Shown: positions 1 through 64,000 of the stretch, in pieces
Layout of the letters: every line of letters starts with the position of its first letter
Position numbering within the stretch: position 1 is the stretch's first letter
Source: Clostridia bacterium
GTDB taxonomy: Bacteria > Bacillota > Clostridia > Christensenellales > CAG-138
Assembly: GCA_017523925.1 (NCBI GenBank)
Contig: JAFWVQ010000047.1
Coordinates: 7,482 to 71,481 of the forward strand
DNA: 64,000 bases
Reading direction: 5' to 3'
Translations under genes and position numbers: made by a program
Notes under the pieces: model-generated
The model's database searches: none
The model's input: the letters and a program-made list of their open reading frames with translations, nothing else
Told to the model about the DNA's origin: nothing

Positions 1-487
1 TCAGCTCAACGAGGCTGCGATCCTTCTTCCACGAGCCGAGATGCGCTTCGTAAATATTTATTGCGCGGTTAAATTGGCTTTCGTTTTGGCGTTTTTCAAG
101 GTAGGCGCCGTCCGTCCAATCGAAGGAGGGAAGCCCATGGATAACGCTTGCCGTACCGGGGCGCATTTCGGCGCGGAAGGCGAAGGGGTCGGCCTTGTAG
201 CAGACCTTGCCGTCCGTCCCCGTGATGCGGTATTTGTACTTCTGGCCGCACCAGATATCGGGCGCGAAAGCCTCCCAGCAGCCTGTCTCCGCGTCCTTCG
301 TCATCGGAAGAGCATCCTCGTTCCAGTCGTTGAAATCGCCTACGACGCTGATTTTTTTCGCGTTCGGAGCGTAAACCGTGAAGCGCCAGCCCTCAACTTC
401 GCCCTCCTTTGAGAGATGCGCGCCGAGTGCGCGGTACGCCTCCGCGTTTTCGCCGATATTGTATAGGTAAAGTGCGTTATTATCCAT
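1..487 (-). CDS. glgB: 1,4-alpha-glucan branching enzyme GlgB, N-terminal part (CDS runs off window start)
   Basis: Minus-strand translation from ATG at 487: MDNNALYLYNIGENAEAYRALGAHLSKEGEVEGWRFTVYAPNAKKISVVGDFNDWNE...NIYEAHLGSW. This is CBM48 plus the conserved 'IYE(V/A)HLGSW' GlgB motif. The 3' end is truncated by the window edge. Confidence 0.6.
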   Translation of the reverse strand, partial: MDNNALYLYNIGENAEAYRALGAHLSKEGEVEGWRFTVYAPNAKKISVVGDFNDWNEDALPMTKDAETGCWEAFAPDIWCGQKYKYRITGTDGKVCYKADPFAFRAEMRPGTASVIHGLPSFDWTDGAYLEKRQNESQFNRAINIYEAHLGSWKKDRSLVEL

Positions 488-664
488 AATGACCTCATGA
501 AAATCGAATGTAAAGCAGGCAAAATCGGATTCAAATCCCTTGCGGGATTTGTTCGGGTATCCACCTCATCCGTCTTCGCGCCGCCCTGCGCCGCATCAGC
601 CACCTTCCCCTCAAGGGGAAGGCTGCGGCAACTCTTGCCCATGTATATTATACCGAAAAATCCG

Positions 665-2044
665 TCATTTGCCAACGCAAAACTTTGTAAAAATATTGTC
701 GAGAAGCTCCTCGGAGAATTCGCGCCCCGTGATCTCGGAGAGCGCGGAGAGCGCAGAGGAAAGGAATACCGAGATAAGGTCGGTCGAGCTCTCGCCGAGC
801 GCGGCGGTAAGCTCGCTTCTTGCAAAAAAGAGCCTTTCGATATGCCGCGAATTGGTAACGATGGCGCGGCTCTCGCTTGCGCCGAGCTTTTTTGCAAGCA
901 GTGTTTTCAGCGCGTCGAGCCCTTCGCCCGTTTTGGTGCTGATGATGACCGAGTCCGGTGAGAGCCGGAGCGAATTCAGCTCGGACTTGAGCGCGGCTTC
1001 GTATTTTTTGCAGCTTTCAAGCGAAATATCGCATTTGTTTACGGCAAAAACGGCGGCTTTCCAATCGGCCTTTTTTAGAAGAGCAAGCTCCTCGCGCGAA
1101 GGATCGCCGCATGCGCCGTCGAAGATGAAGAGCAGGCATTCGGCGCTCTCGGCTTCGCTCTCGGCGCGGTCGATGCCGATCCTCTCAACGGGGCTTTCGG
1201 CGTTTTCGCGAAGCCCGGCGGTGTCCACAAGGCGCACGGGAACGCCGAGAACATTCAGCTTCTCCTCGAGCGTGTCGCGCGTGGTGCCGGCAATATCGGT
1301 AACTATCGCCCGCTCGCTTCCGAGAAGAGCGTTCATAAGGCTCGATTTTCCCGCGTTCGGAAGCCCGAGGATAACGAGCTTCGCCCCCTCGCGCAGCACC
1401 CTTCCGCCCCTGCCGTTTTCGATCAGCTCGGAAAGCTCCCCGATAACGGGCGAAAGCACCTCCGGCACGGCCGAAAGCGCCTCGTCCTCCATCTCCTCGG
1501 GGTAGTCCATCGCGGCGGCAAGCTCCGAAGCAAGGTCGATCAGCCTTGATTCCATCTCGCCGATGCGGCGGCTCAGCCCGCCCGAAAGCTGATCGAGCGC
1601 GGCGCCTGCGCTTCGCTCGGTTTCCGAGTTTATAAGATCCATCACCGCGTCCGCCTGGATAAGGTCCATTTTGCCGTTCAAAAACGCCCGCTTGGTGAAC
1701 TCGCCCGGCTCCGCATGGCGCAGACCGTGCGAAACGAGCAGCGCGGAAACGGCGGAAACCACCGCATACGAGCCGTGCAGATGCAATTCGAACATATCCT
1801 CGCCCGTGTAGGATGCCGGTGCGCGGAAAAACACCGCCATTGCCTCGTCGAGAATGCGGCCGACGTCCGTGATCCTGCCGAAAACGAGCCTGCCCGCCTC
1901 GATCTTCCCGGTGAAGATATGCAAAAGCACGCGCATGGAATCGGGGCCGCTTGCGCGAATTACGGCAATCGCACCGCCCACCGGGGTGGACAGTGCGAAT
2001 ACGGTGTCATTCATTATATTGAGTTGTTCGGCTTTTCCGCTCAT
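665..2044 (-). CDS. mnmE: tRNA uridine-5-carboxymethylaminomethyl modification GTPase MnmE
   Basis: 459 aa. N-terminal 'FALSTPVGGAIAVIRASG', G-domain 'GLPNAGKSSLMNALLG', and C-terminal 'CVGK' tail typical of MnmE. The start ATG overlaps the jag stop (ATGA). Confidence 0.9.
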   Translation of the reverse strand: MSGKAEQLNIMNDTVFALSTPVGGAIAVIRASGPDSMRVLLHIFTGKIEAGRLVFGRITDVGRILDEAMAVFFRAPASYTGEDMFELHLHGSYAVVSAVSALLVSHGLRHAEPGEFTKRAFLNGKMDLIQADAVMDLINSETERSAGAALDQLSGGLSRRIGEMESRLIDLASELAAAMDYPEEMEDEALSAVPEVLSPVIGELSELIENGRGGRVLREGAKLVILGLPNAGKSSLMNALLGSERAIVTDIAGTTRDTLEEKLNVLGVPVRLVDTAGLRENAESPVERIGIDRAESEAESAECLLFIFDGACGDPSREELALLKKADWKAAVFAVNKCDISLESCKKYEAALKSELNSLRLSPDSVIISTKTGEGLDALKTLLAKKLGASESRAIVTNSRHIERLFFARSELTAALGESSTDLISVFLSSALSALSEITGREFSEELLDNIFTKFCVGK

Positions 2045-3249
2045 GCGTGCTCGCGCTCGGACCTTCTGTTGTATCCGCCGCCCTGCTGCCTGCGCTTGGG
2101 GGAGATGACCACGCGGCGGTTCGGCTCGTCGCCCTCGCTGTGCGTGGTGACGTAGGGGTTCTTCTGCAGCGCGGAGTGGATGATCCTGCGCTCGTAGGGA
2201 TTCATGGGCTCGAGCATCCTCGGGGAACCGGAGGACTTGACCTGCGAAGCGATGCGCTTTGCAAGGCGGATCAGAGTTTCCTCGCGCTTCTCGCGATAAT
2301 CCTCGGTGTTTATGGTAACGCGGGTATAGCCGTCCACCTTGCGGTTGCGGTTGATCACAAGACCGGTAAGATACTGCACTGCGTCCAGAGTTTCGCCGCG
2401 ATGGCCGATCAAAACGCCCATCTCGCCGCAGTCGATGCGGAGACGGACCGCGTCCTCGTCGCGGGCGGCGAGCACCTTGCCCTCGATGCTCATCTTTTCA
2501 AGCAGACCGCCTACGAACTGAGCGGCGGGCTCGCTTGCAGCGGCCTCCTCGGTGTAGTTTATAACGGGAGCGGGCTCCTGCTCGGGAGCGGGGCCCCTGC
2601 GGTTGTCGCCGCGGTTCCTGTTGTCGCGGCTGCGGCCGTTGTTCCTGCGGTCGCGATTGTCGCGGCGCTCACGATTGTCGCGGTTTTCACGATTCTCGCG
2701 GTTGTCGCGGTTTGCTTCGGCGGCCTGCTCGGGGCTCGGGAAAAGCTCGGTTCCGGCGTCGGAAGCAGGGTTCTGCGCGTTCTCCGCCTTATGCTCGGCG
2801 TTCTGCGCGGGCTTTTCGACCCTTTCGGGCTTTTCGGTGCGCTCGGGCCTTGCGTTCTGCCTGCGCTCTTCGCGGCTCTCGCGGTTATCGCGGTTATCGC
2901 GGTTGTCACGGTTGTCACGGTTCTCGCGGCTCTCGCGGTTGTCGCGGTTGTCGCGGTTGTCGCGGTTATCGCGGTTATCGCGGTTGTCACGGCGGTCGCG
3001 GTTATCGCGGCGGTCACGGTTATCGCGCCTGCCGCGCTCCCTTTCGAGCGAGAAGTCGGGTATAACGACCTCCTCCTTGGGCTTCTCGGTGAGCTTAACG
3101 ATGGCGGGCTTGGCGCCGATGCCGAGGATGCCCTTGGTCTCGCGCTGGATGACCTCGATATTCACCTCGTCGATGGAAAGTCCGAGCTGGCTCAGACCGT
3201 TGTAGATGGCGGAGTCAACGGATTTGCCCGTTGCCTGTATTGTCAGCAT
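2041..3249 (-). CDS. khpB: RNA-binding protein Jag/KhpB (Jag_N, KH, R3H) with long internal (DNR)n low-complexity insertion
   Basis: N-terminal 'MLTIQATGKSVDSAIYNGLSQLGLSIDEVNIEVIQ' and C-terminal R3H-like 'ERRIIHSALQKNPYVTTHSEGDEPNRRVVISPK'. The middle ~200 aa are DNRDNRDR/NRENRESRE repeats. Confidence 0.8.
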   Translation of the reverse strand: MLTIQATGKSVDSAIYNGLSQLGLSIDEVNIEVIQRETKGILGIGAKPAIVKLTEKPKEEVVIPDFSLERERGRRDNRDRRDNRDRRDNRDNRDNRDNRDNRDNRESRENRDNRDNRDNRDNRESREERRQNARPERTEKPERVEKPAQNAEHKAENAQNPASDAGTELFPSPEQAAEANRDNRENRENRDNRERRDNRDRRNNGRSRDNRNRGDNRRGPAPEQEPAPVINYTEEAAASEPAAQFVGGLLEKMSIEGKVLAARDEDAVRLRIDCGEMGVLIGHRGETLDAVQYLTGLVINRNRKVDGYTRVTINTEDYREKREETLIRLAKRIASQVKSSGSPRMLEPMNPYERRIIHSALQKNPYVTTHSEGDEPNRRVVISPKRRQQGGGYNRRSEREHA

Positions 3250-3358
3250 GTTGGTTTCTCCTTTGCCGCCGAAAATGCGGCGATTTCGATAATTTTTTGG
3301 CGCCGTCGCGGGGCGCGGCTGGGGGAAGGATGGGGTAGCGGCCGTTGGCCGCCCGGGC

Positions 3359-4447
3359 TTATTTGATGGTTTTGCCTATCTTCAGCTTATCGTCACCGAT
3401 GATCTCTCCTGCGGGAGCCTTATTGCGCATGAAGCGGTTGATGATCGTGCTGGAGATCATCTGGAACACGCTTGAGAGCACCCAGTAAAGCGAGAACGCG
3501 GAGGTGGAGCTCAAGCAGATGAAAAGGCTCATCACGGGGAAGAGATACATCATCATGTTCATGCTCTTCTGCTGAGCGGCCGCCTCGGGATTGAGCTTGC
3601 TGTTCTGGCGCTGACCGAGCCATGCCATAAGGAACTGCAGCGCGGTGGCGAGCACAGGCAGGATAAACCAGCCGTTGTTCTTGCCCTTCTTGTAGGTGCT
3701 CATCAGCTCGTCGTACTTCTTCCTTGCGTCGTCGGTCTGAAGAAGCTGCATCGAGGCCTCGCCCTCCTTGGGCGCTTCCTTGGAGTATGCACCGGTGGCA
3801 AGTCCGTTTTCAACGAAGGCGTTCCAGATCTGCTCGCCCGAAACGTAGTTTCCGTGCAGGTCGGTATAGCCGTCCTGCAAAAGCACGAGATTGCCGATGT
3901 TGCTGCTCTGATTCGAGCAGGAGCAGCCGCTGCCGTTGCCGTAGGTCGCCACGGTGTCTGCCGGGGTGACGACGGGCGCAAAGCCGCTGTCGGGCTGCCA
4001 GATATTGGTTATCCAAAGGAATTTGAAGCTCTCGTAGGTCTCCTGCGCAAGAGCGGGGTTTTCGATGGTTTCGTACGTCAGCTTAACGGTTTGTTCATAG
4101 CCCCAGAAACGGAACGCGGCGAGAAAACAAAAGAACAGCGGCAGCGTCAGAAGCATGGGAAGGCAGCCCGCTATGCAGCCGACGCCGTTCTCCTTCATGA
4201 GCTTGTTCTGTTCCTGATTGAGCTTTTGGGGGTTATCCGCGTATTTCTTTTTGAGCTTGTCGATCTCGGGCTGGAGCGCGGCCTGCTTTTGCTGGGTCTT
4301 GCGGCTCTTGATATCGGGGTAAACCTGAATAAGCCTCATTATGAGGGTGGTGATGAAGATCGTTAGAAAATAGCTGTTGCCGAGAACGCCGTAGAGCCAG
4401 CGCACGGCATAGAAAAACCATTCGGTCAATGGAAAATCGTGGATCAT
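3359..4447 (-). CDS. yidC: membrane protein insertase YidC/SpoIIIJ
   Basis: 362 aa, multi-TM, Oxa1/YidC family fold. It lies in the conserved rnpA-yidD-yidC-jag context. Confidence 0.9.
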   Translation of the reverse strand: MIHDFPLTEWFFYAVRWLYGVLGNSYFLTIFITTLIMRLIQVYPDIKSRKTQQKQAALQPEIDKLKKKYADNPQKLNQEQNKLMKENGVGCIAGCLPMLLTLPLFFCFLAAFRFWGYEQTVKLTYETIENPALAQETYESFKFLWITNIWQPDSGFAPVVTPADTVATYGNGSGCSCSNQSSNIGNLVLLQDGYTDLHGNYVSGEQIWNAFVENGLATGAYSKEAPKEGEASMQLLQTDDARKKYDELMSTYKKGKNNGWFILPVLATALQFLMAWLGQRQNSKLNPEAAAQQKSMNMMMYLFPVMSLFICLSSTSAFSLYWVLSSVFQMISSTIINRFMRNKAPAGEIIGDDKLKIGKTIK

Positions 4448-4513
4448 ATCTGTCCTTTCTTGGTCCGGCCGAAGGGCAGCACGGCGCTTATCGGCTTGGT
4501 TTGCCGCGGCTTA

Positions 4514-4804
4514 TTAGTTCGCTTGCTCCTGCTCCTCATCGCCGTCGGGTGGGGAGTGCCGTTCATGCCTGCCGCATTTTTTCTCGGGAACCGGATCGTA
4601 CCCCCCCTTGCAGAAGGGGTTGCAGCGCAAAATGCGCCAAAGGGCGAGCAAAAGCCCCTTGAAGGCGCCGTGTTCGGTCACGGCCTCTATCGCGTACTGC
4701 GAGCAGGTGGGCGTAAAGCGGCAGCGGGGCGGGCAGCGCGGCGAGATATACATCTGATAGCCCCGAAAGATATGGATGAAAAAACGCCCGAGCAAGCCCT
4801 TCAT
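4514..4804 (-). CDS. yidD: membrane protein insertion efficiency factor YidD
   Basis: 96 aa with the '[22 protein letters not shown]...GGYDPVP' hallmark. Overlaps rnpA by 4 nt. Confidence 0.85.
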
Positions 4805-5220
4805 TCCGAATTCTCCGTGCTTGAAGCGGGGGTGTGCCGTTCGGAAGAAGCGCCGTTCGGCACGGAAGGGGCGTTTCGCCCTTCGCTTTGAAGAAGCCCC
4901 GCCTTCTTAAGAAGATAGCGCATGGTGGAGCGCACGGAAGCGAAATCCTCCTCGAGGATCGCATGCTTTGCGATGAAGATGAGCTTGCCCTCCTGCGCCA
5001 TTAGAGGGATCAGCGGGGTGACCGCTTCCCTCATCCTGCGCTTCGTGCGGTTGCGAACCACGGCGTTGCCGAGCTTCTTTCCAACGGAAAAGCCGATCTT
5101 CGGCCCGTTTGATTTTCGGGCGGAATAAACAAGCACCATGCTTCTTGCGCCGACCGATTTGCCGACGCGGTAGGTATGGCGGAACTCCTTGTTACGCTTT
5201 AAGGAATAGCAACGCTTCAA
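4801..5220 (-). CDS. rnpA: ribonuclease P protein component RnpA (probable TTG start)
   Basis: N-terminus '[32 protein letters not shown]' aligns with RnpA, and the '[12 protein letters not shown]' motif is present. The first codon at 5218-5220 is TTG. Confidence 0.8.
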
Positions 5221-5320
5221 TTCTTCACGCCTGTTGGCCTAAAACCGGATGACGCGCGATCCGGTCTAACCGGAATACGCCCCGCGCGGAATGCGCAAGG
5301 CGAAATGGGAAATATTGGTC

Positions 5321-5455
5321 TTATGCGGACAGCTTTTTCCTGCCCTTGAGACGCCTGCGGGCAAGAACGTTCCTGCCGTTGGCGGTGCTCATGCGCTTGC
5401 GGAAGCCATGGACCTTTTTCCTCTGCCTGACCTTGGGCTGGAAAGTCATTTTCAT
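5321..5455 (-). CDS. rpmH: 50S ribosomal protein L34
   Basis: Manual minus-strand translation gives [44 protein letters not shown] (44 aa). It is below the ORF-track size cutoff. Confidence 0.9.
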
Positions 5456-5538
5456 AGTGGATTACCTCTTTCTTCAATATTTAAGGAGCCCGATTTGCTC
5501 TCATACGGGCAAGGACTCCCATAGTGTCGCATTTTCGT

Positions 5539-5569
5539 ATTATACAGGACTCATGCGCCCGCTGTCAAG
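5539..5569 (-). promoter_or_regulatory. candidate sigma-A promoter of the rpmH operon (TTGACA-19-TATAAT on minus strand)
   Basis: The reverse complement of 5539-5569 contains TTGACA ... TATAAT. The 19-nt spacer is on the long side. Confidence 0.3.
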
Positions 5570-5723
5570 TGTAAAATGCGGGCTTTTTTGCGCGTTTTGG
5601 GCGAAAAGACGGAAAAGAAGATTATATTTTGGCGCGCGGCGCATGGAAAAAGGGCGTTTTCGGCAAAAAACACCCCGCAGTGCGGCCGAGATGCGCAGTG
5701 CCGGTGCAGCGGATCGCTTTGGT

Positions 5724-6869
5724 TCAGGCTTTATCGTTTTCGGATAGCTTGCCGAACACCTGCTCCGCCGTTTCCCTGTCCGCATCGCAGAGCGCGTATT
5801 TATGCAGCTCGCTCGGAAGAACGAACTCGAGCGCGTCATGCTCGAGCGGCTTGGGCTCGCCCTTCGGCTCGCACTCGAAAACGAACAGCCGCACGGTCAG
5901 ATCGGGATAGATATGCGTCAGCGTAGTCAAATGGCGCGTGACGGCAAGGTCTGCATCCAGCTCCTCGCGGCATTCGCGCAAAAGCGCCTCCCGCGCCGTT
6001 TCGCCCGCCTCGAGCTTGCCGCCGGGGAACTCCCAAAGCCCGCCTCTTGCCTTGTGCGCGGGACGGCGGCAGATAAGGACCCGTTCGCCCCGCCTTATCA
6101 CGGCGGCGGCAACGTCGAGCGGCGGCCTTTCATTATTTTTTATACCGTCCGCATCCGCTTCGCGCGCGGTTCTGCCGGCCTTCTTCGGCGCGGCTCGCTT
6201 CAGCGTTTTAAGAAACTCCTTTTGCTCAGCGCTGATTCGGAAGCTCTCGACCGCCTTTTGGATGCTTTTGTTGTGCGTCCAAGCATCGAGCCTGTTTTCG
6301 GTAAGATAGGGCAGAGTGTAGTCGTAACGAAACGCGAGCGCGGTGGCGAAATACCAGGCGCGCATCATGTTCACGTAGTAGTCTGAGCTTGAAACGGCAG
6401 CCGTTTTTTCACGGAACTCAATGGAAAAATCATCCGTCAAGCCGTAGGTCATCAGCATCAGTATTCCGAAGCGCACGGTGTAGGCATGCGCGCTCTCGAT
6501 GCAGGAAAAAATGAACGGAAGCGCCTCCGTAAAATGCCTCTTGATCGCCTCGGGGCGCAGCGTGTCGCAAACCGCCCAGTTGTTGACGCAGGGAAGAAAG
6601 CCGCGCAGCGCGGCGATGGCGGCGGGCAGCTCTTTTTCCGCATTGATAAAAAGAGCGTGAAGCAGGTTCTCCTCGTGGAAGGCGTGGGGAAGACCCAGCA
6701 GGAATTCCCGCTTTTCGGGCGCGTTTTTCAGCCGCTTCGCCATGGCGCGAAGGGCGGGCAGGCGCACGCCGAGCACGCTCTGCCGCGGGATATTCGGGAT
6801 AAGCTTCGCGGTGAAATCGCCGTAATCGAGCTCGCTCTGCTCATTTAATAATGAAAGAATATCGTTCAT
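5724..6869 (-). CDS. AlkD-like DNA alkylation repair (HEAT-repeat glycosylase) domain fused to C-terminal NUDIX (MutT-like) hydrolase
   Basis: The likely start is the internal M106 of the track ORF (MNDILSLL...), with GGAGG 8 nt upstream. The N-terminal ~230 aa are AlkD-like ('NNWAVCD'). The C-terminus has the Nudix box 'GGKLEAGETAREALLRECREELDADL'. Confidence 0.55.
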   Translation of the reverse strand: MNDILSLLNEQSELDYGDFTAKLIPNIPRQSVLGVRLPALRAMAKRLKNAPEKREFLLGLPHAFHEENLLHALFINAEKELPAAIAALRGFLPCVNNWAVCDTLRPEAIKRHFTEALPFIFSCIESAHAYTVRFGILMLMTYGLTDDFSIEFREKTAAVSSSDYYVNMMRAWYFATALAFRYDYTLPYLTENRLDAWTHNKSIQKAVESFRISAEQKEFLKTLKRAAPKKAGRTAREADADGIKNNERPPLDVAAAVIRRGERVLICRRPAHKARGGLWEFPGGKLEAGETAREALLRECREELDADLAVTRHLTTLTHIYPDLTVRLFVFECEPKGEPKPLEHDALEFVLPSELHKYALCDADRETAEQVFGKLSENDKA

Positions 6870-7048
6870 AGCTCCTGCCTCCGACAGTATGGCTGCTTCT
6901 TGAATCTTAATAAAGCCATTATACCGCGCCGCGCCCGATTTGGGAACAGGGGGAGCGGAAAAAACATAAATAACCGATATAGCGGGGCAAGAGCGGAAAA
7001 ATAAAACGGGCGCTGCCGACGATCCGGAGCGTCCGTTTTTGCGTGAAA

Positions 7049-7080
7049 GGGTTGTGCGGTGGTATGCGGTGGTATGCGGT
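7049..7080. repeat. short tandem repeat (GCGGTGGTAT)x3
   Basis: 'gcggtggtatgcggtggtatgcggtggtat', seen directly between bcp and the alkD-nudix gene. Confidence 0.7.
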
Positions 7081-7104
7081 GGTATGTGAGGGGATGGAAT
7101 GAAC

Positions 7105-7569
7105 TCACAGCAGGCTGCACATTTCCGCCGCGTTTTCATCGGGCTTGACCTTGAAAAAGCTTGAAACGATGTTTCCGTTTTCATCTATAAGGAAGCTTGA
7201 GCGCACCACGCCCATGCTGACTTTGCCGTACTGCTTCTTTTCCTGCCAAACGCCGTAGGCCTTGATCGCGATGAGCTCGGGATCGGAGAGCAGGATGAAG
7301 GGCAGCGCGTGCTTTTCGGCGAATTTCGCGTGCGAAGCGGCGCTGTCGCGGCTGATGCCGATGACCACCGCGCCCTTTTCGATGAATTCATCGTGCAGCT
7401 TGGCAAAGCCCTGCGCCTGACGGGTGCAGCCGGGCGTGTTGTCGCGTGGGTAGAAATAGAGCACGACCTTCTTTCCGCGAAAATCGGATAGGGAGACGGG
7501 GTTGCCGCTTGCGTCCGAGAGGGTGAAATCGGGGGCGGGGGAGAGGGTGGGTTCCATGGGACAGCTCAT
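7105..7569 (-). CDS. bcp: thioredoxin-dependent peroxiredoxin Bcp
   Basis: 154 aa, AhpC/TSA fold, with 'VVLYFYPRDNTPGCTRQA' carrying the peroxidatic Cys. Confidence 0.8.
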   Translation of the reverse strand: MSCPMEPTLSPAPDFTLSDASGNPVSLSDFRGKKVVLYFYPRDNTPGCTRQAQGFAKLHDEFIEKGAVVIGISRDSAASHAKFAEKHALPFILLSDPELIAIKAYGVWQEKKQYGKVSMGVVRSSFLIDENGNIVSSFFKVKPDENAAEMCSLL

Positions 7570-7576
7570 TTCGTAT

Positions 7577-7650
7577 TAGTGAATAGTGAATAGTGAACAG
7601 TAATAGTTGCGGTTCGCTTCCCTTGTGGGGGGCGTTTCATTGCATTTTGA
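7577..7650 (+). repeat. TAGTGAA-heptamer array element, copy A (degenerate hairpin)
   Basis: 'tagtgaatagtgaatagtgaacagtaatagttgcggttcgc...'. Confidence 0.6.
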
Positions 7651-7670
7651 AATAGCTTTCGCCGCGCTCC

Positions 7671-8051
7671 TCACAGCTCGGCGACCCAGAGGCCGTGCAG
7701 ATTGCAGTAGGCATACACGGCGAGGGGCTTTTCGTCTGCAAGTGCGAAGCTCACCTCGGGTGCGTCGCCGGGGGAGAGGCATTTGCGCTGGCCGCCGCGA
7801 TCGGTCTGAAGATAGACCCACTGAATGTAATGCTCGTCGATCATGGGATGGGGCACGGAGCCGATACCGACCTTCACCGCGCCGTCCTCGACCTTCACGA
7901 CCGGGATATGCTTTTCATGGCTCGCCTCGACCGTGCCGGGCTCAAGGCGGGTCATCTTCTGCCCGCAGCACACGACGGGAACGCCCGAATCATGCACCAT
8001 GCCGATGATGTTTCCGCAATGCTCGCAGATGTAGAATTTGGATGCACACAT
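7671..8051 (-). CDS. dfx: desulfoferrodoxin / superoxide reductase
   Basis: 126 aa. N-terminal desulforedoxin-like 'FYICEHCGNI...VVCCGQKM' and a C-terminal neelaredoxin-like domain with His/Cys ligands. Confidence 0.8.
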   Translation of the reverse strand: MCASKFYICEHCGNIIGMVHDSGVPVVCCGQKMTRLEPGTVEASHEKHIPVVKVEDGAVKVGIGSVPHPMIDEHYIQWVYLQTDRGGQRKCLSPGDAPEVSFALADEKPLAVYAYCNLHGLWVAEL

Positions 8052-8423
8052 AGTTTTTTCCTCCGTTTCAGTTGGTTTTTGCTTGGTTCATGCTTGGTTT
8101 TTGCCCGGCGCATGCTCGGCTCTCGGCTTCCGCCCGCATGGGGCGAGCGCCTGTTTACTTAATATATTATAGCAGCTTTGCGCGGCCGATTCAAGCGCGC
8201 ACCGGTCATGGTTTAATTATACCGACTCGGCGGCTGCCCTTCCGTGATAATATCACGAAAAAAGGTGCAAATTTGCGGATCGGATGAGCGCGAAACGGGA
8301 GATCGGCGCACGCGGCGGCCTCTTGCGCGGCAGCGCGGCGTGATGCATGCGCCCGAAGCGCGTATCGGGGAGTGGCGCGGGCGAAAAAACTTGAAAAATA
8401 CGCTAAATACTACAAAAAAACGC

Positions 8424-8452
8424 TTGACAGCGGTTCCTTGCGCCGTATATAA
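8424..8452 (+). promoter_or_regulatory. sigma-A-type promoter (TTGACA-17-TATAAT) upstream of VWA-dockerin gene, followed by ~215-nt leader with direct repeats
   Basis: 'cTTGACAgcggttccttgcgccgtaTATAATg'. The leader contains two copies of 'cgaacg(a/g)gc..gctgcctgcggg(c/t)ggc'. Confidence 0.45.
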
Positions 8453-8669
8453 TGCTTGATTAGGTTGGAAAAGTATGGACAGGTTTGAGCGCCGGCGGAT
8501 CGAACGAGCATCGCGGCTGCCTGCGGGCGGCGCATGCGCGTGATTGCGGCAGTGCGATGGACGGCGCTCGAACGGGCTGCCTGCGGGTGGCAAAATGAAT
8601 ATGGGTATTTGTGCTTCGACCGCGCGCCATGTGCTGTGCGGCCGAAAATAATGATACGGAGGTTTTTTC

Positions 8670-11600
8670 ATGCACACAAACAAAACGTTCACCAAGGCGC
8701 TGGCGTGTTTTCTCGCGCTCGTGATGGTTTTCGGTGCGTTCGCTTCGATAAACGGCGCGACCGTGCCTGCCGCAGCCGCCGAGGGGATGCGCTCCGGCGT
8801 GGACAACAGCTACACGCAGGGCAACAACGAAAACGCGGTTCTCACCAAGACTGCGGAGCTTACCGAGGACGGCACTTACAGGATCGACCTGAGCGCCTTC
8901 ACCAAGGGCGACGTGGTCGTGGAAGCGGAGCCGATGGATATAATCCTTCTGCTCGACCAGTCATATTCCATGGCCGACACCGGCTCGTTCACTTACGTAA
9001 ACAGCGCAGGTCAAACGGTAACCGAGTATTACACCTGCGATCATACCGCTGCTGTAAGACAGGCGGCAAGCGCGCTTATCGACCGCATCCATGCTCAGGC
9101 TGTGCAGTATGACGTTGAGCACAGAATGGCAATCGCCGCTTACGGCTGCGAAAATTCCAGAATAGCGCAGGAGCTGGCCGGCAGAATCCCCTATACGGGC
9201 TCCGAGCTCTATGTCGGCTCCGCGGCGTACAGGTTCAGCGGAAGAAGCACCGTGTTCGGAACCGACGTTGTGTACGAGCGCAACAGGAACACCGGAACCG
9301 TAACAAGAACCGAGGGCAATTCGCACTACCATTATAATCCCAACACATACTTTAACGAGCTCGACGCCGGCGGAGACTACACCGGCTATCCGAACAGCTC
9401 CGCGCAGGCGCATTATGATGACTGCATGCTGAGCCTGAACACTCAGGTGGACGCTCTCAAGGCATCTCTGCAAACCTACAATCCCGATAAGGCGAATGAA
9501 AATGAGCGGGCGGGCACGGCGATGCAGGTCGGCATGAAGATGGTCGAGGGCATTTTGGACGCCTACAAGCCCAATCCCGAGACTCATGAAAACATGTATC
9601 GCGTCGGCAACGAGTGGAAGAATCGCAAAAAGGTCGTTATTGTCTTCACGGACGGCTACGTTGGCGAATCAAGCTTCAATCCCAACTGGGCGAACGAGTG
9701 CATAAAGAGCGCGTTCCGCATCAAGGGCGATACCTACGGCGAGCCTGCAACCATATTCACCGTCGGTCTTGTTTTTGAAAGAATGAACGATGCCATCTAC
9801 TCCCAGCTCAAGTTCTACGCTCCCTACGGAGATTATTACGACACCGAAACCTGGTTCGGCCCCCGATACGTTGACGGCGGTATTTGGAATTCAGATGCCT
9901 ACAGTACGGGCAAAGTGACCTATGAGTTTTTGGGCGAGCTTTTCCCGAGGTATTATTATTCGGGCGTCGGGCAGGAGCAGGATCCGCATCGCGGCCTTCT
10001 GAACCAATACCTCAGCTATATCTCAAGCAACTATATCCCCAAGCCCGGAAGCTCGATACCGGCCTCCGCGATCTACTATTATGAGGATGACCGCGATCTG
10101 ACCACGTGGGAGGGCGGCAACTGGGTCACGACCCATATCCATAAAATGCAGCTTCAACTTGAGGATCTTTCGGCGTGGTGGGACGAGAGCCTGACTCCAA
10201 ATACCCAGCCCTATCCCGGCCATCCCGGCATCATCAAGAACAATTATTATATTGATACGAACAACGCGCTTGATGAAACAAGCCAGAACGGTGAATTGAA
10301 CATCGCGCGTCTTGTAGATGCGTTCGATCTCATCACCACGGAGACCACCACCGTCACAAGGGAGCTTCTGGACGTGAACGCGGTATTGAGGGACGCGCTT
10401 TCAGAGCATTTCAAGATGCCCGAGGATTTCGGCCTTGACAATATCGAGATCAAGGTCGTTCCGTTCACTGGAAATATTGTGAACGGCGAGTACATCTTCG
10501 ATGAAGAAAGTGCGCGGGATCTTTTCCCGACCCCGAACGGAAAGGCGGCAAATGTTCGCTTCGACGTAACGACCGGCGTTATCACCGTCACCGGCTACGA
10601 CTACGCTCAGTGCATTGAAGGCAGAGCGGGCGGCAGCAAGATAGTGGTCACACTCTCAGGCATCGAGGCGCTTTCGGATACGGTCGGCATGGATATACCC
10701 ACCAACGATCCCACTCAGACAGGCATCTACGAGGGGAACGATATCTGGGATCCGTATGAAGATCCCGAAGCACCGGAAAACCCCATCGATCCCGGCGATC
10801 CCGGCACTATGCCCGACAAGGATCCGATGCTCTATTTCCCGCTTCCCAAGGTGGATATCCGCGAAAGATACGTGGTTTACGATTTCTGCCGCCCCGTGGA
10901 GGAGGAGGACCCCGAGAACTTCTTCGGCGAGAACGGCGACGTTATCGAGCTGCTTGCGCTCGGCGAATGCTATAAAAAGCAGGACCCCAACGCCTATCAG
11001 GAGCAATTCGTCAAGCGCGACGGCGCGAACGACACGCTCTATATTGCCCAGAAGCATAACAGCAACGGCGCAAGGTTCGAGATAAAGCAGATCAGCTACG
11101 ATGATTTCGAGATCGGCGCGCTGCTGAAATGCGATCCGAATAAGAACGACGGCATCGAGTACGAATGGTGCAAGCTCACCTTCCTGCCCGCAACGAACGT
11201 TCATTACGAGGAGACCATGCTCAGGTACTCAAGCGGCGATGCGCAGGATGCGATAAACTATGACTACGCGCATTGGTTGGAGCTTGGCGGCGTGAATTGC
11301 AGCTGGCAGCAGGGCGGCGGCGGCAGCATCGCGGCGCAGCAGAGCACCGCGAACCTGCTCTACGGCTATGAGGCTTCTTACGACAGGTACGGCAATTCCG
11401 GCAATTCGGACAGCAGCGGCTCCGCAGCGCACGCGATAGTTGACGCGGAGTACGCGCAGCAGGTCAAGGACGGCGTTAAGCAGTGGCCCACAGCGCATTT
11501 CCGCTACACCGGCACCGGCTTCGACATTATCTCAAGAAGCGGCGCGAACACCGGCGTTCTTGCGGTGGACGTGGTCCCCTACGGCGCGCCGAGGAACTAC

Positions 11601-13736
11601 AAGCAGGGCGTTAAGAACAAGGACTACGCGCATCTGATCGTGGATACCTATTATAAGGATGCGGGCGACGGCGAGGCCGTTATCCTGCACCAGATCCCGG
11701 TGCTCCGCATCGTGGACATGAACTGGGCGGATTACGACGTGTATATCACCGCGGTTTACGACAAGCTCTTCGACCATCTGCCCAAGCCCAAGGGCGTGCA
11801 GAGCGATGAAACGAGCCTTGAAGGACTCAAGATCCCCGGCCTGCCCGAGGCGGAATACGAGCTTACGCGCGTTGATCCCGAGGGAACGCCGGGCGAGAGC
11901 ATCGAGCCCTCCAAGGCGGCGCCCGCCTACGGCAGCTTCGACGTTTATCTCGACGCCGTTCGCGTTTACGAGCCGCGCACCAAGACCGGCATCACCGCGA
12001 TCGACAGGCTTGCCTATCAGGCGGCGAACGAATACAACCCCACCTACCGCCAGATCAGGGATATACTGCTCGATCCCGAGCAGTATGAAGGCGGCAACGT
12101 CAATATCGACGGAGTGCTGTATATCGACGGCCAGGGCGGCATAGTCAACGTTGAAAAATACGAGGCGCACGGCCCGAACAACGAGACCTATCTCGCGCCC
12201 GCCGAGAAGCATTCGGACGGCACCTCCACCGAGCGCGCGTTCGCCTTCACCATCAAGGAGTGGGACAACGCAAAGTCCGGGCTGCATATCAGCGCGAAGG
12301 CGCCCTACGGCACCGTGCATCTGCACGTCAACGGCGAGCACGTTGCGGTGGTCAAGTCCGCGACCGAGATGTATTACGACGTTACCGATATAATCAGAAG
12401 GACGAACGGCTTCATCCACGGCGAGAACACGCCGAACGGCCACGTGGTCATTCAGGCGTATCTCGACCCCAACGGCCCCGACCCCGTCGTAACGGCGGCG
12501 CCTCCCACCCTTGCTCCGGGTCAGACCGCGACCCCAGAGCCGAGCGAAACGCCCTACGCGGCGCCCGATCCCGCAACGCACAACGTGCTATCGCTTGTGA
12601 ACATCAAGTTCATCCCCGAGCAGGATGCTGTGCTGCCCGATCCCACGCCCACGCCAGATCCCACGCCCGTTCCCGATCCCACGCCCACGCCGGCCGAGAA
12701 TTACCATCTGGTTAGGTTCGCCGATGCCGATGAGAACGGCACGCCCGGCGATGTCGTGAAGGAAGTTTGGGTACGGCACGGCGATCGGCTCTTTGAAGGG
12801 CTGGAGCTGCCCGATTACGGCGAAAACGGTACGAACTTCTACGATCCGGACACAGAAACCATTCGCTTCACCTGGCCCACCGTTCCGGCTGCGCCCGCGG
12901 GCTTGATCAACAACGTGAACAACGGCTATGGCGGTTGGAACTACAACAACGAGCCGATATACGGGGACAGGACCATCTGCCCGGCCCGCGAGAGCGCATC
13001 GCTGGATAAAGCGCGCGTGACCTTCACCGTGAACGGCAATGCGAATATGCAGCTTCTTATAAGCAGCGATCTTACCACCGGCACCATTCCCGCTGCGCCT
13101 GCGGGTCCTTCAAACCGCACGACTCAGCATAACGCGATGAGCGATGCAAACCTGCCCTATATGCTCCCCGGCCCCACGAAGAACGACGTTTACACCACCG
13201 AAGACGCATTCGGCGAGATCGAGGTGGCTCCGGGAACGTACAGGTTCGGCGTGTTCGCCTTGCTTGGAGGCAATACGTGGTATATGTTCCCCGGCTGCGT
13301 TGCCGAGATAACGCTGGAGGCAGGAGACACGCTCAATGTGTCGTTCAACCCGGATACGGGATTTGATTTCCTGCACACGAGCGCTGCCAACCCCATCGTG
13401 ATTTCCGCGACAGCCCATAACGGCGAAGGCGCGCCCGTGACCTACGGCAGCATCGCCCACAGCGTTCGCGGCGAGGCGGGGGAGAGCGATTGCGTTGCGT
13501 TCGTCTCCTCGGATACCTTCCTCTTTGCGGAGGCGCTGCTCGTGGGCAAGCCCGGCGACGCCAACCACGACCGTGAGATCGACCTTATGGACGCGCTGCT
13601 CATAATGCGCCATGCCTTGGGCGAGGACTGCGGGTTCGATCTGTATGAGCTGTACTGTGCCGATCTCAATAAGGACGGCGCGATAGATCTTCTCGATGCG
13701 GTGTCCGTTATGAGAGCATCGCTGATAACGGAATGA
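8670..13736 (+). CDS. large secreted von Willebrand factor A domain protein with C-terminal type-I dockerin
   Basis: Signal peptide and VWA MIDAS 'DIILLLDQSYSMAD'. The C-terminal dockerin has duplicated Ca-binding segments 'DANHDREIDLMDALLIMRHALG' and 'DLNKDGAIDLLDAVSVMRASL'. Confidence 0.8.
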   Translation: MHTNKTFTKALACFLALVMVFGAFASINGATVPAAAAEGMRSGVDNSYTQGNNENAVLTKTAELTEDGTYRIDLSAFTKGDVVVEAEPMDIILLLDQSYSMADTGSFTYVNSAGQTVTEYYTCDHTAAVRQAASALIDRIHAQAVQYDVEHRMAIAAYGCENSRIAQELAGRIPYTGSELYVGSAAYRFSGRSTVFGTDVVYERNRNTGTVTRTEGNSHYHYNPNTYFNELDAGGDYTGYPNSSAQAHYDDCMLSLNTQVDALKASLQTYNPDKANENERAGTAMQVGMKMVEGILDAYKPNPETHENMYRVGNEWKNRKKVVIVFTDGYVGESSFNPNWANECIKSAFRIKGDTYGEPATIFTVGLVFERMNDAIYSQLKFYAPYGDYYDTETWFGPRYVDGGIWNSDAYSTGKVTYEFLGELFPRYYYSGVGQEQDPHRGLLNQYLSYISSNYIPKPGSSIPASAIYYYEDDRDLTTWEGGNWVTTHIHKMQLQLEDLSAWWDESLTPNTQPYPGHPGIIKNNYYIDTNNALDETSQNGELNIARLVDAFDLITTETTTVTRELLDVNAVLRDALSEHFKMPEDFGLDNIEIKVVPFTGNIVNGEYIFDEESARDLFPTPNGKAANVRFDVTTGVITVTGYDYAQCIEGRAGGSKIVVTLSGIEALSDTVGMDIPTNDPTQTGIYEGNDIWDPYEDPEAPENPIDPGDPGTMPDKDPMLYFPLPKVDIRERYVVYDFCRPVEEEDPENFFGENGDVIELLALGECYKKQDPNAYQEQFVKRDGANDTLYIAQKHNSNGARFEIKQISYDDFEIGALLKCDPNKNDGIEYEWCKLTFLPATNVHYEETMLRYSSGDAQDAINYDYAHWLELGGVNCSWQQGGGGSIAAQQSTANLLYGYEASYDRYGNSGNSDSSGSAAHAIVDAEYAQQVKDGVKQWPTAHFRYTGTGFDIISRSGANTGVLAVDVVPYGAPRNYKQGVKNKDYAHLIVDTYYKDAGDGEAVILHQIPVLRIVDMNWADYDVYITAVYDKLFDHLPKPKGVQSDETSLEGLKIPGLPEAEYELTRVDPEGTPGESIEPSKAAPAYGSFDVYLDAVRVYEPRTKTGITAIDRLAYQAANEYNPTYRQIRDILLDPEQYEGGNVNIDGVLYIDGQGGIVNVEKYEAHGPNNETYLAPAEKHSDGTSTERAFAFTIKEWDNAKSGLHISAKAPYGTVHLHVNGEHVAVVKSATEMYYDVTDIIRRTNGFIHGENTPNGHVVIQAYLDPNGPDPVVTAAPPTLAPGQTATPEPSETPYAAPDPATHNVLSLVNIKFIPEQDAVLPDPTPTPDPTPVPDPTPTPAENYHLVRFADADENGTPGDVVKEVWVRHGDRLFEGLELPDYGENGTNFYDPDTETIRFTWPTVPAAPAGLINNVNNGYGGWNYNNEPIYGDRTICPARESASLDKARVTFTVNGNANMQLLISSDLTTGTIPAAPAGPSNRTTQHNAMSDANLPYMLPGPTKNDVYTTEDAFGEIEVAPGTYRFGVFALLGGNTWYMFPGCVAEITLEAGDTLNVSFNPDTGFDFLHTSAANPIVISATAHNGEGAPVTYGSIAHSVRGEAGESDCVAFVSSDTFLFAEALLVGKPGDANHDREIDLMDALLIMRHALGEDCGFDLYELYCADLNKDGAIDLLDAVSVMRASLITE

Positions 13737-13749
13737 TAGGAGTGATTAT

Positions 13750-13986
13750 ATGAAGAAATATGTGAAACCGACGCTGTATAGGGAAAACATGGCGCTTGCG
13801 CCGGCGATCCTCAATGCTTGCACCGACACTCCGAGCCACAGCAACGGCTCGGAATGTGCCTACGAGATAGTAGGGCTTGGGAGTGTGTTCATTGCCGGCA
13901 ATACCGAATGCGAGTACACAGGCACGGATGACTTGATCTGCTACCACAATCCCGAGAACGCGATGAACATCATCTTCACCTCCTGA
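13750..13986 (+). CDS. small hypothetical Cys-containing protein (78 aa)
   Basis: Strong SD 'taggagtga' 6 nt before the ATG, 14 nt after the VWA gene stop. No recognisable domain. Confidence 0.45.
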   Translation: MKKYVKPTLYRENMALAPAILNACTDTPSHSNGSECAYEIVGLGSVFIAGNTECEYTGTDDLICYHNPENAMNIIFTS

Positions 13987-13998
13987 GCCGATCAAACA

Positions 13999-14045
13999 CG
14001 CAAAACAGAAAAGGCGCGAACCTTTTGGGGCTCGCGCCTTTCGGC
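13999..14045. terminator. bidirectional hairpin terminator between convergent genes
   Basis: 'aaaaggcgcgaaccttttggggctcgcgccttt', a stem with a G:U wobble flanked by A/T runs. Confidence 0.5.
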
Positions 14046-14058
14046 ATTTAAGATCCGA

Positions 14059-14649
14059 TTATTCGGCGTGATAGGTCTTGTCCACAACGTAGTCGAGCAG
14101 CTTGGTGCCGTCGAAATTGACATAGCGAAGGATAACGCGAACATCCTCACTGCCAACAAAGGTTTTCAGCTCATCGTACATTGCCTTATAGGTGGACCAC
14201 TTCTCATCGAGCGCTGCGGTGATCTGCTCCGCATCGAACTCGACCTGCTGAAGATAGGTGTATTCGGTAACGCAATCGGCGCCCTCGGCCTTGGCAACGC
14301 AGGACATACCCTGAGCAGCAAAGAAATCGGAGAGAGTTGCGTACTGCGCGTTGACCGCTTCGGTGTATTCGCTGACCTTTGCGGCGATCTGCTCGTCGCT
14401 CATGGGCTCGCCGGAGGGTTCCGCGGTGGGCTCCTCGGTAGGCTCGGCGGTGGGCTCCTCGGTGGGTTCCTCGGTGGGCTCTGCAGTGGGCTCCTCGGTG
14501 GGTTCTGCGGTAACCTCGGGAGTTGAGGAAGCTTCGATGGTGGCTTCGGCGGTGGGAGCCGCGGTGGGGTCGGCTGCGGGGTCGTTGCTGCAAGCGGCTG
14601 CGGAGATAAGAATCGCGGCGCAGAGCGCAAGGATGCAGGATCTCTTCAT
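14059..14649 (-). CDS. lipoprotein with (EPTEEPTA)n linker, unknown function
   Basis: Signal peptide with lipobox 'LISAAAC', then acidic Pro/Thr/Glu repeats and a ~110-aa C-terminal domain. Confidence 0.6.
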   Translation of the reverse strand: MKRSCILALCAAILISAAACSNDPAADPTAAPTAEATIEASSTPEVTAEPTEEPTAEPTEEPTEEPTAEPTEEPTAEPSGEPMSDEQIAAKVSEYTEAVNAQYATLSDFFAAQGMSCVAKAEGADCVTEYTYLQQVEFDAEQITAALDEKWSTYKAMYDELKTFVGSEDVRVILRYVNFDGTKLLDYVVDKTYHAE

Positions 14650-14807
14650 AAAACGGTGTTCCTTTCTTTAAAAAAACAAATATTCTCGCGGCTTTTCGAC
14701 AGAGCGGGGGCTGAAAAGCGCGCATAAGCGGCCGATAACCGAAAAAAGGCGATCAAGGCCGCAAAAAAGAACCGCCCGAAGGCGGCTCCTTCTGTGACAA
14801 AAAGCAA

Positions 14808-15182
14808 TTACTTGAGCTCGATATCTGCGCCGACGGCCTTGAAAGCGGCGGCGAGCTTCTCGGCGTCTTCCTTGGAGAGGTCTTCTTTGAGGGTGGTGGG
14901 GCAGCCTTCAACGGCGTCCTTAGCCTCCTTGAGGCCGAGGCCAAGCTCAGCGCGAACGACCTTGATAACATCAAGCTTCTTGTCGCCGAAGCCCTTGAGG
15001 ACTACGTCGAACTCGGTCTTCTCTTCAGCGGCTTCAGCGGGGCCTGCTGCGGCGGGGCCGGCTACTGCAACGGCGGTGGCGGCGGCGGATACGCCGAACT
15101 CCTCTTCAACAGCGTGAACGAGGTCTGCAAGCTCAAGAACGGTAAGGCCCTTGATAAAATCGATAAATTCCTGCTTATTCAT
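14808..15182 (-). CDS. rplL: 50S ribosomal protein L7/L12
   Basis: '[22 protein letters not shown]...' with GGAGG 9 nt upstream of the ATG at 15182. The track ORF carries a 5-aa spurious N-terminal extension. Confidence 0.9.
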
Positions 15183-15242
15183 TGTGGTTTCCTCCAATTA
15201 AGATTTTTTTGTTTGAAAGCGGGATGTGCGGCGGCAGGTAAA

Positions 15243-15773
15243 TTATTCAGCCGCAGCGGGGGACTCGGCGCCTTCGCCGCCATTCTTCTTGGCGAGCTGG
15301 TCGAGCGCGATGGCGAGACCCTGGATTGGGCTCATCATGCTGCCGAGCATACGGGCGATGAGAACTTCGCGGGAAGGCAGATCGGCGAGCGCTTCGATGC
15401 CCTTGACATCGGTGACCGCGCCGTCCACAAGGCCGCCCTTGAGGGAGCACTTCTTGACCTTCTTGATGAAGTCCCTGAGGATCTTTGCGGGAGCAACGGC
15501 GTCTTCATAGCCGAATGCGAAAGCGGAAGGTCCCTTGAGCATCTCAAGGATGCCTTCGTCGACCTCGAGCTCGCGGCAGGCTCTCTCGACCATCTTGTTC
15601 TTGAGAACGACGTATTCAACGCCGGCCTTGCGCATCTCGTTGCGAAGGTTGGTGTCCTCCTCAACGGTGAGTCCGCGATAGTCGAAAAGAACGATGGACT
15701 GAGCCTTCTTGATCTTCTCGCAGATGTCCGCAACGTGCTGCTCCTTCATCTTGATAATGGAAGCATTTGCCAT
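15243..15773 (-). CDS. rplJ: 50S ribosomal protein L10
   Basis: The true start is M25 of the track ORF (MANASIIKMKEQHVADI...), with GGAGG 8 nt upstream. Confidence 0.9.
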   Translation of the reverse strand: MANASIIKMKEQHVADICEKIKKAQSIVLFDYRGLTVEEDTNLRNEMRKAGVEYVVLKNKMVERACRELEVDEGILEMLKGPSAFAFGYEDAVAPAKILRDFIKKVKKCSLKGGLVDGAVTDVKGIEALADLPSREVLIARMLGSMMSPIQGLAIALDQLAKKNGGEGAESPAAAE

Positions 15774-15960
15774 TTGGATTTTCCTCCTTGTCACAGTTTC
15801 AAACAAATATCCCCCGGCGGGACCACCGGGGGCGAGGAATAGCATATTTACCCATACGGGAATAAATCAAGCTTTATCTTCACCTCGGCGGGATATTGAG
15901 CCGAAAATCGGCACCTGCTGTCTTTGGCGGATATTTATTTGCGCGAATATTATAAACGCT
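15774..15960 (-). promoter_or_regulatory. probable rplJ (L10) autoregulatory leader region
   Basis: Inferred from position upstream of rplJL. The structure was not verified. Confidence 0.25.
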
Positions 15961-16148
15961 TGGCGAACGGCTGTCAAGAGCCAACACAAGGTTTTTTAAG
16001 TATATTTTGGCAAATTCGCTCAAATAACGCAAAAAGCGGGCGGAATGAACCGATGCTGCGCAAAAAAAGCCGTAGTTTCAATGAAAAATCAGCAAGCGAA
16101 ACGGAGCGGGCCGATATAACAAACGGTATAAAATAGTTGCAAAAACTA

Positions 16149-16182
16149 TTGACACTTTTTGAATTTGACCTTATACTATAAT
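16149..16182 (+). promoter_or_regulatory. sigma-A-type promoter for the subtilisin gene
   Basis: 'TTGACActttttgaatttgaccttATACTATAAT'. Confidence 0.5.
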
Positions 16183-16332
16183 AGATTGGATAAGTCCCTT
16201 TGAAGGGCTTTTCAGCCCCTTTGAAAACGGTCTGCAAGCCGCCTCTTCGCGGCTCGAGCCGTTTGATATAAGAGGAAGGAACGCGCCTTTATCGGGTAAT
16301 TAACCAACGAAACCTTATAAGGAGGAAAGAAC

Positions 16333-19300
16333 ATGAAGAAATCTTTCAAAGGCTTTCTTGCCTGCCTTCTTGCGCTGATGCTGGTGCTTCCCGCATTCGG
16401 CGGCATCATGGCTGAGACCGTCAATTTCGACGGCGAGCTGAACGGCAGAGTGGGAACCCGCGAAGCCGTTTCCGGAAGCCTTGCTTCCGACAGGAACGGT
16501 ACCCTTGTATCCAAGAAGACCGCTTCCATCGACCTTTCGTCGATCAGGAACGGTAAGACCTTCCAGGCTGCCGACGCAAAGGCGGCCGATGAGATCGCTC
16601 CCGACTCCATCGTGACCATCATGATCGAGATGGACGGCGCTCCCGCTGTGGACGTTGTAGAAGACGTTAAGAACGCGGGCAGCTACCGCGAGACCCTCGT
16701 TGCCAAGCAGAACGCTGCGGCAGCAAGGATCGCCGACGAGCTCGGCGTTAAGGTCGAGGTAACTCACAACTATTCCGTTCTTTTCAACGGCTTTGCGTTC
16801 GACGGCGAGTACCGCCTTGTTGACGAGATCAATGCTCTCGGCGGCATGCGCGCCTTCGTATCCCCCAGCTGGGACAGCCCCACCCTGTTCAACTCCGTTG
16901 ACCAGGTCGGCGGTATCGCTGCTTGGGAGACCGGCTACACCGGCGAGGGCTACACCGTGGCTATCCTCGACACCGGCGCTCTGGTGACCCATCCCGCGTT
17001 CTCCGTGATGCCCACCGGCGACGTTCAGTTCGAAGAGACCGACATCGCGGCCATCATCGCGGACGGCGGCCTCTCCGGCGACGGCAGGCCCACCATGAAC
17101 GTGGCCAACGTTTACGTAAACGAGAAGATCCCCTTCCAGTGGAACTACTACTATCAGCATGCTGATGCTGCGCATCCCGGTCAGAGCGACCACGGCACCC
17201 ACGTTGCCGGTATCGCCGCGGGCAACAACGACGAGATCAAGGGCGTTGCTCCCGATGCGCAGATCGCCGTAATGCAGGTGTTCGCACCCTCCGGCGGCGC
17301 AAGCTGGTCCAACATCATCCCCGCTCTTGAGGACTGCGTCGTTCTCGGCGTTGCTTCCGCAAACCTCTCCCTCGGTTCCCCCAACGGTTCCGACAACCCC
17401 TACGATCCTTCCTTCCTCAACACCCTTGAGCGCTGCGTGAACGCCGGCGTCAACCTCGCTATGGCAGCGGGCAACGACTACGACGCGACCTTTAACAACG
17501 CTTGGGGCGGCAATGCGGGCGGCTCCACCGAGTACTCCAACACCGGTTATGCGCTCGTTTCCAATCCCGATAACGGTGTTGTAGGTTCCCCCTCCTCCTG
17601 GCCGCACGGCATCTCCGTTGCCGCTGTTTCCAACACCAAGTCCAGGTTCTACTTCATCGAGGTAGAGGGTCAGGGCTACGGCTATTCCGAGAACAGCGCT
17701 AACCCCGTTCAGATGGTTTCCGCTCTCGGCGGTCAGACCCTCCCCTACGTTCACGTTCCCGGCTTCGGTACTCCCGAGGATTTCGCTCAGGTAGACGTTA
17801 CCGGCAAGATCGCGCTCGTTTCCCGCGGCGACATCACCTTCATCGAGAAGGCCGAGAACGCGGAAGCGGCCGGCGCGGTTGCCTGCGTTGTTTTCAACAA
17901 CCAGGGCGGCAGCATCAACATGGTAGCCTATGAAGGCGGCCATATCCCCCACGTTATCATTTCCCAGGAAGCCGGCGCAGCTCTCGTTGCCGCTGAGAAC
18001 AAGACCATGTTCATCGGCACCGAGCTCGGCATCTTCGATAACCCCACCGGCAACATGACCACCAGCTTCTCCAGCCGTGGTTGGACTGCCAACATGAGCA
18101 TGAAGCCCGAGATCACCGCTCCCGGCGGCCAGATCTACTCCGCTACCGATCCGCGTATCTCCGGCACCGAATACGACACCTGGGACGGCACCTCCATGGC
18201 GACCCCCCATGTCTGCGGCGGTATGGCTATCATCTCCGCTTACGTTGACGACAACTTCCCCAATGCGACCACCGCTGAGAAGCACGACCTCGTCAACCAG
18301 ATCCTCATGAGCACCACCACCCCTATCCTGAGCGATTCCGGCGAGTATGCCCCCGTTCATGAGCAGGGCGCAGGTCTGATGAATCTTGCGAAGGCCACCA
18401 CCACCAAGGCTTACATCACCGTGAACGGCACAGTCGGCAACCGTCCGAAGGTTGAGCTCGGCGACGATCCCGAGAAGACCGGTCACTATGAGATGACCTT
18501 CACCGTTCATAACTTCGGCACCTCCGAGCAGCAGTACACCATCGAGCCCACCGTTCTTCTGAACGATTTCGCTATGCTCGGCAGCATCAACGACGAACCC
18601 ATCCTCGTTTACTACGGCGGCACCTTGAATATCGCTATCGGCGAAGATGGTGAAGTCCTTGTAGGCGACGCAAACGGCGACGGCAGGATCTCCATCGCGG
18701 ATGCTATCCTCATCGCACGTATGGCTCTCGGCCTCATCGATACGGATATGAACTGCGACCTCAACGAGGACGGCGACGTTACCATTGCGGACGCTATCCT
18801 TGCTGCCCGTATCGCGCTCGAGCTCATCGAGGCTCCCGTTGCGGAAGGCCGCATTGACTACGTTACCTTCGATATGCCCGAGATCGTTACCGTTCCCGCA
18901 GGCGGCGAGACCGAAGTAACCGTTAAGTTCGACCTCACCGATGAGATCGTTCCCTACATCGAGAATTACTACACCTCCGGTGCTGCGCTCGAAGGCTTCA
19001 TCGAGCTCATCCCCGCCAATGAGAGCGACGTATCCCTCACTCTTCCCTTCACCGGCTTCTATGGCGATTGGAACTATGCTGCCACTATCGACCGTGGTTA
19101 CTACTACGAGGACGAGCCCTGGAACAGCAACAACTACCCCAACACCATCGGCTACAAGAAGGGCAATGCGATCAACGGCCTCGGCATCAACCCCTACGTT
19201 GAAACCGCGGATATGAGCTATTACCTTGCGGACCGCAACGCTATCTCCCCCAACGGTGATGGCCTGATGGATTCCGTAAACGTTGCTTACACCGGTCTGC

Positions 19301-21099
19301 TCCGTAACTCCTACGTCCGCTACGTTGTATGCGATGAGAACGGCAACCAGATCGAGCAGCTTTCCAACCCCGGCCTCCAGCCCAAGGGCTTCTGGAAGGA
19401 CGACCACCGCGAGCAGCTCGGCGTTACCTACGGTATCTTCCCCGCAGGCGTCAACTTCGCAAACTTCAACCGTGAGAACATCGTTATCCGCGTTGAGGCG
19501 AAGCTCGACAACGACGGCGCACACGGCACCAATGCCTTCACCACCGAAGCCAGCGAAAACTGGAAGTGGGATGTTCCCGTAAGCATCGACACCACCATGC
19601 CCGGCGCAAGCAACTTCGCTTCCGCGAACGGCAAGTTCACCTTCAACGTAACCGACAACAACTACGTTGCATACGTTGCGGTATACACCGCAAACGGCGA
19701 GAACCTCGGCGAGAAGCTCGGCGAGCAGGGCATCTTTGAGACCGAGCGCGGCGCAACCACCGCTATCGAGCTCTCCGGTGCAGACAATGCATACGTTATC
19801 GTTGCCGACTACGCTATGAACGAGCAGGTCTACCTCTGGAACGGCAGCACCCTCACCCCCGTGGATGCTGCTCCTCAGCCCGAACCCATGACCGTTCCCA
19901 CGCTGAACGTTTATGCCTACGGCAAGAACCTCAACAACCTTACCTGGGTAAGGTTTGCCACCAACAATCTTGGCACCCTCTACTACGGCGGCGGCATTCA
20001 GAGCGATGACGGCGACTACACCTGCGCGGCTCTCGCGGGCGACTATATGTATGCCGTTACCGAGAACAAGGAACTCGTCAGGTATGACTGCTCCAACATC
20101 AACGCCTGGACCGGCAAGACCACCATCGGCACCATTGACAACGGCTACGTCATCAACGAGATGGCGTACAACCGTGCAACCGGCAAGCTCTACATCGTTG
20201 CGGGTCTTGCAGAGATCCATGAGGTCGATATGAACACCGGTGCTCTCACCCACATCAGCGACGCTTCGAACGGCGTTGCCGCGTTCGACTTCGACAGGTG
20301 GGGCAACTGCTATGCGGTTGACGCATTCGGCTACTTCTGCAAGCTCGACATCGCCACCGGTCAGGAGCTCGAGGAGATCGGCCACTATGGCGTAACTCCC
20401 TTCAACGGCAGTCAGTTCCTCGTACAGAGCGGCTTCCTTGCAGAGGGCGTGTTCTTCTGGATGAGCGCTGATGCAGGCATCTCCCAGTACAACCAGATGC
20501 ACCTCATGGCTCTCGACCTCGACAGCGATGAGTATGTGGATCTCGGCCCCGTTTACGAGGGTCTGTATCCCGTAGGTATGTTCACCCAGATCGTAGATAT
20601 CCCCGAGTCCTCCATCGAGCCCGTTGATTTCTACGAGACCTTCGACGGCGCGTTCACTTGGGAAACCATTGACGCCGACGGCGACGGCAACAACTGGGAA
20701 ACCGACTACTTCGCACAGGGCCTCTACTACGACGGCTCCAAGTGCGCGGTCAGCTACTCCTGGAGGGATGTTGTTCTTACTCCCGACAACTGGATGATCA
20801 GCCCCGAGTTCGAGATCGGTGCGGGCGAGAAGTATCTCTCCTTCTTCACCGCCTCCGCTAACCCGGCCGATGGCGACATCGCCGAGCATTTCCAGGTCAT
20901 CATCGTTCCCGAGGGAACCGATGCTGAGAATGGCGACGTTATCTACGAGCACACTCTCGAGACCAACGCGCTCACCGAGCACCTGATCAACATCAGCGAG
21001 TATGCCGGCCAGACCGTGCGCATCGCGTTCCGTCACTTTGACTGCGTTGACCAGTACACCCTCATCATCGATGCGGTTGGTGTTGGCAACCACAAGTAA
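16333..21099 (+). CDS. S8 subtilisin-like serine peptidase, multi-domain, with internal type-I dockerin and C-terminal cleaved-adhesin-like lectin domain
   Basis: Signal peptide. Catalytic triad motifs 'VAILDTGA' (Asp), 'HGTHVAGIAAGN' (His) and 'GTSMATPHVCGG' (Ser). Dockerin 'DANGDGRISIADAILIARMAL...DLNEDGDVTIADAILAARIAL' near aa 770. The C-terminal 'DGDGNNWETD...DNWMISPEFE...RIAFRHFDC' module is shared with the three paralogs at 44.9-52.3 kb. Confidence 0.85.
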   Translation: MKKSFKGFLACLLALMLVLPAFGGIMAETVNFDGELNGRVGTREAVSGSLASDRNGTLVSKKTASIDLSSIRNGKTFQAADAKAADEIAPDSIVTIMIEMDGAPAVDVVEDVKNAGSYRETLVAKQNAAAARIADELGVKVEVTHNYSVLFNGFAFDGEYRLVDEINALGGMRAFVSPSWDSPTLFNSVDQVGGIAAWETGYTGEGYTVAILDTGALVTHPAFSVMPTGDVQFEETDIAAIIADGGLSGDGRPTMNVANVYVNEKIPFQWNYYYQHADAAHPGQSDHGTHVAGIAAGNNDEIKGVAPDAQIAVMQVFAPSGGASWSNIIPALEDCVVLGVASANLSLGSPNGSDNPYDPSFLNTLERCVNAGVNLAMAAGNDYDATFNNAWGGNAGGSTEYSNTGYALVSNPDNGVVGSPSSWPHGISVAAVSNTKSRFYFIEVEGQGYGYSENSANPVQMVSALGGQTLPYVHVPGFGTPEDFAQVDVTGKIALVSRGDITFIEKAENAEAAGAVACVVFNNQGGSINMVAYEGGHIPHVIISQEAGAALVAAENKTMFIGTELGIFDNPTGNMTTSFSSRGWTANMSMKPEITAPGGQIYSATDPRISGTEYDTWDGTSMATPHVCGGMAIISAYVDDNFPNATTAEKHDLVNQILMSTTTPILSDSGEYAPVHEQGAGLMNLAKATTTKAYITVNGTVGNRPKVELGDDPEKTGHYEMTFTVHNFGTSEQQYTIEPTVLLNDFAMLGSINDEPILVYYGGTLNIAIGEDGEVLVGDANGDGRISIADAILIARMALGLIDTDMNCDLNEDGDVTIADAILAARIALELIEAPVAEGRIDYVTFDMPEIVTVPAGGETEVTVKFDLTDEIVPYIENYYTSGAALEGFIELIPANESDVSLTLPFTGFYGDWNYAATIDRGYYYEDEPWNSNNYPNTIGYKKGNAINGLGINPYVETADMSYYLADRNAISPNGDGLMDSVNVAYTGLLRNSYVRYVVCDENGNQIEQLSNPGLQPKGFWKDDHREQLGVTYGIFPAGVNFANFNRENIVIRVEAKLDNDGAHGTNAFTTEASENWKWDVPVSIDTTMPGASNFASANGKFTFNVTDNNYVAYVAVYTANGENLGEKLGEQGIFETERGATTAIELSGADNAYVIVADYAMNEQVYLWNGSTLTPVDAAPQPEPMTVPTLNVYAYGKNLNNLTWVRFATNNLGTLYYGGGIQSDDGDYTCAALAGDYMYAVTENKELVRYDCSNINAWTGKTTIGTIDNGYVINEMAYNRATGKLYIVAGLAEIHEVDMNTGALTHISDASNGVAAFDFDRWGNCYAVDAFGYFCKLDIATGQELEEIGHYGVTPFNGSQFLVQSGFLAEGVFFWMSADAGISQYNQMHLMALDLDSDEYVDLGPVYEGLYPVGMFTQIVDIPESSIEPVDFYETFDGAFTWETIDADGDGNNWETDYFAQGLYYDGSKCAVSYSWRDVVLTPDNWMISPEFEIGAGEKYLSFFTASANPADGDIAEHFQVIIVPEGTDAENGDVIYEHTLETNALTEHLINISEYAGQTVRIAFRHFDCVDQYTLIIDAVGVGNHK

Positions 21100-21128
21100 T
21101 TCAAACAGCCCGAAAGGGCGGTAAAGGG

Positions 21129-21156
21129 CGGGCAGCTTCGGCTGCCCGCTTTTTTG
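21129..21156 (+). terminator. rho-independent terminator
   Basis: 'gcgggcagcttcggctgcccgcTTTTTTgc'. Confidence 0.75.
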
Positions 21157-21180
21157 CTGCGAAAATACGCCGCTAAGCGG

Positions 21181-21213
21181 AGAAAACCGAGCGAAAACCG
21201 AGCGAAACCGAGC
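21181..21213. repeat. tandem repeat (GAGCGAAAACCG)x3
   Basis: 'gagcgaaaaccgagcgaaaaccgagcgaaaccgagc'. Confidence 0.6.
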
Positions 21214-21233
21214 TGGTGCCGATGCGGACGGCG

Positions 21234-21390
21234 AAAGGGGAAAGCAAAAGCGCAAAGGAAAAGGGCAAGGGGAAAGGGCGAAGGAAAAGGGCAAGGGAAA
21301 AGGGCAAGGGGAAAGGGCGAGGGGAAAGGGCAAAGGAAAAGGGCAAGGGGAAAGGGCGAGGGAAGGGAAAGGGAAAAGGAGAGGGGCTGC
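21234..21390. repeat. ~155-bp homopurine/homopyrimidine tract of degenerate ~26-nt repeats (GGAAAAGGGCAAGGGGAAAGGGCGAG)n
   Basis: The top strand is almost pure G/A with more than 15 GGG/GGGG runs. It lies ~120 bp upstream of the spoIIE start. Confidence 0.8.
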
Positions 21391-21505
21391 ACAAAACCCA
21401 CGCAAAACCCGCGCAAAATCGAGCGATCCCGCGGCGGCAAAGCGACAATGGGCGGGCGGGCTCCGTGCTATGATCGAATCAGCCATATCATAGCAAAGGA
21501 GAAGC

Positions 21506-23374
21506 ATGATGGAGGAACTCAAACGCTTTTCAATCAAGGCGCTCGAAACGGCGCGCCTCGCCCTGCCGAAGCATTTCTTCGGGCGCTGGCTGCTCCCTTG
21601 CGCCGCCTCGATGCTGCTTGCCTGCGGGCTGCCGTTCAATGCCGCGCTCTATTCGGGGCTCGACGCCCCGGTGCTGCCGCTTGCCGCCCTCGCGTTCACC
21701 GGCGCTGTATGGTGCGCGTTCGGGCTGCAAAGCTTCTTTACCGCGCTGCTCGCTCTTGCGGCGGGAAGCGCGGCCACTGGCGCATATTCCGGCTGCATCG
21801 CGGCGGCGCTGCTCTTGATCGCTGGCTTCTCGCTCCATTCGCTGCGCCCCAAAGCGGAGCCGAGCGCCCTTGTGAAGCTTGCCGCGCTGCTCGTGTCCAC
21901 ATTCGCCGCGATGCCCGCCGCGGCGCTGTTCGGCGTGTGGGAGATCTCGCTATCGGGCGCGCTGATGCAGCTCCCGTTATCCGCGCTATGCGCGCTGCTT
22001 GCCTCCATTCTCACGCACGGCCTTGGCACTCTTGCGCCGTTTGGCGGCGGCAAGGAGAAATGCGCCGAAAACTCGGTGCTGCACGGGCAAAGCAAAGCGG
22101 CAGTGCATAGCTTGAGTGAAGCGGCGCGGCACGAGCTCGGGCTCGTTTCGCTTGCGCTGCTCGGCGGGCTGCTTGCTTCGGCGTTTTCGCATTCGCGGCT
22201 CTTCTCGCTTGAGCTCGGCACGGCGGCAGCGGCGCTCTTCTGCCTGGTCGCGGCGCGAAGCTGCGGCCTGTGCTCTATCGCCTGCGCGGCGGTCATCGCT
22301 TCGACTCGCGTGCTTGCGCTGAACGGGGACATGCTCCTCGTTGCCGTGCTCTGTATGTGCACGCTTTCGGCGGCGCTGCTTCGTCCGCTCGGCAGATGGG
22401 GCGTGCTCGCGGGATTTGCGGCGCCCTCGATCGCGCTGTACTGCTTCATCCCGGGCTTCGGCACGGTTTCGCCCGCCGAGCTGCTGCTCTGCGGCTCCGT
22501 ATTCCTGCTTGCGGATATCCGCCCGCTGCCCGTCGCAGATGCCTTCCGCGATAGCGCGAGGGAGGAGGCGCTCGAGAAGGAGCTTCGCGGGCGCAGCAGC
22601 CGCTTGAGCATGCTTTCGCAAGTGCTTTCGGAGATGGCAGGGCTGTTCGACGGCGAGGACCCCGGCCCGTCGGGGCTCGTGAACAAGCAGCTTTCGGGCG
22701 TTGCGGACGGGCTTGCGCGGCTTGCCGAGGGTGCTCGGGAAGGCGGCGAGCGTTATAGGATCGGATTCGGAGCGGCCGAATGCCCCGGCGCGGGAGGGGA
22801 GCAGACGGGGGACACCGCCTGCATCCGCGAGCTGGACAGGCTCAGCCTTGCCGCGATAAGCGACGGCATGGGCACGGGCGAGGCGGCGCGGCGCGAGAGC
22901 GAGCAAACGGTGAACATGGTGGCGGACCTGGTCGCCTGCGGGCTGCCGATAGACTCGGCGGCGGAGCTTGTGAACAGGCTGCTGCTTATCAAGGAGGGCG
23001 GCGAGACCTACGCAACGCTCGACGCGATGCTCTTCGATCGGGCGAGCGGAAGCGTGATCGCAGCAAAGCACGGCGCTCCGGCGAGCTATATCCTACGGCA
23101 CGGCAGGCTGAACGCGCTTTCGGCCGAGGCGCTGCCTGTCGGGATAGTGGAGGAGGCGAAGACGGCGGTTTTCCGCGTTCACGTCAAGCGCGGGGACGTG
23201 CTGATCATGATGAGCGACGGCGTTTCGGATGCGCTCGGCGATCGGCTCTGCGAAGCGCTTTTAAGCACCTGCGGACAGGGCGACCCCGAAGCGGCGGCAA
23301 ACGCGCTGATCGAGCGCGCGCGGCGCATGGGCGGCGCGGACGATATGACGGCGATAGTGGCGATGGTGGGCTGA
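21506..23374 (+). CDS. spoIIE: stage II sporulation protein E (PP2C-type serine phosphatase with N-terminal multi-TM domain)
   Basis: 622 aa with ~10 hydrophobic helices. C-terminal PP2C/SpoIIE domain ('LSLAAISDGMGTGEAA...MSDGVSD'). SD AAGGAG 5 nt upstream. Confidence 0.75.
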   Translation: MMEELKRFSIKALETARLALPKHFFGRWLLPCAASMLLACGLPFNAALYSGLDAPVLPLAALAFTGAVWCAFGLQSFFTALLALAAGSAATGAYSGCIAAALLLIAGFSLHSLRPKAEPSALVKLAALLVSTFAAMPAAALFGVWEISLSGALMQLPLSALCALLASILTHGLGTLAPFGGGKEKCAENSVLHGQSKAAVHSLSEAARHELGLVSLALLGGLLASAFSHSRLFSLELGTAAAALFCLVAARSCGLCSIACAAVIASTRVLALNGDMLLVAVLCMCTLSAALLRPLGRWGVLAGFAAPSIALYCFIPGFGTVSPAELLLCGSVFLLADIRPLPVADAFRDSAREEALEKELRGRSSRLSMLSQVLSEMAGLFDGEDPGPSGLVNKQLSGVADGLARLAEGAREGGERYRIGFGAAECPGAGGEQTGDTACIRELDRLSLAAISDGMGTGEAARRESEQTVNMVADLVACGLPIDSAAELVNRLLLIKEGGETYATLDAMLFDRASGSVIAAKHGAPASYILRHGRLNALSAEALPVGIVEEAKTAVFRVHVKRGDVLIMMSDGVSDALGDRLCEALLSTCGQGDPEAAANALIERARRMGGADDMTAIVAMVG

Positions 23375-23420
23375 TGATATTGTTTTCCGCCGCCGCGTCT
23401 GATATAATTGAAGGGAGTAA

Positions 23421-24356
23421 GTGAAAGGCTCGGTAAAAGGCATGAGAAGGCGGCTTGGGATTCGCAGAGGAACAAGGCATTCGGGGCTCACTCTGCGCGG
23501 CGAACGCGGCAGGGTGTTGCGCATCGTTCTTTTCGTTGCGCTCGGCATCGGCGCGGTGGTCGCGCTTTTTGCGCTGCTCAAGCCCGAAAAGCAGCTCAAG
23601 ACCTCGGCCGAGATACTCCGCATCCGCGAGAAGGGCATATTGACCGTCGGGATCCGGGAGGATATCCCGGGCTTTTCGGATGACGGCACGGGGCTCGAGA
23701 TCGAGCTGGCTGAGCTGTTTGCGGAGTTCCTTCTGCCCGAAAACGGCGAGAAGCCCGTGAAGCTTGTGACCGTATCCGCGCAGACCGCCGAAACGAAGCT
23801 TTCGGACGGCAGCATAGATGCGGCGATCGCGCTGATGCAGAAGGGCGCGAGCAGCAAATTCGCTTATTCCTACCCGTACTACACCGATTCCTGCCGCGTG
23901 GTGCATCGCAGCGGCGGCGCGAAGAAGGCGCTGGACGATATGCTGATAGGCTACGTTCAAAACACCTCCGCCGCAAAGGTGCTGAACAGATATATCGACG
24001 CGCACGAAACAAAGGTGCAAAGGAGCCTGATCGACAAGCTGCGCGGCATCGAGAAGGAGCTGCCCGAGGGCGCGGTGACCTTCGATAAAAAGGCGTTTGC
24101 CTCGTATCCGGATATGCTGAGCGCCCTTGTGAACGGCAGGATCGACTGCGCGGTGCTGCCCGGCGTATATGCGCAGCTCTACTCCTCGGATTACGATCTC
24201 GAGCCCTCGGTGAGCCTTGGGAGCATCAGCTATGCCATCGCCGCCTCGTCGGACGAGCCCGCAATAGCGCAGCTTGCGGACGTGTTCATCTATGAGCTTC
24301 GCGAGAGCGGCAGGCTGGACGAGCTTTTGAAAAAGTATTCGCTCGGCGGCGAATAA
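23421..24356 (+). CDS. membrane-anchored solute-binding (SBP_bac_3-like) domain protein, orphan
   Basis: GTG start after 'aagggag'. N-terminal TM, then a periplasmic-binding-protein-like domain ('GILTVGIREDIPGFS'). No cognate ABC genes adjacent. Confidence 0.5.
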   Translation: MKGSVKGMRRRLGIRRGTRHSGLTLRGERGRVLRIVLFVALGIGAVVALFALLKPEKQLKTSAEILRIREKGILTVGIREDIPGFSDDGTGLEIELAELFAEFLLPENGEKPVKLVTVSAQTAETKLSDGSIDAAIALMQKGASSKFAYSYPYYTDSCRVVHRSGGAKKALDDMLIGYVQNTSAAKVLNRYIDAHETKVQRSLIDKLRGIEKELPEGAVTFDKKAFASYPDMLSALVNGRIDCAVLPGVYAQLYSSDYDLEPSVSLGSISYAIAASSDEPAIAQLADVFIYELRESGRLDELLKKYSLGGE

Positions 24357-24532
24357 GGGCGACCGGAAAGGCAAATTCATCGCATATTTTGAATAGATGA
24401 AGTAAAAACAATATTATAATGAGTAATTTTGACAGGAAGCGCCAAAAGCTTCCTTTCTTCGCTGTTGCGCCGAAAATCGCGGTGGATTATAATTGATCTA
24501 TGAAAAAGCTGCGGCGAATGAGAGGGAAGAAG

Positions 24533-25534
24533 ATGGCGTTTTTCGGGTTTTTGAAGAATAATGATGAAGCTCCGGCGCTCGCGGAGCTGCCCGTTTCGAG
24601 GATAATGCCGAATCCGAACGGACCGAGGCGCGTTTTCGATGAGGCTGCGATCGCCGAGCTCGCCTCGTCCATCGCAAGCGCGGGACTGATCCGTCCGCTC
24701 ATCGTGCGAAGGGTCGGCGCGAGATACGAGCTCGTTTCGGGCGAGAGGCGGCTGCGCGCGGTCAAAAAGCTCGGGAAAAAGCGCGTTCTGTGCATCGTGG
24801 ACGGGGGCGCGGGAAAGGCAGGATCAAGGCAGGCCGCCGCGCATTCGGCACCTTCGAATCGATCCGATCTTTCCGCGCGATCCGCGCTTGCGGCGCTTGC
24901 GGCGCTGATCGAGAATCTTCAGCGCGCCCCGCTCGATATCTTCGAGGAGGCGGAGTGCTGCCTGAAGCTGATGAACCGCCTGAACATCGGCGCGGACGAG
25001 CTTGCGCAGCGCATGGGCAGGAGCCGCGATTTCATCGAAAACAGGCTGCGTCTTTTGTGGCTGGAGCCCGGCGTGCGCGAGCTGATACGGCGGTTCGCGC
25101 TCGGCGAGCGGCACGCGCTTGCTGCGCTCGAGCTTGACGAAACGGCGGACAGGCTCGAGCTGATACGCCGCGCGGGGGAGCTCGGGCTCGATGCCGAGGC
25201 GACCGAACGCCTTGCCGATGCGATGCGGAGCGGGCGCGATGCGTATGCGCGTGCGCTGCATCAGATGCAGGCGGCGCAGCAGGTGCAAAAACCGCCCGTA
25301 ACGCGGGACGAACGAGGGCAAGTGCGGACGGCGCAGGAGGTGCAGGAGGCGCAGGCGGTGCAAACCGGCGCAGGGCCGCGCCGCGTGGTGCGGCTCGTGC
25401 GGGACTACCGTATCTTTGTGAATACCGTCAGCATCGCCTGCGAACAGCTTCGCTCGGGCGGGCTCAAGGTGGATATGGACAGGACGGACAGGGAGGACGG
25501 GCTGGAGCTGGTGATCAGCGTTACAAGGGAATAA
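24533..25534 (+). CDS. ParB/Spo0J/Noc-family protein (orphan paralog, no adjacent parA)
   Basis: Start at M12 of the track ORF, with SD 'gaggga'. ParB N-terminal box 'PNPNGPRRVFDEAAIAELASSIASAGLIRPLIVR...YELVSGERRLRAVKKLG' and an HTH. The C-terminus is divergent. Confidence 0.65.
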   Translation: MAFFGFLKNNDEAPALAELPVSRIMPNPNGPRRVFDEAAIAELASSIASAGLIRPLIVRRVGARYELVSGERRLRAVKKLGKKRVLCIVDGGAGKAGSRQAAAHSAPSNRSDLSARSALAALAALIENLQRAPLDIFEEAECCLKLMNRLNIGADELAQRMGRSRDFIENRLRLLWLEPGVRELIRRFALGERHALAALELDETADRLELIRRAGELGLDAEATERLADAMRSGRDAYARALHQMQAAQQVQKPPVTRDERGQVRTAQEVQEAQAVQTGAGPRRVVRLVRDYRIFVNTVSIACEQLRSGGLKVDMDRTDREDGLELVISVTRE

Positions 25535-25612
25535 TTAAGTGAATAGTGAATATTGAATAGTGAATAGTTGCGGTTGAAACGCCGCGGGCGTTTCTTATGA
25601 TTATTTCCACCT
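25531..25612 (+). repeat. TAGTGAA-heptamer array element, copy B
   Basis: 'TAAttaagtgaatagtgaatattgaatagtgaatagttgcggttgaaacgccgcgggcgtttc', with the stop codon embedded. Confidence 0.7.
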
Positions 25613-25637
25613 CATTTGCCGCTCGCCGCAGATAAAA

Positions 25638-25675
25638 AAACGCCCTTCCGATCATTTCGAAAGGGCGTTCGTTTT
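25638..25675. terminator. hairpin terminator
   Basis: 'aaaaaacgcccttccgatcatttcgaaagggcgttcgttttt'. Confidence 0.6.
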
Positions 25676-26314
25676 TCATGCGAGGAACTCGTTTCCAAGC
25701 TCCTTTAAGCGATACTCATAGGGCGAAACGGGCATATCCTTCTTCAAAATATTCTCGATTATCCACCGCTTCACCCGAAGCAGGAACAGCTCGAAGCGAA
25801 GCCGGAGCTTATGCTTGCCGTAATAGATGCGATCGTATTTAAGGCAGTTGAATTCGTAGTCCTGAACGGTCTGCCCCGAATGCGGATCGATGAACGCGAT
25901 GCCGAGCTTCGCCGCATCCTCGGTCGTGAGATCGTGCCTCATCTGCAAAAGGCCGGGCAGTGCCTCGGGTTCACAGCCGTCCGTGCCGTTCATATGCGCC
26001 GAAACCTTGCGCCAGCGGTAGAGCTCCTTGCGATATTCGAGCGGATGCTTCTTGAAAAACTCCTCGTCGCCCATCAGTGCGCGGCGCTTGCGAAGAAATA
26101 TCGGGCGGTAGACCGACACGCCGAAGATGGGGATTATGGAGAATGCGAGCAGCGCGAGTATGATGAAAACGGGCGTGCTCATCGCGTGGGAATAGGTGAA
26201 AACTATGACCAGCGGCAGTCCGCCGAAGCATACGAAAAGTACCTTTATAACCGTTGTAAACAGCAGTGAGATAAAGCTGAAATGATTGACGGTCTGCTTT
26301 TTGAATAAGCGCAT
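25676..26314 (-). CDS. 2-TM membrane protein, unrecognised family (paralog 1)
   Basis: Start at M21, with 'aaaggagg' upstream. Two N-terminal TM helices ('HAMSTP') and a cytoplasmic domain with motifs 'LMGDEEFFKKHPLEYRKELYRWRKVSA', 'LPGLLQMRHDLT', 'KYDRIYYGKH' and 'DMPVSPYEYRLKEL'. Confidence 0.6.
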   Translation of the reverse strand: MRLFKKQTVNHFSFISLLFTTVIKVLFVCFGGLPLVIVFTYSHAMSTPVFIILALLAFSIIPIFGVSVYRPIFLRKRRALMGDEEFFKKHPLEYRKELYRWRKVSAHMNGTDGCEPEALPGLLQMRHDLTTEDAAKLGIAFIDPHSGQTVQDYEFNCLKYDRIYYGKHKLRLRFELFLLRVKRWIIENILKKDMPVSPYEYRLKELGNEFLA

Positions 26315-26503
26315 ACGGCCTCCTTTCTCCGCCGACGAAACGCCGCTTCGTTCGGTCGGCATGACCTCGTTCATATAAATTATAGCACGCGCTCAAACCG
26401 TTTTTCAAGAGAAAACATGGCGGCTTTATGTATTTGGTGTGAGCAATAACGGAGAACGCGATAAAAGAGCGCCCGAGGGTATCGGGCGCACGAAACGATT
26501 TAA

Positions 26504-27820
26504 TTATGCGGCCTCTTCGCCAAGGAATTCATCCTTCAATTCATAGAGGCGGCTCTCGTAGGAGGAATGCTGCGTGTCTTCGTTTTTGAATATGAGCGAG
26601 AATGCGCGCTTTACCTTTATGGAGCGAAGTTCCTTCTCTATCCTGCGCGGGCGCTTGCCGTAGTAGATGCGGTCGTATTTCTCAAGGTCCAATTCAAGCC
26701 CGCTTTCATTGGCAAGCGAACCGTCCGCCGTGCCCGTGGCAAGGTTTACTCCGAATCTCGAAGCGTCTTCGTCGGTAAGCTCGCGCTTGATCTGCAAAAG
26801 CCCCGGCAGCGGCTCGGGATCGTTCTTCGCGCCGTTGATCTGGGCGGAAACCTTGTGCCAGCGGGCGAGCTCCCTGCGGTATTCGCGGGGATGCCTTGAA
26901 AAGAATCTTTCATCACCAAACATATAGCGTTCGGCGCGCAGCAGCATGGGCTTTGTGATAATGATGACGGTTGCCGGTATCAGCGCGAAGGCGAGCGCCT
27001 TGAGAACAAGATAGACGGGGGTGGAAAGCGCGTGCGCATGGATCGTTACGTAGCCATACGGGAAGCCGATGATGGGTATCAGCAAAAACATAAAAAGGTA
27101 TTTGCTCGCAGCTCTGACAAAGCTGTAATCGGTTGAAGAATTCTTCTTCGGCTTTTCCGCTTTTGCAAGAACTCGGCAGCCTGCGGCAGCGTACTCCTCG
27201 CGAAGCTCGATCAGGCGGCGCTCGTAGGGATCCACCGGCATATCTCTATTTTGAAGAAGAAGGAAGAGCGAACGCTTGAGATTGAGCCTGCGAAGCTCGC
27301 GCTTGAGCATGCGCGGATGCTTGCTGTAATAGATGCGGTCGTATTTTTCGCAGCTGAATTCAACGTCCTTAAACTCTTCTTCGAATTTGGAGTCGGCGTA
27401 CACAATGCCGAGGCGCGCCGCATCATCGCTTGAAAGCTCGCGCTTGAGCTGCAAAAGCCCGGGCAGAAGCTCGATGTCGCTGTCGTTTACACCGTTAATG
27501 AAGGCGGAGACCTTGTGCCAGCGCGCAACCTCGCGGCGGAATTCGCGCGGGTGCTTTTGGAAGAAGGCTTCATCGCCGAGCAGGGTGCGTTCGGAGCGCA
27601 GGATGAACGGACGGACGCAGATCTCGCCAAGCACGACCAGCCATACGAAGCTGAGCGTCATCAGCAGCAGGAACATGGGCGTGGAGAGATCGTGTGCGTA
27701 CATTAGCACAAGCGCCGGCGGCAGGCCCATGAGCAGGTATGATGAAGTGACAAGGATCGTGTGAAACAGGGCGCGGGGCAGGCTGTAGTGGTTTGCGGAG
27801 TTTCGTTTGGAAAATTTCAT
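26504..27820 (-). CDS. tandem-duplicated (fused) version of the same 2-TM membrane protein family (paralogs 2a+2b)
   Basis: Start at M41 (MKFSKRNS), with GGAG upstream. Two consecutive copies of the module: 'LGDEAFFQKHPREFRREVARWHKVSA...KYDRIYYSKHP...DMPVDPYERRLIEL', then 'FGDERFFSRHPREYRRELARWHKVSA...KYDRIYYGKRP'. Confidence 0.6.
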   Translation of the reverse strand: MKFSKRNSANHYSLPRALFHTILVTSSYLLMGLPPALVLMYAHDLSTPMFLLLMTLSFVWLVVLGEICVRPFILRSERTLLGDEAFFQKHPREFRREVARWHKVSAFINGVNDSDIELLPGLLQLKRELSSDDAARLGIVYADSKFEEEFKDVEFSCEKYDRIYYSKHPRMLKRELRRLNLKRSLFLLLQNRDMPVDPYERRLIELREEYAAAGCRVLAKAEKPKKNSSTDYSFVRAASKYLFMFLLIPIIGFPYGYVTIHAHALSTPVYLVLKALAFALIPATVIIITKPMLLRAERYMFGDERFFSRHPREYRRELARWHKVSAQINGAKNDPEPLPGLLQIKRELTDEDASRFGVNLATGTADGSLANESGLELDLEKYDRIYYGKRPRRIEKELRSIKVKRAFSLIFKNEDTQHSSYESRLYELKDEFLGEEAA

Positions 27821-28087
27821 TTTGATCTCCTTTCGTTGTATGCCGTTATAGGCAAAGCGAGGTATTTTTCGGCAGTAAGCCGCGCTCGAACGGATTGTGA
27901 AAGGGGAGTGAAGCGCTTCCGTTTCGAACGGCCGCAGCAAGCGCGAGGGTATGAATAATAAACACTCTTGCGGAGCGGCGTATATATTGTAACATTATGC
28001 GTGGGAAATGTAAAGTGTTTTCATTATTTTTTTTGTTTGTGCCGCCTGCGAACCAACGGCGTTCACGGCATTGTCACTTCTTCGCCA

Positions 28088-28115
28088 TTGACACGGCGGG
28101 GGACTATGGTATAAT
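28088..28115 (+). promoter_or_regulatory. sigma-A-type promoter (TTGACA-16-TATAAT) for the ABC operon
   Basis: 'aTTGACAcggcgggggactatggTATAATc'. Confidence 0.5.
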
Positions 28116-28176
28116 CATTATGAATATACCGTGCGCGGCAGCCTGCACGGGGCATGAAGGAGCTGAAAACAAAAAT

Positions 28177-29061
28177 ATGCCGGCGATCAAAACCGAAAAT
28201 CTAACCAAATCCTATGGCAAAAAGCGCGGGATCATCGATGTTTCGCTCGAAGTGGACGAGGGCGCGGTGATGGGCTTCATCGGTCCGAACGGCGCGGGCA
28301 AGAGCACAACCATACGAACGCTGCTCGGACTGCTTTTCCCAACGAGCGGCAGCGCGAGCGTGCTCGGCATGGACAGCGTGAAGGATAATACGCGGATACT
28401 CGAGAGCGTGGGCTATCTTCCGCCCGAAACGGCGTTCTATTCCGGAATGCGCGTGCATGAGATAATCGAGCTTTCGGCACGGCTCAGGAAAAGGGACTGC
28501 GCCGAGGAAGCCAAACGGCTCTGCGACAGGCTCGAGCTGGACACGAAGCGCAGGGTGGGCGAGCTCTCGCTCGGCAATAAAAAGAAGGTCGGCATAGTCT
28601 GCGCCATGCAGCATCGGCCGAGGCTCTACCTGCTCGATGAGCCCACGAGCGGGCTCGATCCGCTGATCCGCCAGCAGTTCTTCGAGCTCTTGGCGGAAAG
28701 AAACGCCGAGGGCGCCACCGTGCTGCTCTCATCGCACGTGCTTTCGGATATCTCCAAGCACTGCACCCATGCCGCCGTGATCCGCGAGGGCAGGCTGATC
28801 AAGCAGGGCCGCATCGAGGAGCTCGTCGGCGCGGGCGGCAAGCGCGTTGTGCTCAAGGGCGTTAAGGACGCGGCGGAGCTCGAGCGCATAGGCGGCGTTC
28901 ATTCGATCGAGGTGAACGGCGACGACACCGCCTTCGTATTCGCGGGAAGCGCGAAGGAGCTTATAACGGCGCTCGCCGGCATCGATTTTGAGGACGCTGC
29001 CATCGGCGGCCGCGAGCTGGACGAGGTGTTCATGGGCTATTATTCGGATGGGGAGGCATAA
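28177..29061 (+). CDS. ABC transporter ATP-binding protein (ABC-2 exporter type)
   Basis: Start at M61 of the track ORF, downstream of the promoter. Walker A 'GPNGAGKST', signature 'LSLGNKKKV', Walker B 'LLDEPTSGLD'. Confidence 0.85.
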   Translation: MPAIKTENLTKSYGKKRGIIDVSLEVDEGAVMGFIGPNGAGKSTTIRTLLGLLFPTSGSASVLGMDSVKDNTRILESVGYLPPETAFYSGMRVHEIIELSARLRKRDCAEEAKRLCDRLELDTKRRVGELSLGNKKKVGIVCAMQHRPRLYLLDEPTSGLDPLIRQQFFELLAERNAEGATVLLSSHVLSDISKHCTHAAVIREGRLIKQGRIEELVGAGGKRVVLKGVKDAAELERIGGVHSIEVNGDDTAFVFAGSAKELITALAGIDFEDAAIGGRELDEVFMGYYSDGEA

Positions 29062-29062
29062 G

Positions 29063-29845
29063 ATGAGCATTTTCAGGCATGAAATGAGAAGAGGGCGGCT
29101 CTCGCTGATAATCTGGACGGCGGTAATAGCGTCGATGCTTGCGCTGAGCGTGCTTATCTATCCGTTGATGAAGGCGGAGATGCAGAATATGAGCGAGATG
29201 TTCGCGGACATGGGCGCGCTTTCGGATGCGTTCAGCATGGATCAGCTCAATTTCGCCGAGTTTTCGGGCTATTTCGCGCTCGAATGCGGCGAGCTGCTCG
29301 GGCTTGGCGGCGCGCTTTTCGCGGCGATACTGTCGATTCCCATGCTTTCAAAGGAGCAGAGGGACGGCACTGCGGATTATCTTTTGACGCACCCGATATC
29401 GCGCCAAAGGGTCATGCTCGAAAAGCTCGGCGCGATCATAGCTCAGATACTGATACTGAATATCTGCGCGGCGGCCGTGACGGTGCTCTGCGCGCTGATC
29501 ATCGGCGAAAAGCCGGATGCGAAGGTGTTTTTCATGCTGTTCCTCGCCTTTCTGCTCGTGCAGATAGAGATCGCCTGCATCTGCTTCGGCATCTCGGCGT
29601 TTATCAAGGGCTCCGGCATCGGCATCGGCATCGGGCTTGCCGTGCTGCTGTATTTCCTGAACATCGTTTCGAATATCACCAAGGAGGCGGAGTTTTTGAA
29701 GTTCATCACGCCGTTTTCCTATGCGGACGGCGCGGAGATAGTTCGATCGGCCTCGATCGAGCTTAAGTATCTCGCCGTTGGAGCGGTTCTTGCAATAGCC
29801 GGCGTTGCGGCGGCGTTTTTGAAGTACCCGAAAAAGGACCTGTAA
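29063..29845 (+). CDS. ABC-2 family transporter permease
   Basis: Start MSIFRHEM 2 nt after the ATPase stop, with SD GGGAGG. Six predicted TM segments. Confidence 0.7.
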   Translation: MSIFRHEMRRGRLSLIIWTAVIASMLALSVLIYPLMKAEMQNMSEMFADMGALSDAFSMDQLNFAEFSGYFALECGELLGLGGALFAAILSIPMLSKEQRDGTADYLLTHPISRQRVMLEKLGAIIAQILILNICAAAVTVLCALIIGEKPDAKVFFMLFLAFLLVQIEIACICFGISAFIKGSGIGIGIGLAVLLYFLNIVSNITKEAEFLKFITPFSYADGAEIVRSASIELKYLAVGAVLAIAGVAAAFLKYPKKDL

Positions 29846-29929
29846 GCGTTCAAACCGATATTTCTTTTTGAAATTGCGTTTTGATTTTTCGCTTTGGGAT
29901 TGCTTTCGGAGGAAGTATAGGAGGAAGTA

Positions 29930-30784
29930 ATGCGGTATTTAACACGCGAAATGGATGAAAAATTGCAAAGGAACGGTGCATTCTACGACTTTGAGCCCAT
30001 CGAGGATCGGGAGTATTCCGAGGCGGAGATACGCGCATTTTACAAAAAGAAGCTGGATGAAAGGCTTGCGGGCGAGCTCGAGGAGTATGAGTATATGAAG
30101 AGCGTATCTGCGGGCGATATCGCATTTTGCGATGCAGGCGCGGAGGACGGAGATCGGGTGCTGAGCGAGGAGGCTTCGCCGCCCGACCCGAAGCGTGTGG
30201 AGCGCGAGTTTCGCGCCTCCTGCAGAAGAATGATAAGGCTGATCGGCACCTACTATCCCGAATGGCTGCGCGAGCTTGGCGATCTGCGGCTGTTTTCATA
30301 CGGCTATCTTAAACAAAGTGCGTACGACCGCCTAAAAGCTGAATGCGAGCAGATGGAGCGCGAGTTCGAAAATATGAAGCGCGAATATCGCGAGGAATGT
30401 GAAAGGCAAAACATACCCGAGCGCATAAACAAAGCCTTCTATACCCATGACGACGAGCTGCTCGGCATACGAAAGCGGGGCAAGGCGCTTGAAATGTATC
30501 TGCGGCGCTGCGGCGGTTTTGACGAAAGCGAGGAATATCGGCGCATAACCTTCAAGGACGCGCGGGTTTTGGAAAGGGATCGAAGCCTTGCTCCGAGGCT
30601 TTCATTCGATGAGGACGGCAAGCCAAGCTCCAATATAACTTTTTTGTATTTCGAGATCTTCAGAAGCGAGCGCGGTTATGAGGTTCATACGATGTTTTTT
30701 AAAAACGGGAAGGACAGCCTTAAGTATCTGACCGTGGACTGCGCAGACGTGGTCTATGAGGACGGGGCGGGGTTTAATCTATGA
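29930..30784 (+). CDS. hypothetical cytoplasmic protein
   Basis: Strong SD 'ataggaggaagtaATG'. Charged and coiled. No family recognised. Confidence 0.5.
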   Translation: MRYLTREMDEKLQRNGAFYDFEPIEDREYSEAEIRAFYKKKLDERLAGELEEYEYMKSVSAGDIAFCDAGAEDGDRVLSEEASPPDPKRVEREFRASCRRMIRLIGTYYPEWLRELGDLRLFSYGYLKQSAYDRLKAECEQMEREFENMKREYREECERQNIPERINKAFYTHDDELLGIRKRGKALEMYLRRCGGFDESEEYRRITFKDARVLERDRSLAPRLSFDEDGKPSSNITFLYFEIFRSERGYEVHTMFFKNGKDSLKYLTVDCADVVYEDGAGFNL

Positions 30785-31083
30785 GCGAAACCACCGAAAA
30801 ACGCAGATTTGAATACTCAACGCCCCTCTGCGTGATGCCCGACGGCGGCGCGTTCGTGGTTTTCCCGTGGAACGTGCGCGAGGTTTTCGGGCGCGGCAGG
30901 GCGCAGGTACACGCGCTGTTCGACGGCGAGCCCTACGACGGCAGCATCGTCAATATGGGACTTAAAAACGAGGACGGCTCGGTGTGCTACGTTATCGGCG
31001 TGCTGAAGTCGATAAGAGCGAAGATAGGCAAGGGGGATGGGGATATCATCCGCGTTGTGATCGAGGAAAGAGGGCGCGAATAG
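30781..31083 (+). CDS. DUF1905-like small protein
   Basis: 100 aa ('GGAFVVFPWNVREVFGRGRAQVHALFDGEPYDGSIV'). Overlaps the upstream gene by 4 nt. Confidence 0.5.
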   Translation: MSETTEKRRFEYSTPLCVMPDGGAFVVFPWNVREVFGRGRAQVHALFDGEPYDGSIVNMGLKNEDGSVCYVIGVLKSIRAKIGKGDGDIIRVVIEERGRE

Positions 31084-31197
31084 CCGGGCAAAGCGGGGGA
31101 GAGGAGCCTCGCTAAAGCCCGCTTCGCCGCAAAAGCGGTCCTGTTGCGGCAGATTGTGGCATTATGGCATATCTTTTATGAATATTTATAAAAATGC

Positions 31198-31226
31198 TTG
31201 ACAGCATCGGGCCGATTCTCTATAAT
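31198..31226 (+). promoter_or_regulatory. sigma-A-type promoter (TTGACA-17-TATAAT)
   Basis: 'cTTGACAgcatcgggccgattctcTATAATat'. Confidence 0.5.
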
Positions 31227-31330
31227 ATAATCAACGAAAGCCGCGCATTTTCGCTCATTTGAGCCATGCTTCGCGCGGCTAAGGCGGCAACGTCCGCAAG
31301 AAAATCAAATCCCGAAAGGAGACAATTAAA

Positions 31331-32671
31331 ATGGGTCTTATTTCAGCAGGTCTTGGCGCGATCGGGGGCACTCTTGCCGATCAGTGGAAAGAGTTTTTCT
31401 ATTGCGACGCTTTGGACAAAAACGTGCTCATGGTCAAGGGCCAGAAGCGCGTTTCCGGTCGTTCCTCAAACACCAAGGGCAACGATAACATCATCTCCAA
31501 CGGCTCGGTGATCGCCGTTGCGGACGGTCAGTGCATGCTGATCGTTGAGCAGGGCAAGATCGTCGAGGTCTGCGCGGAGCCCGGCGAGTTCGTTTACGAC
31601 ACCTCCACCGAGCCCAGCATCTTCTACGGCAAGCTCGGCAAGGGCATCCTCGATCTGTTCAAGACCATCGGCAAGAGGTGGACCTTCGGCGGCGATCCCG
31701 GCAAGGATCAGCGCGTTTACTACTTCAACCTCAAGGAGATCATGGACAATAAGTTCGGCACTGCGAACCCGATCCCCTTCCGCGTTGTTGACTCCAAGCT
31801 CGCCCTCGATCTGGACGTTTCGCTCCGCTGCTCCGGCGTGTATTCCTATAAGATCACCAACCCCCTTCTTTTCTACACCAACGTATGTGCGAACGTTCCC
31901 GATCGCTTCACCCGCGATCAGATCGATTCCCAGCTCAAGACCGAGTTTGTAAGCGCGCTTCAGCCCGCGTTCGGCAAGCTCTCCGACCTTGAGCTTCGCC
32001 CCAACCAGATCATCCAGCACAACACCGATCTTGAGGCCGCTATGAACGAGGCGCTCTCCGCCAAGTGGGGCGTGCTTCGCGGCATCGAGGTGGTATCCGT
32101 TGCGCTCGGCTCCGTCACCCTCCCCGAGGAGGATCAGGAGCTCATCAAGCAGGCACAGCGCGCCGCGATGCTCCGCGACCCCAACTACGCCGCAGCCACC
32201 ATCGCCGCCGCTCAGGCCGACGCGATGAAGGACGCCGCAAACAACCAGGGCGGCGCAATGGCGGGCTTCATGGGCATGGGCATGGCGATGAACGCCGGCT
32301 CGAATGCGGCTAACCTGTTTGCGATGGGTCAGCAGCAGCCCCCCGTTCAGCCTCAGCAGCCCGCTCCGGCTCAGCCCGCACCCGCTGCGCCCGCACAGGG
32401 CGGCTGGACCTGCGCCTGCGGCACCATGGTAAACGGCAACTTCTGCCCGAACTGCGGCACCAAGAAGCCCGAGCAGAAGCCCGGCTGGACCTGCGCCTGC
32501 GGCAGCGTGAACCAGGGCAATTTCTGCCCGAACTGCGGCAGCAAGCGCCCCGCGGCGGCTCCGCTCTATCGCTGCGATAAGTGCGGCTGGCAGCCCGAGG
32601 ATCCCGCAAATCCCCCGGCATTCTGCCCCGAGTGCGGCGACAGATTCACCGACGACGACAAGGTCGAATAA
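31331..32671 (+). CDS. SPFH/band-7-like (COG4260 'virion core protein-like') protein with C-terminal triple zinc-ribbon
   Basis: A ~300-aa SPFH-like core, a Q/P/A-rich linker, then 3 copies of 'GWTCACG..N.GNFCPNCG.K(K/R)P' plus 'CDKCGW...CPECG'. Confidence 0.6.
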   Translation: MGLISAGLGAIGGTLADQWKEFFYCDALDKNVLMVKGQKRVSGRSSNTKGNDNIISNGSVIAVADGQCMLIVEQGKIVEVCAEPGEFVYDTSTEPSIFYGKLGKGILDLFKTIGKRWTFGGDPGKDQRVYYFNLKEIMDNKFGTANPIPFRVVDSKLALDLDVSLRCSGVYSYKITNPLLFYTNVCANVPDRFTRDQIDSQLKTEFVSALQPAFGKLSDLELRPNQIIQHNTDLEAAMNEALSAKWGVLRGIEVVSVALGSVTLPEEDQELIKQAQRAAMLRDPNYAAATIAAAQADAMKDAANNQGGAMAGFMGMGMAMNAGSNAANLFAMGQQQPPVQPQQPAPAQPAPAAPAQGGWTCACGTMVNGNFCPNCGTKKPEQKPGWTCACGSVNQGNFCPNCGSKRPAAAPLYRCDKCGWQPEDPANPPAFCPECGDRFTDDDKVE

Positions 32672-32802
32672 GGCGAATAAGCAGAACAAGCCGAATAAAT
32701 AGTTTTCGGCATAATAACAGACCATCCGAGCGGCAATGGCACGCGGAAACCCCGCTCCGCCATTGCCGCATTCACTGATTAAAAGGAAAAGGAGAGGATC
32801 GA

Positions 32803-33891
32803 GTGGCAGGCTTACAGGAATACAAATGCCCGTGCTGCGGCGGCGCGATAGCGTTTGACAGCTCGCTTCAAAAGATGAAGTGTCCGTATTGCGACACCGA
32901 GTTCGAAATGGAAACGCTGCAAAGCTACGACGAGCAGCTCAATAATGAAAAAGAGGACGATCTGACCTGGGATACGAACGCCGGCACATCGTGGATGGAC
33001 GGCGAGACCGACGGCATGCGCGTTTACGTTTGCAAATCCTGCGGCGGCGAGATCGTGGGCGATGAAAACATGGCGGCGACCTCCTGCCCGTTCTGCGGCA
33101 ACCCAGTCGTGGTGATGGGCAACTTCACGGGCAGCTTGAAGCCGGATCTCGTTATCCCGTTCAAACTGGATAAGGAGGCGGCGAAGGAAGCGCTGAATAA
33201 GCATGTTCAGGGCAAAAAGCTGGTTCCCAAGGTATTCAAGGATCAGAAGCATATCGACGAGATAAAGGGCATCTACGTTCCCTTCTGGCTTTTCGATGCC
33301 GAGGCGGATGCGGATCTGCGCTTCCGCGGCACCCGCGTTCGCACTTGGAGCGACAGCCGCTACCGCTACACCGAAACGAGCTATTATTCCATTAGAAGGG
33401 CGGGCTCGCTTGCGTTCCGCGCCGTTCCGGTGGACGGCTCCACCAAAATGCCGGACGACCTTATGGAATCCATCGAGCCATACGATCTTTCGCAGGCGGT
33501 GGACTTCCAAACCGCGTATCTTGCGGGCTATCTCGCGGATAAATACGATGTGGATGCCGAGCAGAGCGTCGATCGTGCGAACGCGCGCGTTAAAACCAGC
33601 ACCGAGCAGGTTTTTTCAAACACCGTGCATGGCTATGCAAGCGTGATCCCCGAATCGAGCAGCGTTCGCCTGTATAACGGCAAGGCGAAGTACGCGCTCT
33701 ATCCCGTTTGGCTTTTGAATACCCAATGGGAGGGCAACACCTACACCTTCGCGATGAACGGGCAGACCGGCAAATTCGTTGGCGATCTTCCCGTGGATAA
33801 AAAGGCGAAGAACAAGTGGTTCTGGATCTATGCGATCATCGGCGCGGCCGTTGCCTTCGGCGGCGCGATGCTCGTGAATCTGCTGTTCTAA
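32803..33891 (+). CDS. zinc-ribbon protein with C-terminal TM anchor, unknown function
   Basis: GTG start after 'aaggagagg'. N-terminal 'CPCCGG...CPYCD' and 'CKSCGG...CPFCGN' ribbons, and a C-terminal helix 'WFWIYAIIGAAVAFGGAMLVNLLF'. Confidence 0.55.
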   Translation: MAGLQEYKCPCCGGAIAFDSSLQKMKCPYCDTEFEMETLQSYDEQLNNEKEDDLTWDTNAGTSWMDGETDGMRVYVCKSCGGEIVGDENMAATSCPFCGNPVVVMGNFTGSLKPDLVIPFKLDKEAAKEALNKHVQGKKLVPKVFKDQKHIDEIKGIYVPFWLFDAEADADLRFRGTRVRTWSDSRYRYTETSYYSIRRAGSLAFRAVPVDGSTKMPDDLMESIEPYDLSQAVDFQTAYLAGYLADKYDVDAEQSVDRANARVKTSTEQVFSNTVHGYASVIPESSSVRLYNGKAKYALYPVWLLNTQWEGNTYTFAMNGQTGKFVGDLPVDKKAKNKWFWIYAIIGAAVAFGGAMLVNLLF

Positions 33892-33905
33892 GGGAGGGCG
33901 AAGCG

Positions 33906-35174
33906 ATGAAAAAAAGATTTTTTGCGTTTATACTGCTTCTTGCGCTCCTCGTTCTGCCGAGCCTGACGGCGCTTGCTTCGGGCGGCGCGGATGCATACGT
34001 CATCGATGAGCGCGGCAAGCTCTCCTCAACTCAGATCGAGCAGCTCTCCGAGAAGGCGAAGCTGATCGAGGCCGAGCAGGGCTTCACGCCGATGTTTGCG
34101 ATCGTTGAGGATGCGGGCGGCGACGTGACGGCCTACCTTGAAAGGCTCTACACAGAACACCACGGCGGCGAAAACGGTCTCATCATGGGCTACAGCAACG
34201 TTGAGAATAAGTGGAGCGCCGCAGCCTTCGGGCTTGCGCTCGATTCGCTGACCGACAGCGATATAGAGCAGCTTTGGGACGTTTACGATAAATCCGGAAC
34301 CTACGACGGCGGCATAAGCGATTATTTCGACAGCGCCTCGCGCGTCTACGCGGAGCGCACGGGCGGCAGAGTGCCGGAGGCGGTCGCCGCTTCCACACCG
34401 TCGCCCACCAAGGCGCCCGCCGAGACGGCAGCGCCCGTTGCGACGGCAGCGCCCGTTATCAGCGGCAATCGCGTTGAAGATGCGGCCGACCTGCTCACCC
34501 CGGAGCAGGAGGAGGCGCTCGCTCAAAAGCTCGATGAATACAGCCGCAAGCACGACTGCGATATCGTGGTCATCACGGCAAAGAGCCTCGGCAGCAAATC
34601 CGCAAGGCTTTTCGCGGCGGATTACTATGAGCTTTGCGGCTACAATATGAGCGGCGGCATGGTTATGATGGTTTGCCCCGAGGCGCGCGACTATGCGTTC
34701 GTCGGAACCGGCAAGTGCTACAGCATAACGAACGACAGCAAGGTGATAGATCATCTTGAGGACGTTGTGGTTGCCGATCAGCTCAAATACGATCACTACA
34801 ACACAGCCTTCAACGTTTTCGCCGATAAGTGCGACGAATTTTTGACGAACGTTGAGAACGGCAAGCAGCCCTATAAGAAGAACCTTATCTCCACCACTTT
34901 TGCGGCGATAGGCTCGGCGGTGGTCGGCCTTATCAGCGGCGGCAGCGCGGCGGGCGGCATGGCAAGTAAGCTCAAGAGCGTTCATCATAAGTACAATGCA
35001 TCCGATTACGTTGAAAAGGGCAGCCTCCGCATGACCGATCAGAGCGAGATGTTCCTCTATACAAACGTGGTCAAGACCGAGATCCCGCGCGATGACGACC
35101 GTTCAAGCGGCTCGAGCGGCGGCTTCTCCTCGTCCTCCGGCTCAAGCTGGAGCGGCTCGAGCGGAAAGTATTAA
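33906..35174 (+). CDS. TPM-domain (YgcG-like) protein, two TPM repeats, C-terminal TM plus Gly/Ser tail
   Basis: Start at M31, with SD 'agggagggcgaagcgATG'. Signal peptide, 2x TPM_phosphatase-like domains, a TM helix and an 'SSGSSGGFSSSSGSSWSGSSGKY' tail. Confidence 0.7.
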   Translation: MKKRFFAFILLLALLVLPSLTALASGGADAYVIDERGKLSSTQIEQLSEKAKLIEAEQGFTPMFAIVEDAGGDVTAYLERLYTEHHGGENGLIMGYSNVENKWSAAAFGLALDSLTDSDIEQLWDVYDKSGTYDGGISDYFDSASRVYAERTGGRVPEAVAASTPSPTKAPAETAAPVATAAPVISGNRVEDAADLLTPEQEEALAQKLDEYSRKHDCDIVVITAKSLGSKSARLFAADYYELCGYNMSGGMVMMVCPEARDYAFVGTGKCYSITNDSKVIDHLEDVVVADQLKYDHYNTAFNVFADKCDEFLTNVENGKQPYKKNLISTTFAAIGSAVVGLISGGSAAGGMASKLKSVHHKYNASDYVEKGSLRMTDQSEMFLYTNVVKTEIPRDDDRSSGSSGGFSSSSGSSWSGSSGKY

Positions 35175-35220
35175 ACCGCCCGGCGGAGCTGCAAAACCGA
35201 ATAAACCGATGCAAATAAAT

Positions 35221-35249
35221 CGCCCCCGGCAGAGAACTGTCGGGGGGCG
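35221..35249. terminator. hairpin 'cgcccccggcagagaactgtcggggggcg' (copy 1 of 3)
   Basis: A G+C-rich perfect stem. The same hairpin recurs at ~36935 and, inverted and followed by TTTTATTTAT, at 63254-63293. Confidence 0.55.
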
Positions 35250-35271
35250 ATTGAGTAAGGGCTAACACTAT

Positions 35272-35970
35272 TTACTTCTTACTTCCAAGCACTTTCCTAA
35301 TATAGGGGTTGGAGGAATCGAGGTGCTTTTTGAAATCGTTGATAGTTATTCGAGGATCGCTTACGCCGAGATGAAACTGTATATAAGCGCCGCCATAGTC
35401 CTTGAAGATAAAAACATTTCCGTCGTCCAACAATTTATAAAACTCCTCTTCATGCTTAGGATAAGGATAAGGGAAATCGCAATTGCTGTATTTTTTATCG
35501 GTCAATTCGTTCCCATATAAATCCGCAAATCTATCATCATCCACGATCATTCTGCAAATAAGCATTATAGGGCTATAATCTGGGATAATAAAGGTGCAGT
35601 CAAGCTGATAAAGATGACAGTTTTCAATCGTTGTTTCTTGTCCGGTTTTTTTTGCTTTTACCCTTATGTATTCATGAGAATCTACGGCCTTTATGATTTC
35701 TATTATTCGGCGGTTTATGCTGTTCCAATCAATTTGCACCAATGCGCTATCCTTTGCCCTTTTTGAGAACAGCCATGGAATAAGGCCGAAGCAGATAATA
35801 CCAATTATGATGATAACGGGCAGCAGAAAATCTGTGCTGGATATGGGCGTCATTCCGAAATCCACCATTAAACCGTCAACTACATATAGCACTCCGAACA
35901 GTATCGCAAATGAGGCGATACCCGTTATACAGCCTATTGCGCCGCTTCTGTCCTTTTTATTATTGTCCAT
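35272..35970 (-). CDS. hypothetical membrane protein (island cargo)
   Basis: 232 aa with 2-3 N-terminal TM helices and a ~150-aa soluble domain. AT-rich codon usage. Confidence 0.55.
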   Translation of the reverse strand: MDNNKKDRSGAIGCITGIASFAILFGVLYVVDGLMVDFGMTPISSTDFLLPVIIIIGIICFGLIPWLFSKRAKDSALVQIDWNSINRRIIEIIKAVDSHEYIRVKAKKTGQETTIENCHLYQLDCTFIIPDYSPIMLICRMIVDDDRFADLYGNELTDKKYSNCDFPYPYPKHEEEFYKLLDDGNVFIFKDYGGAYIQFHLGVSDPRITINDFKKHLDSSNPYIRKVLGSKK

Positions 35971-36045
35971 TTCTACCTCCTGTAAAAATCAAACCCGCCC
36001 AAACCACATTTTATGCGGAATGGGCAGGAAAAGGTGCGGTGTTCA

Positions 36046-36183
36046 TCAGTCGTCATAATGTTTGCATTCCGAAACCTCGTCGGGATCGACGTAGGTGCCG
36101 TACCATTCGCAATACCACTTATAACCCTTCCTCTCGGCAGAGTTGCAGTGCTTGCAGTACTTGCATTTTACATATTCGTCCAT
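36046..36183 (-). CDS. small Cys-rich (zinc-ribbon-like) peptide, 45 aa (island cargo)
   Basis: MDEYVKCKYCKHCNSAERKGYKWYCEWYGTYVDPDEVSECKHYDD. SD AGGAGG 8 nt upstream. A TTGACT-17-TATAAT promoter lies inside the longer track ORF just upstream. Confidence 0.45.
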   Translation of the reverse strand: MDEYVKCKYCKHCNSAERKGYKWYCEWYGTYVDPDEVSECKHYDD

Positions 36184-36347
36184 CGTGAAGCCCTCCTTTC
36201 GTAAAAAATGGTAAAAACTCTTGTGCTGTGCATCAAGCTTGCGCCAATAGTGCATTATAGACAGATTATATTCAATCTTTGAGTAAAAGTCAATACTCAA
36301 ATAATGAGTATGCCACCATCGGCATATACTTTATTTGAGGTGGTAAA

Positions 36348-36572
36348 ATGGATTATCGGGAAAGGCTCAGGCAGGTGCGCGAGGATCGCGATCTGACGCA
36401 GGCGGAGATAGGCAGGCTTTTGAACAAGTCCCAGCAGGGATACAATCATATCGAGGCGGGGCGTGCGGAGCTGAAAATAGATGATCTGAAAAAGCTTTGC
36501 CGCTTTTATGGGCTCTCGGCGGATTACCTTATCGGCCTGAGCGATGAAATGAAAACGGAAATGCAGAAATAA
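36348..36572 (+). CDS. XRE-family HTH transcriptional regulator (island cargo), divergent from the Cys-peptide/membrane-protein pair
   Basis: 74 aa, 'LTQAEIGRLLNKSQQGYNHIEAGRAELKIDDLKKLCRFYGLSADYLIG' (Cro/C1 HTH). Confidence 0.75.
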   Translation: MDYRERLRQVREDRDLTQAEIGRLLNKSQQGYNHIEAGRAELKIDDLKKLCRFYGLSADYLIGLSDEMKTEMQK

Positions 36573-36588
36573 GCCGAGCGCGGCGGGA

Positions 36589-36807
36589 GGCATGGCAAGC
36601 ATGCTCAAGAGCGTTCGCCATAAGACGGGCGCTTCGGACTACGTTGAAAAGGGCAGCCTCCGTATGACCGATTAGAGCGAGATGTTCCTCTATACAAACG
36701 TGGTGAAGACCGAGATCCCGCGCGATGACGACCGTTCAAGCGGCTCGAGCGGCGGCTTCTCCTCGTCCTCCGGCTCAAGCTGGAGCGGCTCAAGCGGAAA
36801 GTATTAA
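36589..36807 (+). pseudogene. duplicated, inactivated 3' fragment of the TPM-domain gene
   Basis: Near-identical to 34956-35174 but carries an in-frame TAG ('gaccgattagagcgag'). Confidence 0.7.
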
Positions 36808-36989
36808 GAATACAAAACACAAAACGCAAAAAGCAGCGCTTCGGAAAACCGGAGCGCTGCTCTTTCTGCATCCCGCCGCCGCTCGGCGGAGCTGTAATAC
36901 CGAATAAACCCGATGCAGCTTGATGCAAATGGAACGCCCCCGGCAGAAAACTGTCGGGGGCATTCGCGCTCTCTCAAAGCGATAATACT

Positions 36990-38303
36990 TTAACTTTGCA
37001 GCAGCTCCTTCACGCGCACCGCCGAGGCGATGTTCAGCTCGCATTTGCTCTGCGCGCGAAGCTCCGTGCAGGCGCCGCGCACGGTCTCCTTCGGGATATA
37101 CGCGCCCTCATCCTCGAGCAGCAGCATCACCGTGCGAACGAATTCATCCTCGTCCATCTCGCGGAGCTCGAGCGTTATCTCAAAGAAGCTCTGCATCGTC
37201 GGCACTGCGCTCGTTGCCGAAGCGAGCACGTTCATCGGAAGCATCGGCTCGCATATGCCGTTCAGCGCATGAGGATTAAGATCGTCCATCAGAAGCATGA
37301 ATTTCACGGGCTGATCCCGCGGCTTTTCAAGCAGCGCAATTATCTCCGAACTTTTAACGTAGTTCGGCACGAATACCGTGTGCAGGCTCGGCAGCTCGTC
37401 CATCAGTTCGAGCATAAGCGTGGTTTTGCCGCTGCCCTGCCTGCCACAAAGAAGCATGGGCTTTGCGCTCTCGCCTGCAAGGAAGGCGGTCGCGTTTGCG
37501 CGAAGCGCGTCAAGCTCCGCTTCCGCAACACAAGCGCAGTTTCCGGCGCGAAGCTCGGGCAGGGGCTTAAGCTCCCCTTCGAAGTAAAAATGCCTGTATT
37601 TAAGGAAATCTCCGCAGCCGTTTCGGTTGAAAAAGTGCCAAAGCTCCTCGGTCAGCTCGCCCCAGTTTTCCTCATCGAGGAATCTTTGATACATCCCTTC
37701 AAGCTCATTGTCCGCGCAGTAGGCGTCCCTAAGCTCAAATTCGCCGTAGTACCAGCAGCTATCGGGCGGCGCAAGCCAGCTGCGCTGCGCCTGATTGGGT
37801 TCGCGCCCAATGGATGAGCCACCCCCGCCCGACCAAGCCGCTTGAGCGAATTTTGATGCGCTGTCCGGCGAAGGGTTCGCCGCCGCTGCCTCTGCGATAA
37901 GCTTATACATAGTGCCTTCGTCAAGCTCGGATATGACCTTCAGCGCGTTAAGATCGCGCCGCATCGCGAGCATCAGCGCCTCGTCGCGCCTGCCGGAAGC
38001 GGCGGCCTTTGAAAAGGCGTTCTCGGTTATAAGGACGGCATGCAGAATAAAGTCGAGCATAATGTCGCCGGTGACGCGCCTTGCGCCGCAGCAAAGCAGG
38101 ATCCTTGTGACCTCGTCGGCCTGAGGGCGCGCCCATACCGGTTGGGCATCCTTTAATAAGTCCGCAAATTGAAATAATGTTTGATACCACAAATCAAAGT
38201 AAGTAGGTTGTATTGTAAACGGCTTTCGCACGACTGTCAGCGAGTTGATCGCTGAAATAAGCCTGTCCGCCGCCATCTCGACCCTTTCAAGTCTGCTGCT
38301 CAT
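36990..38303 (-). CDS. DUF815/COG2607-type AAA+ ATPase
   Basis: Start at M19 (MSSRLERV), with GGAGG upstream. P-loop 'CGRQGSGKTTLMLEL'. Confidence 0.6.
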   Translation of the reverse strand: MSSRLERVEMAADRLISAINSLTVVRKPFTIQPTYFDLWYQTLFQFADLLKDAQPVWARPQADEVTRILLCCGARRVTGDIMLDFILHAVLITENAFSKAAASGRRDEALMLAMRRDLNALKVISELDEGTMYKLIAEAAAANPSPDSASKFAQAAWSGGGGSSIGREPNQAQRSWLAPPDSCWYYGEFELRDAYCADNELEGMYQRFLDEENWGELTEELWHFFNRNGCGDFLKYRHFYFEGELKPLPELRAGNCACVAEAELDALRANATAFLAGESAKPMLLCGRQGSGKTTLMLELMDELPSLHTVFVPNYVKSSEIIALLEKPRDQPVKFMLLMDDLNPHALNGICEPMLPMNVLASATSAVPTMQSFFEITLELREMDEDEFVRTVMLLLEDEGAYIPKETVRGACTELRAQSKCELNIASAVRVKELLQS

Positions 38304-38543
38304 ATTTCCTCCATCTGCGCCGATGCCGCTGCTTCTTATCGGCGCATATTTTTTCAAAATAGTATATCACATTTTCACGTTTCGTGCAATACAAGCTCGA
38401 CCGTTTTTCTTCGGTTTTGGGCGCTGTTTTATATTGACTTTACCGCTCGAAAAATGTAAAATCAAAGCTGTTCGGGCATTTTCCATCCTGCCCGAAACTG
38501 AACACGGGCGCGGCGGCACTTCCGCGCCAAAATGGAGCAAAGT

Positions 38544-39323
38544 ATGAAGTTTATCCCGCTTTTCAGCGGTTCATCGGGCAATTCGTCCTATCTTGAGGTC
38601 GGCTCTACCCGCCTGCTTATCGATGCGGGCATGACGGGCAAGGCGATCACCGAGGCGCTTTGCCGCATTTCGGTTTCCCCCGAAAAGCTGAACGGCATCC
38701 TCGTTACGCATGACCACGTTGACCACACGCGCGGCGTTGGCATCCTTTCAAGGAAGTACGGCCTGCCCGTTTACGCAAACGCCGGAACGCTCAAGGCGAT
38801 GGAGCCGATCACGAAGGAGCTTCCGTATTCAAACACCCGCCTGTTTCAAACGGACGAGGATTTCTATATCGGCAGCATAAATATTTTCCCTTTCAAAACG
38901 CCGCACGACGCTGCCGAATCGGTGGGTTTCGTTTTCACCGCGGGCGAAAAAAAGCTTACCTATATGACCGATATAGGCTGTATGCGCGAGAATATGCTCA
39001 ATAAAGCGGCGGGCTCGAATCTTGTTTTCATCGAGGCGAACCACGATATCGAGATGCTCAAGCGCGGCCCCTACCCCTACCCGCTCAAGCAGCGCATACT
39101 CTCCGATCACGGGCATCTTTCCAATGAAAACTGCGGCAAAGCGCTCGTTAAGCTCTATGAAACCGGCGTGCGCTTCGCGGTGCTCGGCCATCTTTCCAAG
39201 GAAAACAACACCGAGTATGAGGCGTACAACACGGTTTCGCGCGTGCTCGAGGAGGCGAATATCCCCGATATGCGCATAGTGGTCGCCAAGCGCGGCGAGA
39301 TAACGGGAATTTTCGAGCTGTAA
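38544..39323 (+). CDS. yycJ: MBL-fold metallo-hydrolase YycJ/WalJ-like
   Basis: 'HDHVDH' metallo-beta-lactamase motif. Conserved position upstream of rlmH. Confidence 0.75.
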   Translation: MKFIPLFSGSSGNSSYLEVGSTRLLIDAGMTGKAITEALCRISVSPEKLNGILVTHDHVDHTRGVGILSRKYGLPVYANAGTLKAMEPITKELPYSNTRLFQTDEDFYIGSINIFPFKTPHDAAESVGFVFTAGEKKLTYMTDIGCMRENMLNKAAGSNLVFIEANHDIEMLKRGPYPYPLKQRILSDHGHLSNENCGKALVKLYETGVRFAVLGHLSKENNTEYEAYNTVSRVLEEANIPDMRIVVAKRGEITGIFEL

Positions 39324-39344
39324 TACCGTTTTTTGAGGTGCAAT

Positions 39345-39824
39345 ATGAAGCTTCGCGTGATCTGCGTTGGCAGGCTCAAGGAAAAATTCTATACGGATGC
39401 TGTGAACGAGTTCAAAAAGCGGCTTTCGCGCTTTGCGGAGGTCGAGATAGTGGAGCTTGCGGATGAAAAAGCGCCCGAAAAGCTCAGCGATGCGGAGCTT
39501 GAGCAGATCAAGCTTGCCGAGGGGCGGCGCATACTTGCAAAGCTTGCGGACGGTGAAACGGCCGTGGCGCTCGATATTCGGGGCGTTCAGCTCTCCTCGA
39601 CCGAGCTTGCCGAGAAGCTGAAAAACCTGATGCTCGAGGGCAAAAGCCGCATCGCGTTCATCATCGGCGGCTCGAACGGGCTTTCAAGCGAGGTGCTCGC
39701 CCGCGCCGATTTCAAGCTGAGCTTTTCGAAGATGACCTTCTCGCATCAGATATTCAGAATAATGCTGATGGAGCAGCTCTATCGCGCGTTCAAGATAATA
39801 AATAACGAGCCGTACCACAAATAG
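39345..39824 (+). CDS. rlmH: 23S rRNA (pseudouridine1915-N3)-methyltransferase RlmH
   Basis: SPOUT fold, 'IAFIIGGSNGLS...FSKMTFSHQIFRIMLMEQLYRAF'. Confidence 0.85.
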   Translation: MKLRVICVGRLKEKFYTDAVNEFKKRLSRFAEVEIVELADEKAPEKLSDAELEQIKLAEGRRILAKLADGETAVALDIRGVQLSSTELAEKLKNLMLEGKSRIAFIIGGSNGLSSEVLARADFKLSFSKMTFSHQIFRIMLMEQLYRAFKIINNEPYHK

Positions 39825-39893
39825 ATAGTGAAGAGTGAATAATGAATAGTGAATAGTTGAGGTGGAAATTCCGCAGGAATTTCATCATTTTTA
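39822..39893 (+). repeat. TAGTGAA-heptamer array element, copy C
   Basis: 'TAGatagtgaagagtgaataatgaatagtgaatagttgaggtggaaattccgcaggaatttcatcattttta'. Confidence 0.8.
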
Positions 39894-40399
39894 TGAGTAT
39901 GAGTGAAAAAGAGGCTGCGGCGCTTTCGGCGCTCGATCAAATGAATATTCCTTATATAAGGCTTGAGCATCCGCCCTGCGCGAGCATGGAGGCATGCGCC
40001 GCCATCGTTTCGCCCTCGGGCGCGAAGCATTGCAAGAATCTTTTCTTGACCAATAAGCGCGGCACGGAGTTCTATCTTCTGCTGCTTCACCGCGAAAAGC
40101 GCTTTGTAACGAGCGAAGTCAGCAAGCTTCTCGGCTCAACACGGCTGAGCTTTGCAGCAGACGATAAGCTTTCGGAGCTCTTGGGCCTCTCCCCCGGCTC
40201 TATCTCGGTTACCGGGCTTATCAACGATACGGAGAGAAGGGTTCACCCCGTTATCGACGCCGATATCCTTAAAGAGGAAAAGATGCTGATCCATCCGAGC
40301 GTGAACACCGCCTCGCTCGAGGTGAAAACCGCCGACGTGAAAAGCTTTGCTGAAGGGCTTGGGTATGAGGTGCGGGTGATATTCGGGGATAGTGAATAG
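39893..40399 (+). CDS. YbaK/ProX-family aminoacyl-tRNA deacylase
   Basis: 'MSMSEKEAAALSALDQMNIPYIRLEHPP...'. The first 12 aa of the track ORF (MRWKFRRNFIIF) are the translated repeat element. Confidence 0.65.
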   Translation: MSMSEKEAAALSALDQMNIPYIRLEHPPCASMEACAAIVSPSGAKHCKNLFLTNKRGTEFYLLLLHREKRFVTSEVSKLLGSTRLSFAADDKLSELLGLSPGSISVTGLINDTERRVHPVIDADILKEEKMLIHPSVNTASLEVKTADVKSFAEGLGYEVRVIFGDSE

Positions 40400-40450
40400 T
40401 GAATAGTGAATAGTTGAGGTGGAAATTCCAAGGGAATTTCTTTGATTTAA
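40388..40450 (+). repeat. TAGTGAA-heptamer array element, copy D
   Basis: 'tagtgaatagtgaatagtgaatagttgaggtggaaattccaagggaatttctttgattt'. Confidence 0.8.
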
Positions 40451-40598
40451 GCCTTTTTCGCCGTAAACCTTCCTTTGCGGCATTTTTCGTGGTATAATTA
40501 TGTTTTAACGAATGCCGTTTCGCGGCGGGTGCATTTGCATTTGCCAGCGAGGTGCGCATATACTGAACAAAAAGCGTCCTAAGGCGCGGGAGAAGATC

Positions 40599-41675
40599 AT
40601 GGAGAATAAAAAGATAATCGTTATGACAGGCGGCGGCAGCGCGGGGCACGTTACGCCCAATATCGCGCTGATACCCGAGCTTCAAAAGGCGGGCTATGAG
40701 ATACACTATATCGGCTCGAAGGACGGCATTGAAAAGGAGCTTATCGAGGCTCAGAAGGGCGTTTATTATCATCCGATATCCTCCGGCAAATTCCGCCGCT
40801 ATTTTTCGCTGAAGAATTTCACCGATCCCTTCCGTGTTAATCACGGCGTTTCGCAGGCAAAAAGGCTTATAAAGGAGCTTGCGCCCGAGGTCGTTTTCTC
40901 CAAGGGCGGCTTTGTGAGCGTTCCGGTCGTTATTGCGGCGAAGGGCAAATGCCCCGTGGTCTGCCACGAGAGCGACTACACGCCCGGCCTTGCGAACAAG
41001 ATCGCCGCGAGGTATGCCGACACTATCTGCGTCACCTTCGAGGACACACTGAAGCATGTGGACAGGTCCCGCGCAGTGCATACGGGTACGCCGATACGCA
41101 GCGAGCTTTTCTCGGGAAACAGGCAGCGCGGCCTCGATTTCCTCGGTTTTTCGGGGGATAAGCCCGTTATCTTGGTCATGGGCGGCAGCCTCGGCGCGGA
41201 GGCGGTCAACAATGCGGTCCGCCGCGCACTGCCGGAGCTTACGAAGCGATTCGACGTTATCCACCTCTGCGGCAAGGGCAAGCTGGACGAGAGCATCGGC
41301 GAAAACCCCTGCTACCGCCAGTTTGAGTACATCAGTTCGGAGCTGCCCGATCTTATGGCCTGTACCGATCTTGCGATAAGCCGCAGCGGCGCGAACTCGG
41401 TTTTTGAATTCCTCGCGCTTCGGATACCCGCCATCTTCATCCCGCTCACGCTCGAGCAGAGCCGCGGCGATCAGATTCTGAACGCCGAATACTGCGAAAA
41501 GAAGGGCTATTCGGCGGTGCTGCCGCAGGATACCGTTACGAGCGAGAGCCTGTTGAACAAGGTGAACGAGGTCTACGACAACAGGCAAAAGTTTATCTCC
41601 GCGATGGAGCAGGATAAAACGCTGGACGGCACCGCGAGGGTGCTTGAGGTGATTTTGAAGGCAGCTAAGAAGTGA
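40599..41675 (+). CDS. murG: UDP-N-acetylglucosamine--N-acetylmuramyl-(pentapeptide) pyrophosphoryl-undecaprenol GlcNAc transferase MurG
   Basis: Start at M30 (MENKKIIVMTGGGSAGHVTPNIAL), with SD 'gggaga'. GT28 N- and C-terminal domains. Confidence 0.85.
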   Translation: MENKKIIVMTGGGSAGHVTPNIALIPELQKAGYEIHYIGSKDGIEKELIEAQKGVYYHPISSGKFRRYFSLKNFTDPFRVNHGVSQAKRLIKELAPEVVFSKGGFVSVPVVIAAKGKCPVVCHESDYTPGLANKIAARYADTICVTFEDTLKHVDRSRAVHTGTPIRSELFSGNRQRGLDFLGFSGDKPVILVMGGSLGAEAVNNAVRRALPELTKRFDVIHLCGKGKLDESIGENPCYRQFEYISSELPDLMACTDLAISRSGANSVFEFLALRIPAIFIPLTLEQSRGDQILNAEYCEKKGYSAVLPQDTVTSESLLNKVNEVYDNRQKFISAMEQDKTLDGTARVLEVILKAAKK

Positions 41676-41735
41676 ATAGTGAATAATGAATAGTGAATAG
41701 TGAATAGTTGCGGTTGAAATTCCTTCGGAATTTCT
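41673..41735 (+). repeat. TAGTGAA-heptamer array element, copy E
   Basis: 'TGAatagtgaataatgaatagtgaatagtgaatagttgcggttgaaattccttcggaatttc'. Confidence 0.8.
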
Positions 41736-41824
41736 TACATATTCAATATTGGGTTTCAGTTGAAATATTGTTTTGCCGCCGGATCGCGTTATCGAGCGGC
41801 GGGCTTAGAGGGCAGTGAGGCGGA

Positions 41825-43009
41825 ATGATCGCTTTTCTTGCGAAAACCTTTATCAAGAACAGCGAAAACTATGGGGATGCGCGGGTTCGCGGCGGCTACG
41901 GCGTGCTGATCGGCGCATTCTTCATAGTGCTAAATGCGCTGCTCTTCGCGGGCAAGCTCGCCGCGGGGCTTATCTCGCGCTCGGTTTCTATCACGGCGGA
42001 TGCTTTCAACAATCTTTCCGATGCGGGAAGCTCGATCATAACGCTTCTCGGCTTCAAGCTCGCCTCGCAAAAGCCCGACACGGAGCATCCCTTCGGGCAC
42101 GGCAGGTTTGAATACATCGCGGGGCTGCTCGTTTCCGCCGCGATAATCCTGATGGGCTTCGAGCTATTGAAGACCTCGATCGGGCGAATAATACGCCCTG
42201 AGGAAACGGAGCTTTCGCTTTTGAGCGGCATTATACTCGGCGCTTCGGTCGCCGTTAAGCTCTACATGGCGTTTTCAAGCGGCCGTTACGCCAAGCGCCT
42301 GCGCTCTCCCGCGCTCAAGGCGACGATGCGCGATTCACTTTCGGACAGCGCGGCGACGGCGCTGGTGCTTATCGCCGCCATCGCTTCAAAATTTACCGGC
42401 GCAAGGCTCGACGGCTGGGTGGGCGCACTGGTCTCCATCTTCGTGCTGTATTCGGGGATCACGTCCGGAAAGGAAACGATCGCGCCGCTGCTCGGTCAGA
42501 TGCCCGAGCCGGAATTTGTGGAGCGTGTGAAGGAGCTCGTGCTCTCCACGGAGCGCATAACGGGGCTGCACGATCTCATCATCCACGACTACGGCCCGGG
42601 GCGGCGCATGATATCGCTGCACGCCGAGGTGCCGGTCGAAAAGGGCGACGATTTTTTCAAAATCCACGATATCATCGACGAAACCGAGCGCAGGATCGCC
42701 GCGGAGCTTGGGTGCGAAGCAACGATACACCTCGATCCCGTTGCGCTTGGGGACGAGCGAACGGAAAAGCTCAAGGCGCGCACGCTCGAAGCGCTGCACG
42801 CGATAGACCCCGCGCTCACGCTGCACGATTTTCGCATAGTTCCGAGTGAAACGCGCACAACGCTGATCTTCGACGTGGTGATCCCCTACGATTGCAGGCT
42901 GAGCGAGGGCGAGGTCGTATCGGCGATATGCGAAGCCGTTTCGCGCTTTGAGGGCGAAAGCGGCGGAAGCTTTCGCGCGGTGGTTACGGCGGATAGACCG
43001 TTTGCGTGA
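41825..43009 (+). CDS. cation diffusion facilitator (CDF) family metal efflux transporter
   Basis: 6 TM with 'HAFNNLSDAGSSIITLLG' and a C-terminal cytoplasmic domain. Confidence 0.8.
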   Translation: MIAFLAKTFIKNSENYGDARVRGGYGVLIGAFFIVLNALLFAGKLAAGLISRSVSITADAFNNLSDAGSSIITLLGFKLASQKPDTEHPFGHGRFEYIAGLLVSAAIILMGFELLKTSIGRIIRPEETELSLLSGIILGASVAVKLYMAFSSGRYAKRLRSPALKATMRDSLSDSAATALVLIAAIASKFTGARLDGWVGALVSIFVLYSGITSGKETIAPLLGQMPEPEFVERVKELVLSTERITGLHDLIIHDYGPGRRMISLHAEVPVEKGDDFFKIHDIIDETERRIAAELGCEATIHLDPVALGDERTEKLKARTLEALHAIDPALTLHDFRIVPSETRTTLIFDVVIPYDCRLSEGEVVSAICEAVSRFEGESGGSFRAVVTADRPFA

Positions 43010-43069
43010 AGGCGTGAAAAAGGATGCGGTGACGAACCGCATCCCGTTGTTTTTATTGACATTCAAAGT

Positions 43070-43342
43070 TTACACCGCTTCGGTATTATAGGCGAAACTC
43101 TCCATGTAAACCTTTTCGGGAGCGATATCTATCTCTCCGTTTTTCCATGTTATAACGCCGTGAAACACACGAGCATCGTTGAACACGGCTTCGTCCTTCA
43201 ACGGCTCGAAGGCGCTTCCGGTCAGCAGCGTGGTGTCAAAGAGCCGCTTTTCCCCCGTTGAAAAGGTAACAAGCAGCATACCGCCGCGTAAAGGCTTGGC
43301 ATCATTAATCTTTATACTGTTGCAGCGGCTCAATTCCGGCAT
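43070..43342 (-). CDS. DUF2442-like small protein
   Basis: 90 aa with the pattern 'ITWKNGEIDIAPEKVY'. Confidence 0.5.
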   Translation of the reverse strand: MPELSRCNSIKINDAKPLRGGMLLVTFSTGEKRLFDTTLLTGSAFEPLKDEAVFNDARVFHGVITWKNGEIDIAPEKVYMESFAYNTEAV

Positions 43343-43592
43343 ATTGCTTCACACCCTTCGTTTTGCTATTATCCTCATAAATATACTACCACAAATCACT
43401 CCGTTTTACAACCGAGACGGCCATGATTTGAGCGTTTGCAAGTATATTTTCAAATATCGGGGGTTTTTGAACGCCCATCTCCCCCCGCGCTACTGTAAAA
43501 CAGACCGAAAACATGGTATAATCAATCGAACACTCTGCGGATGGATACAGAGCTTCCGCAGCACTTATCAATAAATAAACAGAGGTGCTATC

Positions 43593-44768
43593 ATGGATTA
43601 CCAAAAGGAATCGCTCCGCCTGCACGGCGAATGGAAGGGCAAGATCGAGGTCGTTTCGACCGTTCCCACCGAGAACCGCGAGGATCTTTCGCTGGCATAC
43701 ACCCCCGGCGTTGCCCACCCCTGCCTTGAGATACAGCAGGACGTGAATAAGAGCTATGAGCTCACCCGCCGCCACAATCTCTGCCTCGTCGTGACCGACG
43801 GCACGGCGGTGCTCGGCCTTGGCGACATCGGCCCCGAGGCGGCGATGCCCGTTATGGAGGGCAAATGCGTGCTCTTCAAGAATTTCGGCGGCGTGGATGC
43901 CTTCCCGCTCTGCATCAAGAGCAAGGACGTGGACGAGATTGTTCGCACCATCTACCTCATCAGCGGCAGCTTCGGCGGCGTGAACCTTGAGGACATCGCT
44001 GCTCCCCGCTGTTTTGAAATAGAGAAAAAGCTCAAGGAAATTTGCGATATCCCGATTTTCCACGACGATCAGCACGGCACCGCCGTCATCACGCTTGCGG
44101 GCCTTACAAACGCGCTCAAGCTCGTTGATAAGAAGATGGACGAAGTGCGCGTTGTTATAAACGGCGCGGGCGCTGCAAGCATTTCGATAGCAAAGCTGCT
44201 TCTTTCGCGCGGCGTGAAGCATATCACGCTCTGCGACCGCACCGGCATCATCTTCGAGGGCCGCAAGGCGGGCATGAACGCTATAAAGGAAGAGATGGCG
44301 AAGCTGACGAACCTTGAAAAGCGCGAGGGCAGCCTTGCCGATGCGCTAGTTGGAGCGGACGTATTCATCGGCGTTTCCGCGCCGAACACCGTTACGGTGG
44401 ATATGGTCAAGACCATGGCGCGCGATGCGATCGTGTTTGCCTGCGCGAACCCCACGCCCGAGATCTTCCCCGATGACGCGAAGGCGGGCGGCGCAAAGGT
44501 CATCGCCACCGGCAGAAGTGATTTCCCGAACCAGATAAACAATGTTCTCGCCTTCCCCGGCATCTTCCGCGGCACCTTCGACGTTCGCGCAAGCGATATC
44601 AACGACGAGATGAAGATCGCCGCCGCCGAGGCGATATCCTCCCTGATCTCGGACGAGGAGCTTTCGCCCGAGTACATCATCCCCGCCGCGTTCGACGAGC
44701 GCGTCGGCCCCGCCGTTGCAAAAGCCGTTGCCGAGGCCGCAAGAAGGAGCGGCGTTGCGAGGATATAA
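43593..44768 (+). CDS. maeB: NAD(P)-dependent malic enzyme (short form, no PTA domain)
   Basis: 'VVTDGTAVLGLGDIG' and 'GAGAASISIAKLL' Rossmann motifs. An extended -10 'TGgTATAAT' lies upstream. Confidence 0.85.
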   Translation: MDYQKESLRLHGEWKGKIEVVSTVPTENREDLSLAYTPGVAHPCLEIQQDVNKSYELTRRHNLCLVVTDGTAVLGLGDIGPEAAMPVMEGKCVLFKNFGGVDAFPLCIKSKDVDEIVRTIYLISGSFGGVNLEDIAAPRCFEIEKKLKEICDIPIFHDDQHGTAVITLAGLTNALKLVDKKMDEVRVVINGAGAASISIAKLLLSRGVKHITLCDRTGIIFEGRKAGMNAIKEEMAKLTNLEKREGSLADALVGADVFIGVSAPNTVTVDMVKTMARDAIVFACANPTPEIFPDDAKAGGAKVIATGRSDFPNQINNVLAFPGIFRGTFDVRASDINDEMKIAAAEAISSLISDEELSPEYIIPAAFDERVGPAVAKAVAEAARRSGVARI

Positions 44769-44889
44769 GGGAGCATTGGCCTCCAACGCGGTGCGCAGCT
44801 TCCCCGCAGTACCTTTGAAACAAAAGCCGACCCGCGCTTCAGGCGCGGGTCGGTTCGTTTTTGGCGTGTCGGTTTGCAGTGAAGGGCTG

Positions 44890-46923
44890 TTACGGATTCT
44901 CAACGGGGAAGGTTGAGATAACGCCCATGGCATAGCGCTGGATGAGCAGGCTGTCGACCATGGTGACTTCGCCGTCGCCGTCCACGTCCGCCTGTGCAAG
45001 CTGCTCCTCATCGAGCTCCGCAAGACCCATGATATAGCGCAGCGCGAGCAGCGCGTCCGCAGTGGTGACTTCGCCGTCGCCGTCCGCGTCGCCGATGATG
45101 GCGGTTTCGGGCGCCTCGACGTAGAAGTCGATGGTGTAGAGCCAGTAGTAACCCATGCTCGAGCTGTAGCCGCCGTTTTCTACAAAAGCGGTTTCGCCGT
45201 TGATAGTAACGGTCACATTCTCAGCAAATACGCAGCCCGCGTTGGGAAGGATCTCGAAGTACTGGTAGTAGGCGTAGCCCGCGTTGTCAAAAGCATCGGA
45301 GGGCACCATCATGTCGCCATCGTCGATCGCTTCATCCCACCAGTTCCAGTCCGTGTAGTCGATGGTATAATTCGCGCCCTCGGGAACGGTGACGTTGTAG
45401 AACGGGTTCTCGCCCCATACGGGCTCAACGAAGCCCTCGATCTCGATGGTGTCGATAACGATGGGATCCGGAGCGGGCTCCTCATTGGTTCCGAACACCT
45501 CAACGCAGTCGAGGTTGAGTCGGAACATATCGGAGCAGTTATAGTGGCGGAACGCAACGCTGATCGTTTCGCCGGCGTACTCGGAAAGATCGAGCTCGTA
45601 ATAGGTGTAGGCGGGCTCGGCAACGAGCTCCTCGGATATCATGGTGTAATCTTCAACATTGGTGCCGGTGCCGACGTAGATCGCAAAATGCTCATCGGAA
45701 TAGCCCGGATCCTGCGCACCGAGATACATGCCGAGAGCGGCATCATACAGCGGAACCTCGAACGCGGGGGAGATCACCCAGTTGTCGGGATTGAGCGCAG
45801 CGCCCTGATACGAAGCGGAGGTCATGTTGCCAACGCCCTCAAACGCCATAATTGCGGTATCCTGGTTGACGCCGTAGGCAAGCCAGTACCAGTTCATGCC
45901 GTCGCCGTCGCTGTCTACATACTGCCAGCCCTCGCCTTCGGGATTGGTCTCGAAGTAGAAGCCCACGACGGCCTCCTTGGCGCAGACGTAGCGAATGCCA
46001 ATGTATGCATAGGCCTCGTTGGTTGTGGTGCACTCGGGATCGGGCTCCTTGGCGCCTCCGTTCGCGGTAAGCTCGGCGTTGGCATCGAAGACCTTGCCAT
46101 CGGGTGCTTCAAGCTCCGCAGCGAGCAGGTAGGTCTCGCCCGCCACAAGCGCCTCGTCGGAGGAAAGAACGCTGCCGTCTTCAAGAGCTACGCTGACCCG
46201 GCTGATAACATACTCCGCGTCATCGGGAGTAAAGAGCGCATCGGCAAGCTCCGCGGGGGTCATGTTTTCGATGAGCCTTAATGGGAAGCCGCTAACATCC
46301 GCCTCGTAGATTACGTTGGGATCCGGGGGAAGTGCAACGGTGATATCGTCGATGTAGAACTTCCACATATCGGAAACGTCGAAGTGACGGATCGCGAATT
46401 TAACGGTCGCACCCGCGAAAGCGGAGATGTCGTAGATCTTCTCGTTCCAGTCAGTGCCGGATGCGGACTGACCGACGGCGATCTCGTTTGCATTGTCCTC
46501 GGCGTCGATAACGTATACGCCGTAGTTCTCGGGATAGGTGCCGGAATAGTTCTTAACAAACATGGTGACCTCCGCGCCGGTCGCGGGAACGGCGAACGCG
46601 GGAGAGATCGCCCAGTTATCGGGATGGTACGCGCCTGCGCCGTAGGACTCACTCATTATCGAGTAAGTGCCGCTGTGGGCGTAAGTGGCGCCGCTGTTCC
46701 AAATCCAGTTATGGCCGTCGCCGTCCTCATCCACGAACTGCCAGCCGTTCGCGGTGGGGTCTGCTTCAAAATCCCATGCTGCGATGGATTTCTCGGTCGC
46801 GGGAGAGGATTTCTCGGTTGCGGGAGAGGAGAGCCTGGTCGCTTCGCCCGCGAATGCCGCCGCGGGGATGAGGCTCAAAACCATCATGGCCGCAACGAAG
46901 ATGCTGATAAGCTTCTTAGTCAT
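44890..46923 (-). CDS. secreted protein with two cleaved-adhesin-like (choice-of-anchor-J-like) lectin domains and C-terminal type-I dockerin (paralog 1)
   Basis: True start MTKKLISIF (M88 of the track ORF), with GGAGG upstream. Signal peptide, 'EKSSPATEKSSPATEKS' repeats, 'DGDGHNW...DNWAISP...FAIRHFD' domains, and dockerin 'DADGDGEVTTADALLALRYIMG...DVDGDGEVTMVDSLLIQRYAMG'. Confidence 0.75.
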   Translation of the reverse strand: MTKKLISIFVAAMMVLSLIPAAAFAGEATRLSSPATEKSSPATEKSIAAWDFEADPTANGWQFVDEDGDGHNWIWNSGATYAHSGTYSIMSESYGAGAYHPDNWAISPAFAVPATGAEVTMFVKNYSGTYPENYGVYVIDAEDNANEIAVGQSASGTDWNEKIYDISAFAGATVKFAIRHFDVSDMWKFYIDDITVALPPDPNVIYEADVSGFPLRLIENMTPAELADALFTPDDAEYVISRVSVALEDGSVLSSDEALVAGETYLLAAELEAPDGKVFDANAELTANGGAKEPDPECTTTNEAYAYIGIRYVCAKEAVVGFYFETNPEGEGWQYVDSDGDGMNWYWLAYGVNQDTAIMAFEGVGNMTSASYQGAALNPDNWVISPAFEVPLYDAALGMYLGAQDPGYSDEHFAIYVGTGTNVEDYTMISEELVAEPAYTYYELDLSEYAGETISVAFRHYNCSDMFRLNLDCVEVFGTNEEPAPDPIVIDTIEIEGFVEPVWGENPFYNVTVPEGANYTIDYTDWNWWDEAIDDGDMMVPSDAFDNAGYAYYQYFEILPNAGCVFAENVTVTINGETAFVENGGYSSSMGYYWLYTIDFYVEAPETAIIGDADGDGEVTTADALLALRYIMGLAELDEEQLAQADVDGDGEVTMVDSLLIQRYAMGVISTFPVENP

Positions 46924-47154
46924 GTTTTTTCCTCCTAAAACGAATTTCATTCGGATCGGCGCCACTCGGAGCATATAGGATGCCCGATCGTGCGCCGACC
47001 TCGGGTATATTATATCGCGCTTTGCGCCCGGTTTCAATGCGTTATCCAAAACTTGATCCTTTTTTTGCAAAAAACCCGTGTTTTTCCCCGGTGCGGCATA
47101 AAAACCAAAGCAAGCCTGAAGAAGCACAGAGAACAAAAACGCAGAATAAATAAA

Positions 47155-47217
47155 GAAGAAATTCCATCGGAATTTCCACCTCAACTATTCACTATTCATT
47201 ATTCACTATTCACTAAT
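47155..47217 (-). repeat. TAGTGAA-heptamer array element, copy F (inverted)
   Basis: 'gaaattccatcggaatttccacctcaactattcactattcattattcactattcacta'. Confidence 0.8.
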
Positions 47218-47275
47218 AACGCCCGCCTCCCGATCTCTCGGGCGGCGGGCAAACGAACTGTTGAGTTAAAATGGA

Positions 47276-49576
47276 TCAGTTCCCGCTTTCTGCCGGGAAG
47301 TTTGTGATAACGCCCATAGCATAGCGCTGGATGAGCAGGGAGTCGACCATGGTGACTTCGCCGTCGCCGTCCACGTCCGCCTGCGCGAGCTGCGCTTCAT
47401 CGAGCTCCGCAAGACCCATCACGTACCTAAGCGCCATCAGCGCGTCCGCAGTGTCCACATCGCCGTCCATGTCCACGTCGCCGATGAGCTCCGCTTCGGG
47501 CTCGGTCACGAAGAAGTCAACGGTGTTGAGCCAGCAGTAGCGGCTGTACTCCATCCAGCCCTTGCTGTCCACGAGACCTGCGTCGCCGTTGATGGTGATA
47601 ACGGTGTTATCCGAGAAAACGAAGCCCTCGTCGGGAACGATCTCAACGTACATATAGTAGGCCTTTTCCTCGCTGTCGAACACGTCGCCGCCGTCAAGAA
47701 CGCCGTCGTCATCCATCGTCCACCACTGCCACTCGGCGGTGCGGACGGAGTAATTCGCGCCCTCGGGAACGGTCAGCTCAACGGTGGCCGCCTCGCCCCA
47801 AGCGGGCTCGACGAAGCCCTCGAGCTCGATGCTGTCGATAACAACGGGCTCGTCAGAGGGGTCGCCCTCGCTGCCCCAAACCTCGAACTGATCCACGCAA
47901 AGGCGCATCTGATCGTAGCAGTTGAAGTGGCGGATCGCGATATAAACGGTCTCGTTCGCATAGTCCGAAAGGTCGGCGCTGTACTGAACGTAGCTCGAGG
48001 TGGCCACGGTCTCGGGGAGGATCTCGCTCATGTCATCGAGCTCGGCGCTCGTGCCGACGTAAAGCGCGAAATGCTCCTCGGGATAGCTCAGGGAGCTGCC
48101 CTTTGCATAGAAGGTCACGGAAAGATCGGTGTCAAGCAGCTCGATCGCGGGAGAGATCGCCCAGTTATCGGGATTGCGCGCAATGCCGTTCATATAGGAC
48201 GCGGAGAGGATCGCGCCATAGCCCTCGTAGGCATAGTAGGAGGAATCGTTCACCCAGAACCAGGTCAGGCCGTCGCCGTCGCTGTCCACGAACTGCCAGC
48301 CCTCCTGCTCGGGGTCGGTCTCGAAATAGTAGCCAACGATCTTATGATCGTCCTCCACCGGGGGCTCGGTCGGGTCCACAGGGGGCTCGGTCGGCTCCAC
48401 AGGAGGCTCGGTCGGGTCCACGGGAGCGGAAGCGGTACTGCCCCAAACCTCGAACTGATCCACGCAGAGCGCTTCCTCGCCGGGGGTGGTGTTGAAGTGG
48501 CGGATCGCGATGTAAACGGTCTCATTCGCAAAATCCGAAAGATCGGCGGTGTACTGAACATAGCTGCCGGTGGTCACGGTTTCGGGAAGGATCTCGGTCA
48601 TCTCGGCGGTATCGTCAGAGGTGCCGGCATACACCGCGAAATGCTCGCTGCAATAATCCACAAGATAGCCCTTCGCATAGAAGGTCACGGAAAGCTCGTT
48701 GTCGGGCAGCTCCACGGCGGGAGAGATAGCCCAGTTATCGGGATTGAGATTTCCCGTGGGGTAGGAGTAGGAATAGGAAGCGATTATGCCGGTGCCCTCA
48801 TAGGCAACGCCGAAGGTGTTCGACTTCCACTGCCAGGTCCTGCCGTCGCCATCCTGATCGGCAAACTGCCAGCCCTCGGCCACAGGATCGCTGCCCTCCT
48901 CGAAATAGGCGCCGTAGATAAGCTCGGGGCCTGCGGGGGGCTCGGTGGGGTCCACAGGGGGCTCGGAGGCTTCGTCCGCAAGGAACGATACGTCGTCGAT
49001 ATAAACGCGGAACTGATTGGAGCAGTTGTAATGACAGAACGCCGCCTTAACGGTGCGGCCGGCAAACTCCGAAAGATCGACGGTGCGCTCCTCAAACACC
49101 CTCATGGAATCGGGGGAGGTGAGGTCGTCGGTCACGGCGATGGGCTCCTCGGAATCATCCGCAAAAACGTAGATGCGATAGGTCTCAGGATAGTTGCCGC
49201 TGTAGCTCGCGATGCGGTAGCTCAGCGTCGCTTGCCCTTCGGGAAGCTCCACGGCGGGGGTCACGGCCCAGTTGTCGGGCGTGAGTGCGCCGGGGCCGCT
49301 GAAATATGAGAAGGAGCGCAGCGCATGGGTGCCGCTTGCAGCGATGGGCGCGCTGGCGGCGGTGTCCGCAGCGCAGCTCCAGGTGTAGCCGTCGCCGTCC
49401 TCATCGGTGAAGGTCCAGCCCTCGTCCTCGGGATCGGTCTCAAAGTCCCAGAACGCAATGGTCTCCGCGTCCCTTGCGGGAACGGCCGCGCCCGCGCTCG
49501 CTGCCATAGTCGCTGCGGGAACGATCGCAAGGATCATCGCCGCTGCAACAAGGAAACTGAGAAGCTTCTTGGTCAT
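47276..49576 (-). CDS. secreted protein with four cleaved-adhesin-like lectin domains, (PTEPPVD)n linkers, C-terminal dockerin (paralog 2)
   Basis: 'MTKKLLSFLVAAAMILAIVPAA' signal peptide, repeated 'DGDG..W...DNWA(V/I)(T/S)P...RHFN' modules, and C-terminal dockerin 'DVDMDGDVDTADALMALRYVMG...DVDGDGEVTMVDSLLIQRYAMG'. Confidence 0.75.
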   Translation of the reverse strand: MTKKLLSFLVAAAMILAIVPAATMAASAGAAVPARDAETIAFWDFETDPEDEGWTFTDEDGDGYTWSCAADTAASAPIAASGTHALRSFSYFSGPGALTPDNWAVTPAVELPEGQATLSYRIASYSGNYPETYRIYVFADDSEEPIAVTDDLTSPDSMRVFEERTVDLSEFAGRTVKAAFCHYNCSNQFRVYIDDVSFLADEASEPPVDPTEPPAGPELIYGAYFEEGSDPVAEGWQFADQDGDGRTWQWKSNTFGVAYEGTGIIASYSYSYPTGNLNPDNWAISPAVELPDNELSVTFYAKGYLVDYCSEHFAVYAGTSDDTAEMTEILPETVTTGSYVQYTADLSDFANETVYIAIRHFNTTPGEEALCVDQFEVWGSTASAPVDPTEPPVEPTEPPVDPTEPPVEDDHKIVGYYFETDPEQEGWQFVDSDGDGLTWFWVNDSSYYAYEGYGAILSASYMNGIARNPDNWAISPAIELLDTDLSVTFYAKGSSLSYPEEHFALYVGTSAELDDMSEILPETVATSSYVQYSADLSDYANETVYIAIRHFNCYDQMRLCVDQFEVWGSEGDPSDEPVVIDSIELEGFVEPAWGEAATVELTVPEGANYSVRTAEWQWWTMDDDGVLDGGDVFDSEEKAYYMYVEIVPDEGFVFSDNTVITINGDAGLVDSKGWMEYSRYCWLNTVDFFVTEPEAELIGDVDMDGDVDTADALMALRYVMGLAELDEAQLAQADVDGDGEVTMVDSLLIQRYAMGVITNFPAESGN

Positions 49577-49865
49577 GAATAGTTCCTCCTGATGTAATAC
49601 TGTGCCGCATTAGCATGCACTAACCGCAATTATATCAGAATAGCATATTAGGTTCAAGTGCGCGGATAGCATTTTTATTTATATATGAAGTAATATAGTG
49701 CCTGCGTTCGGGCGGCCTCCCCCGAAGGCGTCAGCACGATCGCGGCGCAGATAGCTGCGGCATGGATAACATGCTCGAAAACGATCCCTTCCGCTTCCTG
49801 CCGCCAAGGCTGCCCGCTCCAACTGCGGCATGGATTGCTGCGGCATAAATAATACAAAAATAAAG

Positions 49866-49926
49866 AAGAAATTCCCCCGGAATTTCCACCTCAACTATTC
49901 ACTATTCATTATTCACTATTCACTAA
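49866..49926 (-). repeat. TAGTGAA-heptamer array element, copy G (inverted)
   Basis: 'gaaattcccccggaatttccacctcaactattcactattcattattcactattcacta'. Confidence 0.8.
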
Positions 49927-49986
49927 AACACATCCCGCCGACCTGCGTGAGCAGGTCGGCGGGAAAAGCAAGCCATTGTTAATTCA

Positions 49987-52254
49987 TCATGCTTCCTCCG
50001 CGGGGAAGGACTCGACAAGGCCAAGCGCATGGCGGAGGATGAGGAGGGGATCCGCAACGGTGACATTGCCGTCGCCGGTGACCTCGGCCTGTGCAAGCTG
50101 ATCTTCGTTCAGCTCGATCAGACCCATCACGTACCTAAGCGCCATCAGCGCGTCTGCGGTGTCCACGTCGCCGTCCATATCCACGTCGCCAAGCACGCCG
50201 GTCGCGGGAAGCTCGCCCTCGGCGATCTCCACGTTATCAACTGCGAAGAAGTCGCCGTTCGGGTTGACGCTGCTGTCCTTATGATACTTCCAGGTGAGGG
50301 TGTGCTCGCCTGCGGTCATGGGCTCGGAGGTGAAGAGCTCCCAGTCATTCTGCTGAGCGCCCCAGTAGCCGACGCGCTGGCCGTCGATGGAGAATTCGCA
50401 GTAATCCCAGTAGGTGCTCGTGCCTTCGCCGAACGCCCTGTACTCGAACTTCACAACGTCGCCCGCGTTCGCGGTGATGGTGGTGGTGAGGATGGAGTCG
50501 CTGGAGCTTACGCCGGCGTTGCCGCTCTGAGCGTAGATCCTGTCGCCTTCCTCAACAACGAACCAGGGGTATGCGCCTTCTGATTCGAAGTGGAGCTCGC
50601 CGCCCTCTACGTTGAGCGCCTCGTCAAGGGAGGGCATGGGAGCGGGCTCAGTCACGTAGAAGCCGATGGTGTAGAAGGTTGCGCTGTCGGTCTCGATATA
50701 GATGAAGTTGCCGTCCGCAAGGGTCTGCTCACCGTTGATGGTGACTACCGCATTCTCGGCGAACTCATAGCCCTCGTTGGGAGTGACTACGAAGAGCATG
50801 GTGTATTCGTAATCCTCGTGATCGAAGGTATCGGTCTCGGTAAGCTCGCCGAAGTCCTCCTCGGACCACCAGTTCCAGATCGCGCTCTCAAGGGTGTAGT
50901 TCGCATCATTGGGAACGGTCACGCCGAAGAAGGGATTCTCGCCCCATGCGGGCTCAACGAAGCCCTCGATCGCGATGGCGTCGATGACCTGGGGATCGGT
51001 GGGAGGCTCGGTGGGATCCACGGGGGGCTGATCGCCGCCCTCGCCGAAGAACTCGACCTGGTCGAGCCAGATCTCGTACATATCGTAACAATGATCGTAG
51101 AACGCAACGTAGACGGTCTGTCCCGCATAGTCGGAAAGGTCGAACTCATAATGAGTCCAGTTGTCCTCGGCGCCGGTGCTCGGCGAGATGTTGCTCTGAA
51201 GCAGCGTCATCTCGGCGGTCTCGGCGGAGGTGCCGATGTAAACGTCGAAGGACTCGGGATAATCGGGGTTCGCCTGGGTAGAATAGAAGCTCAGGCTTGC
51301 CGCGCCCTCGGGAAGCTCAACGGCGGGAGTGATCGCCCAGTTATCGGCCTGGTATGCGCCAACGTAATCCACGAAGGAGTAGGACATGATGAAGCCGCTG
51401 CCCTCGTGCGCGTACGGAGTGTAGTCATAGCCGCTGGGGTTATTGTCGGAATGCACCCAGTTTGTGTCGGCCGTGCCGATGAGGGTCCAGTCCGCAAGCT
51501 CATCCTCGCTCTCGAAGTAGTAGCCCGCGATCAGGCTGCTCTCTGCGGGAGGCTCGGTGGGATCCACGGGAGGCTCGGTGGGATCCACGGGAGGCTCGGT
51601 GGGGTCTACGGGAGGCTCGGTGGGATCCACGGGAGGATTCTCCTCGGGATCGGCAACGATCGCGATATCGTCCACATAGAACATATACTGATCCACGCAG
51701 TTGTAGTGACGCACAGCGACCTGCACGCTCTGACCTGCGTACTCGGAGAGATCGGCGGTGAATTCAGCGAATTCCCTCGAGGTTGCGGGCGACTGCATAT
51801 CATCGCCGAGCGCAACGGGCTCCTCGGCGCCGTCCACAAACGCATAGAGAGCGAAGGTCTCGGGATAACTGCCCATGTAGCTTGCGGCCATCACGCTGAG
51901 AACGATGGTCTCGGCTTCGGGAAGCTCTACAGCGGGAGATACCGCCCAGTTGTCGGGGGTCAGCGCAGTGCCGAAGTAGGAGCGGGACCTGATGGAGTAT
52001 TCACCGCTGGTTGCGATGGGTACGTCGGCATAGGTCTCGTTGACCCACTGCCAGTTGTTGTTGTCGCCGTCTTCATCACGGAATTCCCAGCCGTTCTCGA
52101 GGGGATCGACTTCAAGATCCCAGAGAGCGACCTGAGTTTGCTCCTTGACTGCGGGGGCCGCCGCTCTTTCTGCGTTTGCAGCAAGAGCCGAAGCGGGAAT
52201 GAGGCTGAGCAGCATCATCGCCGCAACGACGATAGCGATAAGCTTCTTGGTCAT
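49987..52254 (-). CDS. secreted protein with three cleaved-adhesin-like lectin domains, an extra beta-sandwich domain and C-terminal dockerin (paralog 3)
   Basis: True start MTKKLIAIVV (M25), with GGAGG upstream. Same architecture as paralogs 1 and 2. Dockerin 'DVDMDGDVDTADALMALRYVMG...EVTGDGNVTVADPLLILRHALG'. Confidence 0.75.
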   Translation of the reverse strand: MTKKLIAIVVAAMMLLSLIPASALAANAERAAAPAVKEQTQVALWDLEVDPLENGWEFRDEDGDNNNWQWVNETYADVPIATSGEYSIRSRSYFGTALTPDNWAVSPAVELPEAETIVLSVMAASYMGSYPETFALYAFVDGAEEPVALGDDMQSPATSREFAEFTADLSEYAGQSVQVAVRHYNCVDQYMFYVDDIAIVADPEENPPVDPTEPPVDPTEPPVDPTEPPVDPTEPPAESSLIAGYYFESEDELADWTLIGTADTNWVHSDNNPSGYDYTPYAHEGSGFIMSYSFVDYVGAYQADNWAITPAVELPEGAASLSFYSTQANPDYPESFDVYIGTSAETAEMTLLQSNISPSTGAEDNWTHYEFDLSDYAGQTVYVAFYDHCYDMYEIWLDQVEFFGEGGDQPPVDPTEPPTDPQVIDAIAIEGFVEPAWGENPFFGVTVPNDANYTLESAIWNWWSEEDFGELTETDTFDHEDYEYTMLFVVTPNEGYEFAENAVVTINGEQTLADGNFIYIETDSATFYTIGFYVTEPAPMPSLDEALNVEGGELHFESEGAYPWFVVEEGDRIYAQSGNAGVSSSDSILTTTITANAGDVVKFEYRAFGEGTSTYWDYCEFSIDGQRVGYWGAQQNDWELFTSEPMTAGEHTLTWKYHKDSSVNPNGDFFAVDNVEIAEGELPATGVLGDVDMDGDVDTADALMALRYVMGLIELNEDQLAQAEVTGDGNVTVADPLLILRHALGLVESFPAEEA

Positions 52255-52666
52255 GTTTCTTCCTCCAAAAATAGTTTTTCTTGCGGCGCGGCGCAAGTTT
52301 GAGAATTCGAAACACTGCGCATGCACTCCGCCGCATGTATATTATACCATACCGAGCCGGTTCTTTCAATGCGTTGAAGGGGGAATGGATGAAATTTTGA
52401 AAAAAACGGGTTCGCGCCGGGAAACGGCGGCCGGGGAACGGGGCAGAGGAACGGGGAGGGGGAATGCCGCGCGGAAGGCGAGCGAAGCAAGAGCGGAAGT
52501 GCGGCGCGGGCGCAGCAAGCCGGCGCGGCGCAGGCGAGGTATCCGTTAAAAACCGATCAAAATCAACAAGCGCCCCGAAGGGCGTGTCCGCATAAGGAGA
52601 TATAGGTTTTCAGCAGAATATAACACTTTTCCAATACAAACGCTCCGGGAATACCGTTCGCATTGA

Positions 52667-52706
52667 GGAAGCGCCCCGAAGGTTTCCTTTTCCTTCGGGG
52701 CGCTTC
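52667..52706. terminator. perfect hairpin terminator downstream of pepF
   Basis: 'gaagcgccccgaaggtttccttttccttcggggcgcttc'. Confidence 0.65.
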
Positions 52707-52738
52707 ATTCAGCTTCAGTTTAATTTTGCAAGCGCTGC

Positions 52739-54508
52739 TTATGCATAAAGCTTGTTCACAAGCCGCTCGAACTCATCCACGTTCTTCTTGTAGGATTCAA
52801 GGCTCTTTGCCCAGAACTCCTTCTTGGTGAGGTCGATGCCCGCGACCTTCGCCGCATCCTCGACCGATGCAACGGGCGTGGTGTGCAGCAGATTTTTATA
52901 CATGGGCACGAAGCTCTCGCCCTGCTCCTCGTAGATCGCGTAGAGGCCCCTTGCAAACAGGCCGCCGAAAGCGTAGGGGTAGTTGTAGAAGGAGCGGGTG
53001 CTGTAATAATGACCCTTGCAGAGCCACATATAGGGGTGCAGCGCCTCGTGATCGAGTCCGTCGCCGTAGGCCTTCTTCTGCGCGTCGAGCATCAGCTCGC
53101 ACATGCGCGAAGCATCCATGAATTCGTTTTCGCGGTTTTCAAAAACGCTCGTTTCGAACAGATACCTCGAATAGATATCGCAGATGATCTGGGTAACGTC
53201 CATAAGCTGGCTCTCGATCAGCGCAAGCTTCTCCTCATCGGAGGAGGCGTTCGCGATCGCCGCATTCATGATAACGTTTTCGTTGAAGGTGGATGCGGTC
53301 TCCGCAACGGGCATGGAGTAGTTGTTGTTCAGCGGGCGGTGATCCTCGATGTTGAGGTTATGGTAGGCGTGGCCGAGCTCGTGCGCAAGGGTGACGATAT
53401 CGGAGAACGAGCCGTCGAAATTGGTCAGAATGCGGCTCTGCTGATGCCCCTCAAGGCCCGAGCAGAACGCGCCGCCGCGCTTGCCGTCGTGGGGATAGAA
53501 ATCGATCCAGTTCTCCGCAAACGCGCGCGCGACCATGTCGTGCAGGTCCTTATCGAAGGTCTTGAAGATATTGAGCAGGTAATCGCGCGCCTCCTCAACG
53601 GTGTATTTCTTATCAATGCCGCCCATCGGAGCAAACATATCGTACCACGGCATGCCGTTCTTATGACCGAGCGCCTTTGCCTTGATCTTGAGATAGCGGC
53701 GGAAGAGGTCGAAATGATCGCTCATCGCGCCGAGCAGCGCGTCCAGCGTTTCGCGCTTCATATGCGCGCCGAAGAGATTCTGCGCAAGCGGGGATTCGAA
53801 GCCGCGCAGACGGGCGTTGTTGATGACCTCAAGCTTGATGCTGTTCAGCGAAAATGCGATCGGATCCTTGATCTTCTCATAGCAGGCGAGCTCCGCTTCA
53901 TAGGCGTCCTTGCGCACTGCGGGATCGGGATCGTAGGCAAGATTGCGAACGGAGGAAAGGTTGATGGCTTCGCCGCGGTAATCGGCGGTGACGGAGGAGG
54001 TCAAAAAGCCGTGCAGATCGCCCCAAGCCCTCGAGCCGCTGATGCCGTAGAGCGCCATGATCTGCTCGCAGTCCTCGCTGAGTATATGCGCGTTGTTCTC
54101 GCGGATGAGCTTGAGCATGTATTCATACTCCTTGAGGATGGGGTCGCTCTCGATCAGCGCGTCCAGGTCCTCCATAGCCGCGATGTACTTCTTCACCGCG
54201 GTCTCCGCCTTGGCGGTGGCGCTGAGCTTGCCCATGAGCCTGCCGAGCGCGGAGTTCGCTTCGGTATCCCTCGCATTGGTGCTCGAACGGAGCCCCGAGA
54301 AGCTGAAGAGATCGGAAGCGAGCTGGTTCAGCTCCTCCGAAATGCGCACGTAGGCAAGCAGAGTGTCCTTATTGCTCATGCTGCCGAGGTTCGCGGCAAG
54401 ATCGTTCAGATCGGCGATCTTTCCATCCACCGCCTTCATGTCGGCTTCAAACTTCGGGTCGTCAAAGCCCTTGTAGAGCACGTCCAGTGACCATTCGTAG
54501 TTGTTCAT
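52739..54508 (-). CDS. pepF: M3B oligoendopeptidase F
   Basis: 589 aa with the zinc motif 'HELGHAYH'. Confidence 0.85.
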   Translation of the reverse strand: MNNYEWSLDVLYKGFDDPKFEADMKAVDGKIADLNDLAANLGSMSNKDTLLAYVRISEELNQLASDLFSFSGLRSSTNARDTEANSALGRLMGKLSATAKAETAVKKYIAAMEDLDALIESDPILKEYEYMLKLIRENNAHILSEDCEQIMALYGISGSRAWGDLHGFLTSSVTADYRGEAINLSSVRNLAYDPDPAVRKDAYEAELACYEKIKDPIAFSLNSIKLEVINNARLRGFESPLAQNLFGAHMKRETLDALLGAMSDHFDLFRRYLKIKAKALGHKNGMPWYDMFAPMGGIDKKYTVEEARDYLLNIFKTFDKDLHDMVARAFAENWIDFYPHDGKRGGAFCSGLEGHQQSRILTNFDGSFSDIVTLAHELGHAYHNLNIEDHRPLNNNYSMPVAETASTFNENVIMNAAIANASSDEEKLALIESQLMDVTQIICDIYSRYLFETSVFENRENEFMDASRMCELMLDAQKKAYGDGLDHEALHPYMWLCKGHYYSTRSFYNYPYAFGGLFARGLYAIYEEQGESFVPMYKNLLHTTPVASVEDAAKVAGIDLTKKEFWAKSLESYKKNVDEFERLVNKLYA

Positions 54509-54547
54509 TTTGTTCTCCTTATTCTTGGGTTTTTTCCCATTATTAAC

Positions 54548-55918
54548 TTATTCTTCGCACGCAAGCGCGATGATGGCGTCCGCGATCATATGCGTGTCGA
54601 ACATGGCCTCATCTATGCCGAGATACTCGTTCGGCATATGGATGGGGCCGGAGATGCCGGGCTTTTCGCAGCCGAATGCGACCGCGTTCGGGAATGCGCG
54701 GGCGTAGGTGCCGCCGCCGATGGCAAGGGGCGCCTCATACTTGCCGGTGCGCGCCTCATACACCTTGAGAAGCTTACTTACCAGCTCGCTGTCCTCGGGG
54801 ATAAAGTGGCCGTCCTGCTGCTTTTCGTGGATAAGCTCGGGCTTAAGCCCCGCCAGCGCCTTTTCGATGCCCTCGCGCACCTCGGCAAACGCCATGGAGG
54901 TGGGGTGGCGAACGTCTATCGCAAGCTCGAAGCCCTCCTCATTCCATGCGATAACGCCGGGGTTGAGGGTCAGCCTGCCGCTCGAATCGGTGCGGTCGAT
55001 GCCGATGCTCTCGCCGTGCATATCGAATTTGAATGCGTTATGAAGAATTTCGGCAACGCGCTTATCCTCGCCCTCGAGCGGAAGCGAAGCAAGGATCGCA
55101 AACGCCGCCTGCATCGCGTTTTTGCCGTGCTCGGGCATGGAGCCGTGCGCATCCTGACCGACGATAAGCAGTTTCGTGCCGCCGCTAACTTCCTTGATCT
55201 CAACACTCATTCCGCGCTCGGCGGCGATATGGAGCTGCTTTTCAACTTCCTTTACGGGAAGGGGCGCGAAAACCTCCGCCTTGCCGCAAACCACGTTTGC
55301 GCGGGTACCGCCGTTCACGCGGATATTCGTTTTAACGGCGCATTTGAAGGTGGGGTGATAGATGCCCTTTTCGGAATTCACGAGCGGGTAATCCGCATCG
55401 GGCGAGAAGGTAAGAGTCGGTATCTCGGCAACCTTTTTATAGTGGTTCATGCAGCCCCAGCCGGTCTCCTCGTTCGTTCCGAGGATTATGCGGACTCTGC
55501 GGCGCATCGGAAGTCCCGCTTCCTTTATTGCCTTAAGCGCATACATTGCGCAGATCGCGGGGCCCTTATCGTCCATCGCTCCCCTGCCGTAAATTTTGCC
55601 GTCGTGAATTTCGGCGGCATAGGGCGGATACAGCCAGCCCTCGCCCTCGGGAACTACGTCCAGATGGCAAACGATACCGAGCATCTCCTCGCCCTCGCCG
55701 TAGTCTATGCAGCCCGCGTAGCCGTCGAGATTGGTAACCAAAAAGCCCATCTCCCTGCCGAGGTTCAGGGCATGAAGAAGAGCATCGTTCACCGCCTCGC
55801 CGAAGGGTGCTCCCGCCTTGGGCTCTCCCTCAACGCTGGGGAAACGGATGCTCTCTTGGATCGAATTGATAAGCGCGTCCTTGCTGCTTTCGATGATCGC
55901 GTCAACTTTTTTGTTCAT
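54548..55918 (-). CDS. pepV: M20-family dipeptidase PepV-like
   Basis: 456 aa, 'HLDVVPEG' and 'GRGAMDDKG' M20 motifs. An extended -10 'TGCTATAAT' lies upstream. Confidence 0.8.
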   Translation of the reverse strand: MNKKVDAIIESSKDALINSIQESIRFPSVEGEPKAGAPFGEAVNDALLHALNLGREMGFLVTNLDGYAGCIDYGEGEEMLGIVCHLDVVPEGEGWLYPPYAAEIHDGKIYGRGAMDDKGPAICAMYALKAIKEAGLPMRRRVRIILGTNEETGWGCMNHYKKVAEIPTLTFSPDADYPLVNSEKGIYHPTFKCAVKTNIRVNGGTRANVVCGKAEVFAPLPVKEVEKQLHIAAERGMSVEIKEVSGGTKLLIVGQDAHGSMPEHGKNAMQAAFAILASLPLEGEDKRVAEILHNAFKFDMHGESIGIDRTDSSGRLTLNPGVIAWNEEGFELAIDVRHPTSMAFAEVREGIEKALAGLKPELIHEKQQDGHFIPEDSELVSKLLKVYEARTGKYEAPLAIGGGTYARAFPNAVAFGCEKPGISGPIHMPNEYLGIDEAMFDTHMIADAIIALACEE

Positions 55919-56074
55919 TTACTGCTCCTTTGAGGGCGGCAGGCGGGCTTTGCGTTTTCATATCATCAAACGCCCCGCATTTGGCCCGATTTTATCATAT
56001 ATGTATTATAGCATTCTAAAATAGGAAAAACAAGGCATATCGGCAAAGGGGGAATGAAAAAAGCGCATGAAAAA

Positions 56075-56105
56075 GCGGCGGGGGCTCCGCCGCTGTGGTT
56101 GAGAC
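56075..56105 (-). terminator. terminator of the radical-SAM gene
   Basis: The minus strand reads 'gcggcggagcccccgccgcttttt'. Confidence 0.6.
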
Positions 56106-56117
56106 GATATAAGCCAA

Positions 56118-57368
56118 CTACCTGTCGGCTTTGCCGTGCTTGGCGATCCATTCCTCGGTAAGCTCCGTCTGCCTGCTTCGCCTCGCCTCGATGAAGGCCG
56201 CGCCCTCCTTCGGCAGAAGGAATTTCGGAACGTTGTGGTTGGCCGAGCACCCGCAGCGCTCAACGCCGCACTTGATGCCACGGATCATATCCCGCACGAG
56301 GAAGGGGTCGTATTTGTAGAGATTTGCCGGGGTCTTGTTCCAGCCGCAAACGAGACCGCGGCAGGCGCCGTTTGCAAAAACGTCCAGGACGTTCACTCCG
56401 GCGCAGCAGATCATGTTTTTGAAAACGTAGGAATCCGTCAGATCGCGCAGCTGCGCCTTGCTTACGTCATCGCGGTATTCGATACTTCCGCCGACGTTTC
56501 GTTCAAGATAATAGCGCGCATTGGTATTTCTTTGAACGTTCGAGCGAGCGCCGCTCCGCTGCACGCCGTCCCTTGCCGCCTGCATAAAGCGCCGGAAAGC
56601 CTCCTTGGCGTAGGCATAGTGCTCGTCCGTGTATCGGTCGTCGTCATGCACGTAATCCGGCGGGCGGCGCAGTATCCCGATATCCATCGAAAACGCGTAT
56701 TCGCTTCTCAGCGCGATAAGCGCGTCCACTATGCTCTTTACCTTGTCAAACAAGTCCGGCTGGAGCATGATCTTGAATTGGAGCCGAACTGAGCCCGAAA
56801 GCTTCTGCACCAGCATGGTCACGTGCTTGACCGTGGTGTACTCAACGTGTACCGATACGCAGAAGTGGATATCCAAAAAGCGCCCGATATTCGCAAGCGC
56901 GCTCATCTTTTGGCTGCTTATGGAGCCGTTTGTGATGATGCGGACGTATTCAAGCCGCTTTCCCAAGCCCGAATACAGCGTCAGTATGGTTTCGAGCAGC
57001 TGCGGATGCGCCGTCGGTTCGCCGCCGAGCAGGATCACCCTGTAATGCTGCCTGTTTGCTGCGGAAAGGTTTTTGACCGCATTTTCGATCAGGTCCATGC
57101 TTGGCATCAGGCTTTTGGTAATATCGTTTTCACAGGGAGCGAAGCAATATGAACATTTGAAATTGCAGTAATTCGTGATCCGCCAATGCACGTACAGCGT
57201 GCTTTCGCTTTCAAGATCGACCGTCCCGCCCTGGCGGATCAGCTTTTGACCCGCTTCCTCGGAAAAACGGATCAGCTCATCCTCCGAAAGCCGCCCGTAT
57301 GCATCGCATCCGTCCGCGCAGCAGGCGAGGTCTGCGTTATCCGTCCGCTCTTCTCTTTCGCCGCTCAT
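56118..57368 (-). CDS. radical SAM / SPASM-domain protein, orphan (no precursor peptide gene detected)
   Basis: Start at M37 (MSGEREE), with GGAGG 7 nt upstream. 'CNFKCSYCF' CxxxCxxC cluster. C-terminal Cys-rich SPASM/twitch-like 'CCAGVNVLDVFANGACRGLVCGW...CGVERCGCSANHN'. Cys-rich N-terminal extension 'ADLACCADGCDAYG'. Confidence 0.7.
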   Translation of the reverse strand: MSGEREERTDNADLACCADGCDAYGRLSEDELIRFSEEAGQKLIRQGGTVDLESESTLYVHWRITNYCNFKCSYCFAPCENDITKSLMPSMDLIENAVKNLSAANRQHYRVILLGGEPTAHPQLLETILTLYSGLGKRLEYVRIITNGSISSQKMSALANIGRFLDIHFCVSVHVEYTTVKHVTMLVQKLSGSVRLQFKIMLQPDLFDKVKSIVDALIALRSEYAFSMDIGILRRPPDYVHDDDRYTDEHYAYAKEAFRRFMQAARDGVQRSGARSNVQRNTNARYYLERNVGGSIEYRDDVSKAQLRDLTDSYVFKNMICCAGVNVLDVFANGACRGLVCGWNKTPANLYKYDPFLVRDMIRGIKCGVERCGCSANHNVPKFLLPKEGAAFIEARRSRQTELTEEWIAKHGKADR

Positions 57369-57484
57369 TTTACATCCTCCGCTCATGCGCTTTGCGCAGT
57401 TTTTCTTCAAGAAAACCAAGGGATATACGCCGTGCTGATTCATGTCGAAATGCAGCGCGGCAGCTCCCTTTTTCATTATGCTGC

Positions 57485-57513
57485 ATTATAGCATTTTCGG
57501 ATCGAAAACTCAA
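57485..57513 (-). promoter_or_regulatory. extended -10 promoter (TTGAGT-17-TGcTATAAT) for the radical SAM gene
   Basis: The reverse complement of 57485-57513 is 'TTGAGTtttcgatccgaaaaTGCTATAAT'. Confidence 0.45.
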
Positions 57514-57765
57514 GGCGCGGGAACAAAGCGCATGAAAGCGTGAAAGCGCGATATGCGCGGATAAACACAAGGAGCGGAGGCGAAAAAGGGCTTCGCGCCG
57601 CTCCTTTGCCGCGGCTTTGAGCCAAAAGCATCGAAAAATAAATAAAGCTTGGATCAAATTCCATGAATCAAACTTCGCGCTTTGCGAAACAATAAGCCTG
57701 GCGGTTCAAAGCCGCTTATTCTGCCGTTTTATCGATCCATGAAACGGCTTGTTTTCGGAGGCAAT

Positions 57766-58296
57766 ATGAAAAGGATCATAAGCTTGACCGCGGCGGTGTT
57801 TTTCGCGCTTGCTGTTTTGGGCGGCCTTGCCTGCTCCATGAAGGACACGGGCAAAACCACGCCCTCGCCAAGCGCAAGCCCCACCGTGGATGCAACAAGA
57901 AGCGGAATGCTTCAGCCCTCGGCCTCGCCGAGCACTTCCCCAAGCGCTTCACCGAGCGCAGCTCCCTCGGCTTCCCCATCGCCCGATGGGAGCGCGGAGC
58001 CCTCGCTCTCGCCCGATATGAGCCCGGGCTCGTCCCTTTACCCGAACACCACCCCGGGCGCGGATGAGCTTATCGACGGCTTTATGGAAGGGCGAGTTAT
58101 CGATCCCTCGGAGATACCCGAGATCGCGGCGCATATCGGCAGGGAGTTTCCGGAGCACACCATTCAGTCCGTAACGCACGCGCTTTTTGAGGGCAGGCAG
58201 GCGTACCGCGTGGTGCTCCAAGGGGACGGCGAGCTTTCGCGGGTGCTGTTCGTTTTCCCAAGCGGAAGCATACTTCTTCCCGCTGCGGCGGATTGA
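57766..58296 (+). CDS. lipoprotein with Ser/Pro-rich linker
   Basis: Start at M29, with 'ggaggcaatATG'. Lipobox 'LGGLACS', then '(SASP)n', then a ~100-aa C-terminal domain. Confidence 0.6.
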   Translation: MKRIISLTAAVFFALAVLGGLACSMKDTGKTTPSPSASPTVDATRSGMLQPSASPSTSPSASPSAAPSASPSPDGSAEPSLSPDMSPGSSLYPNTTPGADELIDGFMEGRVIDPSEIPEIAAHIGREFPEHTIQSVTHALFEGRQAYRVVLQGDGELSRVLFVFPSGSILLPAAAD

Positions 58297-58329
58297 CTGA
58301 CTATGCTTGTGCCGTAGGCGAAAGCGGCA

Positions 58330-58357
58330 AACGGGGCGAAATTTCGCCCCGTTTTGA
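58330..58357 (+). terminator. rho-independent terminator
   Basis: 'aaacggggcgaaatttcgccccgttttgatt'. Confidence 0.7.
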
Positions 58358-58363
58358 TTCTAT

Positions 58364-58425
58364 AAGTGAATAGTGAATAATGAATAATTGAGGTTGAAAT
58401 TCCTGTGGAATTTCTTGATTTTGCT
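58364..58425 (+). repeat. TAGTGAA-heptamer array element, copy H
   Basis: 'taagtgaatagtgaataatgaataattgaggttgaaattcctgtggaatttcttgatttt'. Confidence 0.8.
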
Positions 58426-58513
58426 TTTGCCGCCAACGAACTTGGTTTTTTATCATCCTCGGGGTACGCTTTGCGGCGGTAAAATATTATTCCGAAGCAT
58501 AAAATAAAACAAA

Positions 58514-58588
58514 TACCGCCGAAGCGGTATTTGCACCTTAACTATTCGCTATTCATTATTCATTATTCAATATTCATTGAAGCGATCC
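58514..58588 (-). repeat. TAGTGAA-like heptamer array (copy I, inverted) fused to a different hairpin terminator
   Basis: The minus strand reads 'aatgaatattgaataatgaataatgaatagcgaatagttaaggtgcaaataccgcttcggcggtatttgttttatttt'. Confidence 0.65.
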
Positions 58589-59167
58589 TTACTCGATCAC
58601 GATCTGCTTTATCCCTTTAAAGATCTTATTATGCTGATCGTCTCCGTCCGCGCTCTTGAGAACGAGCATACAGCCGGCTTCCGCATCGGGGTCGATGCCG
58701 CCGCGCTGAAGCGCGAGCACGCTTTCAAGCAGATTCACGCCGTCAAGCTCCTTAAGAAGGTCGGTCTCCGTGCCGTCCACGCCGATAAGCTTGAAGGTTT
58801 TGAAGTTTTCATACTCGATCGTGCCGCTTGCGGCGTAGATGAGCCCCTTCATATAAACGCCGATGAAGTACATGGGCTTGCCGCCGCGCGCGGTTTCATC
58901 CGCATCGTCCCAGCCCACGATCTGGCCGCGGTCGAGCGTCCAGAGCTCGGTGCCTGTGTAGGTTTTTTCGCTGCCCATCGCCGATATCTTGAGCACCTCG
59001 GTATCGCCGAGGCTCTGCCATTTGACGGGCGGCATCCACGCCTCACGATACGGCGTGTTCGGCGGGTTGGTAGTAACGGGTTTGTCGCCGCCGCCCGCGC
59101 AGGCAAGCGCCGAAAGAGCGAATAAAGCGGCAAGCATCAGCGCGCCTATCTTGAACAATCTTTTCAT
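58589..59167 (-). CDS. lipoprotein, unknown function
   Basis: Signal peptide with lipobox 'LSALAC', 192 aa. Confidence 0.55.
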   Translation of the reverse strand: MKRLFKIGALMLAALFALSALACAGGGDKPVTTNPPNTPYREAWMPPVKWQSLGDTEVLKISAMGSEKTYTGTELWTLDRGQIVGWDDADETARGGKPMYFIGVYMKGLIYAASGTIEYENFKTFKLIGVDGTETDLLKELDGVNLLESVLALQRGGIDPDAEAGCMLVLKSADGDDQHNKIFKGIKQIVIE

Positions 59168-59329
59168 AGTTTTTCCCCTTTCTCAGTTAAAGTGGTCTTT
59201 CTTCGCGGGCAGCGCCCGCCCCACGTCAAAAGTATAGCAGACGCGGACGAAATAATCAAGCATTACATTTTACCTTTGCCATGACCCCGAGGGCGCGCAT
59301 TCCGGACCGCGCTTGCTCCTTCACCGCGT

Positions 59330-60706
59330 TTACTCCTTTACCGCGCTTACCTCGCAAACTCCGTAATATTTAAGGCACGCGATCGCCGCTTCATCGAGCC
59401 TTTCGCCCGCGATCGCTATCGGCACGGCGGGCGGGCAGGCGCAGTGATCGAGCGCGAGGATGCGTCCCGAGGCGTTCTCGACTGGCACCCGCTCCTGCGG
59501 CGCAAGCACCGCCTCCCGAATGGATAGCGCGCGCTCAAGGCGGGGCGCGGCGGGCGGTTTTTCCTTTATTGGAGCGCGTTTTTCTATGGAAAGCAGCGCT
59601 TTTTCGATGCGGCGGAGCGCGGCTTCGTCCGTTTGCATCGAGAGCATAAGCACCGTGAAATCGGGATCGGCGAACTCGCACTCGATGCCGTTTTCGCGCA
59701 GATGCTCCGCAAGCTCATGCCCCGTATAGCCCTTGCTTTTCGGCGCAAGCGTCAGCTTCAGGCGCTCGCTCCCGATGAGCGCATAGCCGAAGCTTTCAAG
59801 CCTTTGTTTGAGCTTTTCGATGCGCTGAGCCGTTTTTTCAAGCTTTTTTTCGTAGCCTGCGCCGCAGATTTCGTTGAAGGCATCCAGCGACTGCATGATC
59901 AGATACGACGGGCTTGTGGAAGCAAAGAGCGAAAGCGCCTTCTCCGCCATCGCGGAAAAGAGCTTTGGAGCTTCGGCATTTATATGAAGATACGCCGCCC
60001 CGGTAAGGCAGGGCAGGGTCTTATGAGCGCTGTCGCAGCAGATATCGGCGCCGAGCGCCATGGGGTGCAGGCAGGGCTTCAAAAAGCGCAGATACGCGCC
60101 ATGGGCGTTGTCCACCATAAGCGGAACGCCGTGAACCTTGCAGACCCTTGCAAGCGCGGCGATATCCGCGATGTTTCCGAGATAATCGGGCGAGGTGATA
60201 TAGACCGCGATCGGCTTTTCGCCCTTTTCACCGCAGCTTGAAAGCGCGGCTTCGAGCGTCTTCTCATCCACGGTGCAGCCGAGCAGCCCGTTTTCCGCGC
60301 CGTTTTCCTCATTTTCACTTTGATAGAGCCAATCTATATCAAGATCGAGCAGCGCGGCGGCGGAGATCAGCGTTTTATGCGCGTTTCTGCCCGCAAGCAC
60401 GGTTTTCGACCCGCTTCCGCGCTCCTTCGCATGCATTTGGGCAAGAAAAAGCATTGCGCGGATGCATAAAGACGAGCCCTCGGCGGAATAGAAGGTATCG
60501 CCCGTTCCGAAGATATCGGCGGCGATGCGCTCGCTTTTTTTGATGATGCCGCTTGCGCCGTATAATTCGTCCGCGCCGCTTATCTCGGTTATATCCCGCG
60601 CCTCGCAGCCCAAAAAAGCGGCCCCCTTGTGCCCGGGCATATGCGCCCGCACGGTGCCGCTTTTCGCGTAGTTATCCACAAAATCGCAGATGGGCGTTTT
60701 GCTCAT
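59330..60706 (-). CDS. Orn/Lys/Arg decarboxylase-family PLP-dependent enzyme (small form)
   Basis: 'MPGHKG' N-terminal hallmark and PLP-lysine 'DSAHKTLP'. The start overlaps the maturase stop (ATGA). Confidence 0.75.
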   Translation of the reverse strand: MSKTPICDFVDNYAKSGTVRAHMPGHKGAAFLGCEARDITEISGADELYGASGIIKKSERIAADIFGTGDTFYSAEGSSLCIRAMLFLAQMHAKERGSGSKTVLAGRNAHKTLISAAALLDLDIDWLYQSENEENGAENGLLGCTVDEKTLEAALSSCGEKGEKPIAVYITSPDYLGNIADIAALARVCKVHGVPLMVDNAHGAYLRFLKPCLHPMALGADICCDSAHKTLPCLTGAAYLHINAEAPKLFSAMAEKALSLFASTSPSYLIMQSLDAFNEICGAGYEKKLEKTAQRIEKLKQRLESFGYALIGSERLKLTLAPKSKGYTGHELAEHLRENGIECEFADPDFTVLMLSMQTDEAALRRIEKALLSIEKRAPIKEKPPAAPRLERALSIREAVLAPQERVPVENASGRILALDHCACPPAVPIAIAGERLDEAAIACLKYYGVCEVSAVKE

Positions 60707-62076
60707 TCCATATTCTCCAAAAGCCTTGAGGCTTCAAGCATTATCGCGCACTCCATGCGCTTTTTGAACAGCTCGCAGCCCGGCTTATACACGCCGCGTA
60801 TGCTGCCCGTGGCGTGGTAGGCGTTCGCCGCGCAGCCGCCGGAGCAGTACAGCTTCGCCCAGCAGTCGCGGCAGTCCTCGCGCGCGTACACGTTGCATGA
60901 GGCGAATTCGTCGCGCACGGCGGTATTCGTTACGCCCTCGAAAACACTGCCGAGGCGGTAGCTTTCGTCGCCCACGAACTGGTGGCAGGGGTAGAGATCG
61001 CCCCAGGGGGTAACGGCCATATACTCCGTGCCGCTGCCGCAGCCCGAGATGCGCTTATAGATGCAGGGGCCGCCGGTGAGGTCGATCATATAATGATAGA
61101 ATGTAAACGGTTTTCCTTCGGCGCGGCAGGCTTTCATCAGCTCCGCAAGCTCCTCATACTGGCGCATGACCAGCTCGATATCGTCTTTCGTCAGCGCGCT
61201 CGGATCGTCCTCGGCGCAGACCACGGGCTCCATCGAAAGCTCGGTGAAGCCAAGGTCGAGCATCGCCTTTACGTCCTCCAAAAAATCGGGGTTGTGGTGG
61301 GTGAACGTGCCGCGCATATAGTAACCCTTGCCGCCGCGCGATCTAACGAGCTTTTGGAATTTCGGCACTATTTTATCGAAGCTGCCGTTGCCCGCATAGT
61401 CCACGCGGAAGCGGTCATGCACCTCCTTGCGCCCGTCAAGGCTCAGAACCACGTTGCTCATCTCGCGGTTTGCAAAGTCGATAACGTCGTCGTCGATCAA
61501 AACGCCGTTCGTGGTGAGCGTGAAGCGGAAATTCTTGTTGTGCTGCTTCTCGATGCTTCGCGCGTACTCGGTCAGCCGCTTTACAACGTCAAAATTCATC
61601 AGCGGTTCGCCGCCGAAGAAATCGACCTCGAGATTATGCCTCGTGCCCGAGTTTTCGATGAGGAAATCGAGCGCCCGTTTTCCGACCTCGAAGCTCATCA
61701 GCGCGCGTTCGCCGCTATATTTGCCCTGAGAGGCGAAGCAGTAGGAGCAATTCAGGTTGCAGGTATGCGCCACGTGCAGGCAAAGCGCCTTCACTACGCC
61801 CGCCGTTCGCGCCTTGAGTTCGCCCGCCATCGGCTCGAAATCGTCGGGCGCGAAGAGCTTGCCCGCCGCTTTGAGCTCCGCAATATCGTTATAACATTCC
61901 TCAACTTCGTTTTCGGATACGCCGAAGCGCGCGGAGAGCTCCTCAGCCAGCTCCTCCCGCGTTTTTTCCTCGAACCCGCCGATCAGCTCATACGCAAGTT
62001 CGTCCACCGCGTGAACGCTTCCCGAGCAGGTGTCGATGACCATATTCATTCCGCCGAGTTTATATCGATGTATCAT
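60703..62076 (-). CDS. SCIFF radical SAM maturase (thioether-forming rSAM/SPASM)
   Basis: 'CNLNCSYCF' cluster and C-terminal SPASM cysteines ('CGSGTEYMAVTPWGDLYPC...CRDCWAKLYCSGGC'). Lies immediately downstream of a SCIFF precursor. Confidence 0.8.
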   Translation of the reverse strand: MIHRYKLGGMNMVIDTCSGSVHAVDELAYELIGGFEEKTREELAEELSARFGVSENEVEECYNDIAELKAAGKLFAPDDFEPMAGELKARTAGVVKALCLHVAHTCNLNCSYCFASQGKYSGERALMSFEVGKRALDFLIENSGTRHNLEVDFFGGEPLMNFDVVKRLTEYARSIEKQHNKNFRFTLTTNGVLIDDDVIDFANREMSNVVLSLDGRKEVHDRFRVDYAGNGSFDKIVPKFQKLVRSRGGKGYYMRGTFTHHNPDFLEDVKAMLDLGFTELSMEPVVCAEDDPSALTKDDIELVMRQYEELAELMKACRAEGKPFTFYHYMIDLTGGPCIYKRISGCGSGTEYMAVTPWGDLYPCHQFVGDESYRLGSVFEGVTNTAVRDEFASCNVYAREDCRDCWAKLYCSGGCAANAYHATGSIRGVYKPGCELFKKRMECAIMLEASRLLENME

Positions 62077-62146
62077 TTATTAAATCATTATTTGAAACGC
62101 CCTTAGCGTTTCATCCTAAATTTCTTCATTAGCAAAGCGGCTTCAT

Positions 62147-62173
62147 TAGTAAAAAATGCCGCCCGAAGGCGGC
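62147..62173 (-). terminator. intercistronic hairpin (attenuator) between SCIFF peptide and maturase
   Basis: The minus strand reads 'gccgccttcgggcggcattttttact'. Confidence 0.55.
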
Positions 62174-62185
62174 AAATCCTTGCTT

Positions 62186-62338
62186 TTACTCCGCCTTCTC
62201 GGCGTTCTCGCACTGCTGGTTCGCAATGCCGCAGCTGGTCTTGCAGGCGCTCTGGCAGGAGGTCTGGCATTCGCCGCAGCCGCCGTTCTTCGCGCTTTCG
62301 CAAAGGGTCTTTTCGTTAAGAGTAACGATGTGTTTCAT
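62186..62338 (-). CDS. SCIFF ranthipeptide precursor (six cysteines in forty-five residues)
   Basis: Manual translation gives MKHIVTLNEKTLCESAKNGGCGECQTSCQSACKTSCGIANQQCENAEKAE. GGAGG 8 nt upstream. Below the track cutoff. Confidence 0.85.
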   Translation of the reverse strand: MKHIVTLNEKTLCESAKNGGCGECQTSCQSACKTSCGIANQQCENAEKAE

Positions 62339-62372
62339 TTTGGTATCCTCCGAAAAAGATTTTAACTGACTA

Positions 62373-62401
62373 ATTATAGCATAGTAAAGCCGTTAAGTCA
62401 A
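62373..62401 (-). promoter_or_regulatory. promoter TTGACT-17-TGcTATAAT for the SCIFF operon
   Basis: The reverse complement is 'TTGACTtaacggctttactaTGCTATAAT'. Confidence 0.5.
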
Positions 62402-62495
62402 ATAAAAAAAGGATTTTTCATTTTTTCTTGACAAGCGTGCGCTTCTTGATGTATCTTTTAACCTAATTAAGCTCGATAAAAGAGAGGATAAACGC

Positions 62496-63167
62496 ATGGT
62501 CAACCTCGGCAACGATTGGGACGCCATCCTTGCGGATGAATTCGAAAAGGAATACTATAAGGAGCTTCGCCGCTTCCTTGTGAACGAATACCGCACGCGC
62601 ACGATCTATCCGAATATGAACGACATATTCAATGCGCTCAAGTTCACCTCGTTTGAGGATACGAAGGCGGTCATCCTCGGGCAGGACCCCTACCACGGCG
62701 AACATCAGGCGCACGGGCTCTGCTTCTCGGTGCTGCGCGGCATCGAGCCGCCGCCGTCCCTCAAGAATATCTATAAGGAGCTTGCTTCGGACGTGGGCTT
62801 CGTTCCCCCGATGCACGGCGAGCTGACGCATTGGGCGGAGCAGGGCGTGCTGATGCTGAACGCGGTTTTGACCGTTCGCGCACATCAGGCGAATTCCCAC
62901 AAGGGCTGCGGCTGGGAAAGGTTCACCGACCGCGTTATCGCCGAGCTGAACAATAAAAAGACGCCCGTCGTTTTCCTGCTTTGGGGCGCGAACGCAAGGC
63001 AGAAGGCGAGGGTCATAACGAACCCGATCCACGTTAAGCTCGAGACCGTTCACCCGAGCCCGCTCTCGGCGTACAACGGCTTTTTCGGCTGCAAGCATTT
63101 TTCAAAATGCAACGAGATACTTGAAAAAAGCGGGCAATCGCCGATAGATTGGCAACTACCCGATTAA
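62496..63167 (+). CDS. ung: uracil-DNA glycosylase (family 1)
   Basis: 'GQDPYHG' and 'HPSPLSA' motifs. Confidence 0.9.
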   Translation: MVNLGNDWDAILADEFEKEYYKELRRFLVNEYRTRTIYPNMNDIFNALKFTSFEDTKAVILGQDPYHGEHQAHGLCFSVLRGIEPPPSLKNIYKELASDVGFVPPMHGELTHWAEQGVLMLNAVLTVRAHQANSHKGCGWERFTDRVIAELNNKKTPVVFLLWGANARQKARVITNPIHVKLETVHPSPLSAYNGFFGCKHFSKCNEILEKSGQSPIDWQLPD

Positions 63168-63235
63168 ATAGTGAATAGAGAATAATGAATAGTGAATAGT
63201 TGAGGATGAAATTCCTGCGGAATTTCTTCGATCAT
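63166..63235 (+). repeat. TAGTGAA-heptamer array element, copy J
   Basis: 'TAAatagtgaatagagaataatgaatagtgaatagttgaggatgaaattcctgcggaatttcttcg'. Confidence 0.8.
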
Positions 63236-63253
63236 TGCCGGAGCTCAACTCAC

Positions 63254-63293
63254 CCGCCCCCGACAGTTCTCTGCCCGGGGCGGTTTTATTTAT
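63254..63293 (+). terminator. rho-independent terminator (inverted copy of the 35221 hairpin)
   Basis: 'ccgcccccgacagttctctgcccggggcggTTTTATTTAT'. Confidence 0.7.
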
Positions 63294-63349
63294 AAATCAT
63301 GGAAAAACCGCTTCGCGCCGAAAATAGTATAAAATTTTCTCCTAAAGCC

Positions 63350-63406
63350 TGTTGACAATTGTAAACAGGCTTGCTATACTATGTTTACAGTTGTAAATAG
63401 TGTAAA
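63350..63406 (+). promoter_or_regulatory. blaI/blaR1 promoter (TTGACA-17-TATACT) with BlaI/MecI-type operator dyads
   Basis: 'gTTGACAattgtaaacaggcttgcTATACTatgTTTACAgtTGTAAAtagtgtaaaca', with TTTACA..TGTAAA dyads overlapping the promoter. Confidence 0.55.
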
Positions 63407-63501
63407 CAAAAGCTTGATCCGCGCGGCCTCTGCCGCTGCAAGAGCAAGAACCCATCCCCGATGAAAGATACCCGAAGAAGATCGATAAAGGAGCGAGCGC
63501 T

Positions 63502-63909
63502 ATGGAAAAGGAACGACTTACGCTTACAGAGGCCGAATGGCAGGTAATGGAGTGCCTTTGGCAGCGCGCGCCCATTTCGGGCCGCGAGGTCTGCGAGAAT
63601 ATGGAAAAGGCGCGGGGCTGGAGCCGCAGCACGACGCTGACGCTTCTGCGCCGCATGACGGCGAAATCCGCCGTGGGCGAGGCGGAGGGCGAGGGCAAAA
63701 AGGCGTTTATTCCGCTTATCAGCCGCGATGAGGCCGCTATAAACGAAACCGAAAACCTGCTTGGCCGAGTGTATCACGGCAGCATGAGCCTCATGCTCAG
63801 CGCCTTCACGCGCAAACAGAGACTTTCTCAAAGCGAAATAGATGAAATGTATGCGCTGCTTTCGAAGCTTGAGGCGCGGAGCGGGAAGGGGGGCGAGGAG
63901 GATGCTTGA
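63502..63909 (+). CDS. blaI: BlaI/MecI/CopY-family transcriptional repressor
   Basis: 135 aa winged helix, 'LTEAEWQVMECLWQRAPISGREVCENM'. Confidence 0.8.
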   Translation: MEKERLTLTEAEWQVMECLWQRAPISGREVCENMEKARGWSRSTTLTLLRRMTAKSAVGEAEGEGKKAFIPLISRDEAAINETENLLGRVYHGSMSLMLSAFTRKQRLSQSEIDEMYALLSKLEARSGKGGEEDA

Positions 63910-64000
63910 ATGGATCGTCACCTCATGCGCGCTCATCCTGATCGTAACTGCGCTGCGCTATCTGCTTCGCGGCAGGATAAGCCTGCGCCTTCAATACGCG
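63906..64000 (+). CDS. blaR1: BlaR1/MecR1-family M56 peptidase sensor, N-terminal fragment (runs off window)
   Basis: 'MLEWIVTSCALILIVTALRYLLRGRISLRLQYA', a TM start overlapping the blaI stop. Confidence 0.55.

Follow-up and report, generated by a model that had tools for sequence, protein, structure and literature searches.

In the window analysed here (the whole stretch of 64,000 nt), a 1.3-kb segment encoding an XRE-family regulator and two cargo proteins, pep45 and mem232, lies between two direct repeats of the 3' end of a TPM-domain gene (Table 1). With a confidence slightly above even, we read it as a strain-variable accessory cassette at a recombination hotspot in the TPM 3' end, moved by host homologous recombination with the second repeat copy (c2) as its portable arm. 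Our comparisons suggest that strains may swap the cassette by ordinary recombination at the repeats, without an integrase. The host is an uncultured ruminant-gut Clostridium. As an earlier, sequence-only reading of this DNA had described, the XRE gene is divergent from pep45 and mem232, and all three genes are present. The same arrangement was found in independent assemblies (L001, L002, L109, L110, and L112) and is therefore not an assembly artefact of the window.

Table 1. Features of the TPM locus, by position in the window
Feature	Position	Strand	Description
TPM-domain gene	33906-35174	+	422 aa; PF04536, E=1.7e-28
Repeat copy 1 (c1)	34944-35174	+	final 76 codons and stop codon of the TPM gene; begins directly past the membrane helix
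Repeated region downstream of c1	35176-35250	+	includes hairpin h2 (35221-35249); hairpin h1 missing (deleted)
mem232	35272-35970	-	232 aa; N-terminal two-helix membrane hairpin (predicted) and ~155-aa C-terminal alpha/beta domain
mem232 hypervariable patch	35776-35975	-	helix 1, outer loop, helix 2
Terminator-like stem-loop and U-run between pep45 and mem232	35984-36028	-	MFE -30.3 kcal/mol, z = -3.0
pep45	36046-36183	-	45 aa, acidic; first gene of the cargo operon; strong ribosome-binding site AAAGGAGGG
Control region	36265-36310		cargo promoter and operators O1 and O2
XRE-family helix-turn-helix regulator	36348-36572	+	74 aa, DNA-binding domain only; divergent from cargo
Repeat copy 2 (c2)	36577-36807	+	orphan TPM 3' fragment, 4 nt past the XRE stop codon
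Region downstream of c2	36808-36962	+	h1 (36828-36865), 11-nt duplication, second copy of h2 (36935-36962)

A foreign segment between two copies of the TPM 3' end

The TPM gene is the final gene of an SPFH/zinc-ribbon/TPM operon that is conserved in L003-L006 and L010-L012, and it is the 3' end of this gene that is duplicated. The direct repeats, which the sequence-only reading had reported together with their hairpin, are real. With the downstream hairpin included, they span 34944-35250 and 36577-36962; c1 and c2, the coding part, share 92% identity over 231 nt, and additional repeated pieces lie at 35176-35207/36879-36910 and 35208-35246/36922-36960. No further copy of the TPM end is present in the 64-kb window. 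Since its 3' end is duplicated around the segment, the TPM gene remains intact. In c2, a TAG at 36673-36675 interrupts the frame where c1 has CAG, a change that had been read correctly, and the c2 orthologues in L003, L009, and L011 are uninterrupted, with 68-76 aa. The protein tails encoded by c1 and c2 are near-identical, and a domain search with them returned no match. Because the pN/pS of c2 copies (0.19-0.27) is similar to that of functional copies, c2 might be a functional small ORF and not merely a homology arm. When c1 and c2 of the same genome are compared, their 3' halves show 98.4-98.5% identity; this reveals gene conversion between the copies, by which the history of the locus is blurred.

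Downstream of its coding part, copy 2 has 70 extra nt (36808-36877), containing h1 and the 11-nt duplication, which had been taken for a 75-bp insertion. The polarity is the reverse: the TPM terminator has been deleted from copy 1. A hairpin homologous to h1 directly follows the functional TPM stop codon in L011, L012, and L114, and L003 has a divergent hairpin at the same position, which argues that copy 1 of the window has lost h1. The latter is the ancestral TPM terminator. As for h2, it probably terminates mem232, since it is followed by a T-run on the - strand; it adjoins the cargo 3' end also in L003, L005, and L011.

The island between the repeats (35263-36576; 1.3 kb) is indeed of low GC, as had been claimed, with 42.5% versus 55.7% in the flanks instead of the ~40% versus ~62% first given. 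The mem232 gene is the lowest-GC 700-nt stretch in the entire 64 kb (GC 0.40), and its GC3 is 0.45 versus 0.68-0.81 in neighbouring genes, pep45 and XRE being just mildly low (0.64-0.65). The segment is compositionally foreign, chiefly in mem232.

The cassette is shared across lineages and varies among close relatives

The joint between the XRE gene and the TPM fragment (AAATAAGCCG followed by AGCGCGGCGGGAGGCATGGCAAGC) is common to the window, L003, L009, L011, and L102-L108, which places it in at least three lineages besides the window, with different cargo and right-hand neighbours. To the right, the window has a DUF815 ATPase, L003 an M20 peptidase, and L011 another XRE gene together with a lipoprotein. 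Because the identical joint is found in all of these, the segment is not a recent, private insertion. The flanks of L003, L011, and L012 are 94-97% identical, yet their cassettes differ, L012 being without the XRE module. As that reading had proposed, relatives lacking the insert were sought, and both L012 and L010 have the TPM operon and no module, so that, compared with some relatives, the segment is inserted DNA. In the window's own lineage, we did not recover an empty site (TPM-h1-h2-DUF815) from the same species, and a lookup of its exact 362-aa zinc-ribbon protein for such a site found no record.

When the window and L003 are compared at the DNA level, pep45 is 100%, XRE 99.1%, and the island 97-100% identical, whereas the SPFH and zinc-ribbon genes are 90-91% and the 5' part of the TPM gene 86.5% identical. 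Because the island is so much closer than the flanking core (~90%), this comparison points to a recent exchange of the island between lineages. Within one species-level group, the TPM gene itself comes in two diverged classes of allele whose breakpoints are internal to the gene; a left crossover in the TPM body would be expected to leave this pattern. A second cassette type, with a 116-aa gene in L003 and L012, has a different, 25-nt junction in the same TPM tail, and in these two loci the alternative endings of the tail, ..GGGGGKF and ..SGSSGKY, have traded places between the TPM gene and a small gene downstream of it.

In the mechanism that we propose, one ancestral event would have fused the end of the XRE gene to the final 76 TPM codons (c2), and the resulting unit (TPM 3' end, terminator, cargo, XRE, c2) would then have spread across lineages by host homologous recombination, with the TPM gene body as left homology arm and the orphan c2 as portable right arm. 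Because both arms are thereby provided, the unit may enter any TPM-bearing genome, whatever its downstream context. Recombination between c1 and c2 could lead to loop-out of a 1633-nt circle, deletion, or tandem amplification, for which an integrase would not be needed.

Alternatively, the locus may be immobile old DNA, rearranged in place and inherited vertically, in which an ancestral tandem duplication of TPM 3' end, cargo, and XRE was followed by loss of the second cargo. In its favour, the sharing of one joint by several lineages implies that it arose once, long ago, c1 and c2 clearly show gene conversion, and mobility genes are absent. Moreover, L005 and L006 hold the module at the same locus without the duplication, downstream of a VWA gene near TPM, and since they lack c2, the orphan fragment is not required for residence of the module near TPM. 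(The VWA gene of L005 and a 688-aa gene of L010 were considered as one ancestral neighbour and rejected, being unrelated.) We nevertheless regard vertical inheritance as unlikely. Equal divergence is contradicted for the window-L003 pair by the gap between island and core, the joint is constant while the right flank is different in every lineage, and genomes at 94-97% identity vary in the presence, absence, and cargo of the cassette. In addition, circle or tandem junctions occur in L111 and L113 (see below), and no stretch of the window is more foreign in composition than mem232. An ancestral arrangement in relatives, which the sequence-only reading had named as grounds against an insertion, is thus half borne out: relatives do share the arrangement, but its makeup is mosaic and its conservation well above that of the core genome, so that exchange fits better than vertical descent.

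A possible circular form and the question of site-specific integration

A metagenome contig of 1688 nt, L111, has a 55-nt terminal overlap, which leaves a unit of 1633 nt, the exact spacing of c1 and c2, and is a circular permutation of exactly one repeat unit. Its one repeat follows c2 at 17 diagnostic sites and switches to c1 past an 86-nt stretch of exact identity, and the same c2-to-c1 junction is found in L113, from a second sample. Because it falls inside this stretch, the crossover looks like homologous recombination. L111 would come from a circle after excision, from tandem copies, or from a loop in the assembly. Both contigs could be de Bruijn-graph loops, as the 86-nt identity between c1 and c2 exceeds k = 55 (a value inferred from the terminal overlap of L111), and an isolated assembly cycle can arise if, in a mixed-strain sample, the coverage of the island is higher than that of its variable flanks. 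A 30-nt terminal overlap in L009 was rejected as evidence for a circle, since it is uninformative: it coincides exactly with a graph branch point at the stop codon and would presumably fit a unitig end at k=31.

No integrase or transposase was found among the three island genes or the neighbouring proteins scanned (24.5-30.8, 31.3-38.4, and 39.9-47.2 kb, covering all but a few ORFs, among them 38532-39824), which bears out what the first reading had said of the integrase; none of these proteins is a tyrosine or serine recombinase, and no tRNA was found. Searches of IMG/VR with pep45 and mem232 profiles gave no relatives, and the island DNA had no match in phage and plasmid collections. The XRE family is overwhelmingly chromosomal, with 293 metagenome matches versus 1 close viral match.

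Integrase-mediated islands and prophages can enter a gene at its 3' end and rebuild that end on insertion, and the first reading had seen in the segment the layout of an integrated element that regenerates its target in this way. The insertion, the foreign composition, the duplicated TPM end, and a contig corresponding to a circularised unit agree with that claim. Site-specific integration is unsupported: neither an integrase nor a tRNA was found, the repeats are long and diverged, and the L111 crossover lies in exact identity. The cassette might still derive from a site-specific element (prophage, ICE, or IME) that targets the TPM 3' end, as its remnant or satellite, with the integrase lost or acting in trans and the repeats being attL and attR. 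Like such elements, in which regeneration of the target 3' end is the classic layout, it has a duplicated target end, an intact gene, a foreign payload, and possibly a circular form (L111); its XRE, divergent from the cargo, resembles a fragment of a lysogeny module, and other pep45 homologues lie near integrase fragments (L015 and L021, recognised by eye). We consider this origin very improbable, however, in view of the negative searches for an integrase, a tRNA, and viral or plasmid relatives, and of the chromosomal distribution of the XRE family. Unlike in integrase islands, the repeats (231-385 nt, 92% identity with indels) contain no short identical att core, the crossover lies inside a long stretch of identity, and there is more than one junction position in the TPM tail, that of the second cassette type being different.

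Comparison with known systems

As far as the account in PMC3787668 describes them, the minimal mobile elements of Neisseria are islets of variable content that lie between conserved genes and are exchanged by homologous recombination (Saunders & Snyder 2002, Snyder 2007). Like the elements in that account, our cassette is without mobility genes and its content varies among close relatives, at a fixed position beside a conserved gene, while being near-identical in more distant genomes, where it is more similar than the core (window versus L003). Host recombination in conserved flanks likewise accounts best for its exchange. Unlike them, only the left flank (the TPM gene) is conserved; an orphan TPM fragment replaces the right one, the cassette itself bringing the right-hand homology. 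Because direct repeats bound it, which the elements described there do not have, the cassette could also loop out.

Orphan C-terminal modules are found downstream of rhs and cdiA genes (Koskiniemi et al. 2014, PMC3967940). There too, displaced 3' fragments of the main gene lie downstream with accessory genes, and recombination between main gene and orphan rearranges the locus. In contrast to those systems, the TPM tails encode nearly the same protein and no toxin domain, the payload lies between the repeats and not within them, and the cassette shows no immunity-gene logic, which sets it apart from an array of diverse toxin 3' fragments with immunity genes. If our model holds, small cassettes would spread among uncultured gut anaerobes without a recombinase of their own, via a fragment of a conserved neighbour gene, and tools that find islands by their integrase would miss such gene flow.

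A widespread regulator probably represses the cargo

The XRE protein matches HTH_3 (PF01381) with an E value of 1.8e-14 (53.9 bits, for a cut-off of 23). The window, L003, L009, and L011 encode the identical protein, whose exact sequence occurs on at least 21 contigs. The TTGACT-17-TATAAT cargo promoter, proposed from the outset, is confirmed with 11 of 12 consensus matches (- strand; -35 at 36293-36288, -10 at 36270-36265, 17-nt spacer). Two copies of a palindromic motif, TACTCA-N5-TGAGTA, are found at 36269-36285 (O1, with one mismatch in the window) and 36294-36310 (O2). The motif occurs exactly once per locus, upstream of the XRE gene, in 71 of the 114 fetched loci, and was observed once in the window, with 0 expected by chance. 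XRE very probably represses the near-consensus cargo promoter via these two operators: the 74-aa protein, on O1 and O2, which bracket the -35 and overlap the -10, would keep pep45 and mem232 off. The hairpin between the two genes, conserved in L003 and replaced in L005 by a different hairpin and U-run at the same place, possibly attenuates mem232 and would then limit its expression further.

XRE homologues with 73-89% identity and the same operator lie beside very diverse divergent genes in gut and rumen metagenomes, encoding lipoproteins, polytopic membrane proteins, Cys-rich peptides, and zinc-ribbon membrane proteins. What emerges is a unit of XRE and operator that is widespread in gut and rumen Clostridia and is combined with interchangeable cargo. 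Among XRE/Cro-C1 repressors, its PDB relatives are a PbsX-family regulator (9k3w) and the Xre-family protein of ICEBs1 (7t8i), with E about 3e-4. It resembles these repressors in its single helix-turn-helix domain, the predicted palindromic operators over a divergent promoter, and probable autoregulation. In contrast to such systems, the cassette is without a sensor or protease partner such as ImmA or CapP, and pep45 is the sole candidate for a partner of XRE.

Two very rare cargo families

The mem232 family is very rare, and its gene is mosaic and of low GC. A cargo-family profile run against 1.84 billion representative proteins gave only 6 matches, all in the same small family. The hypervariable patch of mem232 is 45-75% identical to L003, versus 97-100% for the remainder of the island, and the cargo has swappable C-terminal domains. 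In pep45, cysteines C7, C10, C25, and C40 are invariant in an alignment of 8 homologues (58-91% identity) and would form a putative C4 zinc-binding module; zinc-ribbon models from Pfam, NCBIfam, and PDB did not match it. For both proteins, NCBIfam and PADLOC gave no match, Pfam and PHROG gave hits at noise level only (E 0.02-0.04, far below cut-off), and sequence and profile searches of PDB gave neither a match nor a fold match.

The first reading had likened the cargo to a toxin, abortive-infection, or phage-exclusion module, a role without homology backing in the databases searched: no toxin domain was found in mem232 or pep45, neither matches an anti-phage defence effector model of PADLOC-DB 2.0, and XRE gives just generic helix-turn-helix matches there, e.g., capH and RmrA. 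With a divergently transcribed XRE and no toxin domain in its cargo, the locus also departs from type II toxin-antitoxin systems, i.e., adjacent genes in one operon with a toxin domain. A role of pep45 as bacteriocin or RiPP precursor, with immunity provided by mem232, is unlikely: the peptide has no leader, a net charge of about -3, and four invariant Cys with zinc-ribbon-like spacing, and neither a modifying enzyme nor an exporter lies nearby. The 152-aa soluble cargo of L011 was considered as a membrane-less mem232 domain and rejected (hhalign probability 0.2%).

It is quite possible, at somewhat below an even chance, that the cargo is no conflict system but a commonplace pair of accessory genes for envelope or stress functions under XRE control, like many other variable membrane and lipoprotein genes governed by this widespread regulator family. 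The diversity of genes beside XRE homologues with the same operator favours this, as does the lack of PADLOC matches. The near-consensus promoter with its predicted tight operator control, the extreme rarity and low GC of the cargo, the hypervariable outward-facing segment, the swappable C-terminal domains, and the rapid exchange between lineages all argue against it, although none is decisive. Our own guess, a doubtful one, is that the cargo might be a tightly repressed, membrane-anchored effector acting with a small zinc-binding partner in conflict, e.g., in phage exclusion or abortive infection. We think it improbable that the most elaborate version would apply in full, namely a self-homing, integrase-free cassette alternating, via host recombination, between a chromosomal and a 1.6-kb circular or amplified state and spreading an undescribed XRE-gated pair (C4 zinc protein plus membrane-anchored effector) with a role in conflict, e.g., in phage exclusion. 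As two very rare families that appear tightly repressed, rapidly exchanged, and mosaic, mem232 and pep45 are reasonable candidates for an uncharacterised conflict system.

Organization of the island

The island lies between two direct copies of the 3' end of a TPM-domain gene. The first, c1, comprises the final 76 codons of the functional gene together with its stop codon, while the second, the downstream orphan copy c2, is 92% identical to it over 231 nt. This bears out the sequence-only reading, which had also correctly noticed that a CAG codon in c1 has become TAG in c2. Pieces downstream of the stop codon are repeated as well (35176-35207 as 36879-36910, and 35208-35246 as 36922-36960), and no further copy of the TPM 3' end was found within the 64-kb window. 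The 1,314 nt between the repeats have a GC content of 42.5%, compared with 55.7% in the flanks; the island is thus indeed poorer in GC than its surroundings, although the figures first put forward (~40 versus ~62%) do not hold. The gene for the membrane protein mem232 is the lowest-GC stretch across the whole window (GC 0.40, GC3 0.45), and the genes for the small Cys protein pep45 and the HTH regulator XRE are only mildly low. The XRE stop codon is separated from c2 by a mere 4 nt. The same arrangement is reproduced in five independent assemblies (L001, L002, L109, L110, and L112).

Features of the island and of the remaining window (window coordinates)
Feature	Position	Strand	Details
L10 leader	15795-15945	-	RF00557, 59.6 bits
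TPM-domain gene	33906-35174		PF04536
c1	34944-35174		3' end of TPM gene
Hairpin h2	35221-35249		T-run after it on - strand
mem232	35272-35970	-	after stem-loop
Terminator-like stem-loop	36028-35984	-	3' of pep45; U-run; MFE -30.3 kcal/mol, z -3.0
pep45	36046-36183	-	strong ribosome-binding site
Operator O1	36269-36285		17-bp palindrome
Operator O2	36294-36310		17-bp palindrome
XRE	36348-36572	+	HTH_3 E=1.8e-14
c2	36577-36807		orphan copy; TAG at 36673-36675
Hairpin h1	36828-36865		within 70 extra nt
h2, second copy	36935-36962
P-loop ATPase	36990-38357	-	455 aa; DUF815 E=2.3e-8
GTGAATA repeats	39844, 40401, 41695, 47158(-), 49868(-), 58375, 63187
OKR_DC/radical-SAM/SCIFF/UDG block	59334-63177
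h2, third copy	63254-63282		inverted; just after UDG gene

The mem232 protein has two predicted N-terminal membrane helices (residues 8-37 and 49-79), each bordered on its cytoplasmic side by basic residues, and a predicted α/β domain of ~155 residues follows them. In pep45, the four cysteines C7, C10, C25, and C40 are invariant among eight homologues.

The c2 copy contains 70 extra nt, which hold the terminator hairpin h1 and an 11-nt duplication. A hairpin homologous to h1 is found directly 3' of the TPM stop codon in three related loci (L011, L012, and L114), and a divergent hairpin occupies this position after the functional gene in a fourth (L003). Since the functional TPM genes of relatives carry a hairpin after their stop codon, c1 has lost h1 in the window and c2 has not acquired it; what had been read as a 75-bp insertion in c2 is instead a loss of the TPM terminator from c1. 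When c1 and c2 of the same genome are compared, their 3' halves share 98.4-98.5% identity, which shows that gene conversion has taken place. For c2 copies, pN/pS (0.19-0.27) does not exceed the value for functional copies, so the fragments are young, refreshed by conversion, or functional.

A putative control unit with interchangeable cargo

As anticipated from the sequence, pep45 is preceded by a strong SD and by a TTGACT-17-TATAAT promoter, located between the divergent genes and matching the consensus at 11 of 12 positions. Its -35 box sits between two palindromes (TACTCA-N5-TGAGTA), the putative operators O1 and O2, and its -10 box overlaps O1. Of 114 fetched loci, 71 have a single occurrence of the operator motif, located 5' of the XRE gene; these include XRE homologues (73-89% identity) that are divergent from lipoproteins, polytopic membrane proteins, or other Cys-rich peptides. 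Because the operator is kept beside differing divergent genes, XRE and operator form a conserved, putatively regulatory unit whose cargo is interchangeable.

This XRE family is widespread in human-gut and rumen Clostridia. In the metagenomic loci L022-L101, the same double-palindrome operator precedes each XRE start by ~50-85 nt; the divergent genes vary, a recurring one encoding a 71-74-aa protein (MSTIDFSALE...). The left half-site of O1 (36270-36274) reads ATTCA in the window lineage, including L111 and L112, and ACTCA in the other aligned control regions (L003, L005, L009, L011, and L022). The ATTCA variant adjoins the cargo promoter's -10 box and may weaken repression.

Related loci and evidence for exchange

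Only three homologous clusters of mem232 were found among 5.8 billion clustered proteins, and searching 1.84 billion representatives with a profile gave six matches, four of them new. All loci recovered for these clusters (P0001-P0003, to which the context survey was confined, the more distant P0009-P0012 lying outside it) are either beside the SPFH/zinc-ribbon/TPM operon or on a short contig with the XRE-pep45 module.

The layouts differ. In L003 and L004, the order is TPM, a 116-aa gene, h2, mem235, pep45, XRE, c2 (an intact 68-aa ORF), and M20 peptidase. In L011 and numerous contigs like it (L102-L108), TPM is followed by h1, h2, a pep homologue of 48 aa, an unrelated soluble protein of 152 aa, XRE, c2 (72 aa), a further h1, another XRE-lipoprotein pair, and M20 peptidase. 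L005 and L006 show TPM, VWA, h2, mem261, pep45, XRE, and an ECF transporter, with no c2. L010 is without the module, as is L012, where just the 116-aa gene has a homologue. The joint between XRE and c2 is equal base for base in the window, L003, L009, and L011, which argues for a single origin, and three different right-hand neighbours now adjoin it.

Sequence identities point to exchange. At the DNA level, pep45 and XRE are 100 and 99.1% identical between the window and L003, and the island overall 97-100%, while identity is 90-91% in the flanking genes for SPFH and zinc-ribbon proteins and 86.5% in the 5' part of TPM. There are two exceptions within the island: a 200-nt patch encoding both helices of mem232 together with the outer loop (45-75%), and the leader beside the promoter (90%). 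L003, L011, and L012 have both flanks 94-97% identical and yet carry different cassettes. The 3' two-thirds of their TPM genes belong to different allele classes as well, and the breakpoints fall within the gene.

The TPM linker and second half are far more diverged than the remaining operon (66% identity to L003 in 34200-34399), and form two allele classes inside one species-level group (L003 versus L011 and L012). In L003 (10193-10543, - strand) and L012 (3665-3904, + strand), a gene for a small signal-peptide membrane protein directly follows TPM and continues in frame into the final 8-14 codons of the alternative TPM tail: the L003 gene ends in ..HGGGGGKF and its TPM in ..SGSSGKY, and the reverse is true in L012. 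This is a second cassette type, which uses another junction within the same tail. In L011 (12823-13634), the second XRE, unrelated and 84 aa long, is divergent from a 126-aa lipoprotein gene and has its own direct-repeat operator, TTAACCTGAAAYAGG, in two copies; the pair forms an insertion that separates c2 from the M20 peptidase, and L003, whose flanks are 97% identical, does not have it.

A proposed route of movement and a possible excised form

No integrase was detected among the scanned island and neighbouring proteins, as had been claimed, no tRNA was found, and no phage or plasmid relatives of the island turned up in the collections searched; the cassette shows neither the recombinase nor the short identical att cores that define an integrase-dependent island. 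We infer that the cassette moved by host homologous recombination. A linear donor could cross over on the left in the body of TPM and on the right in c2, the latter pairing with the 3' end of the TPM gene already in the recipient; or a circle could integrate by a single crossover. Either route would yield the observed structure whatever sequence is downstream, which would explain the variable right flank, and the same repeats would permit loss or amplification.

A metagenome contig of 1,688 nt from sample SAMN15830027 (L111), with a 55-nt terminal overlap, contains the island in circular permutation with one hybrid repeat. Its unit of 1,633 nt is exactly the start-to-start spacing of c1 and c2. 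The hybrid is c2-type at 17/17 diagnostic sites up to 35072, TAG included, and c1-type from 35159 on, running without h1 straight into h2 and mem232, which places the crossover inside 86 nt of exact identity (35073-35158). The same c2-to-c1 junction is found in a contig from a second sample (L113, SAMN15830028). Recombination between the repeats would give this structure, as a circle or a tandem copy. L111 could also be a cycle in the assembly graph with no real junction: the 86-nt identity exceeds k, which we put at 55 from the terminal overlap, and such a cycle is possible if flank coverage is lower than that of the shared island, as in a strain mixture. On balance we lean towards a real junction, though it is unproven.

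Among known systems, the cassette behaves most like the minimal mobile elements of Neisseria (PMC3787668) and the orphan-fragment arrays of rhs/cdiA (PMC3967940). In contrast to the former, it brings its own right-hand homology, a copy of the end of the left-flank gene; it shares repeated ends with the latter, but without a variable toxin.

Cargo

Homology and fold comparison yielded no evidence of cargo function, and the cassette does not qualify as a type II toxin-antitoxin pair or as any PADLOC defence system. Homologues of pep45 also occur elsewhere without XRE, followed by other small two-helix membrane proteins (L019 has two tandem paralogues), a 102-aa soluble protein (L021), or an ADP-ribosylglycohydrolase (L015); apparent integrase fragments lie near some of them, by eye only. 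A very strong promoter under tight repression, low GC, rarity, C-terminal domains that can be swapped, and a hypervariable segment facing outward would be more in keeping with a conflict gene than with a housekeeping gene, but this is a guess that we consider rather doubtful.

Other features of the window

The right-hand neighbour of the island is a P-loop ATPase with weak similarity to the defence-associated ATPase models mad8, BrxF, and Avs5, all far below threshold. The OKR_DC/radical-SAM/SCIFF/UDG block is 87.6% identical to L005 282-4144, and its orientation relative to the TPM module is opposite in the two. An inversion of ~26.3 kb therefore distinguishes the window from L005 and L006, and its ends coincide with inverted h2 copies. 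A dispersed intergenic repeat, made of tandem GTGAATA heptamers and then a hairpin, GAAATTCC-N4-GGAATTTC, occurs seven times, always within the stretch from 39.8 to 63.2 kb (chance expectation 0), and no Rfam family matches it at or above the gathering threshold; in relatives, a copy separates the SPFH gene from the zinc-ribbon gene. The sole Rfam match in the window, the ribosomal protein L10 leader, is consistent with an ordinary chromosomal context.

Follow-up and report, generated by a model that had tools for sequence, protein, structure and literature searches.

A heptamer array fused in phase to a short hairpin recurs at gene boundaries in uncultured rumen and gut Clostridia

REP and BOX repeats are classic yet poorly understood, and almost nothing is known about such repeats in uncultured Oscillospirales, which are dominant in both rumen and gut. 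The REP elements and BIMEs of Proteobacteria, which are mobilized by RAYT, number in the hundreds per genome; each is a short extragenic hairpin unit with a conserved GTAG 5' of an imperfect palindrome of 20-40 nt, and the units stand alone or form inverted pairs. The BOX elements of Streptococcus pneumoniae are modular, dispersed intergenic repeats of a Gram-positive bacterium with a predicted RNA fold, in which fixed modules enclose internal tandem modules that vary in number, the modules being 45-60 nt long; to our knowledge, no transposase is known for them. Heptamer repeats are represented by the STRR sequences of cyanobacteria. The heptamer TAACTGA forms intergenic direct repeats in marine Beggiatoaceae, Cyanobacteria, and Bacteroidetes (PMC4679880). 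Its arrays of 2-6 units, in more than 100 intergenic sets per genome, abut coding regions, stand alone, and are mostly found directly upstream of start codons in forward orientation; their phylogenetic distribution is patchy, and a nucleic-acid-binding reader has been proposed (PMC4679880). The ribbon-helix-helix protein omega/ParB of pSM19035 binds contiguous nonpalindromic WATCACW heptads with one dimer per heptad, requires at least four contiguous repeats for full activity, and has sites of 7-10 heptads at three plasmid promoters (PMC9499535).

Here we report a family of the REP/BIME, BOX, or heptanucleotide STRR kind in uncultured rumen and gut Clostridia (Oscillospirales-type MAGs), examined in a window of 64 kb, which is the whole stretch of DNA analyzed, and in related sequences. 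Literature searches with the repeat as a string in either orientation found no paper, and this dispersed heptamer-hairpin family is apparently previously undescribed. Each copy in the window is a 7-nt lattice, [TGAATAR]3-6-TTGAGGT-TGAAA..., of which the last unit (TGAAAYY) starts a hairpin whose 8-bp stem is perfect, whose loop is variable, and whose tail is rich in T, giving single units the order array, linker, hairpin, T tail. An alignment of 32 copies contains no gaps; the linker is exactly 7 nt long, and the hairpin base is in phase with the heptamer lattice. Copies typically have 4-5 contiguous 7-bp units (range 3-6), some arrays in the family being as short as 2 units. According to the unit profiles the array contains 1% C, and the C-free tract TGAATAR is consequently unstructured. 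Position 7 is G in only 62-66% of units, so that the UAG triplet is not invariant, and an AT-rich variant unit, AATGAAT, which has no GTGA core, is common in other genomes. Stop codons in all three frames, which an earlier sequence-only reading had pointed out, follow arithmetically from a 7-nt unit containing TGA and TAG or TAA; an antisense-placed array has no stop codons and is open in all frames.

The hairpin combines a fixed lower stem, GAAA:TTTC, with an upper stem that covaries freely and a free loop. In the aligned stems 99.1% of cells pair and double changes occur at all 8 pairs, values reached by 0 of 500 shuffles; 98.6% of the pairing is Watson-Crick, with 5 G.T and 4 A.C cells. Stem types are numerous (ttcc, cgcc, tccc, ccc, gc, atcac, accgc, tttg, and others). 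The conserved stem and variable loop seen in the sequence-only reading were borne out, and the pattern extends to full compensatory changes, namely, cgcc/ggcg in the copy after the ParB-like gene and ataccg/cggtat in the minus-strand copy of a convergent pair (see below).

The repeat resembles REP/BIME in its short conserved motif adjoining a hairpin, its location mostly after gene ends where it would be transcribed with the upstream gene, its variable presence among relatives, and the effects proposed for such elements on termination and mRNA 3'-end stability. It is likewise a high-copy extragenic palindrome, with 11 copies in 64 kb, 159 covariance-model matches in 690 kb of related loci, and convergent pairs. 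Differences from REP/BIME are the Firmicutes hosts, a consensus (...TGAATAGTTGAGGTTGAAA-stem) without GTAG, a palindrome of 8 bp that is perfect and has a free loop, and the tandem heptamer array fused in phase to the hairpin. A tblastn search of about 715 kb of sampled DNA with an approximate IS200 TnpA query revealed no RAYT gene and a single ordinary IS200, in L060, whose ends are unrelated to the repeat. Unlike a MITE, single units have no terminal inverted repeats, the appearance of which is confined to composite pairs. With TAACTGA the repeat shares tandem intergenic 7-nt arrays that vary in copy number between relatives, short arrays (2-6 units) next to coding regions in more than 100 intergenic sets per genome, a patchy phylogenetic distribution, and a unit containing two stop triplets (TAA and TGA in the former, TAG/TAA and TGA here). 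It differs in its unit, TGAATAR, in the hairpin to which a linker of constant length (7 nt) always connects the array, and in its position in the clade, mostly after stop codons. BOX is similar in its variable tandem modules between fixed parts and its Gram-positive host; the modules differ in length (45-60 nt versus 7 nt), there is no sequence similarity, and BOX lacks lattice-to-hairpin phasing. The reverse complement of the window-type heptamer AGTGAAT, ATTCACT, agrees with WATCACW at 6 of 7 positions, whereas the repeat differs from omega heptads in its hundreds of chromosomal sites, in having 3-6 units fused to a hairpin, and in an orientation bias linked to transcription. The HutP and TRAP attenuators use short periodic RNA motifs that precede and overlap an arm of the terminator and are read by a ring-shaped RNA-binding protein; here the period is 7, in phase with the stem base, and UAG is not invariant.

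The window contains ten copies and a divergent eleventh, compared with a chance expectation of about zero. TRF identified 7-nt arrays (period 7, 3.7-5.4 copies per array) at 7577, 25538, 39825, 40389, 41671, 47184(-), 49894(-), 58362, 58550(-), and 63167, and a covariance model run with filters off recovered the same ten copies, one divergent copy at 62085-62135(-), and no others. All ten copies cited in the sequence-only reading are therefore present, the eleventh having been missed. By both methods, every window array is fused to a linker and hairpin. The hairpin pattern GGTGGAAATTCC-N3-GGAATTTC has 12 matches in 7 copies, some on both strands, versus 0.00 expected, and TGAATARTGAATAR has 30 matches versus 0.05 expected. 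The G+C content of the window is 56.8%, not the approximately 62% given earlier.

The placement of the copies relative to genes was checked with Pfam. The copy on which the sequence-only reading had centered (39822..39892(+), 78.6 bits) fills the entire spacer between rlmH and ybaK: the rlmH stop codon TAG (39822-39824) is followed by the array (39825-39857), the linker TTGAGGT, the hairpin GAAATTCC-gca-GGAATTTC (39865-39883), and the tail ATCATTTTT, directly before the ybaK ATG at 39893. At the end of ybaK, a copy at 40389..40449(+) (79.3 bits; hairpin 40422-40440) contains the stop codon TAG (40397-40399) in its second heptamer and is followed by another hairpin with a T run (40460-40481) and then by a promoter-like TGgTATAAT before murG; orthologous copies are present in L044 and L049. 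The murG stop codon TGA (41673-41675) lies inside the first heptamer of a copy at 41671..41743(+) (78.9 bits; 5.4 units; hairpin 41716-41734) that has orthologues in L044, L046, and L049 and is absent from L047 and L048. The ung stop codon TAA (63165-63167) abuts the array of the copy at 63165..63235(+) (74.1 bits; hairpin 63208-63226). These four stop codons in or touching an array had been noted before; in addition, a copy at 25536..25603(+) (74.6 bits) begins 3 nt past the stop codon (25532-25534) of a ParB-like gene. Its hairpin, GAAACGCC-gcg-GGCGTTTC (25576-25594), is of the cgcc type, and a linker-like AAATGAGGTGGAAAT at 25603-25617(-) faces it from a convergent gene (25676-26374(-)) that has its own terminator (25639-25669).

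Other copies are more distant from coding sequences. The copy at 47149..47215(-) (80.9 bits; hairpin 47158-47176 with an extended stem, z -4.07) is positioned 61 nt past the stop codon of a dockerin/Cleaved_Adhesin gene (47276-49576(-)), behind a GC-rich terminator (47221-47250), and is followed by a promoter-like TTGAAA-17-TATAAT at 47037-47009. Similarly, the copy at 49859..49925(-) (79.7 bits; hairpin 49868-49886) lies 62 nt past the stop codon of a gene at 49987-52326(-), behind a GC-rich terminator (49933-49964), and has orthologues in L012 (4380-4436), L018 (4093-4149), and L070 (10698-10754). A convergent pair, 77 nt apart, is formed by a copy at 58362..58423(+) (76.1 bits; hairpin 58396-58414), located 68 nt past a gene at 57682-58296(+) and behind a terminator (58330-58353), and a copy at 58499..58578(-) (54.2 bits), which begins 10 nt past the stop codon of a gene at 58589-59167(-). 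The latter has the AT-rich AATGAAT array variant, the linker TTAAGGT, and a long compensated hairpin, CAAATACCG-cttc-CGGTATTTG (58510-58533), followed by a T-run. A degenerate copy in antisense placement at 7577..7648(+) (26.1 bits; hairpin CGCTTCCC-ttgt-GGGGGGCG, 7615-7634) is situated between genes for desulfoferrodoxin (7671-8051(-)) and AhpC (7105-7569(-)), with the end of its array 7 nt from the start of the AhpC ORF. The eleventh copy, 62085..62150(-) (23.4 bits, E 2e-4; hairpin 62094-62112), is a variant in which AATGAAG units are interrupted by ccgctttgct and followed by TTTAGGA-TGAAACGC-taag-GGCGTTTC; it lies between a SCIFF peptide gene (62186-62338(-)), which is followed by a GC hairpin and T-run at 62158-62173, and a radical-SAM maturase gene (60703-62076(-)). 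The earlier statement that nine of the ten copies are co-oriented with the upstream gene stands, but not that all nine directly follow a stop codon, since those with arrays at 47184, 49894, and 58362 are approximately 60-68 nt downstream.

Orientation was scored more widely. In the clade, 72 copies are in sense and 25 in antisense orientation (about 26% antisense), with subsets of 9:1 plus the eleventh copy in the window and 32:13 in Ga0256404. Distant MAGs show no orientation bias (14 sense versus 19 antisense), and many of their units are arranged in convergent, composite pairs, an arrangement suggestive of a mobile element or of a site acting at the DNA level. Of the sense copies, half begin between -30 and +10 nt from a stop codon, and antisense copies are 17-33 nt from start codons; it is the array side, never the hairpin side, that abuts the coding unit at its stop or start. 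A co-oriented gene is found on the hairpin side in 66 of 97 copies and no co-oriented downstream gene in about 29%. One copy, at L064 5360, is apparently in a 5' leader.

Intrinsic terminators, which include weak NusA/NusG-dependent ones, were also compared. The repeat is like them in having a stem-loop and T-rich tail 3' of stop codons, co-oriented in about 74% of copies, with TTNTTT-like tails (TTCTTT) in several. In a simple terminator scan, 4 of the 5 copies within the region covered were flagged as resembling terminators, and the tails of the window copies are all at least 50% T. Across the family, the 8 nt past the stem contain on average 3.5 T against a background of 2.0, with at least 5 T in 26% versus 6.5%. 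The repeat is unlike intrinsic terminators in its family-wide conserved upstream sequence, its weak stems, the frequent lack of a U-tract, and the location of some copies in operons or behind terminators. Rather than a stable G+C-rich stem-loop, the typical stem GAAATTCC/GGAATTTC has 3 G-C pairs out of 8. Folded segments have energies of -7.7 to -9.1 kcal/mol in 8 window copies, only the copy after the ParB-like gene (-11.3) and that at 58499..58578(-) (-16.4 for the segment, -17.7 kcal/mol for the whole element) being stronger; the family median for the stem-loop alone is about -6.5. Nor does the repeat keep to the ends of transcription units, given the copy in the rlmH-ybaK operon and the approximately 26% in antisense. 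Four of the 11 window copies (those with arrays at 47184(-), 49894(-), and 58362, and the eleventh) lie downstream of a separate canonical GC-rich terminator and are therefore not the terminator of the gene. rlmH and ybaK are 3 nt apart in a relative without the copy, and no promoter-like site was found between the copy and ybaK, which must consequently be transcribed through the repeat. Copies behind terminators, inside an operon, and apparently in a 5' leader imply that any termination by the repeat must be weak or conditional.

Comparison between relatives documents gain and loss. At the rlmH-ybaK site, the 68-nt copy of the window (TAG-[68 nt]-ATG) is missing from L044, L045, and L049 (TAA-tcc-ATG), where the flanks are 95% identical; this copy is a recent 68-nt insertion. 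The check for target-site duplications suggested earlier gave none between these filled and empty sites. A second filled-versus-empty comparison (L064 versus L034) is complicated by approximately 50 extra nt. Copies after an M3 peptidase and a DUF1905 gene are present in relatives and absent from the window, and a 750-nt gene located between two direct copies in L003 is missing from L022. Lengths of orthologous copies differ by multiples of 7 (7 or 14 nt). Arrays thus change by whole heptamers, and copies come and go between close species. In orthologous copies 35-37 of 38 core positions are identical (92-97%), while loops match at 0-2 of 3 positions and downstream flanks, approximately 50% identical, are unalignable. 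Loops may also be inverted, as with AAA/TTT between L044 and L049. Purifying selection holds the two proximal heptamers, the linker, and both stem arms, whereas loop and flanks drift. The retention of private linker variants (TTTAGG, GAGCTGG) among orthologues argues against homogenization by gene conversion.

As the sequence-only reading had suggested checking, the repeat was sought in other genomes and found in approximately 19-20 Clostridia/Oscillospiraceae MAGs, in addition to a JGI metagenome and low-GC contigs, giving a host range of 28-59% G+C; source samples of the contigs include ERZ27256857, ERZ28653783, and Ga0256404. Independent assemblies of the same species contain three identical copies. 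In this genome, the repeat occupies about a fifth of gene boundaries. Rfam at the gathering threshold matched only an L10 leader and no family at the repeat, and in E-value mode up to E=10 there were 0 matches over 39300-41900; no tRNA or tmRNA genes were found. Viral contigs gave no match to the repeat, indicating that it is not a phage element.

The explanation that we favor, with a probability of roughly 45%, is a selected boundary repeat of REP/BIME/BOX type with a sequence-specific partner, functioning as a leaky terminator or as a 3' stem-loop. The repeat would be transcribed with the upstream gene in about three-quarters of the clade copies, yielding an open, stop-rich spacer, a weak stem-loop, and a U-rich tail. 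It may then serve at the coding boundary as a leaky, probably factor-assisted terminator or as a hairpin that protects the 3' end, and the all-frame stops would be a by-product that allows the array to abut or replace a stop codon. Conservation of heptamer and linker sequence across genomes of 28-59% G+C implies that these parts probably have a dedicated binding partner. Several observations speak against action at the RNA level: G.T cells are no more common than A.C cells, leaving the sense RNA strand unmarked; perfect palindromes can acquire apparent compensatory changes by template switching; and antisense-placed copies are equally conserved. Against a role in termination, little transcription should arrive at the four window copies behind strong terminators, and other copies are located within the rlmH-ybaK operon and apparently in a 5' leader.

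It is unlikely, in our estimation, that the repeat is instead a selfish, nonautonomous MITE- or REP-like element without host function, copied to gene boundaries by a hypothetical enzyme for which heptamers and hairpin, for instance in single-stranded DNA, are the recognition signal. Conservation would then reflect the needs of mobility and recent copying, and orientation and placement would reflect tolerated insertion sites. Presence/absence between close species, the clean 68-nt insertion, composite convergent pairs with array-plus-linker 'inverted ends' (L061, L004/L005, L032), and recombination or deletion between direct copies are all in accordance with this, as are palindromes that are perfect on both strands without an excess of G.U, equal conservation in both orientations, and copies in 'safe' spots behind terminators. 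Yet orthologues that predate species splits keep 92-97% of the core together with private variants, and are thus old and constrained. There is no target-site duplication, single units lack terminal inverted repeats, no transposase was seen beside copies (the one IS200 found in approximately 715 kb with the approximate query having unrelated ends), no viral contig is a carrier, and hosts of 28-59% GC share one consensus. A site in double-stranded DNA, where the heptads are bound cooperatively by a hypothetical small omega-like protein that marks or insulates gene boundaries as a roadblock, nucleoid-organization, or supercoiling site, with the hairpin as an accessory terminator, appears quite unlikely. 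Such a site would account for 3-6 contiguous units, the 6/7 match of ATTCACT to WATCACW with its omega precedent (PMC9499535), conservation independent of orientation, copies in barely transcribed spots behind terminators, and an array side that always abuts the coding unit. It leaves the 3:1 co-orientation with transcription unexplained, as well as the covarying hairpin in 7-nt phase with the array; other genomes have the AATGAAT variant without the GTGA core, omega sites overlap promoters whereas most copies of the repeat follow stop codons, and no candidate protein was identified.

By analogy with HutP (UAG-N4) and TRAP, a hypothetical RNA-binding protein might read UGAA(UAR) every 7 nt. 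Because the 5' arm (TGAAA) is still part of the lattice, its binding would either open the weak hairpin or lock it, thereby tuning read-through into the downstream gene at hundreds of boundaries. A lattice in phase through the linker into the stem base, with GAAA nearly invariant and the upper stem variable, would fit an attenuator of this type, as would the C-free, unstructured tract, weak and therefore leaky terminators, tolerance of copies inside an operon and probably in a 5' leader, the 66 of 97 copies with a co-oriented gene on the hairpin side, and sequence-specific conservation that calls for a reader. We nevertheless regard it as distinctly improbable. A UAG that is not invariant (position 7 being G in 62-66% of units) sets the specificity apart from that of HutP. 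Moreover, about 29% of copies lack a co-oriented gene downstream, conservation is just as high in antisense copies, wobble pairs give no strand-specific signal, folding of the repeat gave no alternative antiterminator structure, and the reader is hypothetical. A Pfam scan of the called genes of the window other than the two largest, in which some small ORFs remained without a match, found RNA-binding domains only in Jag/KhpB (KH/R3H; 2041-3249) and in the RNase P protein. The headline of the sequence-only reading, a constitutive cassette selected for all-frame translation stop and then transcription termination, appears highly improbable. Stops in three frames by construction, five to six window genes that end in or at an array, T-rich tails on all window copies, and the four copies flagged by the terminator scan are what a cassette of this kind would predict. 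Against it are weak stems, a canonical U-tract in only 26% of the family, four window copies behind genuine terminators, a copy between the coupled genes rlmH and ybaK, some arrays of only 2 units, and the 26% or more of copies that are antisense, which are conserved to the same degree although their arrays contain no stop in any frame; moreover, a plain terminator does not need heptamers and a linker conserved at 92-97%. What survives of that reading is an oriented, modular gene-boundary repeat with a conserved hairpin, and its fallbacks, a REP/MITE-like element or a protein-binding array, are closer to the evidence than its headline.

Within the favored interpretation as a selected boundary repeat, the strict 7-nt register, the conservation across hosts of 28-59% G+C, and the purifying selection in orthologues make the family unusually informative, and because of these three properties the repeat almost certainly has a specific molecular partner. 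A more specific proposal, which we consider rather unlikely, is that the lattice constitutes a read-out code for a periodic nucleic-acid-binding protein with one subunit per 7 nt, whose occupancy would set the formation of the weak hairpin. Candidates for such a protein are a HutP-like RNA-binding ring and an omega-like ribbon-helix-helix filament. If correct, this would amount to a genome-wide, tunable boundary or attenuation system installed by copy and paste at hundreds of gene ends. If the repeat tunes termination or stability at a fifth of boundaries, it would represent a major layer of expression architecture.

Other interpretations were considered and set aside. A promoter inside the repeat (linker TTGAAA and CATTAT-like tails; 41714-41743 flagged) was rejected because the 'spacer' is the hairpin, of variable length (15-23 nt), and about half of the copies lack a -10-like tail. 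In antisense copies, the distance of 17-33 nt to start codons would suit a promoter on the opposite strand, in the reverse complement of the array (TTCATT-N17-CATTAT), but this sequence agrees with only about 7 of 12 consensus positions. A Shine-Dalgarno sequence bridged by the hairpin, which would bring GAGGTGG to approximately 10 nt from the ATG of ybaK, has a workable geometry only in the copy before ybaK; other downstream genes have their own ribosome-binding sites. Resemblances to the sporulation sigma-G -35 box (TGAATA), the Spo0A box, and the Fur/PerR box were dropped, as the repeat lacks the required partner hexamers or spacing and the functions of the flanking genes are unrelated. The asymmetry of G.U versus A.C (5 versus 4) was uninformative as a test between RNA and DNA. 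Sense copies were not better conserved than antisense copies (median core identity 0.892 for both), in a comparison biased by the fact that copies were found by their likeness to the consensus. A bias toward one replication strand was also rejected: GC skew suggests that plus is the leading strand over most of the window, and the window copies, 7(+) versus 4(-), follow gene orientation instead.

Besides marking gene boundaries, the repeat is a source of assembly breaks and of deletions between its copies. The recurring bogus N-termini MRWKFR..., already attributed to the repeat in the sequence-only reading, were traced to the TTG of the linker, which provides false start codons, and gene ends are also mis-called; annotating the repeat would thus improve gene calls in MAGs. 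A homologue search placed the true start of murG 29 codons downstream of the start of the long ORF, which explains why the long MurG ORF has no exact-protein record.

The copy at 39822-39893, in the rlmH-ybaK spacer, reads TAG ATAGTGAAGAGTGAATAATGAATAGTGAATAG TTGAGGT GGAAATTCC gca GGAATTTC ATCATTTTT ATG. Tandem Repeats Finder placed period-7 arrays in the window at exactly the ten sites named by the sequence-only reading, and all ten copies are real. The double heptamer TGAATARTGAATAR matched the window 30 times against 0.05 expected, and the hairpin pattern matched 12 times against 0.00 expected; the latter matches represent seven copies, because the stem is palindromic and some copies are read on both strands. 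A covariance model built from 32 diverse copies and run on the window without filters recovered the ten copies at 26-81 bits as well as an eleventh, divergent copy at 62085-62135(-), and found no further match there. The copies have 28-40% G+C; for the window we measured 56.8%, not the ~62% previously stated for the genome.

Thirty-two copies align without gaps, and together with position profiles of 128 distinct copies this alignment reveals a single unbroken 7-nt lattice. It consists of n units T-G-A-A-T-A-R (n mostly 3-5), a single unit TTG(A/T)GG(T/A) and, as the hairpin's 5' arm, a single unit (T/G)GAAA(T/C)(T/C). One array (locus L007) has ~17 units read from the sequence, of which the unit-counting script reached 14. 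With 46% A, 25% G, 28% T and 1% C, the array cannot form strong structure. In the hairpin, the GAAA:TTTC lower stem is nearly invariant, the upper stem is free in sequence and length with complementarity kept (types include ttcc, cgcc, tccc, ccc, gc, atcac, accgc, tttg, ataccg and accgacgg), and the loops are unconstrained. When 140 distinct copies are aligned on the model, 99.1% of cells are paired, with double changes at 8/8 pairs, and none of 500 shuffles, nor any slid register, approaches this pairing; the earlier remark that the stem is conserved and the loop variable is borne out. The pairs are 98.6% Watson-Crick, and G.T (5) is no commoner than A.C (4), so that the sense RNA is not marked as the selected strand. 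Template switching in perfect palindromes can also yield "compensatory" changes, and an AAA/TTT loop flip between loci L044 and L049 fits such a process.

Genes in the window were placed from Pfam matches. The array at 39825 directly follows the rlmH stop TAG, the second unit at 40389 contains the ybaK stop TAG, the first unit at 41671 contains the murG stop TGA, and the ung stop TAA abuts the array at 63167. A ParB-like gene ends 3 nt before the copy at 25538, and the copy at 58550(-) lies 10 nt past gene 58589-59167(-). The copies at 47184(-), 49894(-) and 58362 lie ~60-68 nt past a stop and are preceded by strong GC-rich hairpins with T-runs (47221-47250, 49933-49964 and 58330-58353, respectively); the first two are followed by a near-consensus promoter-like site of the next gene. 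The eleventh copy (62085-62150(-)) is downstream of the GC hairpin trailing a SCIFF peptide gene. Only the copy at 7577, between the desulfoferrodoxin and AhpC genes, is antisense, giving 10 sense and 1 antisense in total, and 4 of the 10 sense copies are not their gene's own terminator. The claim that nine of ten copies are co-oriented and immediately follow a stop therefore holds for orientation, but not for the immediacy of the three distant copies. As had also been proposed, the element generates bogus MRWKFR... N-termini: the linker (TTG AGG TGG AAA) creates false TTG starts, for example at 39857 and 47184(-), and mechanical ORF calls consequently overrun the true starts of ybaK (39893 or 39899 according to database gene callers) and gene 44890-47184(-).

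Scanning one genome per species for exact patterns located 41 loci in ~19 MAGs. These MAGs carry the labels Clostridia, Eubacteriales, Oscillospiraceae or Candidatus Avispirillum and originate from rumen, caecum, bird and termite gut. A metagenome scan added 30 loci, most from one JGI metagenome, and also contigs of 28-29% G+C with the same consensus; viral contigs gave no match. The covariance model made 159 matches in 690 kb of related DNA. On our own codon-model gene calls, 72 copies in the window's clade are co-oriented with the array-side gene and 25 are opposed (window 9:1, metagenome Ga0256404 32:13, the related MAGs RUG13931 16:9 and RGIG1529 9:2, L044 species 4:0). Half of the sense copies start within -30 to +10 nt of the stop, and a second group 40-80 nt off. 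For antisense copies the start codon is typically 20-40 nt from the array end, just past its ribosome-binding site. The tight side is always the array side; the hairpin side is loose (median 60-150 nt). Sense and antisense copies are equally close to the consensus (median 0.892 for both). In distant MAGs orientation is unbiased (14:19), and many units are arranged as convergent pairs or composites (array - hairpin - hairpin - array).

Orthologous loci were obtained via MurG homologues at 100, 90, 88 and 81% identity; RUG13931 and RGIG1529 are 80-90% identical to the window. In L044, L045 and L049, with flanks ~95% identical to the window, the rlmH-ybaK spacer is TAA-tcc-ATG; the window and two further samples from its species have 68 nt of element there, with no target duplication relative to the empty sites. 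Judged from these sequences, the rlmH-ybaK copy is a gain. Copies following an M3 peptidase gene and a DUF1905 gene in RUG13931/RGIG1529 are absent from the window, the 81% MurG relative lacks the murG-end copy and any copy in its 21 kb, and one site, apparently within a 5' leader, is filled in L064 and empty in L034. Arrays change by whole units, orthologous elements differing by 7 or 14 nt. In the window and L049 the murG array has advanced to the stop codon and fused with it, against a distance of 12-14 nt in L044/L046. In RUG13931 (L003, 5909-6831) two direct copies flank a 750-nt minus-strand gene that is missing from RGIG1529, which has one hybrid copy (L022, 1240-1312, and L073); the difference reflects either loss of the gene through recombination between the copies or its cassette-like gain.

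A 38-nt core made up of two proximal units, the linker and both arms was compared within three orthologous sets: it is identical at 35-37/38 positions, loops have 0-2/3 positions in common, and the following 69 nt are unalignable (~50% identity). Orthologues also have private linker variants (TTTAGG; GAGCTGG) in common, which speaks against homogenisation by gene conversion and for constraint on each copy. Conservation of the core is also at odds with a dead selfish relic, and we consider it unlikely that the element is purely selfish. The heptamer and linker are conserved across hosts of 28-59% G+C, beyond the needs of the hairpin, which points to a sequence-specific partner. The element's unit differs by one base from WATCACW, the heptad of the omega protein (PMC9499535), yet a double-stranded array bound by an omega-like protein seems rather improbable, and a protein-controlled attenuator, in which the protein reads the lattice into the stem, slightly more so.

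Our preferred but tentative reading (probability about 0.45) is a selected boundary repeat similar to REP/BIME and BOX. Co-transcribed with the upstream gene, it would provide an open spacer rich in stops and then a weak stem-loop that ends in a U-rich tail, acting as a leaky, probably factor-assisted terminator or as a 3'-end hairpin; all-frame stops would be a by-product. A plain constitutive terminator disagrees with the observations: the stems are weak, five or more of the 8 nt past the stem are T in just 26% of copies, some copies lie downstream of real terminators, and the copy at 39825 divides the formerly coupled rlmH and ybaK, where a promoter would not fit. Of the all-frame stop and terminator cassette proposed earlier, the T-rich tail survives as an enrichment (background 6.5%), but the same weak stems, preceding terminators and rlmH/ybaK split make it very improbable as a whole.

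No Rfam family matches the element, and our literature search found no paper carrying the sequence. Its nearest described counterparts are REP/BIME elements, the BOX elements of pneumococcus and intergenic arrays of heptamers, for example the TAACTGA repeats found in Beggiatoaceae, Cyanobacteria and Bacteroidetes, whose unit likewise contains two stop triplets (PMC4679880). In none of these does a microsatellite lattice run in phase with a hairpin; we rate the element as of their kind but new in this respect.

Other repeats adjoin element copies. One type (L044 6450-6570; L062 4080-4180 and 7590-7670; related forms in L015, L028 and L056) comprises tandem ~18-19 nt units of a short variable GC hairpin and ATTTCAY (reverse complement RTGAAAT), as well as interrupted arrays in which a short hairpin lies between two AATGAAG units. 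Both forms appear related to the element's lattice and may illustrate the way in which the family evolves. A dispersed motif ...GGGAGCTGTCAGCGAAGCTGACTGAGGGA... (CCCTCAGTCAGC...GCTGACAGCTCCC), just 3' of copies in two unrelated MAGs (L007 7650-7700; L037 ~2230-2290), is probably a separate intergenic repeat family of gut Firmicutes.

Elsewhere in the window, the SCIFF six-cysteine peptide gene (62186-62338(-); PF13165, E 4e-23; not among ORFs of at least 80 aa) adjoins its radical-SAM/SPASM maturase gene (60703-62076(-)); between them lie a GC hairpin with T-run (62158-62173) and then the variant copy, a typical precursor/enzyme attenuation layout. Three tandem paralogous genes (44890-52326(-); dockerin and Cleaved_Adhesin domains, ~765-780 aa) contain internal 21-nt coding repeats. 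At both intergenic junctions (47185-47275 and 49577-49986) a GC-rich terminator comes first, then the repeat copy and then a near-consensus promoter-like site. A ribosomal protein L10 leader (15795-15945(-); RF00557, 59.6 bits) is upstream of rplJ (15243-15845) and rplL (14808-15197). A purine-rich tandem repeat (21233-21379; period 13/26/39, unit ~GAAAGGGCGAAGGAAAAGGGCAAAGGAAAAGGGCAAGGG, 3.8 copies of 39 nt) is located in the spacer that separates a 1588-aa gene from one with a SpoIIE domain. GC skew is positive across most of the window, and the origin-proximal cluster mnmE - jag/khpB - yidC - yidD - rnpA (665-5220(-)) has no adjacent dnaA; its jag gene carries a 9-nt coding repeat, TCGCGGTTG x17.6, at 2870-3027.
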